Shown here: positions 1-64,000 of the stretch, piece by piece
Layout: each line of letters begins with the position of its first letter
How positions within the stretch are numbered: position 1 is the first letter of the stretch
DNA from: Macrostomum lignano
Taxonomy: Eukaryota
DNA length: 64,000 bases
NCBI GenBank assembly: GCA_002269645.1
Contig: NIVC01000056.1
Coordinates: 620,001-684,000, forward strand
Direction of reading: 5' to 3'
Translations under genes and position numbers: made by a program
Notes under the pieces: model-generated
What the model saw: the letters and a program-made list of their open reading frames with translations, nothing else
The model's database searches: none
What the model was told of the DNA's origin: nothing

Positions 1-408
1 CTGGTAGGGTGACAAACTGGTAGGGTGACAAAATGGTAGGGTGACAAACTGATAGGGTGACAAACTGGTAGGGTGACAAACTGGTAGGGTGACAATGACA
101 AACTGGTAGGGTGACAAAATGGTAGGGTGACAAGCTGGTAGGGTGACAAACTGGTAGGGTGACAAACTGGTAGGGTGACAAACTGGTAGGGTGACAAAAT
201 GGTAGGGTGACAATGACAAACTGGTAGGGTGACAAACTGGTAGGGTGACAAAATGGTAGGGTGACAAACTGGTAGGGTGACAAAATGGTTGGGTGACAAA
301 ATGGTAGGGTGACAAAATGGTAGGGTGACAAAATGGTTGGGTGACAAAATGGTAGGGTGACAATGACAAACTGGTAGGGTGACAAAATGGTTGGGTGACA
401 AACTGGTA
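1..408. repeat. Minisatellite, 16-17-bp unit CTGGTAGGGTGACAAA
   Basis: Direct tandem copies in a Notch intron. Confidence 0.95.
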
Positions 409-410
409 GA

Positions 411-590
411 GCCAAACCACATGGAAAGCCAAACCACATAGAAAGCCAAACCACACGGAAAGCCAAACCACATGGAAAGCCAAACCACATGGAAAGCCAA
501 ACCACATGGAAAGCCAAACCACATGGAAAGCCAAACCACACGGAAAGCCAAACCACATGGAAAGCCAAACCACATGGAAAGCTAAACCAC
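411..590. repeat. Minisatellite, 17-bp unit CCAAACCACATGGAAAG
   Basis: Direct tandem copies abutting the previous array. Confidence 0.95.
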
Positions 591-614
591 AGGTGTTAAA
601 CCAACATCCCTCAG

Positions 615-5500
<4,886 letters not shown>

Positions 5501-6753
5501 AAATTTCATCGGGGCAGCTTTCCTGTATTACGATTGTAAACTATACAAAAAAACTGTTTTTTTAATTAATGCATTGCTGAAAAACATTCTACATTGTAAT
5601 TAGTGCTTAGATTTGCATGGGTATGCGCCGGTCATTAAAAAACACCTGGCAGCAAAAGGGCGTGACGCTTGATTTGCCCCTGCTTTAGCACTAAATAGGC
5701 AACTTTCTTGCCTTTTAGACATTCGATGACGGGGATATGAAGTCTGAAATCATAAATCCTTTGAATGCTTCTTGAATAGAAGTCCGAGCATCTCTCTTAA
5801 TGCCAGCGAGTTTTAAATATTGTTTCTGCTCCCTGTCTCACCTGTGCCTCTCATCCTGAGCTTCAAGCACTCATGCGGTACATTTGACACCGAATCTGCA
5901 CCTATGCACGATCTGCAAGAGTGGCACCCTTCTGCTTCGTGCATGCGGTGCCCGATTGTACATTATCAAGTTACATGCTGGCCTAGTTGCGGATGCACGT
6001 CTCTCCTTGCAGAGCAAAAACTGTAGAAGCAGTTTTAAACAGCAGCTTCTTCACAATTGGTGATATTTGCAAACATATTTTATGTGGTTCGTAATACTGT
6101 ATTGTTTTTTGCTAGCGTTTTGCATTCGAGACCCACAGCTGAAATAGAATTTTCTGAACAATTTTTATGTTTATCTGAGTGATGTTGCGGTTGAGTCTGT
6201 ATGACTCTCGAGCAAGCTGTGTACAGTCCCCCCGATCCCCTGTGCATACCGCCGCTTCGCTTCCGTGCACATCAGTAATAAATCAAATAAAAGCTCGAAT
6301 TAAATTTCAATTAACACTTTTTGCTGTCTAAAAACACTTTAATAATTATTTTGTATATTTTTTGAAACCGAACAAGGCCAAAAGTTGAGTCATGCAAACT
6401 TGTTTCAAATTTTTGGTAAAGCGTCTTTAAGGAGCATGAAATAATCTTACGCAAGAGAAAAGAATGAAAGAATGTTATATATAAGCGCTTTTGCTTTGGA
6501 AATAAAAGTATTAAACCTTGAAAACAGTTTTACAAGAATAATTATAATTAACAATTTGGCATACGTGCTCTGAGCACCCGGTGCTGTATAGTGGCACCAG
6601 TTCAGATGAACAACAGTCGTTCAGTTTGACATGCAAAGTTTTCTGCGATAGTGACTTTTACTCTCAGTTACCATCTAGCCTTCGTTAAAGTCGGTGTCAA
6701 AAGAGAAATTTGTCTGCATTGTTTATGTCTGTCAGCTCGCGAGCCAGGCCTTA

Positions 6754-9536
6754 TTAATTTCCACGAAATATCAACTTCTTTGTCAGGAAATTGTCAAACA
6801 CCGGAGTCTCCACCAATGGAGATGGAGATCGCACCACCAATTCGCGCAGGTGCTGGGTGAACTCTGGCAGCTCTGGCGGCGGATAGTTAAAATGTTTTTG
6901 CAACTCCGCCGAGAAGGCCGAACCCTCGCAGTCACCGCCCTGATGGCTGTACAACATCAACGTGTCCCTGTGGACTCGCACGTCTCCATAGGCTGCCATC
7001 CCACCCGGAGACACGCCTTGATTCAGCAGCAGTTTTGGCAGTCCCTCGCGAGTTCGGGCAGGCCCAAGCAGCCCCAGCTTCTCGTCGAAGGACAGGCGAC
7101 CGAAGTCAAGCAGCGCAAGAGCCCAGGCACTGCTTTCAGTTTCAACGGCTATTCTTCTTTGCACATAGTCTCTGAACTTTGATGATACATTTGATCGGAG
7201 ATCCACAACGTAAAAGCCTTTGCTATCAAGAAAGTTTCGCAAATTCTGCTGAACTTTCTCCTTGGCCTCAATTCGATAGTGACACTGACCATCGACATCC
7301 ACCAAATTAAAGGCAGCCAGGAACGCTTGCCTATTGTCATCAATTTTGTAGACATCGGCGTCGTCTGGCGTGACAAGGTTTCTCACGTTTTGAAACTCAT
7401 TGGCGTCTCCGCCGCCTCCGCCTCCACCACCGCTGCCTCCGCCACCGCCTCCGCCGCCGCCTCCACCGCCGCCTCCGCCTCCTCCTCCTCCGCTACCTCC
7501 ACCGCCGCCGCTTCCGCCTCCGCCTCTACCTACGGCTCCTTCACGACTATCACTAACAGTATCGACCACCGACACCCTAGCCTGACATGTATCCTGCACG
7601 GCCACAACCCCAAACACCCCGTCTCCATGGTTACTCGGCGGTCGCCGTTTGTCAGCCTTGGCGCAAAACTGCTCTTTCGGCCGACCATTCCACCCGAAGT
7701 CCTGTCCTCCTGACTGCCCACTGTCGACTGATGCGTGCGCTTTCTGCTACTTCTCCTGTTCGAGCCGCTGTGGTTGCTGGCATCTTTTCCGCTCCCGCTT
7801 GAAGGCCCTCCAGCTCCGTCCCTGTCATTGGATTCGGCCGCCACAGAGCTTGACTGGCCGGCAGTGAGCTCAGTAATCCTGTAGGTTAGTTCGATCCGGA
7901 TGCTGAGTCATTAAAATTGCCGCACATTGAAATATACCTTAATGTAAATTCTAAGAAACCAAAACGGTACTTACGTCTTCCGTATGAATTTAGTCGCTTG
8001 TGGCCTCTCGTTGGCTTGGGCCCACTCTTCCGCAGTGAGTCCGTGCTCTCCCTTCGCCTCCCAGTTGGCCGGGTCCTTGATGTAGCGAGCCAGCGTCTCC
8101 AGACAGGCCACCTGATTTCGTCTGGCGGCCAGAATGATGGCGGTGTTGCCGCGGTTGTCCGTCAGCCTGTAGTTGGCCTTCTTCTTCAGGAGCAACTCAG
8201 CGATGGCTGCGTGACCTCTCTGGGCGGCGTACATGAGGGCAGTGAAGCCGGACCTGTCCTGCAATGCAAAACAAAGTGGAAGCGTTATGATTATTAGGGA
8301 ACTGTTTTTATTAGTTTCATTCGAATTTTTTATCTCACCTGGCAGTTGAACAGCACCATCTCGTTGCTGAGCAAGGTTTTCGCGATGGCCTCGCAGCCAG
8401 CCACGCTGGCAAGAATAAGCGCAGTTCGCTTGCTGTAGTCCACAAAATTGACCGCCTCTTTGCTGCGAGAGTTCAGCTGATAGATAGTTAGGAATTCCTG
8501 CGGGTTGCCTTTGGCAGCCGCTCGCAGCATCGCGTTCTGGCCGCTGATGTCCACGTCGCTGGCTAGGACATCCCCTGTAGTTGAGGATCTGTGCAGACTT
8601 TTAGTCTCTGGTAGGCCGGTTTTTCGATACTTTTCATCTGCGAAAAAATTCGAAAAATACGAATCGATTACAGATTTAAGTCGATCTGGAGACACAAACT
8701 ACCTGAACTCTGTTGCTTCACCTTTATTAAAAAAGTAATAGTAGACTATTAGTATACCTCTTGCTGTATTATAGTTGAAAAAATTGCTAGAAATTTAAAT
8801 CTGTTGTTACGTAGCAGAGTTAAGATTTACTGAACTGCTACAATTAACTTTCAGAGAGTTCATTTTATTTAATAATTTTCCCCTTTCATTTGCTAATGTT
8901 TAACCGTTTCGGGCTTGAGGAGCGTGAAAAAACTTTAGTTCCTAGTGCTGAAGGTCTTTCCACGGTAAATCCGTGGAAGAACCGGCCGGAATAGACTAGT
9001 TATTGCGTTGGCAATACCAGGAATTTGCCACGGAATTGCCGTGGAATTGCCGAGTTAGTTTTATTATTTTACTGTACAAGCATTACTGTACAACAACTAC
9101 TAGTTAGTCTAGTAGTCCTTGGTACACATAGAGAAAAATTCAAGCCCTTGCTTGTACAGTCAAATAATAAAACTAACTCGGCAATTCCACGGCAATTCCG
9201 TGGGAAACTCCTGGAATTGCCAGCGCAATAACTTAATCTATTCCAACCGGTTCTTCCACGGATTTACCGTGGAAAAACCTTCAGCACTAGGAACAAAAGT
9301 TTTTTTTCACGCTCCTCAAGCCCAAAGCGGTTGGGCATTGGAAAAAAGGGGAATATTTCATTATACTTCAGTTTGGATTTGTGAGATGGGAAACAACATA
9401 AGGTGCAGCGAGTTTTGCGCCACTGCACGAACGAGCCTACCAGAATGAATGAAAAACATTTTCAAATCTTACCTGTCGAATGGCTGTGGTTGACACTTTT
9501 ATGGAAACCATTGAGGCCACTGGTTGATTCGTTCAT
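6754..9536 (-). CDS. Ankyrin-repeat protein with poly-Gly linker and C-terminal inactive caspase-like (peptidase C14 fold) domain, ~590 aa
   Basis: Phase-consistent exons 9536-9473, 8685-8339, 8258-7975, 7878-7635, 7593(or 7581)-6754. About 4-5 ankyrin repeats (RTALILAS, GFTALMYAAQRGH, GNTAIILAARRNQ). The C-terminus aligns by eye with caspase-3 motifs in order: YKID, NLRNFL, LLDFG, GLPKLLLNQGV, DTLMLYS, EGSAF, LTKKLIF. Confidence 0.85.
8902..9332. mobile_element. Foldback / MITE-like element (~430 bp)
   Basis: Arms 8902-9081 and 9150-9332 are imperfect reverse complements around a ~70-bp spacer. Lies in intron 1 of the ankyrin-caspase gene. Confidence 0.75.
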
Positions 9537-10774
9537 TTTTCTCTATAACTTTTTCTACGGCTTCAGCTCGCTATGAATAGGAAAAACTACAGATTTCTCT
9601 GCGATTTTTTTAGATGAGTTGAATCAATAAATCGATTCGATTTCAAAAATATTGATTCAGTTTTCTCTAACTTTTTAGTTGAATTTATACAACACAACTG
9701 TCGCTTTAGTAATCTTAAAAGACTAATGGTAATATTAGCCCCATGTCTTCTGCTTTTTTTGTCGCTTTGGAGCAGAAACTAAACCGAGCTTACAGTGCAG
9801 AGCTGCCTCAACGCATACCTATACCTGTGTTAAAACTCTCCATTATATAAGCAAGTTGGTTTGCAGGCGGTGCTTTACAGTAAATGCACTGGCAACGGTG
9901 TGCAAATGGGTATGCACGGCTTCCACCGCTGTTTCCAACCCCCAGTTTTTCTACCCTTTTAGATACTAAAGTAGTAGGCTGCTCTCTGTTGCTACTACCA
10001 GCGTGCAAGTAAAGCTTTCGTAGTAACTGCGTCCTAAATAAATGGGGAAAACTGAAGGATTCATATACAATGGCTCCGATTCTGTTATGGAAAAAACATG
10101 TTTACAAGGTGACAAAAAGCCGCACAAAACCCATGGTTACTGTTAAAGTGACAGCTTGGAGAAAGACCTTAAGACAACTCGTTTTGAGTTGATGTACCTA
10201 ATTCTTGCATCCTGATTGAGCCAAGCTTCAAGGACGCAATAAGGGAGACCCATTGCGTGCACGCGTTTGCAGACCAGGTGGGAGGCGGCAGCAGCCTGGG
10301 GGGGGCAGCGATAGCACCTGCAGGTTAGCGATGAGGCAATCAGCCAGAGTGGCAGTTGCTGGGTCGGCCGGTGCAGCAGGGCCCGGAGCCTAGGGTCCGG
10401 AGGCAGTGGCACAGCAGCATCTGACGGCACCGGCACAGGGCGGAGCTCCAACGCGGGTCATCAGAGCGTTGGTCGGCAGGCACGCCGCGTAGCGCAGCAG
10501 CGATCAGTAGAGCGCGTCCTGGGCTCGCGCTCTGGCGTGTCTAAAATTGATGCATTTTCTAAACTCAAAATCACCCGGCTCGAATGTTTCTAATCAGACA
10601 GAGAAGACTGACAGATCAGCAAATGAGATTGAAGAAAAATTATCCAAACAAAACATCATCAGCTTATTAAAAGTAATTTTGAAGTCGACTCGATAATATA
10701 AAAAATCACTAGCGAGAGGCCACTGGTCCGTTCGGGATAGTTGCGGCTCTCGTGACCTTGGGGGGTTAGTCAGA

Positions 10775-11160
10775 CCGTGCGTACATTGCTGTTTGATTGG
10801 GGTAGGAGGGGTTGTGAGCATGTGTACATTGCTTTTTGACTGGGGTAGGAAGGGTTGTGAGCATGTGTACATTGCTGTTTGACTGGGGTAGGAAGGGTTG
10901 TGAGCATGTGTACATTACTGTTTGACTGGGGTAGGAGGGGTTGGGAACATGTGTACATTACTGTTTGACTGGGGTAGGAGGGGTTGGGAACATGTGTACA
11001 TTACTGTTTGACTGGGGTAGGAAGGGTTGTGAGCATGTGTACATTGCTATTTGACTGGGGTAGGAAGGCTTGTGAGCATGTGTACATTGCTGTTTGACTG
11101 GGGTAGGAAGGCTTGTGAGCATGTGTACATTGCTATTTGACTGGGGTAGGAAGGGTTGGG
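10775..11160. repeat. Minisatellite, 43-bp unit
   Basis: Tandem TGTGTACATTGCTGTTTGACTGGGGTAGGAAGGGTTGTGAGCA. Confidence 0.95.
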
Positions 11161-11336
11161 GAGAGTGCGCATATTTTTTACTGTCGAGAAATGGCCGATA
11201 ATTGTAAGTTAAAATTACAGTGATGAAGACATGATGCCAGCCATGCAATCACATTGAAAGCGATACGAGCATTAATATATAAGATTATGAACGACAATAA
11301 AATTATCACAGTTAACAAACCTACAAAATTTTAAAG

Positions 11337-22363
<11,027 letters not shown>

Positions 22364-22494
22364 TCGATCGTGATTTTGTTGAAACAACTGATTGATTGCC
22401 GATTGATTGGTCATTGTTGAGGGAATTTTTAATAGAGTCTTAATATAATAAGAAGCTTTAATACCCCTGGAAACCGGAAAATTCCAGTTTTTAG

Positions 22495-23180
22495 ACAGGG
22501 TACCTTCTGTCACCTGGATTACCTTCTGACATCTGAATTACCTTCCGACAATTGGATTACCTTCTGAAACCTGGATTACCTTCTGACAACTGGATTACAT
22601 TCTGATACCTGGATTACATTCTGATACCTGGATTATCTTCTGTCACCTGGATTATCTTCTGACACCTGGATTATCTTCTGTCACCTGGATTATCTTCTGT
22701 CACCTGGATTATCTTCTGACACCTGGATTATCTTCTGTGACCCGGATTATCTTCTGACACCTGGATTATCTTCTGACACCTGGATTATCTTCTGACAACT
22801 GGATTACCTTCTGACATCTGAATTACCTTCTGACACATGGATTACCTTTTGACAACTGGATTACCTTCTGACACCTGGATTACATTCTGACACCTGGATT
22901 ATATTCTGACACCTGGATTACCTTCTGACACAAGGATTATCTTCTGACACAAGGATTACCTTCTGACACCTGGATTACATTCCGACACCTGTATTACCTT
23001 CTGACACAAGGATTATCTTCTGACACAAGGATTACCTTCTGACCCTGGATTATCTTCTGTCACCTGGATTATCTTCTGTCACATGGATACCTTCTGACAC
23101 CTGGATTACGAGTACCTTCTGTCACCTGGATACCTTCTTCTTCTTCTTCTTCTTGATACCTTGATACCTTCTGACACCTC
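22495..23180. repeat. Minisatellite, 19-bp unit GGATTACCTTCTGACACCT
   Basis: Tandem copies downstream of the TRPA1-like gene. Confidence 0.93.
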
Positions 23181-23540
23181 AACATCTTCTGCATCGAGAC
23201 AGCCTATGTCGTGAAAAACTCGATGACATCTAGATAATCTGAAATTTTGTCAGGTTACCCCTGAGTACCTTCTGGATTACGTCTAGAATTCAATAGCTAG
23301 AGATGTTAAGATGTACAAACAATACATTTTCCTCATGTTACTAGATTTTGTCAACTGTTTATTTTTGCTAATCTTATTTTGTTTATCAAAACTCTGTCTC
23401 TAAGCTAATTAGCTAGATGTAGAACCTGTATTTCAGTAAGAAAACAAATAATCATAAAAATATTAATAATATCATATATTTTTGCCTGTCTGTGAGCAGC
23501 TGCTACTCTTGAGCTCTGGCTCAACGATGTCTAGTCTGGA

Positions 23541-24774
23541 ACTACTATGGACTGCAAAATCCGTTGATTTTGCGAAGGTCCGTCGGGCTGATGTCGGCCT
23601 CTAGCACCGCGGCAAGGTGCTCCCTCGGGGTGCACCACCTCCCCCGGGGTGTACCTCCAGCGGGGTGGGCGTCCAGCAGGTGTACCTCCAGCGGGGTGGG
23701 CCTCCAGCAGGTGTACATCCAGCAGGGTGGGCGTCCAGCGAGTGTACCTCCAGCGGGGTGGGCCTCCAGTGAGTGTACATCCAGCGGGGTGGGCGTCCAG
23801 CAGGTGTACCTCCAGCAAGGTGGGCCTCCAGCGAGTGTACATCCGGCGGGGGATTCCCGCCCCTCCCACCAATGTCGTGTGCACGCGGTTAGTGTTGGGG
23901 GAGCCCCGATGCTGACGCAGCCCTGTACAGTGAGCATGCAGGCCTCGGTGTAGCAAGAGGCAGGGACAGAGGGGTACACTGAGTGTTGCCATCCCCCTGT
24001 AGCTGGGGACAGATAACAGGCGGCCCCCTGCAGCAGTATGAGGTGGGGGAGGAGGCACGGAACAGAGAGAGACACGGGGTGCTGGGACAGAGAGTGTGTG
24101 AAGACAGTAAGGGATAGCCGCCCTGCATGTTGCGGCGTGGACAGAGAGGCAGTGAATCACACACCCCACGGAGGGACAGAGAGCTCCCTCCCCAGTTGCA
24201 GGGGACAGAGAGGCAGTGAATCACACCCCCACAGAGAGCTGCCCCAGGCTGGGGCGGTAGAGGACTTGAAAAGAAAAAACACGTAATTCAGTTGTTTCAG
24301 GTTCAGGCCATCCGGCAAACAGAGCAAAGCTCTCCAACAGTGTTTTATTTAGCATTCAAATTATGTAGGTGCATATTATCCAGAAAATAATTGGCAGAAG
24401 CTACCCAATAATAGCTAGATACAGATGAAAAATATGAAAGATAACTTCTGTAGTTTTTAAGGCCCGCCGGTCTCTGCGAGAAAATGGTGTTAAAAATCGC
24501 TGTTGCTGTATCAATTTAATAACCTGGGTGAAATGGGGCTTGTGTGCAAAGCATCCGATTGACAGAGGCTTGGGGGAAGAGTAATAGTCGATGAAAAGCT
24601 CTTGCCGTCATCTAAAATATCCATCAAAGAGTAATAAAGGTGACAGCCCCTGTCTCGAGCCAAATCAGAGAGACAGAGTTTTCCCGATATGTATGCCGCA
24701 GGCGCACCCTCCCGATATGTACACCCTCCCGATATGTATGCACACCCTCCAGAGCAGCAGGAGCCCATGCCGCA
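23541..24774 (+). repeat. Left TIR of the giant element
   Basis: Near-identical reverse complement of 40726-41960. Contains an internal ~30-33-bp tandem repeat (CCAGCAGGTGTACCTCCAGCGGGGTGGGC) at ~23640-23850. Confidence 0.92.
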
Positions 24775-27700
24775 GGCACCCCACTCTCCCAAGCCGCAGA
24801 CACCCCGAGTGTACACTCTCCCGAGCCAAAGGTACACTCTCCCCAGTACGGGTGTACACTCTCCCAATACAGGTGTACACTCTCCCAATACAGGTGTACA
24901 CTCTCCCAATACAGGTGTACACTCTCCCAATACAGGTGTACACTCTCCCGATATGTAGTCAACGATACGTACCCCGCAGGCCCCCTATACCTCACACCCT
25001 GCCCCCCACCTAGCCTCTTCCCCTCTCTCACCCGCATCTCAACTAGCGAAATCGAACTCAGGTCGCGCCCATACTAGGCCACTACACGGTTGGGTATAGG
25101 AAGTTTCAGCCCCGATGCTGACGCAGCCCTGTACAGTGAGCGTGTACGGGCAGAGGGTGGGTGGAAAGAGATGTGAACAACACAGCCTGCTGCAGGAGCC
25201 GGATAGAGAGGCGCATGCTAGGACAGAGAGGCAGTGTGAGTCACACACACCCCACAGAGAGAGTCGTACAGAGGATAGAGAGCTCCCTCCCCAGTTGCAG
25301 GGGACAGAGAGGCAAGCAGGGTATGCAGGGGCATGCGATCAGTCAAGGGGCCACGCGAGGATAGAGTGGAGGAGCAGAGATGTGTATGGACAGAGAGCAG
25401 GCCACGCGTGCGTAGTGTGAGGGAACAGAAACATATGGAGCAGGAGGGAGATAGGGAGCAAACGCTCTGGGTAAGGGAGCCACACAAGGGAGCCATGCAG
25501 CAGGGAGCAGTGTACAGTGAGACACGGGCAGGGGTGGAGCCGTGCGTGGACAGAGCTGAACGGCACGGTCAGCTGCAGGAATAGGATGATAGAGAGGCGC
25601 GGAGAGGAGGGGGGCAGAGAGCAGTGTGCAGGGGTAGGCAGCCACGCAGGCTGAGGAACAGAGAGGCGCGTGTCAGCCAGTTGCAGCCCGGGACAGAGAA
25701 GTGTGAAGGGGGCCTGGGACAGAGTTGCGAGCAAGGCACAGAGAGGTAGGGTCCAGTAGCTATGTATAGACAGGGACCCACGCGAGGGCAGGACTGGGGG
25801 TAGGCATGCAAGTTGCATGCAAGGGCAGAGAGGTGTGCGCGGAGGGAGACAGAGAGCAGTGTGTAGGGGTAGGTAACAGCAAACTTTAGTAGAGGCGCGT
25901 GCGGGGGCGGAGAAACCAGTCTGAGCGTACAGAGACGTTACAGAGAGGTACACAAACAGAGACCAAAGCGGGCAGAGCACATGTGTAGGGACAGGGACGT
26001 GAGGGAGAATCGACCAAAACACGCTATGTATTATCAAAAGTTGGTTTTAGTGCAACATATTTAATAGTGGGTAGTATAATAGTATGTACATAGTAGGTAT
26101 AATAGTAGTAATAATAGTAAGTATATTAGCCCAAAAGGTAGGCTAAAACAGGCTAAACTGTGTGTACGCATCCTCGTCATCCCACAAGCCCCCTCCCCCG
26201 CCAGACTCACTCTTCCAAACCCTCCTGTATTGCTGTATGAAGGAAAATATAATGTAAAAATACAGATGTTAACCGCTAGACCGCTGAAATCAGGGCACAC
26301 TAGAGGGGGTTTCGGGGGTCTGCATGCTCTATGTAAGCTGCTTGAGGAGGTTCCAGGGTGTAGGGAGGGTTTCCATTATGTTTTGAAAAAAGAACTAGGA
26401 GCTTAAATACAACGTTTTATTCAAAAGTAGGTTATTTTAATGAAATAGCTGACACAATCATTGTCGAGAGTAGAAATTTTTATAAGAAACCAGGTATTTT
26501 AGCTAAAATAAACCTTCAAACCCCATAAAATTGAATAAAAAGTAGACATTTTCAAGTAAGCAAACTACATAGAATCTACATAGAAAAGTAAGTAAACTAG
26601 GCACAAAACCAGCAAATTTTACCTTTTTTATTTTAATGTTACTGATAGAGTAGAGAGTAGAAACTTGTGAGCGGTACGGAGTTAGAAAGTACCAGTATTA
26701 GGCATTATGTATCGTATGAATTATTAGTTCAGTACCAGCCATTGGTCAAGCGAGCATTTATGAAGTTATTACGAGCGAAGAAGGGATAGAGAGGTATATA
26801 CAGGAAGACCATCGTCTCCTTCTAAACCACCACGAACAGTTTACTAAAAGAGATAAGCTTTGTCTGTGTGCAGTATGAGTAAGCGAAGGTGGGGCAAATA
26901 CTTTTCCACATGCCGGACAGACAGTATTATGCTAGGATTTCTCTCGAAATCTCGATACGTTAGTTTTTATCACACCATCCAGATGCGCCAACTAGTCAGC
27001 AGTAGTCATTTATATGTTATTAAACCTTACAAACCCAGGTCCGGTAAATATTACAAAGAGTATATTACGTACACACGCCAACCTCGAATACCAAACCATA
27101 CTAGTCTACTTGCAGTGCTCCCGGAGGGAAGGGATGGTCTGGAGTTACACACCAAGAATGCATTCATACAAAGAGTACACCACTCGAGCCCAGTCCAGGC
27201 GCCCCGACATGTATGACGCAGGCAACCCTCCCGACATGTATGCAGCAGGCACACCCTCCCGATATGTACACCGAAATGTATGCAGCAGACACCCCTCCCG
27301 ACATGTACACCCTACCATATGGCGCGCGAGCCACAGGTGCCAAGCGCGGTCCGGGCCCCCCGAAATGTATCCCGCAGGCGCCCCCCTCCCGAACTGAAGG
27401 TACACTCTCTCAATATGTGTGTACACTCCCCGATATGAGTGTACACTCTCCCAATATGAGTGTACACTCTCCCGATATGTATGTGTACACCGATATGTAA
27501 CCAACGATATTAACACAAAATTAGGCTAGTGAAAACTACTTATAGTAGGTGAAATTGCGTATATTTACATAAAAAGTAAGCAAAACGCATATTAAACATA
27601 TCAGTAGGTGTAAATATCGGTGCATAATGCATATTACGATGCATATAGGTGTACAGCCATAGAGAATTAAGTATATGGGCAGCAAAAAACACACAATATA

Positions 27701-28504
27701 GATGCATTTTATCGATATATTGACAGAAAAGTAGGTGAAATAGACAAAATCGTAATACAAAGCGGGTACATATCGCTTTATTAGTGGAGTAGGCGCTTGC
27801 AGATGCCTACTTTTATGGGGTTTGAAGGTTTATTTCCTGTATATAGGACCACATGTACGCAAATTTACGCAAATGTACACACACACACACACACACAAAC
27901 GTGCACGAGGCACTTATTGGCCAAGTGTGCAAAAGCTTGCACATATTGGGACTGCTCCGACACACGAAAAATCACACACACACACGTCCCCACACAGGCA
28001 ATTTTCAACCCAACAAATAGATTTTTATTGACAACATGCTTTTAGCTTACTGAAAACAGTTGGAAAGCATTTTTCGAGGTGTATTGAACTCACAACAGAC
28101 TGTACATGTATACTTGTCTAAAACAGAATTAAAAAACCCTTGCTGAATTCCACTTAAGGCAATAATATCAGCGCGTCAAATTTCACCGGATAATTTCAGC
28201 GATCATAGAATATAGAAGACAGGATGGTAAATGGCAAGGGACTTTAAGGTTATCGAAGACAAACGACATTGACACATATCAAAAAAATTTTACGATCTGA
28301 ATAAACAAAATTTGCTACATTTAGTGCCACTGGGAAAAAACAATTCTGTAGCGAAACTCCACTGTTCATAAAAATGAACTTTATTGATTATGACACAATC
28401 ACTAGAATTACTCAAAAGGTACATGTCAGCTATTCGGACCCACAGAATGCTACGTAAAAGGATGCGGAAATGAACAACACTATAGCAGAAGCCAGCACAC
28501 ACTA

Positions 28505-28800
28505 TAGTATGGGGCTGTCCCAACAATTCCACCATAGCCAGTGTGGATGGGGCTGTCCCAACAATTCCACCATAGCCAGTGTGGATGGGGCTGTCCCAAC
28601 AATTCCACCATAGCCAGTGTGGATGGGGCTGTCCCAACAATTCCACCATAGCCAGTGTGGATAGGGCTGTCCCAACAATTCCAGCATAGCCAGTGTGGAT
28701 GGGGCTGTCCCAACAATTCCACCGTAGCCAGTGTGGATAGGGCTGTCCCAACAATTCCAGCATAGCCAGTGTGGATAGGGCTGTCCCAACAATTCCAGTA
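28505..28800. repeat. Minisatellite, 38-bp unit GGGGCTGTCCCAACAATTCCACCATAGCCAGTGTGGAT
   Basis: About 8 contiguous copies inside the giant element, no spacers. Confidence 0.95.
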
Positions 28801-31800
28801 TAGCTTGAAGAACAATATACACAAATACTATAAAAAGCAAAATGCTAGAGCTCCACCGCGGTCAGTGCACAGGATTTTATTAGAAACAGAATGCAAACAA
28901 ATGCGTCCTTTAAATAATATTCGAGTAAATCAAACAACAGTTGATCGGCTACTCGATTCAGAAACTTAAAATATAACCAGCTCCGCCAGAAAACTCATGA
29001 ATTAACTGACTGCTGCACAGATAGCGGCTGCTGCTGCTGCTGCTGCTGCGGCTTGTGAGCAGCAAGTGAACTAAATGACGGATGCAGCGGCGAGATCAGA
29101 ATGCTCGCTGCTGATCGTTAAAGCGCATTCTTGTCTCTTAGGCATGTCGCTGGCGTTGCTGACTTCAGAAGCTGCGAGGAAAAGAAATCAATTAAGATAG
29201 GCTTGCTTTAGTAATCATTAATAGGCTATAAAGGAACCCTTTAATAGAACGTGTTCAACTAATGCTGGGTCTGTTTTGAAAAGTCAGAACTCAGAAGTAG
29301 TCGCGATTAGAATCAGTATTGTCCCAATAAGTGCGACCCAACAAATGCTGTTCAAAAAATAAGCCTGGCTGCAATGTCCCAATAAATGCCCAACAAATTA
29401 CTAGCCTTGAACTAGGCTGGGCTGTGTTTACTATTCATTGCGTTTGTAGCTTGTGTCCCAACAATGCCACTGAGATGTTGCATTGCTTTTGAATTGTGCT
29501 CTACCAGGTAACACAAGTACTCTGGTATACAATACTTCTACAGCAGATAATACTCACCCAAAACAGATCGTCTCTTTCTCTTTAATCCTGTGCCGGACGG
29601 GTTTTCTTCAGATCCACCAGAAAATTCACAAATAGACTGACTGCCTGCAAGGATAGCGGCTGCTGCTGCTGCGGCTTGTGAGCAGCAAGTGAACTAAATG
29701 ACGGATGCAGCGGCGAGATCAGAATGCTCGCTGCTGATCGTTAAAGCGCATTCTTGTCTCTTAGGCATGTCGCTGGCGTTGCTGACTTCAGAAGCTGCGA
29801 GGAAAAGAAATTAATTAAGATAGGCTTGCTTTAGTAATCATTAATAGGCTATAAAAGAACCCTTTAATAGAACGTGTTCAACTAATGCTGGGTCTGTTTT
29901 GAAAAGTCAGAACTCAGAAGTAGTCGCGATTAGAATCAGTATTGTCCCAATAAGTGCGACCCAACAAATGCTGTTCAAAAAATAAGCCTGGCTGCAATGT
30001 CCCAATAAATGCCCAACAAATTACTAGCCTTGAACTAGGCTGGGCTGTGTTTACTATTCATTGCGTTTGTAGCTTGTGTCCCAACAATGCCACTGAGATG
30101 TTGCATTGCTTTTGAATTGTGCTCTACCAGGTAACACAAGTACTCTGGTGTAAAATACTTCTACAGAAGATAATACTCACCCAAAACAGATCGTCTCTTT
30201 CTCTTTAATCCTGTGCCGGATGGGTTTTCTTCAGATCCACCAGAAAATTCACAAATAGACTGACTGCCTGCAAGGATAGCGGCTGCTGCTGCTGCGGCTT
30301 GTGAGCAGCAAGTGAACTAAATGACGGATGCAGCGGCGAGATCAGAATGCTCGCTGCTGATCGTTAAAGCGCATTCTTGTCTCTTAGGCATGTCGCTGGC
30401 GTTGCTGACTTCAGAAGCTGTGAGGAAAAGAAATCAATTAAGATAGGCTTGCTTTAGTAATCATTAATAGGCTATAAAAGAACCCTTTAATAGAACGTGT
30501 TCAACTAATGCTGGGTCTGTTTTGAAAAGTCAGAACTCAGAAGTAGTCGCGATTAGAATCAGTATTGTCCCAATAAGTGCGACCCAACAAATGCTGTTCA
30601 AAAAATAAGCCTGGCTGCAATGTCCCAATAAATGCCCAACAAATTACTAGCCTTGAACTAGGCTGGGCTGTGTTTACTATTCATTGCGTTTGTAGCTTGT
30701 GTCCCAACAATGCCACTGAGATGTTGCATTGCTTTTGAATTGTGCTCTACCAGGTAACACAAGTACTCTGGTGTACAATACTTCTACAGCAGATAATACT
30801 CACCCAAAACAGATCGTCTCTTTCTCTTTAATCCTGTGCCGGACGGGTTTTCTTCAGATCCACCAGAAAATTCACAAATAGACTGACTGCCTGCACGGAT
30901 AGCGGCTGCTGCTGCTGCGGCTTGTGAGCAGCAAGTGAACTAAATGACGGATGCAGCGGCGAGATCAGAATGCTCGCTGCTGATCGTTAAAGCGCATTCT
31001 TGTCTCTTAGGCATGTCGCTGGCGTTGCTGACTTCAGAAGCTGTGAGGAAAAGAAATCAATTAAGATAGGCTTGCTTTAGTAATCATTAATAGGCTATAA
31101 AAGAACCCTTTAATAGAACGTGTTCAACTAATGCTGGGTCTGTTTTGAAAAGTCAGAACTCAGAAGTAGTCGCGATTAGAATCAGTATTGTCCCAATAAG
31201 TGCGACCCAACAAATGCTGTTCAAAAAATAAGCCTGGCTGCAATGTCCCAATAAATGCCCAACAAATTACTAGCCTTGAACTAGGCTGGGCTGTGTTTAC
31301 TATTCATTGCGTTTGTAGCTTGTGTCCCAACAATGCCACTGAGATGTTGCATTGCTTTTGAATTGTGCTCTACCAGGTAACACAAGTACTCTGGTATACA
31401 ATACTTCTACAGCAGATAATACTCACCCAAAACAGATCGTCTCTTTCTCTTTAATCCTGTGCCGGACGGGTTTTCTTCAGATCCACCAGAAAATTCACAA
31501 ATAGACTGACTGCCTGCAAGGATAGCGGCTGCTGCTGCTGCGGCTTGTGAGCAGCAAGTGAACTAAATGACGGATGCAGCGGCGAGATCAGAATGCTCGC
31601 TGCTGATCGTTAAAGCGCATTCTTGTCTCTTAGGCATGTCGCTGGCGTTGCTGACTTCAGAAGCTGCGAGGAAAAGAAATCAATTAAGATAGGCTTGCTT
31701 TAGTAATCATTAATAGGCTATAAAAGAACCCTTTAATAGAACGTGTTCAACTAATGCTGGGTCTGTTTTGAAAAGTCAGAACTCAGAAGTAGTCGCGATT

Positions 31801-34069
31801 AGAATCAGTATTGTCCCAATAAGTGCGACCCAACAAATGCTGTTCAAAAAATAAGCCTGGCTGCAATGTCCCAATAAATGCCCAACAAATTACTAGCCTT
31901 GAACTAGGCTGGGCTGTGTTTACTATTCATTGCGTTTGTAGCTTGTGTCCCAACAATGCCACTGAGATGTTGCATTGCTTTTGAATTGTGCTCTACCAGG
32001 TAACACAAGTACTCTGGTGTACAATACTTCTACAGCAGATAATACTCACCCAAAACAGATCGTCTCTTTCTCTTTAATCCTGTGCCGGACGGGTTTTCTT
32101 CAGATCCACCAGAAAATTCACAAATAGACTGACTGCCTGCAAGGATAGCGGCTGCTGCTGCTGCGGCTTGTGAGCAGCAAGTGAACTAAATGACGGATGC
32201 AGCGGCGAGATCAGAATGCTCGCTGCTGATCGTTAAAGCGCATTCTTGTCTCTTAGGCATGTCGCTGGCGTTGCTGACTTCAGAAGCTGCGAGGAAAAGA
32301 AATCAATTAAGATAGGCTTGCTTTAGTAATCATTAATAGGCTATAAAAGAACCCTTTAATAGAACGTGTTCAACTAATGCTGGGTCTGTTTTGAAAAGTC
32401 AGAACTCAGAAGTAGTCGCGATTAGAATCAGTATTGTCCCAATAAGTGCGACCCAACAAATGCTGTTCAAAAAATAAGCCTGGCTGCAATGTCCCAATAA
32501 ATGCCCAACAAATTACTAGCCTTGAACTAGGCTGGGCTGTGTTTACTATTCATTGCGTTTGTAGCTTGTGTCCCAACAATGCCACTGAGATGTTGCATTG
32601 CTTTTGAATTGTGCTCTACCAGGTAACACAAGTACTCTGGTGTACAATACTTCTACAGCAGATAATACTCACCCAAAACAGATCGTCTCTTTCTCTTTAA
32701 TCCTGTGCCGGACGGGTTTTCTTCAGATCCACCAGAAAATTCACAAATAGACTGACTGCCTGCACGGATAGCGGCTGCTGCTGCTGCGGCTTGTGAGCAG
32801 CAAGTGAACTAAATGACGGATGCAGCGGCGAGATCAGAATGCTCGCTGCTGATCGTTAAAGCGCATTCTTGTCTCTTAGGCATGTCGCTGGCGTTGCTGA
32901 CTTCAGAAGCTGTGAGGAAAAGAAATCAATTAAGATAGGCTTGCTTTAGTAATCATTAATAGGCTATAAAAGAACCCTTTAATAGAACGTGTTCAACTAA
33001 TGCTGGGTCTGTTTTGAAAAGTCAGAACTCAGAAGTAGTCGCGATTAGAATCAGTATTGTCCCAATAAGTGCGACCCAACAAATGCTGTTCAAAAAATAA
33101 GCCTGGCTGCAATGTCCCAATAAATGCCCAACAAATTACTAGCCTTGAACTAGGCTGGGCTGTGTTTACTATTCATTGCGTTTGTAGCTTGTGTCCCAAC
33201 AATGCCACTGAGATGTTGCATTGCTTTTGAATTGTGCTCTACCAGGTAACACAAGTACTCTGGTATACAATACTTCTACAGCAGATAATACTCACCCAAA
33301 ACAGATCGTCTCTTTCTCTTTAATCCTGTGCCGGACGGGTTTTCTTCAGATCCACCAGAAAATTCACAAATAGACTGACTGCCTGCAAGGATAGCGGCTG
33401 CTGCTGCTGCGGCTTGTGAGCAGCAAGTGAACTAAATGACGGATGCAGCGGCGAGATCAGAATGCTCGCTGCTGATCGTTAAAGCGCATTCTTGTCTCTT
33501 AGGCATGTCGCTGGCGTTGCTGACTTCAGAAGCTGCGAGGAAAAGAAATCAATTAAGATAGGCTTGCTTTAGTAATCATTAATAGGCTATAAAAGAACCC
33601 TTTAATAGAACGTGTTCAACTAATGCTGGGTCTGTTTTGAAAAGTCAGAACTCAGAAGTAGTCGCGATTAGAATCAGTATTGTCCCAATAAGTGCGACCC
33701 AACAAATGCTGTTCAAAAAATAAGCCTGGCTGCAATGTCCCAATAAATGCCCAACAAATTACTAGCCTTGAACTAGGCTGGGCTGTGTTTACTATTCATT
33801 GCGTTTGTAGCTTGTGTCCCAACAATGCCACTGAGATGTTGCATTGCTTTTGAACATACATGCGCAACTGCTGGCCGACCTGGCCGATCCGGCCACCGTA
33901 AATCGTGGCTGACCAGGGGTAAGTCGCAAAATTGAGTCAACCAAAAACAGAAAAACACAAGAACCAAGAAAGGCAAGAGGAAAGCGAAAGAAAGAGCAGT
34001 TCAGGGAAAATCGTGAAGCAAAAGAAAAACAATTCGCAAAAGAAGCAAACTAAGTTGTAAAAATAATCA

Positions 34070-34470
34070 GGTACTGGTAAGTCGCAAAAGGGTTAGGTAA
34101 GTCACAAAAAGGATTAGGTAAGTCCCAAAAAGGATTAGGTAAGTCGCAAAAAGGATTAGGTAAGTCGCAAAAAGAATCAGGTAAGTCGCAAAAGGATCAG
34201 CTAAGTCGCAAAAGGATTAGGTAACTCGCAAAAAGGATTAGGTAAGTCGCAAAAAGGATTAAGTAAGTCGCAAAAAGGATTAGGTAAGTCGCAAAAGGGT
34301 TAGGTAAGTCGCAAAAGGATTAGGTAAGTCGCAAAAGGATTAGGTAAGTCGCAAAAAGGATTAGGTAAGTCGCAAAAGGGTTAGGTAAGTCGCAAAAGGA
34401 TTAGGTAAGTCGCAAAAGGATTAGGTAAGTCGCAAAAAGGATTAGGTAAGTCGCAAAAAGAAGCAACTAA
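34070..34470. repeat. Minisatellite, 20-21-bp unit GGATTAGGTAAGTCGCAAAA inside the 2.1-kb transposon
   Basis: Tandem copies; the TAAGTCGCA core also occurs near both TIRs. Confidence 0.92.
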
Positions 34471-34729
34471 GTCGCAATAAGAGGGAAGTAAGTCACAATC
34501 AGAGGCAATCAGGGGGTAGTAGGTGCAAGTGTGGCAGGAGAGCAAAAACAGAATAGAAGCCTTCAACAACAGACAAGATCTTTGAAATCAGAAGCCCGCG
34601 TCAACAGTTTCCCATTGATTTCTTAAACTCTGGAGCAGGGGTCGGCAAACTCCGGCTCGCGAAGCCCCTCTATCTGGCCCTCGCCCCTCGGGTTCTTTGA
34701 AACTTCCTAACTACGAGTAGCAAGGTTGG

Positions 34730-35400
34730 TGTCTCTTCAACTCTCATCTCTCTCTTCTTCTCTACCTTGCCTCCCCTCTTCTCTCTCTCCCCCTTTTCCC
34801 TCTTCTCTCTCCTCTCATTTTTACTCTCCTCTCTTCTCCCCTTTCTCTCTACCCTTTCTCCTCAATGCCCTCTTCTCTCCTCTTATCTTCAGCAAAAATA
34901 TGTGCATATTTTCTTACTTCAAAGTAGAGGAAATAGAAGATTAGAGATAAGCAAACAGAGGAGAGGCGAGCGATGCGATGGGAGAAAAGATAGAAAAGGA
35001 GAGAAAAGCTGAGGGAGGAAAAAGAGATGAGAGAGAAGAGGAGATGAGAGGAAAGAGGAAAGAAAAGATGATGGATGAGATCAGAAGAGAGGAAAGAGGA
35101 AAGAGGAGAGAGTAGATGAGAGAAGAGAGGATAAAGAGGAGATGAGAGGAGAGTGAAGAGAGGAGAGATGAGAGAGTAGAAAAGAGAGGAGAGATAAGAT
35201 GAGAGAGTATAAAAGAGAGGAGAGATAAGATGAGAGAGTAGAGTGGAATGGAGAGAGACGAGAGGAGAGATAAGAATGTAGAGAGGAGACAGAAGAGATA
35301 GGAGAGGAGAGGAAAGAGAGGAGAGAGGAGAGGAAAGAGAGAAGGGATAAGGGATGAGAGAGAAAAGAAAAAGAGGATGAGAAGATTGAGGAATGGAGAG
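34730..35400. repeat. Polypyrimidine tract followed by a polypurine (GA-rich) tract
   Basis: CT-rich ~34730-34890 and GA-rich ~34920-35400. Confidence 0.85.
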
Positions 35401-38400
35401 AATTTGCAAAGGCCTCAAATCTTAGTTTAACATGCATTACTCCCATCTTTGCCTTTTTCCTAACTGTTAACAAGTTTTTGTTTGAGCATGACTTCAAATT
35501 TAGAATCTATGCAAAAATAGTTCCGGGAATTAGAATTCAGTGGTTTAAAAATCTGTGGGTTTTCACAGCTTGTATCTCTACTGGATTCGTATTCTGCATC
35601 TGATGAGCCATCTGAGTCAGGGCTCTCATCTTCCATGCCAAATCGTCTAGCAAATCGTTCTTGAGCTATAGGTCACACTGTATTCACTTCACTTACTTCT
35701 GGACATTCATGAATCATGACTTTTGTAGTATGCTCACTACACTGTACTGACAATTTACTAATTGCTTCATGCCGCCACTAGATGACATACTGATTAGCTG
35801 TTATAAAAACGCGGAATCTGCACGCAGCACTAATTAGCTGGCGAGGCATTTAGCTTTAAAAAATATGGTCATAGTTACTCCTGCCGTTTACCTAAAGTTT
35901 TTGCTTGGCTCTTTCATAGGTAAGTCGCATTTTTTATCGAAAACTAAGTCGCACGGCCAGCGTAATTTTAGAAGTTGCGCATGTATGCTTTTGAATTGTG
36001 CTCTACCAGGTAACACAAGTACTCTGGTATACAATACTTCTACAGCAGATAATACTCACCCAAAACAGATCGTCTCTTTCTCTTTAATCCTGTGCCGGAC
36101 GGGTTTTCTTCAGATCCACCAGAAAATTCACAAATAGACTGACTGCCTGCAAGGATAGCGGCTGCTGCTGCTGCGGCTTGTGAGCAGCAAGTGAACTAAA
36201 TGACGGATGCAGCGGCGAGATCAGAATGCTCGCTGCTGATCGTTAAAGCGCATTCTTGTCTCTTAGGCATGTCGCTGGCGTTGCTGACTTCAGAAGCTGC
36301 GAGGAAAAGAAATTAATTAAGATAGGCTTGCTTTAGTAATCATTAATAGGCTATAAAAGAACCCTTTAATAGAACGTGTTCAACTAATGCTGGGTCTGTT
36401 TTGAAAAGTCAGAACTCAGAAGTAGTCGCGATTAGAATCAGTATTGTCCCAATAAGTGCGACCCAACAAATGCTGTTCAAAAAATAAGCCTGGCTGCAAT
36501 GTCCCAATAAATGCCCAACAAATTACTAGCCTTGAACTAGGCTGGGCTGTGTTTACTATTCATTGCGTTTGTAGCTTGTGTCCCAACAATGCCACTGAGA
36601 TGTTGCATTGCTTTTGAATTGTGCTCTACCAGGTAACACAAGTACTCTGGTGTACAATACTTCTACAGCAGATAATACTCACCCAAAACAGATCGTCTCT
36701 TTCTCTTTAATCCTGTGCCGGACGGGTTTTCTTCAGATCCACCAGAAAATTCACAAATAGACTGACTGCCTGCAAGGATAGCGGCTGCTGCTGCTGCGGC
36801 TTGTGAGCAGCAAGTGAACTAAATGACGGATGCAGCGGCGAGATCAGAATGCTCGCTGCTGATCGTTAAAGCGCATTCTTGTCTCTTAGGCATGTCGCTG
36901 GCGTTGCTGACTTCAGAAGCTGCGAGGAAAAGAAATCAATTAAGATAGGCTTGCTTTAGTAATCATTAATAGGCTATAAAAGAACCCTTTAATAGAACGT
37001 GTTCAACTAATGCTGGGTCTGTTTTGAAAAGTCAGAACTCAGAAGTAGTCGCGATTAGAATCAGTATTGTCCCAATAAGTGCGACCCAACAAATGCTGTT
37101 CAAAAAATAAGCCTGGCTGCAATGTCCCAATAAATGCCCAACAAATTACTAGCCTTGAACTAGGCTGGGCTGTGTTTACTATTCATTGCGTTTGTAGCTT
37201 GTGTCCCAACAATGCCACTGAGATGTTGCATTGCTTTTGAATTGTGCTCTACCAGGTAACACAAGTACTCTGGTGTACAATACTTCTACAGCAGATAATA
37301 CTCACCCAAAACAGATCGTCTCTTTCTCTTTAATCCTGTGCCGGACGGGTTTTCTTCAGATCCACCAGAAAATTCACAAATAGACTGACTGCCTGCACGG
37401 ATAGCGGCTGCTGCTGCTGCGGCTTGTGAGCAGCAAGTGAACTAAATGACGGATGCAGCGGCGAGATCAGAATGCTCGCTGCTGATCGTTAAAGCGCATT
37501 CTTGTCTCTTAGGCATGTCGCTGGCGTTGCTGACTTCAGAAGCTGTGAGGAAAAGAAATCAATTAAGATAGGCTTGCTTTAGTAATCATTAATAGGCTAT
37601 AAAAGAACCCTTTAATAGAACGTGTTCAACTAATGCTGGGTCTGTTTTGAAAAGTCAGAACTCAGAAGTAGTCGCGATTAGAATCAGTATTGTCCCAATA
37701 AGTGCGACCCAACAAATGCTGTTCAAAAAATAAGCCTGGCTGCAATGTCCCAATAAATGCCCAACAAATTACTAGCCTTGAGCTAGACTGGGCTGTGTTT
37801 ACTATTCATTGCGTTTGTAGCTTGTGTCCCAACAATGCCACTGAGATGTTGCATTGCTTTTGAATTGTGCTCTACCAGGTAACACAAGTACTCTGGTGTA
37901 CAATACTTCTACAGCAGATAATACTCACCCAAAACAGATCGTCTCTTTCTCTTTAATCCTGTGCCGGACGGGTTTTCTTCAGATCCACCAGAAAATTCAC
38001 AAATAGACTGACTGCCTGCATGGATAGCGGCTGCTGCTGCTGCTGCTGCTGCTGCTGCGGCTTGTGAGCAGCAAGTGAAATAAATGACGGATGCAGCGGC
38101 GAGTTTGAATGCGGACGAACCTGTGCGTGGGCGCACAAAAGAAAAATCACTTATTGAGAAATCTGTCTGATTTGTTTGAAAACAGATTTAAATGTCGCTG
38201 TTCTAATAAATGCTTCATTGTCAATGAAATTTTACTGTACAATTAAAATACTCGTAGTTTGTCCCAACGGTGCTGCTTGTGTCAGTTAGATGGAGTATGT
38301 ACAAATTTCACTTTCTCGATAGTGCCGCAGCAACTTACTTTGCCCTTAGCTGACTGCAGGCAGGCTTGCTTGTTTTAATAATGCCCTAGAAAACAAAACA

Positions 38401-39151
38401 CTTATTGCAATTAAGTTTTAGTTACTGGGAGTTGCAATTTTCTGAGATCCTATCTCTTTGCTGACCGCCCATCTTCCCAATCAGATGAGCTTCTTTTTTG
38501 TTGCTGACTCTGCCCTGCTTTTCTTTAGGCGTTTGCCTTTGCAGTAAGCTTTGTTTCTCGTTCTAGAATGCTGTCATTTTATACTGTTCTTTAGTTATGT
38601 AATAATACTGCTTTGAGTAGAAAAATAATTTGACTATCGAATTATAACAGTAATATATTATATTAGTTGCCCAGCAAACTCACATAGTATTTCTCCAAGT
38701 CTCTAGTACTGTGGGCGATGTGTCATGCGAGATTTCTTTCCTAAATGTTTTGATTGAAACTTTTAGTAAAATTTGTTCTTCCTAGAAGTGTAAATTTTGC
38801 CTACTTATGATTGCTTAACTGGCTGTTGTAAATTAATTGATAAATAAGGTGATCGTGCCGCCTCTCTTATATTTCACTGAGCTCAGAGTATTACTAGGCT
38901 GCTTATTATTTTTTTCAACGTACAAAAAATACGACATATACGAGTACGAGACAATACTTACTGGACAATGAAGGCAAATCTGTTTGTTATAGAAGAAAAC
39001 GGTAGCTTATCGAAATCAACGTATCTGGAATTTTAGAAAAGACATATGTAAATTCCAGTTAAGTTTTTATTTAATCATAAAATTTTAAAAAGAATTTTAA
39101 ATTCTACTTACATATGTGTAATGGTTCCTAGCCAAGTCTTTTCATGCCAGG

Positions 39152-39709
39152 TCATGCATGGAAACTCTTGTGACATGGCACATTTTGTCTGTGTAGTGCA
39201 GGTCTCGTAAATGAATTATATTCGTTTTGAACATATGCAGTACGCCGTTTGTCAAAGGGAACTTCTACATGAACCTTTCCGTTAGAATTGGCTCTTCCTC
39301 TTGTAGGCCTCAACTTCAGTGTAAACTTTATCCCGACTCCCTTGCACCCGCCTCTCCTCCCCGCTTCCCCCCGCCGCGATAGGAATGTACGCGTGGCCTG
39401 GGTAAGGGATTGCCTGGGTCTTGTACACGCTTGTCCTAACACTTCTGCACTGTACGTGGGTTTATCTTTACGATCCAAGATAAGCAGAATTGTTTTCCAG
39501 GAAGGCCTAGTAGTTTTGGGCCAACTAGTCATCGATTTAGACTTTACAGTGACAGTGACACTCAAACATGTGCTAGCAGTCCATGCAGTCATCTTAAGTT
39601 TCTTGGTATCTCCGTACTTTTCAGTATACCAGACGATAATTATCATAATTCTAGGAAAAAATTTGCTGCATAGTATGGCTGCCCAAACCCAGGCCAATAA
39701 AGAAGTCAT
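39152..39709 (-). CDS. Orphan ORF (185 aa) inside the giant TIR element
   Basis: Longest non-repetitive ORF in the element interior. Basic composition, no recognised domain; may be an exon of a spliced gene. Confidence 0.3.
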   Translation of the reverse strand: MTSLLAWVWAAILCSKFFPRIMIIIVWYTEKYGDTKKLKMTAWTASTCLSVTVTVKSKSMTSWPKTTRPSWKTILLILDRKDKPTYSAEVLGQACTRPRQSLTQATRTFLSRRGEAGRRGGCKGVGIKFTLKLRPTRGRANSNGKVHVEVPFDKRRTAYVQNEYNSFTRPALHRQNVPCHKSFHA

Positions 39710-40576
39710 TTAAAGCCTTAGAGATTAAACGTTTCCCTCTAATACTCGTCCTCGGTTTTCTCGGGAAATGCAAAGTTTTTCTTTGCCCTTTATTTCTTTG
39801 CTCTAAAAGCGCTTCATAAGACTGTGAGAATTTCCACCGGAAAACTACCTCACTCAAAGTGTCACTTTACGTTAATGGCCTCCAGTCACTAACTTGAGTC
39901 CGTTAATCCCATTCACATATGACAAATAGATTAATGCAGCGGATTTAAAACGAGAATTTCAGTTAAAATGGCCCAGGGCACGAGCGGATGTAACCTTAAT
40001 TTGTTATGTTTCGTGTATAAGTGAAATTGGAAGCTAATGAATTTAGATGCTAGCTGTTTCTATGCAAAAATCTAAATATACTAAATCTATTAGGTTTGTA
40101 TGCTTGCTTGTAATATTCTAAATCTGTATTAAATTATTTCATATTTAGTAAACACGATGCCAAATGTCAGTGGATCCTTTCAAGTGTTGATTGGCAGCCC
40201 TGTGGGGAACCTTTATCTGTTACTTGTAGTAGACTTTCTTGATATTGTAAGAAATATTGTAATAAAACGAGAATTCCGATTTGAGACCCAATTGTTCTGT
40301 TGGATCAGACCATCAGTTCGCATAATTTTTTAAACTTCTTAGGACACTGCAAATCATTAGATTCCCCGTGTTTGATTAAAAATATGAAAAAATGACAATG
40401 ATTTTTGAAAGGAGAATCGAAAGACGGTTCCAATGAATATTTTTTCATTTCAATAGAATTCATTTTTGGAAGTGTCGGGACGCACTTATTGGGCCTGGCC
40501 CAACACATTTTTGGTCCTAATAGCACGGGTCAGTTTATACACGCTTGTCCCAAGAAATGCCTAATGCACAAACACA

Positions 40577-40614
<38 letters not shown>

Positions 40615-40725
40615 CACGCACACGCGTATTCACAGCAAGAGCTCCCTGCCGATGGCGCCATCGCCTGCGGCGATCGGCGCTGCAGGATGCGCTGCAGGAT
40701 GGCGCCACTGACGCCACTGACTAGT

Positions 40726-41960
40726 TGCGGCATGGGCTCCTGCTGCTCTGGAGGGTGTGCATACATATCGGGAGGGTGTACATATCGGGAGGGTGCTCCT
40801 GCGGCATACATATCGGGAAAACTCTGTCTCTCTGATTTGGCTCGAGACAGGGGCTGTCACCTTTATTACTCTTTGATGGATATTTTAGATGACGGCAAGA
40901 GCTTTTCATCGACTATTACTTTTCCCCCAAGCCTCTGTCAATCGGATGCTTTGCACACAAGCCCCATTTCACCCAGGTTATTAAATTGATACAGCAACAG
41001 CGATTTTTAACACCATTTTCTCGCAGAGACCGGCGGGCCTTAAAAACTACAGAAGTTATATTTCATATTTTTCATCTGTATCTAGCTATTATTGGGTAGC
41101 TTCTGCCAATTATTTTCTGGATAATATGCACCTACATAATTTGAATGCTAAATAAAACACTGTTGGAGAGCTTTGCTCTGTTTGCCGGATGGCCTGAACC
41201 TGAAACAACTGAATTACGTGTTTTTTCTTTTCAAGTCCTCTACCGCCCCAGCCTGGGGCAGCTCTCTGTGGGGGTGTGATTCACTGCCTCTCTGTCCCCT
41301 GCAACTGGGGAGGGAGCTCTCTGTCCCTCCGTGGGGTGTGTGATTCACTGCCTCTCTGTCCACGCCGCAACATGCAGGGCGGCTATCCCTTACTGTCTCC
41401 ACACACTCTCTGTCCCAGCACCCCGTGTCTCTCTCTGTTCCGTGCCTCCTCCCCCACCTCATACTGCTGCAGGGGGGCCGCCTGTTATCTGTCCCCAGCT
41501 ACAGGGGGATGGCAACACTCAGTGTACCCCTCTGTCCCTGCCTCTTGCTACACCGAGGCCTGCATGCTCACTGTACAGGGCTGCGTCAGCATCGGGGCTC
41601 CCCCAACACTAACCGCGTGCACACGACATTGGTGGGAGGGGCGGGAATCCCCCGCCGGATGTACACTCGCTGGAGGCCCACCTTGCTGGAGGTACACCTG
41701 CTGGACGCCCACCCCGCTGGATGTACACTCACTGGAGGCCCACCCCGCTGGAGGTACACTCGCTGGACGCCCACCCTGCTGGATGTACACCTGCTGGAGG
41801 CCCACCCCGCTGGAGGTACACCTGCTGGACGCCCACCCCGCTGGAGGTACACCCCGGGGGAGGTGGTGCACCCCGAGGGAGCACCTTGCCGCGGTGCTAG
41901 AGGCCGACATCAGCCCGACGGACCTTCGCAAAATCAACGGATTTTTCAGTCCATAGTAGT
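40726..41960 (-). repeat. Right TIR of the giant element
   Basis: Reverse complement of 23541-24774. The ORF track shows the same peptides on opposite strands (24511..24930 - vs 40405..40989 +; 23545..24075 - vs 41276..41956 +). Confidence 0.92.
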
Positions 41961-42275
41961 TCTGGAGGCCCCTTTTTCCGATATTTTTAGTCAACAGGGT
42001 AATATTCGGTCTTAGTACGGTACCTATACCCGTTATAATCAATATTTCTAAAAATCATTTTATCTCTATTTTTCCAGTCCCATTCATTTACATGGTTGCT
42101 TTAAGAAAGCTTATTCAATTTGTGAGATTACATTCAATTCAAAACTACAAGTTGAAAATGAAGTCAATCAAGTGGGGAATCCCCAATCGCTTCAGCAGCA
42201 GACCCTGCCTCAGAACTGCTTTCGGCCATAGACAATAAAAACAGTCAGGAGAATTCACATATAGTCCGGTAGAAT

Positions 42276-42472
42276 GGCGGCAGTAGCCCAGTGGTCCAGC
42301 GTGGCGCTCTGATGTGCCAGCGACCCAGGCTCGATTCCAAGTGCAGTCACATTAATTTGGGGCTGAATTGGAATCCTGGATTGGCTCTGCTCGTGCAATT
42401 AACGGCCTTGAGAGCCAACCCCCAAGGCACAGTGAAATGTACATGCCTAACGATAAATAAAGTTAGGGCCGC
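42276..42472 (+). mobile_element. tRNA-derived SINE-like element (most complete copy)
   Basis: Pol III A box TAGCCCAGTGG (42284-42294) and B-box-like GGCTCGATTCC (42328-42338). The body is shared with copies at ~4805-4944 and ~11527-11640. Confidence 0.65.
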
Positions 42473-43669
42473 TCTGACACTTTCTGTCAATTATGATAGA
42501 AAATATAATATTGATTGGCTTTATTCATGTCTATGGCCGAGAGCAGTTCTGTGGCAGAGGCTGGCTCTAATCACTCTTATCTCTCAGTCCTTTTTACAAC
42601 ACATGGGGGCATTTGCAGACAGGCAATAAACGCACCGTGAGCGCCTAAACCGTCCGGTTCCGTGTTTTAATCTGTAATTATATGCCTTATCGCCTATCAG
42701 CGAGACGATTAATTAAGATGTACTTTTACTAAATACCGGTCTGATTATAAATCTTCGTATTATATTTTTTGACTATCTATATAAAAAAGTTCTAAAAATA
42801 TTTTCTTAAATTTAAGCGCTATGATATTCAGGACACATTCAGATTAGAAAAACTAGTAGCTATGAATATATCTTCTGGTTTAACAACAACTAGCTCGTAT
42901 TTGGACAAATAAAACAATATAAAGTCAAACGACACACTGCCTGCATGTTTTAAAAGGTCTCCTTTTAATTTGAATTGTTGATTCTTTATTTAAACGATAC
43001 TAGCTAACTTTTTGTTGCGCACCTTCTCAAACAAGAATCAAGTCGCCAGCCCTCCGGACCGTCGAGATATTCGACAATTTTGCCAGAAGGTCGGGTTTTT
43101 CCCATAAGCGCCAGTGTAATCAGTACACCCCTGTGCGCCAATCAGCACTGCGCCTCAGTGCAGCCTTTCCAAGCCACCAAAATTTCACCAGCACGTCGAC
43201 CACATGTGCCTGACTCTGCATCAGCTCTGACTTCGCTGATCACCGGCTTTCATCCAGGCGGAGCTTCTGGACCTTCATCAGGTGGCACCAGGTAGTTATT
43301 GGTAGTTATTCCCCACTTGGACACTCCAAGTACGTTTATGATTGTTCATTTCACTTACTTCGCGCCAATAAAAGAGTACAACAAGTTATTTTTAGCAAAC
43401 GACTAGCAATCTAGTGCCCCCCTTCGGGACGCGCAATAAGCAAGAAGAAAAAATTATATATTCATGGAAAACAATTAAAAAAGCACATTTTCAAAAGAAC
43501 CAATTCCTTTTTCAGTTTTATAAATCACCTTATTCGATTACAATTGTCAGGGACAAAATATGCAATATGTTCGCTGTGAATCTCTTTTCTAAAATCAACA
43601 GAAAGACAATAAAATAAAGTTTCACCAATATAAAAGACATTCCCCCCTAAATAGAAAACATCCCCAAGA

Positions 43670-44235
43670 GAGCAAGCATCCACCTAAATAGCAAGCATCC
43701 CCCAGATAGCAAGCATCCCCCCAGATACCAAGCATCCCCCCAGATAGCAAGCATCCCCCCAGATACCAAGCATCCCCCCAGATAGCAAGCATCCACCCAG
43801 ATAGCAAGCATCCACCCAGATAGCAAGCATCCACCCAGATAGCAAGCATCCCCCCAGATAGCAAGCATCCCCCCAGATACCAAGCATCCCCCCAGATAGC
43901 AAGCATCCCCCAGATACCAAGCATCCCCCAGATAGCAAGCATCCACCCAGATACCAAGCATCCCCCCAGATAGCAAGCATCCACCCAGATAGCAAGCATC
44001 CACCCAGATAGCAAGCATCCACCCAGATAGCAAGCAACCCCCCAGATAGCAAGCATCCACCCAGATAGCAAGCATCCACCCAGATAGCAAGCATCCACCC
44101 AGATAGCAAGCATCCACCCAGATAGCAAGCATCCACCCAGATAGCAAGCATCCACCCAGATAGCAAGCATCCCCCCAGATAGCAAGCATCCACCCAGATA
44201 GCAAGCATCCCCCCAGACAGCAAGCATCCACCAGA
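43670..44235. repeat. Minisatellite, 19-bp unit AGATAGCAAGCATCCACCC
   Basis: Tandem copies. Confidence 0.95.
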
Positions 44236-44337
44236 CAGCAAGTAGCTAGTGCAAATGTTACCTCCGCTAATGCAATAATCGCTTTCGCAAGTTGTGCAAT
44301 AATCCATGTCTCAGCTAGCGCATTAGTCCATTTCTAA

Positions 44338-44710
44338 GCTAGTGCAGTAATCCTTGGTTTATCAAGCGCAGTAATCCTTGGTTTATCAAGTGCAGTAATC
44401 CGTGGCTTATTAAGTGCAATAATCCTTGGGTTATCAAGTGCGATAATCCTTGGTTTATCAATTGCTGTAATCCTTGGTTTATCAAGTGCAGTAATCCGTG
44501 GCTTATTAAGTGCAATAATCCTTGGGTTATCAAGTGCAATAATCCTTGGTTTATCAATTATTGCTGTAATCCTTGGTTTATCAAGTGCAATAATCCTTGG
44601 TTTATCAATTATTGCTGTAATCCTTGGTTTATCAAGTGCAATAATCCTTGGTTTATCAAGTGCAATAATCCTTGGTTTATCAAGTGAAATAATCCTTGGT
44701 TTATCAAGCG
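44338..44710. repeat. Minisatellite, ~24-bp unit AAGTGCAATAATCCTTGGTTTATC
   Basis: Tandem copies. Confidence 0.93.
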
Positions 44711-44984
44711 CCATAACCTAGGTCTTTTTAATTAGTCTTTTAATAAAAGCTTTCAATAAAAAAGTTATACAGACGATAAATAAAAAGCCTATTGTGATGC
44801 AATTTATTTCAGAATCAGAATTCAACCAGTCAGTTTTTTCTCTAGCATTCTTACAATGCATTTCAAGTCGAAAGAGCTGCTCTGAAGAAAAGACCTTTGC
44901 AAAAAAGCATGTTTTTCGAATATTTCATCCCTTTAGCATCGAGCAATTTCTTAGCCACGATGCATCACGGAAAAATGTATGATC

Positions 44985-45075
44985 GAACAGTGCAAGTTTT
45001 AACAAAATTGGTTGAGCCGTTTTTGCTAAAATCGATCATAGATAGATAGACACAGACAGACCATTTTTAGTTTAG
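44985..45075 (+). mobile_element. Possible non-autonomous Helitron/HINE-type fragment
   Basis: AAAATTGGTTGAGCCGTTT followed by AGATAGATAGACACAGACAGAC recalls Lep1/DINE-type elements. Resemblance from memory only. Confidence 0.3.
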
Positions 45076-45214
45076 GAAAAATCGAAGTTAACAGATAGAA
45101 AAGTTATAAAGTTCGCAATTTTATATTACCGACATCATATAATCGAGACTACCGAGGTCTATGAGTCAAGAATAGTCAAGAGCAACAAATGATCTTGAAA
45201 CCGAAAATATAATC

Positions 45215-45490
<276 letters not shown>

Positions 45491-46536
45491 TGTATGTCTG
45501 TATGCCTGCATGTCTGTACTGATGTCTCTCTCTGAGACAAAAGTAACAACAGGCACTTACAGGCGAATGCAGTTTGATAAAGCGCTAGTCAAAGAGTTTC
45601 ATAGTGTCCACATGTTCTGCTATCTTTAGCCAACTATGAATGCAAAAGCTTTTCCCAGTCCTCCGCAGTGCAATCTGAATCCCTCATTGTCCCTAAATAC
45701 AGGTGTTAAGGGAAGTTATTCCCAGGCATGGAGTATTAAGCCTGCATTCCGTCAATCTGCACAGTCAGTCTGCAGACAAAAGCCCCTCTCCGAGAGCTGA
45801 ATTCAGGCTTCCAGTTTTTTATGATGCAGGACGGGATCTGGCAGATATTGATGCCGTAGGATTAGCTAAAACAGCTGTGTCCCTATCTGCTGTACACTAT
45901 GCTCAGCCTTGGCTCCGGAAACAGCGCCGGATCGGAAGTGGTATGGCAATTTTTTTCAGATATAGGAAGCATATTTAAAAGACAGATGGAGAAGAGAGGA
46001 TAGAGTGGTACAGAGGTGAGTGCACCAGCTGCTGGGGAAGGGGGTATCAGAGGCGGCTCCATTCTGCTCCGGCACTCACCCAGAATCTCTACCCCATCTT
46101 TCTATCCGCATCCCCTGCTCTCTATTCCCCACTATACTATACTGTTCATGGGCGGTGCGCGGTGAGGACGAGAAAAGACGCTGCACTCCTCGCCCCCGTT
46201 GTCCCTCGGTCTCTCCGTTCTCCCTCAGGCGAGCAAAGCCATCCCCCGCCTTGGTCCCTCGCTTTTTCGAGAGTAGAAAAAGCACCCACAGGGCAAAGAT
46301 TGGAGTCTGCAGGTCTGAGAGAAAGAGGAAGTTATAGAGGCCAGCACGCACCCCCACCCCCAGCCAGCCAATCGATTTTCCGTCATTGCAACGACGGCAA
46401 CCCATTGCAGCTTCAACTGTAGGACTTGCTGCTCTCCCACACTTCTAAACTCCACATATTTAGGTGCTCCAGCTTAGCTACAAAGTATATCGAAGAATCG
46501 CTCCTGGACCCCATCGGGTTAGCCAGCAACAACGAA

Positions 46537-49405
46537 ATGACTGCGACAAGTCTCAATGAGAAACGATCCCACGTTGACGATGAAGGAGGCTCGTCTCTGC
46601 GCAAGAAGCTGGGCTACTTCCTGGCCCGGTCCAGCGGCCCCGGATGGAAACGCTACGGAGTCGCCTGGCTGAGCTGCTTCGGCCTGATGATAATCCTGGC
46701 CATGCGCTCCGAAATGGGCATCGCCATCATCAAGATGACCAGGAAGGTGCCGCGCCCAACTCCGGGCGGCGGTAAGAACTTCACCGCTGCGCCGTTCCAG
46801 GAGGTGGCCTGGACTCACCTGGACATCGGCATCATCGAGGCCTCGTTCTTCATTGGCTACGCTCTGTTCAGCATCCCAGGCGGCTACATGGCTTCCTACC
46901 TGTCGCCGAATCTGTTGCTAGGCAGCGCCGTCCTCATCACCTGCGTGCTCAACGTCCTGGTGCCATCCATGGCCCACGTGACCCCGGCCTCGGCCGCATT
47001 CGGCCTGACCCTGACAGTCCGCCTCATTCAGGGCATGGCCGAGGGCTGCCTCTACCCAGCGGTGCATGGAATCTGGCGCTACTGGGCCCCAGAGATGGAG
47101 CGATCTCGCCTAGCAACTATCAGCTTCTTCGGCATGGCCCTAGGACCGATTATCGGCCTGCCATTGTCCGGTCTGGTGACCAGCACCCTGAGCTGGCAGG
47201 TGAACTTCTACCTTTACGGCACAGTCGGCTGCGCTTGGGCCGTCGTCTGGTTCCTGCTGGTCCACGAGCAGCCATCGAAGGACCCGCACATCAGCCGGGC
47301 CGAGGCCGCCTACATCGAGGAGCACAGCGCCCCGGCCACGAACTCGGACAGCCTGCCGGTTAGCCAGATGGCCACCTCCCTACCCGTGTGGGCCATTGTG
47401 GTGGCCAATGTCGGTCGGAACTGGAGCTTCCAGTTCAGCATGATCGGCCTGCCCGCCTACTATTCTAAGGTGTTCGGCATGAACTCGGAGGAGATCGGCT
47501 TGCACCTGATGCTGCCGTTCCTGCTGATGGCGGCGCTGACTCCCGTTGGTGAGCTGGGGTTCAAGTGTCTGAGTTTAGATCTGATTGTCTCTGAGTTCGG
47601 ATCTAATTGTTTCTGAGTTTGGGTCTGATTGTCTCTGAGTTTGGGTCTGATTGTCTCTGAGTTTAGATCTGATTGTCTCTGAGTTCGGATCTAATTGTTT
47701 CTGAGTTTGGGTCTGATTGTCTCTGAGTTTGGGTCTGATTGTCTCTGAGTTTGGGTCTGATTGTCTCTGAGTTTGGGTCTGATTGTCTCTGAGTTCGAAT
47801 CTAATTGTCTCTGAGTTTGGGTCCGATTGTCTCTGAGTTCGAATCTAATTGTCTCTGAGTTCGGATCTAATTGTCTCTGAGTTCGGATCTAATTGTCTCT
47901 GAGTTCGGATCTAATTGTCTCTGAGTTCGGATCTAATTGTCTCTGAGTTCGGATCTAATTATCTAAGTTCGGATCTAATTGTCTCTGACTTCTGATTTAA
48001 TTAGGGGCGCCACCAAGACACCAAATATTGGCGCCCTTAGGGTCCCTAGGGTCCTTAGCCCCTCAGATTAAGATTCCAGCGTACGCAAGTGAGTAAGTCA
48101 CTGAGTAAGTCACTGAGTAAGTCAGTATCAAAATCTCTGAGCATTTCAAACGCAGGATGGCATCGACCGCCGCCTGCAACAATTCCGCAGTCCCCACCCC
48201 TCGGAGGTCTGGTAATGGGCCCAGACCCCAAGACTAGACTCACGTCCATCTAGGCCTACATGTAACTGCAACTAAGCAGGATCTTGGCTTTAGGGCCGGA
48301 TTTAGATTTTATTTAGGTCAAAGCAGGGCGTTGCCGTGAGCTTGTTTTTATTTGGGGGTAGGGCTAGCTCTAAGAGATGCCTAGACATGCTTTTGCAAAT
48401 AAATGAAATTATTTTACTAGTACTAGCCAATGTCATGTCTCATGTCTGTGGCGTCAAAAATCGCCTTCTCAGGTGGCTACCTAGCCGACAGTCTCCGAGG
48501 CCGCTACCTGTCCACCACGGTCACCCGTCGACTGTTCAACACCGTCGGGTTCGGCGTGATGGCAGCCAGCCTAGTTGTAGTCGGCATGTCGCGCAGTCTG
48601 CACCTGTCCACCGCCTTCCTGACTCTGGGTCTCGGCTTCACTGGCATTGGCATGTCCGGCTACGCTGTCAATCACCTGGACATTGTGCCAAGATTTGCGG
48701 GCTTCCTGATGGGCGTGTCGAACGGTGTCGGCACAATCTCGGGTGAAGTTTCAATTCATTCTGCACGGATAGCCGCTTTACTAAACCCATAATCTTCTAT
48801 TTACATGCACCTACCTGTCTACCTAACTAACAGCCTAAGTACTGTACCATGCAATGCCTTCGAAGTCTACTCAAGTATCAACCACATTGAGTCACATAGG
48901 CGCCCAACGATCAATAAATATATCAATCAATCAATAAATCAATCAATAAATTACTCAATCAGTTAATCAATCAATCAACCAATCAACCAACCAACCAGCC
49001 AATCAATCAATGAATCAGTCAGTCAGTCAATTAGTCAATCAATCAATCAATCAATCAACCATCAATCAATCAATCAATCAATCAATCAACAAACAAATCA
49101 AATCCCTACTCCCAGGCGTCCTATCGCCAATCATCGCCAGTCGCGTTGCCCGTCACGGCACAGCCGAAGAATGGCAGGCCGTATTCACCATCGCCTCTGT
49201 AGTCCACGTAGCCACTCTGGTGTTCTACTTGTTCTGCTCGTCTGGGGAGAAGCAGCCCTGGGCCAGTCCTGGTGAAACGGAGCGTCTGATTGACAACTCT
49301 GGAGAAGGTTTGCGAATGCAACGCGGCACCGCTAGCGCTGGAGGTGATGGTCTCAGCATGAGCGCTGGGCCGAATGCCACTGAGGAAGAGACTGTGTCCT
49401 ACTGA
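46537..49405 (+). CDS. SLC17-family MFS anion transporter, VGLUT/eat-4-like
   Basis: Exons 46537-47548, 48473-48742, 49116-49405. Motifs SFFIGY...IPGG, RLIQGMAEG..YPA.HGIW..WAP..ERSRLAT, ANVGRNW, VNHLDI.PRFAGFLMG.SN.VGT, EWQ.VF and SGEKQPWA match VGLUTs. Confidence 0.9.
47570..47990. repeat. Minisatellite, 22-bp unit TCTGATTGTCTCTGAGTTTGGG
   Basis: Starts just after the donor of SLC17 intron 1. Confidence 0.93.
48915..49100. repeat. (ATCA)n degenerate microsatellite
   Basis: In SLC17 intron 2. Confidence 0.9.
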
Positions 49406-49419
49406 TGGCGATGAGAAGG

Positions 49420-49685
49420 TGACTCACGGGATTGAAAACTGAGTGTTGAGAGGCTCAGGGGTTGGATCTGAGTGTTGAGAGAGACTCAGGGATTGGAATC
49501 TGAGTGTTGAGAGAGACTCAGGGGTTGGAATCTGAGTTTTAAAGGACTCAGGGGTTGAAACCTGAGTGTTGAGAGAGACTCAGGGGTTGAAATCTGAGTG
49601 TTAGGGAACTCAGGGATTGGAATCTCTGAGTGTTAGGAGACTCAGGGGTTGGAGTCTGGGTGTTGAGAGACTCAGGGGTTGGAAT
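49420..49685. repeat. Minisatellite, ~32-bp unit (GACTCAGGGGTTGGAATCTGAGTGTTGAGAGA)
   Basis: Tandem copies just after the SLC17 stop codon. Confidence 0.88.
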
Positions 49686-50351
49686 GCGGCTGAACAGCTT
49701 GGAACCTATATCAAATCCTACAAAAAGCCCATAAAATATCGCGCAAGATAAAAGTGCAAATTTTTGTCCACTTTAGCTTGTTAATCTAAGAATTTAATTG
49801 CTATCCCTACATCCAAGGTATACTTATTTAGTAGGTCGTATATCAATGTGTTGCTAATCTCTATTTAGATATGTTTCTTCATCGTAAATCTTACGTTTAG
49901 AGAAAACTCAGTATTGCTAAAATGCCTATACTGCATATAGTTGTTTCTTCGGAAAAAATATATAGTTAATCCAAAACCTTTTTTGTGAGTTCAGTCCCTT
50001 CTGTTCACAAAAATGGTTTAACTACAGGCCATCAAAGAAAAATAATTTTAGCTTTCTATGCAAGAAATTAGCACTTTTTATTCAGCACAGTTTCAATCCA
50101 TGTTGTCAGTGTTTGTGCATATCAATATTTTGTGTCAGTGTTTGTGCGTATACACTTATAGATATAATTTTGCGATAATGTCATACGTATATCTATAAAT
50201 GTTCTTTTGCTAGCTGATTTTCATTACTATATATCGTTACTTGCTGTTAACCACTTTATGGCATTAGAAATGTTAAATTGGTGTTTATAAGATTCACATT
50301 ACCGTTTTGTGTGGAATAAGATGGCCTAAAAATATCCTAATTAAAACACTT

Positions 50352-50700
50352 ACCACCCCAAAACACCCACCACCCCAAAAACATCCACCACCCCAAAAAC
50401 ACCCACCACCCCAAAAACATCCACCACCCCAAAAACACCCACCACCCCAAAAACATCCACCACCCCAAAAACACCCACCACCCCAAAAACACCCACCACC
50501 CCAAAAACACCCACCACCCCAAAAACACCCACCACCCCAAAAACACCCACCACCCCAAAACATCCACCACCCCAGAAACACCCAACCCCAAAAACACCCA
50601 CCACCCCAAAAACACCCACCACCCCAAAAACACCCACCACCCCAAAACATCCACCACCCCAGAAACACCCAACCCCAAAAACACCCACCACCCCAAAAGC
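50352..50700. repeat. Minisatellite, 18-bp unit CCACCACCCCAAAAACAC
   Basis: Tandem copies. Confidence 0.93.
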
Positions 50701-52171
50701 GCCGCGGCCACTACCCCAAAAAGACCCAACCACCTCATAAGCAAACCCACCACTCTAAAAACACTCATCACCCAAAACATCTGCCACCAAAAAAAAATTT
50801 TCCGAGACAAACAAGCAAAAATCAATTATTTTTCTCCATGTTTTTCAAAAAATGGTGTATAACGATTTTTTTCCGTGTTTTTTATTTAAAAGAATTTAAA
50901 ATTTGTTCTGATAAAGCTTTTCGGTGTCTGTCTATATATGTTGGTCTGGATATTAAATTCATTAGGTGGTAAAAGCAAAAATGTTGCATTTTTGTGAATT
51001 TTTCCCCACTAACTATAGTCCGCTCTCAGAAATAACTGCTATTTTATCTCGAATATAGCTTATAAAAAGCGAGCTTTTTTTCAAATCCATTTTGTCTTGC
51101 GTAACTGCGTCGAAGAAGATTTAAAATGAAATAAAATATACACAAAATGTTATTTAGTTCACATTGCCAGTGCTTTTTCGTGTTTTAACTGTCTCGGCAT
51201 CGCAAAAAAGCTTTTCAATTTTATTCATTTACATTTTCATAACAGTATTTTAGGTCTTATTGTTCATCTGTCACTCTTAGATCATCAGTTGCTAGGCCAG
51301 CCTCTCAGATCCTCAGAATTGCTACTATTAGTAGTAGAAAAATGATATAATGCATTAAAAAAATTAAAAAAAATCAGCATAAGCAAGCAAAAAATTTTTT
51401 GGATCGCAATTTCGGCTCCGCACTGCAACGATATGGAGAATGCTGTATATTTAAAACACCATTGATTAAAAAAACTGCAAAAAGCACGCAGCTCAATGAG
51501 AACGCATTACAATTATTTTTCATATTGTTAAAAAAGCTAAAACCAATCAAGGTCTGAGTGCAGCCATAAAAATGAAAAAAATATTTTGCTAGATCATAAA
51601 CTTATTGACAAATTACCTTAGGATTTAAACTGAAACCTAATTTACTTATAGGCAGTTGGAAATACAATTAGAATGTTAAAAATTTGCAGTTCACAGAGTA
51701 ACGCTTAATTAAAGATACATAGTTCATAAAATCAATTGATTTTAATAAATTAGAGGAAGTTTTTAATAGTGAGAATAAATTTCCAAGAGTAATTTTTTAA
51801 ATATATTTGTTATAATTAAAGTTTAAATTTGAAATTTAGATCGGCGCATAAAGAATGAAGAGATTGCAACTTAGATTTCCAGAATATGCATTTTTGTTAT
51901 ACAGCAGAAAAATTAAGGTAAATGAAACTTTAACATCAATAATAATATTCAAATAAGGACCGCTAGAAGTGAGAAGAGACACTGGAATAGAAATAACAAG
52001 TTTTCAGCCTTCTAAAAGTTTTCTAAGAAACGAAATTTTCCGTCACTCAATTTCTAGTGGTCCTTAGAATCACAAATAATAAAAAACACTGAATAAGAAA
52101 AAAATTCAAAATCAATATTCGAGAATTCTTTACTGGGACATTGTTCTTGTGTTTTTAAGAGCCACTATCTG

Positions 52172-55100
52172 TTACAGATTCCTGGAAAACACCTTGTGCA
52201 GGCCGTGAACCAGCACCGTAGGCGGTAAATCCTTGGTCAGAATGTCTATCTGCTCCAAGTATTGGGCATGCATGCTGAAAGGTAGTTTATGGTAGAAATA
52301 TTTCACATAAAATTAATAAATACTAAATACTAAATAATATTATATGTGTAGTATATTTTGTAGATTTTTAACGAAATATTTTTTCGCAACGCACTTTTCG
52401 ATACATATCGGTTTAATCGGTTCTAATAGAATAATCAACATATAAAGCGGTTTAAAGTTAGTTTATAAAGTTCCAGTTTCCTAGTTTATAAAGTTCCAGT
52501 TTCCTAGTTTATAAAGTTCCAGTTTCCATATCGAATAATTTCTTTTTAAAAAGACCTTACGCCTAAAATTAGTAGACAACTCGTTTTTGAAGTAGTTTTC
52601 GATACATATCGGGCTTTGATTTGGGATTCCTACAAGAATCGAGCCTCACCGAGGATCGCTAGGCGGCCGAGGCAGGTAGAGAAAAGCGGCAGCAGTTTCC
52701 GGACTTTGCAGCCGAATGCACTGATTGGCAGCTGTCAGATAGGCCGAGCTGATAGCTCCATCTGACATTGGGTTGGCCTCGCCGACAACGTGTTGCCAAT
52801 CTAATATGTGAGTCTGCGCCTGCGGTTGAAATGAAAAATTATATAATGATGCCTATAAAAAATTAATAATGATGAGAATTGGGTAATGAATAATTGATAC
52901 ATTCGATAATAACAAATGAAAAATATTGTTACATAATTGATGAAAATAAGAACAGATACAACTAGTAGCTACCGACGAACCATTTTTAGTAAATCAAGAA
53001 GACTGATGAATAATCGATGCATTAGATAATAATCAATAAATTAAAATTGTTAAAAAATCAAAAATATATGTACGAATCGATAATTGATACTATTGAATAG
53101 TGGATAAATTGTAAGACATTGATAAGTTGTAAGCAATTGATATTTCTGAATAATTGATAAATTGTAAGCAATTGATATTTCTGAATAATTGATAAATTGT
53201 AAGCAATTGATATTTCTGAATAATTGATAAATTGTAAGCAATTGATATTTCTGAATAATTGATAAATTGTAAGCAATTGATATTTCTGAATAATTGATAA
53301 ATTGTAAGAAATTGATATTTCTGAATAATTGATAAATTGTAAGCAATTGATATTTCTGAATAATTGATAAATTGTAAGAAATTGATATTTCTGAATAATT
53401 GATAAATTGTAAGAAATTGATATTTCTGAATAATTGATAAATTGTAAGAAATTGATATTTCTGAATAATTGATAAATTGTAAGAAATTGATATTTCTGAA
53501 TAATTGATAAATTGTAAGAAATTGATATTTCTGAATAATTGATCAATTATAAGAAATCGATACTTCTGAATATTCGATAAATTAGAAAAAAATCGATATT
53601 TCCGAATAAGCGATATATTAACTGATTCAAATAATCGATAATCATAGACAATAGATACGGATGCAATTTTCATATCACCTCATGCCTATAAGTTATAAAC
53701 CCTTATGAGTAGTAAGATGTGCACCTGAATTCTCAAATCTCCGAGCAGCAAGTCCAGCTGTTTGGTCAGCTCGTCTAAGTTGCTACCAGCGTCAACGCAC
53801 AGAAACACCCGAATTCGGCAGTCTCGGCGCCAGCGTCGAGACGAATTCAGAATGCAGGCAAACTGCAGCTGCAGCAGGCAGGTGGTATCGATGTAGCCTT
53901 TCAGGCCTGGCTGAAAGAAATTCACCGGCCAAACATCGATTTGCCGTTTCCCCCGACCGCCCAGGCCGTTTGAGTCCAAGGCGTGCATGTGGCGCAGCAC
54001 CAGCAGCTCCTTGCCCATCTGCAGCACGTCGCCCAGCAGTCGAGTATAGTCGCTAGGCGTGGCAACATCCCGAGTTGATGATGGAGTTGAAAACCAGCCG
54101 TGATGCTGGGACGGACTGGCCGACAAGTTGATGACGCCCGGCTCGTGAGATTGCTGATCGGCTGCTGATAAAATACTTGAGCTTATAGACACTTGAGCTT
54201 ATAGATAATTGAGCTTATAGATACTTGAGCTTATAGATAATTGAGCTTATAGATACTTGAGCTTATAGATAATTGAGCTTATAGATACTTGAGCTCATAG
54301 ATACTTGACCTTAAAAATAATTGAGCTTATAGACACTTGAGCTTATAGACACTTGAGCTTATAGACACTTGAGCTTATAGACACTTAAGCTTACTCACCC
54401 AAACGAGCCGCCTCTCGAACAGCCGCGCTCTCATAAAACCCCAGGCAGACCGTGTTTGGCTTCATTCCGCCCAGACCTGAGATTCTTATCAACTGCTGAG
54501 CACCAGCTCGAACATCGGGTGCCAATGTCAGCTCAACGAATGCTTTCACTTTGAGCTCGTCAACAATTGATAGCCATTCTGGCATTGCCTCCTCCGAGGG
54601 GTCAATCACCATCTGCTCCAGGTTCAGTACCGACGGGAACACGTGACCCAAAACGTATAAACCGCCTTTCTTTAAATCGTTAACAAACTTGATCATTTGG
54701 GCGTTTTGACGAGGATGCAAGATTAGCAAAATGATTTGGGGTCGCCAGTACTTGACATGGTATTTGCGCGGATCAAGCATTAGCATGTACTTGCGAACCT
54801 GAAATTGTTATTAATTAATTACTAACATTGAGTGCATCAACAATACGTAAATTTCATTGTGTTTAAAACAGGTAAATACCCCGATACAGGTAAAAAAACA
54901 AGTATCCAAACAGGTAAAACCGGTGTCTGAACAGGTAACACCGGTGTCTGAACAGGTAAAACCGGTGTCTGAACATGTAAAACTGGTATCTGAACAGGTA
55001 AAACCGGTGCCTGAACAGGTAAAAACCGGTGTCTGAACAGGAAAAAAACGGTGTCTAAACAGGTAAAAACCGGTGTCTGAACAGGTAAAACCGGTGTCTG

Positions 55101-58100
55101 AACAGGTAAAACCGGTGCCTGAACAGGTAAAAACCGGTGTCTGAACAGGAAAAAACGGTGTCTGAACAGGTAAAACCGGTGTCTGAACAGGTATAACCGG
55201 TGTCTGAACAGGTTAAAACCGGTGTCTGAACAGGTAAAAATGGTATCTGAACAGGTAAAACCGGTGTCTGAACAGGTAAAAATGGTATCTGAACAGGTAA
55301 AACCGGTGTCTGAACAGGTAAATACCCGTGTCTGAACAGGTAAATACCCGTGTCTAAACAGGTAAATATCTGCATCTAAACCGGTAAATACGTGAATACA
55401 AGTAAAACAAAATGTATCCAAACAGGTAAAATCTTTTTTTTAAAATCAATAATAAATGCAGCAACTAACCTGATGAAAGATGAGTGCCTGCGATATTGAT
55501 CCCCAGTTGTCAGGCAGAGATCGCAGATGCAAGACAATCATGAGTCCCAGCATAATCATAATGCTAATGGGAGTATAAATATAGCTAACTAGGAATCCCA
55601 TTACTAAGGACCCGAACAAGCCAGTGAGAGAGGCGCTCCAATGAAACAGTTTAAATTTTGGTCGAAAATTTGGGGCCGATGCCAAGTCCAAAGCCGCGCA
55701 GGCCAAGTTGGTGCTGGCGTAGGCAAGCAGGAAGAAACACGTGACGATTGGAGCGATCAGGTTCAGGCTGCCGATGAGGAGTACCAGCTGCGGGGTTTAG
55801 GTCAGGTTATTAATTAGTATTGGAATTATTCTGGTGAGGAAATGATTCTGATAAAAAAATAAGATTTTTTAAAGTAAAATGATACGGGTAAGTGATAAAT
55901 GATTTAAGTAAAGGAAAAATGATTCTGGTAAAATGTAAAGATGATTCAGGTAAAAATAAACGATGATTCAGGTAAAATATACGATGATTCAGGTAAAATA
56001 TACGATGATTCAGGTGACATATACGATGATTCAGGTAAAATATACGATGATTCAGGTAAAATATACGATGATTCAGGTAAAAATACGGTGATTCAGGTAA
56101 AATATACGGTGATTCAGGTAAAATATACTATCATTCAGGTAAAATATACGGTAATTCAGGTAAAATATACGATGATTCAGGTAAAATATACGATCATTCA
56201 GGTAAAATATACGATCATTCAGGTAAAATATACGATCATTCAGGTAAAATATAGGATGATTCAGGTAAAAAGATAAATGATTCAAAAAGAAAAAAAGAAT
56301 TCTGATATCACGATTTATTTCAAAAGCATCACTGCATCCGGAGGTAAATGCAACGTAAAACAGGGTAAGGGAACTAACAAGAAAGAAATAATTTAATTTC
56401 ATGATTACACTTCTTAATTAGGCAACGCACAGGGCTCATTCTTTCAAATGCACAGAATGTTCGCAGGCCTTACAGAATTTTCGCAGGGCAGACAGACAGA
56501 CAGGCATAACTGAAGTTGCACCCCCTCCCAGCTAAACTGTACAAAAGCGTAGAGTGACAGGCAGAAAGTAACTTGACGAACTGAACTAAACCGGTTCTTG
56601 GCTGCTCTGCTATTTTTAGTCGCAAGCGATTTCTGAAAGGCTGCGCCCAGAAACTGACACTCTGGGAGGCTGACCCAGCAACTGAGGATCTGGGACGCTG
56701 GCCCAGCAACTGAGAATCTGGGAGGCTGACCCAGCAACTGAGGATCTGGGAGGCTGGTGGCCCAGTAACTGAGGATCTGGGAGGCTGGTGCCCAGTAACT
56801 GAGGATCTGGGAGGCTGGCCCAGCAACTGAGGATCTGGGAGGCTGACCCAGCAACTGAGGATCTAGGAGGCTGGCTCAGCAACTGAGGCTCTAGGAGGTT
56901 GGCCCAGCAACTGGGGATCTGGGAGGCTGGTGGCCCAGTAACTGAGGATCTGGGAGGCTGGTGGCCCAGTAACTGAGGATCTGGGAGGCAGGCCCAGCAA
57001 CTGAGGATCTGGGAGGCTGGCCCAGCAACTGAGGATCTGGGAGGCTGGCCCAGTAACTGAGGATCTGGGAGGCTGGCCCAGCAACTGAGGATCTGGGAGG
57101 CTGGCTCAGCAACTGAGGCTTTAGGAGGCTGGCCCAGCAACTTGGGATCTGGGAGGCTAGTGGCCCAGTAACTGAGGATCTGGGAGGCTGGCCCAGCAAC
57201 TGAGGATCTGGGAGGCTGGAGATCTGGAAACTGAGGATCTGGGAGGCTGGCCTAGCAACTGAGGATCTGATAGAATAAGGAGCTGGTAGACGGGGTGTCT
57301 GGTAGACTGAGAATGACTGGTACATACGAGGTAGAGCTCTCTAGTAGATCTCGTGGCACATTCACAATCAAAGCAATTGCACAGATGTAAAAAAATCTGG
57401 AGAAAAGAAGTGCCTCACCATCACTAGGCAAAACGAGATGGCCACAGCAGGAATCGGGTTGCCCCCAGCAACGGTGACAGCCGCAGGCTTTAGCGGCAAT
57501 CCAAACAGGCCATCCTTGGCCAAAGCGTGCAAAATCCTTGAGGCACCAATTAAATTTCCCAGAGCGGCAGACAGTGTCGCAGCGGACAGTCCAATCACAA
57601 CGAATCCCGACCAGTAATTGATGGGGATTAGGAAGCTGTAATTATTGATTAGCAGCTCATACTGGCAACTGGCTGCGATGGTGAGTCCGAGTAGGATGTA
57701 GCAGAGGAATGTGAACAGAGTTGCCAACAGGGTGCCCCGAGGAATTGACTCGGATGGCTTGCGGAGCTCGCCTTGAAATTAAAATTGATTGTTGTCTTTT
57801 TGGTAGCTAATTACCTAATTAGATAGGTGTTCGGTAGTTAATTACCTAATTAGATATATGTTCGGTAGCTAATTACCTAATTAGATAGGTGTTCGGTAGT
57901 TAATTACCTAATTAGATAGATGTTCGGTAGCAAATTACCTGATTAGATAGGTGTTCGGTAGCTAATTACCTAATTAGATAGGTGTTCGGTACCAAATTAC
58001 CTAATTAGATAGGTGTTCGGTAGCTAATTATCTAATTAGATAGGTGTTCGGTAGCTAATTACCTAATTCGGCAAATGTTTGGTAGCTAATTACCTAATTA

Positions 58101-58487
58101 GATAGGTGTTCGGTAGGTAGTTAATTAAATCGTACGAGAGTTTGACCTCATTTCAGATTACTAACATTGGCTCTTTTGTAAACAAATGAGATTTTTCTTA
58201 CCTGACAAATTGGCTCCATTCATAATGCCGGTGACGCTAGAGAATAAAATGGCAAATACTCGAGCGAAACTCATACTGGATGGGTCATCGATTGTGTAAT
58301 CCGGGCTGTAGTGTGACTTGCTATTCTCTAGGAACATGTCTAAATTGGGTCCGGTAAAGTTGTAATACACCGTACTGTTCGTGTCGTTTCCTGGATAAAC
58401 GTACTTATTAGGATGCGGAATTGGCACCCTAAACGGTGGGTGAAAGAGCAGAGACACTACCACGGATATGTAGCAGACGAGCAGGAT
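52172..58487 (-). CDS. SLC12A9: SLC12A9 (CIP1)-like cation-chloride cotransporter family protein, 5'-incomplete
   Basis: Exons 58487-58202, 57771-57419, 55787-55470, 54798-54399, 54164-53725, 52819-52650, 52274-52172. Motifs VTGIMNGANLSGEL.KPS.SIP.GT, ASAPNFRP.F..F.W, WGSISQALIFHQVRKY.L.LD.RK.HVKYWRPQ, GLGGMKPNT and C-terminal LPPTVLVHG. Confidence 0.9.
53110..53590. repeat. Minisatellite, 35-bp AT-rich unit
   Basis: Tandem AATTGATATTTCTGAATAATTGATAAATTGTAAGC in an SLC12A9-like intron. Confidence 0.95.
54175..54390. repeat. Minisatellite, 18-bp unit GAGCTTATAGATACTT(GA)
   Basis: Intronic tandem copies. Confidence 0.92.
54880..55430. repeat. Minisatellite, ~21-bp unit AACAGGTAAAACCGGTGTCTG
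   Basis: Intronic tandem copies. Confidence 0.93.
55920..56275. repeat. Minisatellite, 21-bp unit GATGATTCAGGTAAAATATAC
   Basis: Intronic tandem copies. Confidence 0.93.
56665..57270. repeat. Minisatellite, 28-31-bp unit GGCCCAGCAACTGAGGATCTGGGAGGCT
   Basis: Intronic tandem copies. Confidence 0.94.
57800..58125. repeat. Minisatellite, 31-bp unit TTCGGTAGCTAATTACCTAATTAGATAGGTG
   Basis: Intronic tandem copies. Confidence 0.93.
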
Positions 58488-58525
58488 CTGGAAGATTTAA
58501 CACATTTAAAAATATTGTGAACGGC

Positions 58526-58953
58526 CATGGATAAAGACGATAAACCAACTTGGATATCGACGATAAACAAACTTGGATATCCACGACATTCCAACTTGGA
58601 TATCGACGATAAACCAACTTGGATATCGACGATAAACCAACTTGGATATCCACGATATTCCAACTTGGATATCGACGATAACCCAACTTGGATATCCACG
58701 ATATTCCAACTTGGATATCGACGATAACCCAACTTGGATATCCACGATATTCCAACTTGGATATCGACGATAACCCAACTTGGATATTTACGATATTCCA
58801 ACTTGGATATCGACGATAAACCAACTTGTATATTTACGATATTCCAACTTGGATACCGACGATAAACCAACTTGGATATTACGATATTCCAACTTGGATA
58901 CCGACGATAAACCAACTTGGATATCCACGACATTCCAACTTGGACATCCACGA
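58526..58953. repeat. Minisatellite, 21-bp unit CCAACTTGGATATC(G/C)ACGATA
   Basis: Intronic tandem copies ending at the Gypsy 5' LTR. Confidence 0.93.
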
Positions 58954-59227
58954 TGTGGTGACTTGGCTGGGTTGATTTTATTCTTTATTCAGTGTTTGGG
59001 GGTGGTGTTTTTACCTGTTTCACTCTGTGCGCTTTTCTACAATATCTTGATGTACTCTCTTACTTATGTACGTTCTTGAATCTGTCTACTTTTGTTCTCC
59101 ACCCCTAAGCCTTATCCACTAAATGTATCGTGCTCAATATTTACAATATAAATCGCAGTCGCTTGCCTCGTATCAAGCGTTTATCGTTCTACAATCTAAA
59201 GTGAAGTCTTTACACTGGCGACGAGCC

Positions 59228-60675
59228 ATGAGCTTGTTGGGCTCAATTGAACCCTTTGAAGAGGGGAGTGAAAAATGGCAGCAGTATCAAGCCAGATTGG
59301 AGCAGTTCTTCGAGGCGAACGACATCAAACCTGAAAAGCAGCGTGCGGTTCTTCTGAGCGTCTGCGGCAGGAAGACCTACCAGCTGATCGCCAGCCTGCT
59401 GTCTCCGCAAGAGCCGGCCAAGTCTGACTACGCTACGATCTGCGAAAAGTTAAAAGATCATTTTGATCCTGCACCGCCCGAGATTGTGCTCCGTTTCCGG
59501 TTTTACAGCCGCGGCCGTCAGCCTGGCGAAACCATCGCCGATTTTCTCGCCGAGCTGCGCAGATTGGCGCAGGATTGCAACTTCGGTGACAGCCTGAGTG
59601 CCATGCTCAGAGACCGCCTCGTGCTCGGCATTAATGACGACACCATCCAGCGGAGACTGCTGTCAGAGAAAAATTTGACGCTTGACACCGCGTTGACTCT
59701 GGCACAGGCTCAGGCATTGGCTGCTGAAGGCAACTCGCTTGTGACGAAATCCGCTAGCCAAGAGGCCTTCCAGATCGCCAGACAGACGGCGTCAGCGAAG
59801 CGCTGTTTCAGATGCCTCTCCCAGAGACATGTGGCAAGCAAGTGTCCCTTTCTGGAAAAGAAGTGTTTCAACTGCTCGAAGGTGGGCCACACAGCTGCGG
59901 CCTGCAAGTCGCCCGCAGCTGCCAATCGTCGCACGGACCAGGCCGTTAGAGAGGTGGAAGTAGACCAAGAGGAGGCGCATACGCTGCATGTGATGGCTGA
60001 GCCGAGGACCAAGATTCCGCCGATTGAGACGACTGTCATCATCGAGGAGACGCCTATTCGAATGGAGATTGACACTGGTGCATCCGTCTCGCTCATCTCA
60101 TCGGATACCTTTCGCTCTGAGCTCCGCGGGCTGCCCAAGCTGGAACCGGCCAACGCACAGCTACGTACATATTCAGGGGAGCCGGTTCCTCTACTCGGCA
60201 AAATCAACGTCTGCGTGCGTATCGGAGAGATCTCCAAGGAGCTCTCGCTACTCGTCGTCAAGGGCTCCGGATCGAATCTGATCGGCCGGGACTGGCTGGC
60301 CGACTTGCCCCTGGACTGGAGAAGCATCAACCAGGTGCAAAAAGACGGTGAGCACCCCAGAATCCGAGCCTTGCTGGAAAAGTATGCAGCTGTTTTCGAG
60401 CCCGGGCTGGGTCAGTACAACGGTCCACCTGTGCAACTGCATTTGAAGCTTGATGCCCGGCCTCGCTTTTTTAAAGCTCGCAACGTTCCGTTTGCGCTCA
60501 AGGCTAAGGTGGAGGCTCAACTTGAAAAGGAGATTGAGCAGGGCGTGCTCAAGCCAGTCAGCAGCTCAGATTATGCATCGCCGATTGTTCCCGTTCTGAA
60601 ATCAGACGGCACCGTGCGCATCTGTGCCGACTTTAAGCAGACCGTCAACCTCGCCGTGGAGCCGGACAAGTACCC
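59228..60675 (+). CDS. Gypsy gag-protease and RT N-terminus
   Basis: MSLLGSIEPF start; two CCHC knuckles (CFRCLSQRHVASKC, CFNCSKVGHTAAAC); protease DTGAS; RT start RIC.DFK..VN. Confidence 0.92.
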
Positions 60676-63066
60676 TTGCCGCGAATCGAGGAACTTTTTG
60701 CAAAGCTGGCAGGCGGGAAAAAGTTCACTAAGCTCGACTTGTCGCAGGCTTACTCCCAGATGCCACTCGATGAAGCTGCCCAGCAGATCTGCACTATAAA
60801 CACTTCCAAAGGCCTGCTTCGCTATACCCGCCTCCCGTTCGGTGTCGCGCCGGCCGTTGGAATTTTCCAGCGCCACATGGACAGCCTGCTGCAGACCATT
60901 CCCCATGTGGCCTGCTTCATCGATGACCTGATTATCACCGGGGTTGACGACGAGAGCCATTTGCAATCGCTGGAACAGGTGCTGCAACGGCTGCACCAAA
61001 GTGGACTGCGCTGCGGCCTGAGCAAGTGTAACTTCATGCAGGACAGCGTCTGCTATCTGGGTCATCGGATCGATGCCGCTGGCCTGCATCCCCTGCAAGA
61101 CAAAGTGCGCGCCATCGTGGACGCTCCGGCACCGCAGGACGTGACCCAGCTACGCAGCTTCCTCGGAATGGTCAACTATTACAGCAAGTTCCTGCCGAAC
61201 CTGTCAGCCGAGTTGGCCCCGCTGCACCGCTTGCTAAACCAAGGCGCCGACTGGTGCTGGGGCGCTTCGCAGGATGCCGCCTTTAAGAAGTGCAAGGCGC
61301 TGCTCGCCAAAGCGCCAGTCCTCGCGCATTTCGACGACACAAAGCCGTTGGTGCTGGAGTGCGACGCCTCCCCGTACGGCATCGGCGCCGTCATCTGTCA
61401 TCGGGTTGATGGTTGCGATCGGCCGATCGCTTTCGCTTCGCGTTCCCTGCACGATGCCGAGGCGAAGTACTCGCAACTGGACAAAGAAGCTCTGGCGATC
61501 GTTTTCGGGGTAAAAAGATCTCACTCCTACCTCTACGGCCGGAAATTCACCCTCGTCAGCGACCACAAGCCGTTGCTAGGACTCCTGCATGAGTCTAAGC
61601 CGATTCCCGCCATGGCGTCCGGAAGGATTCAGAGGTGGGCGCTCATCCTGGCGGGCTACAGCTACTCGATGGAACACCGATCTGGCAAATCACTACTGCG
61701 TGCGGACGCACTGAGCCGACTGCCACTGCCTGAAAGGCCAACGAAGGCCCCAACACCTGCGGACGTTGTCCTGGTCATGGACATGCTGGGCGAAGGGCCA
61801 GTGACCGCCGGCGACATTCGAGCCTGGACCCGAACTGACCCGGTCCTGTCAAAGGCGCTGCGCTTCACGGAGGTCGGCAACTGGCCTGAGCGGACCGTGC
61901 CAGAGTTGCAGCCGTACAGATCCAGGGCCAACCAGCTGAGTACTCAAGACGGCTGCCTTCTCTGGGGAACTCGAGTCATCGTTCCAGAGGCAGGCCGGAC
62001 AGCCCTTCTCCATTGTTTGCACCAAGGACATCAGGGCGCATCTAGGATGAAGGCGCTGGCCCGCAGTTTCTTCTGGTGGCCAAAGCTGGACGAGGCAATT
62101 GAGCAGCTCGCCGGCGCTTGTTCGGACTGCCAGGAGCTGCAGAAGTCACCGGGACCTGCGCCGCTGCATCCCTGGGCCTGGCCTGACAGGACGTGGTCGC
62201 GCCTTCATCTGGATTTCGCGGGTCCGATCGAAGGGAAAATGCTGCTGGTGATTGTCGACGCCCATTCCAAGTGGATGGAGGTACATGTGTTGGCGTCAGC
62301 AACTTCAACGGCAACCATCCAGCGGCTGCGGCAGAGCTTCGCTACACATGGGCTGCCGGACATCGTCGTGACGGACAATGGGCGCAACCTGGTCAGCGAT
62401 GAAATGGAAGATTTTCTGCAGCGGAACGGCATCCGGCACGTACGAACTGCCCCGTACCACCCGGCGTCAAATGGGCAAGCGGAGCGCGCTGTCCAGACCC
62501 TGAAGAAGTCGCTCGCTAAGCAAAAAGAAGGCTCACTAGAAGATCGAGTGGCGCGCTTCCTGCTTACCTACCGCGTGACGCCCCATGCGACGACCGGCGC
62601 GCCACCTTGCGAGCTGCTGATGGGGAGGCGGCTGCGCACACTGCTCGATCGAGTTCGGCCGGACCTACAAGCCAGAGTGGCGCTCCAACAAGCGATGCAG
62701 AAGCAGCAACACGACGCCCATGCCCATGACCGCCGCATCGAGATGGGCGACGCCGTCGTCGCGAGGGATTTCGCTGCTGATGGCAGGTGGAAGCCTGCTA
62801 TTGTGACCAACTGCTCTGGGGCTGCGTCTTTCTCCTGCCAGTTCGACGATGGTCGAGAAGTCCGTCGGCACATCGATCAAGTGCGCAAGCCGCCGGAGCC
62901 TCCGGCGCCTTCCGAAGCCGAGCAACCGCCATGTGTCGAGGTGCCTGACGATCAACCAGAGGCTCCTGCAGAGACGCCTGGCCAGGCACCAGAGTTGAGA
63001 TCTGAGGCGCCAATTCGACGTTCGACCAGGGCGAGAGCTGAACCTGACCGGCTGCGCTACCAGTGA
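60676..63066 (+). CDS. Gypsy pol remainder (RT, RNase H, integrase), out of frame by 1 nt with the upstream part
   Basis: RLPFG, FIDD, YLGH, CDAS.YGIGA, YSQLDKEALA, SDHKPL, HHCC Zn finger, HLDFAG, TDNG, SNGQAER. Confidence 0.93.
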   Translation: MPRIEELFAKLAGGKKFTKLDLSQAYSQMPLDEAAQQICTINTSKGLLRYTRLPFGVAPAVGIFQRHMDSLLQTIPHVACFIDDLIITGVDDESHLQSLEQVLQRLHQSGLRCGLSKCNFMQDSVCYLGHRIDAAGLHPLQDKVRAIVDAPAPQDVTQLRSFLGMVNYYSKFLPNLSAELAPLHRLLNQGADWCWGASQDAAFKKCKALLAKAPVLAHFDDTKPLVLECDASPYGIGAVICHRVDGCDRPIAFASRSLHDAEAKYSQLDKEALAIVFGVKRSHSYLYGRKFTLVSDHKPLLGLLHESKPIPAMASGRIQRWALILAGYSYSMEHRSGKSLLRADALSRLPLPERPTKAPTPADVVLVMDMLGEGPVTAGDIRAWTRTDPVLSKALRFTEVGNWPERTVPELQPYRSRANQLSTQDGCLLWGTRVIVPEAGRTALLHCLHQGHQGASRMKALARSFFWWPKLDEAIEQLAGACSDCQELQKSPGPAPLHPWAWPDRTWSRLHLDFAGPIEGKMLLVIVDAHSKWMEVHVLASATSTATIQRLRQSFATHGLPDIVVTDNGRNLVSDEMEDFLQRNGIRHVRTAPYHPASNGQAERAVQTLKKSLAKQKEGSLEDRVARFLLTYRVTPHATTGAPPCELLMGRRLRTLLDRVRPDLQARVALQQAMQKQQHDAHAHDRRIEMGDAVVARDFAADGRWKPAIVTNCSGAASFSCQFDDGREVRRHIDQVRKPPEPPAPSEAEQPPCVEVPDDQPEAPAETPGQAPELRSEAPIRRSTRARAEPDRLRYQ

Positions 63067-63414
63067 CTCTGAACTGTTCTTCTATGGACTGTGAACTGAT
63101 TTGCGTCTTTTTATTCCCTTTTTAATCCAACGCTTAATCCTTGTGGGGAGGAGTGTGGTGACTTGGCTGGGTTGATTTTATTCTTTATTCAGTGTTTGGG
63201 GGTGGTGTTTTTACCTGTTTCACTCTGTGCGCTTTTCTACAATATCTTGATGTACTCTCTTACTTATGTACGTTCTTGAATCTGTCTACTTTTGTTCTCC
63301 ACCCCTAAGCCTTATCCACTAAATGTATCGTGCTCAATATTTACAATATAAATCGCAGTCGCTTGCCTCGTATCAAGCGTTTATCGTTCTACAATCTAAA
63401 GTGAAGTCTTTACA

Positions 63415-63700
63415 CTGGCGACCAGCCATGAGAACTTGTTGAGGCTCAATTGAACCCTTGAAGAGGGGAGTGAAAAATGGCAGCAGTATCAAGCCAGATT
63501 GGAGCGAGTTCTTCGAGGCGAACGACATAAACCTGAAACGCAGCGTGCGGTTCACGATCTTGCGATCCAGGATAGACGATACCAACTGGATCGCAGCCTC
63601 CTGTCTCCAATTTGAGCAAGGCCAATCTACCGATCTACGCTGCACACATGAAAATTAAGAAGATCATTTGCCTACCCAGAGATTGCTGGCTCACATTTAC
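63415..63700 (+). pseudogene. Indel-riddled second copy of the Gypsy PBS and gag start after the 3' LTR
   Basis: CTGGCGACCAGCCATGAG... follows 59215 onward with increasing indels, then similarity is lost. Confidence 0.75.
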
Positions 63701-64000
63701 CTTCCTTGCTGTTAGGCATTTAGTAATTTAACTACACACACGTAGCTTATTTCTTATCATTAAGAAATATCAGTAACATATTTGCTGACCGAACGTCACA
63801 AATATTTCAAGTCTTATTACAAGTGTAGCACGCAGATTAATATCGCGTAGTTTGCGCATAAAACTCTGTGTTTATTTCATTCAAGCATAGCGGACACCAT
63901 GGTCGCATAGAATTAAGCCAACTAACTATATGAACTGAATCAGATACTATAACTTGCATTTTCATCGTTTTTTGTAGGTATAGGGCTTTTTAAGTAGAAA

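What the first reader, a model, noticed from the sequence alone, without database searches (positions are those of the whole stretch)
23541..41960. 18.4-kb element with 1.23-kb TIRs and a 6-bp TSD but no recognisable transposition or viral genes
Seen: TCTGGA on both flanks; termini ACTACT...AGTAGT built from a duplicated trinucleotide; near-identical long TIRs with internal tandem repeats; an interior of tandem arrays, rearranged TIR-like sequence, a nested transposon and small orphan ORFs. Established: a 6-bp TSD, long TIRs and 15-20 kb size typify Polinton/Maverick elements, whose reported termini start with AG, and short terminal reiterations are used in protein-primed replication. Here the termini read AC...GT, and no pPolB, integrase, ATPase, protease or capsid ORF is visible. 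Inference: a giant non-autonomous Polinton-like derivative, or an undescribed family, that moves satellite and host-like cargo. Near-identical TIRs and an intact TSD suggest recent insertion.
Basis: partly seen in the sequence, partly recalled or inferred. Interest (0 to 1): 0.8.

Follow-up and report, generated by a model that had tools for sequence, protein, structure and literature searches.

The report
Gene-less Polinton-like transposon with nested cargo
A large piece of jumping DNA in a flatworm genome has the ends of a virus-like Polinton element but none of its genes, and most of its length is a second, nested element with a repeated, spliced gene.

Summary
The structure is real: 1,234/1,235-bp terminal inverted repeats (6 differences), ACTACT…AGTAGT ends and a TCTGGA duplication (chance about 0.0007), lying between two host genes. 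Named database matches point to the flatworm Macrostomum lignano.

No polymerase, integrase, transposase or capsid gene was found, and there is no room for one. The interior is layered. About 12.7 kb looks like a separate nested element with imperfect inverted ends, a 4-bp duplication and a (CA)n target. It holds an 11-unit, 623-bp exon–intron array and a 2.1-kb insertion with an 8-bp duplication. The outer shell is then about 5.7 kb, so the Polinton-like size may be coincidence.

The array exon matches 17 M. lignano protein clusters, so the cargo occurs at other loci. Whether the ACTACT ends do could not be tested.

Best reading (0.55): a non-autonomous Polinton-like shell moved in trans by an unseen partner. 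Its (ACT)2 end is not among the reported vertebrate Maverick ends. It is not filed as a Polinton because the defining genes are absent. New variant of a known kind; interest 0.38.

The parts
23535..23540 (.). left copy of the 6-bp target site duplication TCTGGA
23541..24774 (+). left TIR, 1,234 bp; starts with (ACT)2; terminal hairpin at about 23549-23582; 31-bp array at 23648-23851
   Evidence: z = -2.8 for the first 120 nt; 2 of 200 shuffles as stable
24775..26000 (+). outer-shell interior: 21-bp array (24809-24953) and GGACAGAGA-rich sequence with short copies of TIR blocks (25108-25144, 25221-25314)
26000..27200 (.). unique AT-rich core of the outer shell; no recognisable gene; longest ORF not beyond chance
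27203..27509 (+). diverged (70-80%) direct copy of the inner TIR end plus the 21-bp array
27878..27900 (.). left half of a (CA)n tract, ending in AAAC (candidate 4-bp duplication of the inner element)
27901..40569 (.). candidate nested element, 12,669 bp, with imperfect inverted ends GTGCA…TGCAC and mirrored T[AGT]TTGGGAC motifs (inferred, about 0.65)
28509..28804 (.). 38-bp tandem array, 7.8 copies, carrying the inner-element motif
28978..38112 (-). 623-bp array of about 11.2 units; each unit is one 237-nt phase 1-1 exon (e.g. 37542-37306) plus a 386-nt intron; 11 of the 12 copies of the shared codon are an in-frame stop, the exception being the partial first unit
33855..35987 (.). nested 2,133-bp non-autonomous DNA transposon in an array intron: 15-bp TIRs, CAT…ATG ends, 8-bp TSD CTTTTGAA (P- or hAT-type, label recalled); holds a 21-bp array and a GA-rich tract
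38113..39111 (-). candidate upstream exons of the same spliced gene: GT[AG]AGT donors at 39111, 38961, 38683 and 38338; open exon candidates 39024-38962 and 38385-38339
39155..39709 (-). 185-codon ORF, longer than chance (1 of 500 simulations), with no credible homologue
40570..40725 (.). AAAC, right half of the (CA)n tract, and a GC-rich spacer of about 100 bp
40726..41960 (-). right TIR, 1,235 bp, ending in AGTAGT
41961..41966 (.). right copy of the TSD TCTGGA

Best explanation
The outer element is a non-autonomous, Polinton/Maverick-like DNA element. It keeps only cis signals: 1.2-kb TIRs and a doubled trinucleotide at each end. It was inserted recently into an intergenic region by a retroviral-type integrase supplied in trans, which left a 6-bp duplication. 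The doubled ACT would allow the jump-back start of protein-primed replication if a partner's polymerase copies it. Its interior grew by nesting. A second element with imperfect inverted ends inserted into a (CA)n tract, one exon-intron unit of that element's spliced gene was amplified about 11 times, and a 2.1-kb transposon then landed in one intron. Shown: TIRs, duplication, ends, arrays, the 2.1-kb insertion, absence of recognisable mobility genes, matches of the exon to other M. lignano gene models. Inferred: the enzyme, the partner, protein-primed copying, the inner element's independence, and the order of events.
For: 6-bp TSD and long TIRs fit Polintons: 100-1,500-bp TIRs and 5-8-bp TSDs (bioRxiv 2023.08.22.554363); 6 bp is characteristic (PMC10045372). 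Vertebrate Maverick ends are 6-7-nt reiterations starting with A - (AGT)2, (AG)3, (AC)3A - tied to jump-back priming (PMC8097293); (ACT)2 has the same build. The 6-bp frame needs the fewest coincidences (1/16 against 1/64 and 1/256 for the 4- and 2-bp frames; my calculation with equal base frequencies) and puts the doubled ACT exactly at the end. The other 6-bp TSD group checked, IS3EU/GingerRoot, ends TA..TA. Inner element: the best match to its left end in the window is its right end inverted (score 34; 0 of 5,122 windows outside it reach this, next 30); the window's only three (CA)6+ tracts sit at its ends.
Against: No Polinton gene or remnant was found: 0 of 102 ORFs at a Pfam cut-off, 0 of 30 read-through frames at a cut-off, 0 of 22 in PHROGs. 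(ACT)2 is not among the three end types in PMC8097293. Only one copy of the termini is in hand, so the TSD length rests on one junction pair. None of the listed papers holds both Macrostomum and Polinton/Maverick (20 of 214 listed; 40 of 222), so an autonomous partner in this host is unverified. The inner-element test was chosen after seeing the sequence (Markov null p about 0.005) and its 4-bp duplication lies in low-complexity DNA.
Confidence: 0.55

Rival explanations
1. The shell belongs to a cut-and-paste DNA transposon family with long, internally repetitive TIRs (Foldback/Galileo-like in build, or undescribed), moved by a DDE transposase in trans. The doubled ACT is incidental.
For: The TIRs are internally repetitive and TIR blocks recur in the interior, as in Galileo (abstract start in the listing of PMC3573991). 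A 4-bp duplication frame (CTGG, ends AACT…AGTT) also fits. No viral gene remnant.
Against: The 6-bp frame is the more economical one. The ends match neither IS3EU/GingerRoot (TA..TA) nor, from recall, the CA/CAC/TG/GG ends of the P, CMC, Transib, Ginger and Merlin groups. No transposase remnant was found either.
Confidence: 0.28
2. An immobile relic: a full element inserted here once, lost its genes in place, collected nested insertions, and its TIRs were kept alike by gene conversion. The 18.4-kb composite never moved as a unit.
For: The layered interior; TIR-derived interior blocks are only 70-84% identical to the TIR apart from one 37-bp block, so the shell sequence is old; the window's array carries a stop that the other gene models lack, which shows change at this locus.
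Against: The TSD is intact and the TIRs are 99.5% identical up to the last base; no remnant of a lost gene was seen.
Confidence: 0.12
3. A local inverted duplication or assembly artefact with a chance hexamer match.
For: M. lignano assemblies are redundant and repeat-rich (PMC5730564; PMC12801592). No reads were available.
Against: Chance of the duplication is about 0.0007. The arms differ at 5 substitutions, array units carry their own variants (10 variable columns in 600, mean 3 differences between units), the window has no N, and the ends are a reiterated motif.
Confidence: 0.05

Closest known systems
Polinton/Maverick elements (Polintoviricetes), including non-autonomous derivatives
   Same: 6-bp TSD, TIRs of about 1 kb, A-initial reiterated end motif, overall length within 13-25 kb. 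Nematode Mavericks carry intron-containing cargo next to a TIR (bioRxiv 2022.07.12.499685). A family name 'Polinton-1N1' occurs in PMC9341505 (listing only); that Repbase uses it for a non-autonomous family is recalled.
   Different: No pPolB, integrase, ATPase, protease or capsid gene; end motif (ACT)2 rather than (AGT)2, (AG)3 or (AC)3A; about two thirds of the length appears to be a nested element; no partner identified.
IS3EU/GingerRoot DNA transposons
   Same: 6-bp TSD (PMC10045372).
   Different: Their ends are TA..TA (rarely TG..CA); here AC..GT. No integrase-like transposase found.
Galileo/Foldback-type P-superfamily elements; Pack-MULE-type cargo carriers
   Same: Long, internally repetitive TIRs (listing); non-autonomous carriage of gene pieces between TIRs (PMC6431247).
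   Different: TSD lengths of 7-9 bp and CA/G-type ends (recalled) do not fit; no THAP or MuDR transposase found.

Membership tests
Polinton/Maverick | [quoted passage not shown] | tested here: not met
   No DNA polymerase domain in 102 ORFs or 30 read-through frames; unique shell sequence is under 2 kb. Defining per PMC5499653.
Polinton/Maverick | retroviral-like (rve) integrase gene | tested here: not met
   Control: the same library finds rve in the gypsy element elsewhere in the window.
Polinton/Maverick | capsid, packaging ATPase and protease genes | tested here: not met
   very diverged capsid remnants could escape Pfam.
Polinton/Maverick | long TIRs (100-1,500 bp) | tested here: met
   1,234/1,235 bp, 99.5% identical; range.
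Polinton/Maverick | 6-bp TSD | tested here: met
   TCTGGA, chance 0.00067; one copy only, and 4-bp and 2-bp frames are less likely but possible.
Polinton/Maverick | reported end motifs (AGT)2, (AG)3 or (AC)3A | tested here: inconclusive
   (ACT)2 has the same build but is none of the three listed for vertebrates; invertebrate end motifs were not found in the papers read.
Polinton/Maverick | length 13-25 kb | tested here: inconclusive
   18,420 bp overall, but about 5,750 bp without the candidate nested element.
non-autonomous Polinton derivative | termini shared with an autonomous Polinton in the same genome; several copies with different 6-bp TSDs | not testable with these tools
   No eukaryotic genome collection. 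The terminal 23-mer has 0 matches in bacterial and archaeal genomes, the left shell none in phages, and there is no second copy in the window.
IS3EU/GingerRoot | TA..TA (or TG..CA) termini | tested here: not met
   Ends are AC..GT; definition.
IS3EU/GingerRoot | 6-bp TSD | tested here: met
P or hAT superfamily (nested 2.1-kb element) | 8-bp TSD and short TIRs beginning CA (recalled definition) | tested here: met
   CTTTTGAA on both sides; 15-bp TIRs.
P or hAT superfamily (nested 2.1-kb element) | transposase gene | tested here: not met
   No Pfam match in its ORFs of 38 aa or more outside the two repeat tracts or in read-through frames of 35370-35990; superfamily not settled.

The most novel reading that the evidence does not exclude
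A natural 'gutless' Polinton vector: a family with (ACT)2 ends that keeps only replication, integration and packaging signals, is copied and perhaps packaged by a helper Polinton, and is held near full genome length by stuffer cargo. The element is 18.4 kb, or 16.3 kb before the last insertion; intact vertebrate Mavericks are about 17 kb with 10% spread, which their describers link to capsid limits (PMC8097293). It would carry a spliced, transcribed exon-array gene and nested transposons between loci and possibly between animals.
Probability: 0.1. Interest if true: 0.8.

Novelty: new variant of a known kind. Interest (0 to 1): 0.38.

Why it matters
If other copies confirm the 6-bp duplication, the (ACT)2 end extends the known set of Polinton end motifs and predicts an undescribed autonomous element in Macrostomum, a model flatworm with transgenesis. 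A gene-less shell that is still moved in trans would define the cis signals Polintons need, which have not been mapped experimentally as far as I recall. The finding also suggests that at least 17 'uncharacterised' or mis-named M. lignano protein clusters are predictions on a mobile exon array rather than ordinary host genes. Without a second copy it remains one well-formed non-autonomous element, a common kind of object in animal genomes.

Tried and rejected
Protein searches for a hidden mobility gene found nothing usable. Pfam on 102 ORFs: 8 had sub-cut-off hits, none to a mobile-element domain. Pfam on 30 frames read through with X at stops: 1 sub-cut-off hit; these frames covered 23950-28510, 28800-29720, 35370-35990 and 38100-40598. 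PHROGs 0 of 22. PDB sequence searches: nothing better than E 0.67.

The 185-aa ORF: 0 of 383 longer candidates; one hit among 1.84 billion representatives (P0001, E 4e-5), rejected because it is a tandem-repeat protein with a pairwise E of 0.017; no Atlas hit, low recognition score; single-sequence model pLDDT 37, so no fold search was run.

Pfam hits on the exon-repeat proteins (Bd3614_N and others; DDE_Tnp_Tn3 below its cut-off in P0007) were rejected as repeat-inflated. No longer protein joins the repeat to another domain (4 hits among 8,000 scored candidates). Atlas search with P0005 gave no usable hit.

No Rfam family at gathering score and no tRNA; 5 weak Rfam matches in low-complexity DNA, far below cut-off, so no hammerhead of a Penelope-type element was found. 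A RIP-like or stop-recoding reading of another frame of the 185-aa region was dropped: dinucleotide indices of 39100-39900 are like the host's. A sigma-70 promoter scan was at chance level and does not apply to an animal.

Supplement searches found no terms in PMC8502044, PMC10748475, PMC5816591 (only 8,424 characters held, expression tables not seen) or PMC5730564 (the repeat-class table was not found as text). The accession lists and contigs behind the 17 matching clusters could not be obtained, so the number of loci stays open. The viral and metagenome contig collections stayed unchecked.
Full report
Observation. The element spans 23541-41960 (18,420 bp). Its TIRs are 23541-24774 and 40726-41960 and differ by 5 substitutions and 1 indel. 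TCTGGA flanks both ends, and the ends read ACTACT…AGTAGT. A direct repeat of 6 bp or more at a fixed boundary arose in 0.067% of 200,000 random pairs of host flanks. The hexamer is half-palindromic, so CTGG (4 bp) and TG (2 bp) frames also fit. With equal base frequencies these frames need coincidences of 1/16, 1/64 and 1/256 for 6, 4 and 2 bp (my calculation), so 6 bp is favoured. The first 120 nt fold into a hairpin-rich structure (z = -2.8). There is no second copy of the terminus in the window.

Setting. The element is intergenic. An ankyrin-repeat, TRP-like channel gene appears to end near 22364 on the left (ankyrin domains; the TRP label is my recall from the translation), and an MFS transporter ORF starts at 46423 on the right. 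A read-through of 37927-38790 (minus) matched 16 of 261 candidate proteins, all named Macrostomum lignano. The window is therefore from this flatworm or a very close relative.

No mobility gene. None of 102 interior ORFs reached a Pfam cut-off, nor any of 30 frames read through with X at stops. PHROGs gave 0 of 22 and PDB sequence searches nothing better than E 0.67. As a control, Pfam found rve, RVT_1 and RNase H in retroelements elsewhere in the window. The only ORF longer than chance is 39155-39709 on the minus strand (185 codons; 1 of 500 simulations). It has no credible homologue and gave an uninformative model. Unique sequence in the outer shell is under 2 kb, too little for a polymerase gene.

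The array is a spliced gene. The 623-bp repeat (28978-38112, about 11.2 units; mean 3 differences in 600 nt) is one 237-nt exon with phase 1 at both ends plus an intron, on the minus strand. The exon encodes a 79-residue low-complexity unit with a poly-alanine tract and a KRKRR motif. Seventeen M. lignano protein clusters (41 member sequences) consist entirely of readings of this unit. Two of them end in the same variant terminal unit as the window's array (P0003, P0005). Two are GenBank models on contigs of 456,297 and 246,969 bp. The GenBank annotation of that species' Mlig_3_7 assembly was built from RNA-seq assemblies (PMC5730564 passages; linking the BOX15 tag to it is recalled), so some loci are probably transcribed and spliced. 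In the window, 11 of 12 copies of one codon are an in-frame stop, while the database models are open at that codon in 56 units and one model ends there. The window's locus is thus a different, broken copy. Upstream, GT[AG]AGT donors are enriched on the same strand (5 in 37900-39200 against 0.56 expected, 0 of 2,000 simulations; 0 on the plus strand), which points to further exons whose chain cannot be fixed without RNA data. Against over-counting: the species is a hidden allotetraploid with redundant assemblies (PMC12801592 and PMC5730564 passages), so 17 clusters are not 17 loci.

Nesting. A 2,133-bp element (33855-35987; 15-bp TIRs; 8-bp TSD CTTTTGAA) sits in one array intron. It is in one unit only, so it most likely came after the array grew. 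A larger unit, 27901-40569, has imperfect inverted ends. The best match in the window to its left 60 nt is its right end inverted (score 34; 0 of 5,122 outside windows reach it). It is flanked by AAAC on both sides, and the window's only three (CA)6+ tracts lie at its ends and rejoin into one microsatellite when it is removed. A T[AGT]TTGGGAC motif is mirrored at its two ends and recurs in both internal arrays; TGTCCCAA occurs 43 times inside the outer element and never outside. This test was post hoc (Markov p about 0.005) and I put it at about 0.65. If it is right, the outer shell is 5,747 bp, and the multicopy evidence above concerns the inner element, not the ACTACT termini. The shell interior is largely rearranged TIR sequence.

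How it most likely works. The shell keeps cis signals only and is moved in trans. A 6-bp TSD is characteristic of Polintons among integrase-type elements (PMC10045372 passages). Polintons have 100-1,500-bp TIRs (bioRxiv 2023.08.22.554363 passages). Vertebrate Mavericks end in (AGT)2, (AG)3 or (AC)3A, motifs tied to jump-back priming (PMC8097293 passages), and (ACT)2 has the same build. IS3EU/GingerRoot also make 6-bp TSDs but end TA..TA. I give a Polinton-type partner 0.55, a cut-and-paste family with long TIRs 0.28, an immobile relic 0.12 and an artefact 0.05. The enzyme, the partner and the replication mode are inferred, not shown.

Membership. Polintons by definition encode pPolB and an rve integrase (PMC5499653 passages). 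Both were tested and not met, so the element is not filed as a Polinton; it looks built to work like a non-autonomous one. Cargo carriage with intron-containing genes is known for nematode Mavericks (bioRxiv 2022.07.12.499685 passages), and Polinton TIRs without a nearby integrase gene are known in C. elegans (bioRxiv 2024.01.15.575659 passages). In the anole, non-autonomous Polintons were apparently absent (PMC3014272 passages). Only 3 papers held any of six phrases for non-autonomous Polintons: PMC9341505 seen as listing only, PMC11296320 and PMC5499653 as passages.

Literature limits. No listed paper held both Macrostomum and Polinton/Maverick (20 of 214 listed; 40 of 222). ACTACT did not occur in the 25 of 99 papers listed. 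In one search (40 of 2,417 listed) a few papers hold the string with 'polinton', among them PMC12945077 and PMC4722103; I did not read them, so an earlier report of this end motif is not excluded. Other papers seen as passages: PMC8969392, PMC8502044, PMC6431247. Searches were seen as listings. Supplements that I could not see (the repeat table of PMC5730564, expression tables of PMC5816591, bioRxiv supplements) and Repbase may already list this family. Superfamily end motifs not tied to a call are recalled.

Verdict. A real, young-looking, gene-less TIR element with Polinton-type ends and a previously unlisted end variant, enlarged by nested cargo. New variant of a known kind, interest 0.38. 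The boldest reading left open is a natural gutless Polinton vector held near genome length by stuffer DNA (probability 0.1, interest 0.8).

Noticed in passing
window 410-5500 (+): Compact Notch-like gene with EGF, LNR and ankyrin domains, interrupted by minisatellites.
   Followed up: partly
window 16700-21700 (-): Non-LTR retrotransposon with two open ORFs (ORF2: endonuclease, RT, RNase H) and a (TAAG)n tail, inserted in a CCCTGACACT minisatellite inside the last intron of the channel gene.
   Followed up: partly
window 58954-63608 (+): Gypsy-type LTR element with 453-bp direct repeats at 94% identity and gag-protease and pol ORFs.
   Followed up: partly
window 4810-4944, 11526-11638, 42276-42473: Three copies of a short interspersed repeat with a tRNA-like head by eye; ARAGORN found no tRNA.
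   Followed up: no
window 8874-9357: A 484-bp imperfect palindrome, 80% self-complementary, possibly a MITE.
   Followed up: no
window 26506-26530 and 27811-27835: Perfect 25-bp inverted repeat without a flanking duplication inside the outer shell; it brackets the diverged TIR copy.
   Followed up: partly
window 34636-34651: A lone hAT-type end (label recalled) inside the nested 2.1-kb element, with no partner downstream.
   Followed up: partly
window 26000-27200: The shell's unique core has an unusually high TpA ratio (1.15 against 0.47-0.94 in the 14 other regions measured) and TATAA/AGTAG reiterations at 26074-26129.
   Followed up: no
window 6754-7746 (-): A 330-codon ORF with a glycine tract and no Pfam match, next to an ankyrin ORF at 7971-8600 on the same strand.
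   Followed up: no
proteins P0006, P0007, P0008, P0017: Database names such as 'Rho-GAP domain-containing', 'Secreted protein' and 'Dymeclin' are attached to sequences made only of the array exon; the names look like automatic mis-annotations.
   Followed up: partly
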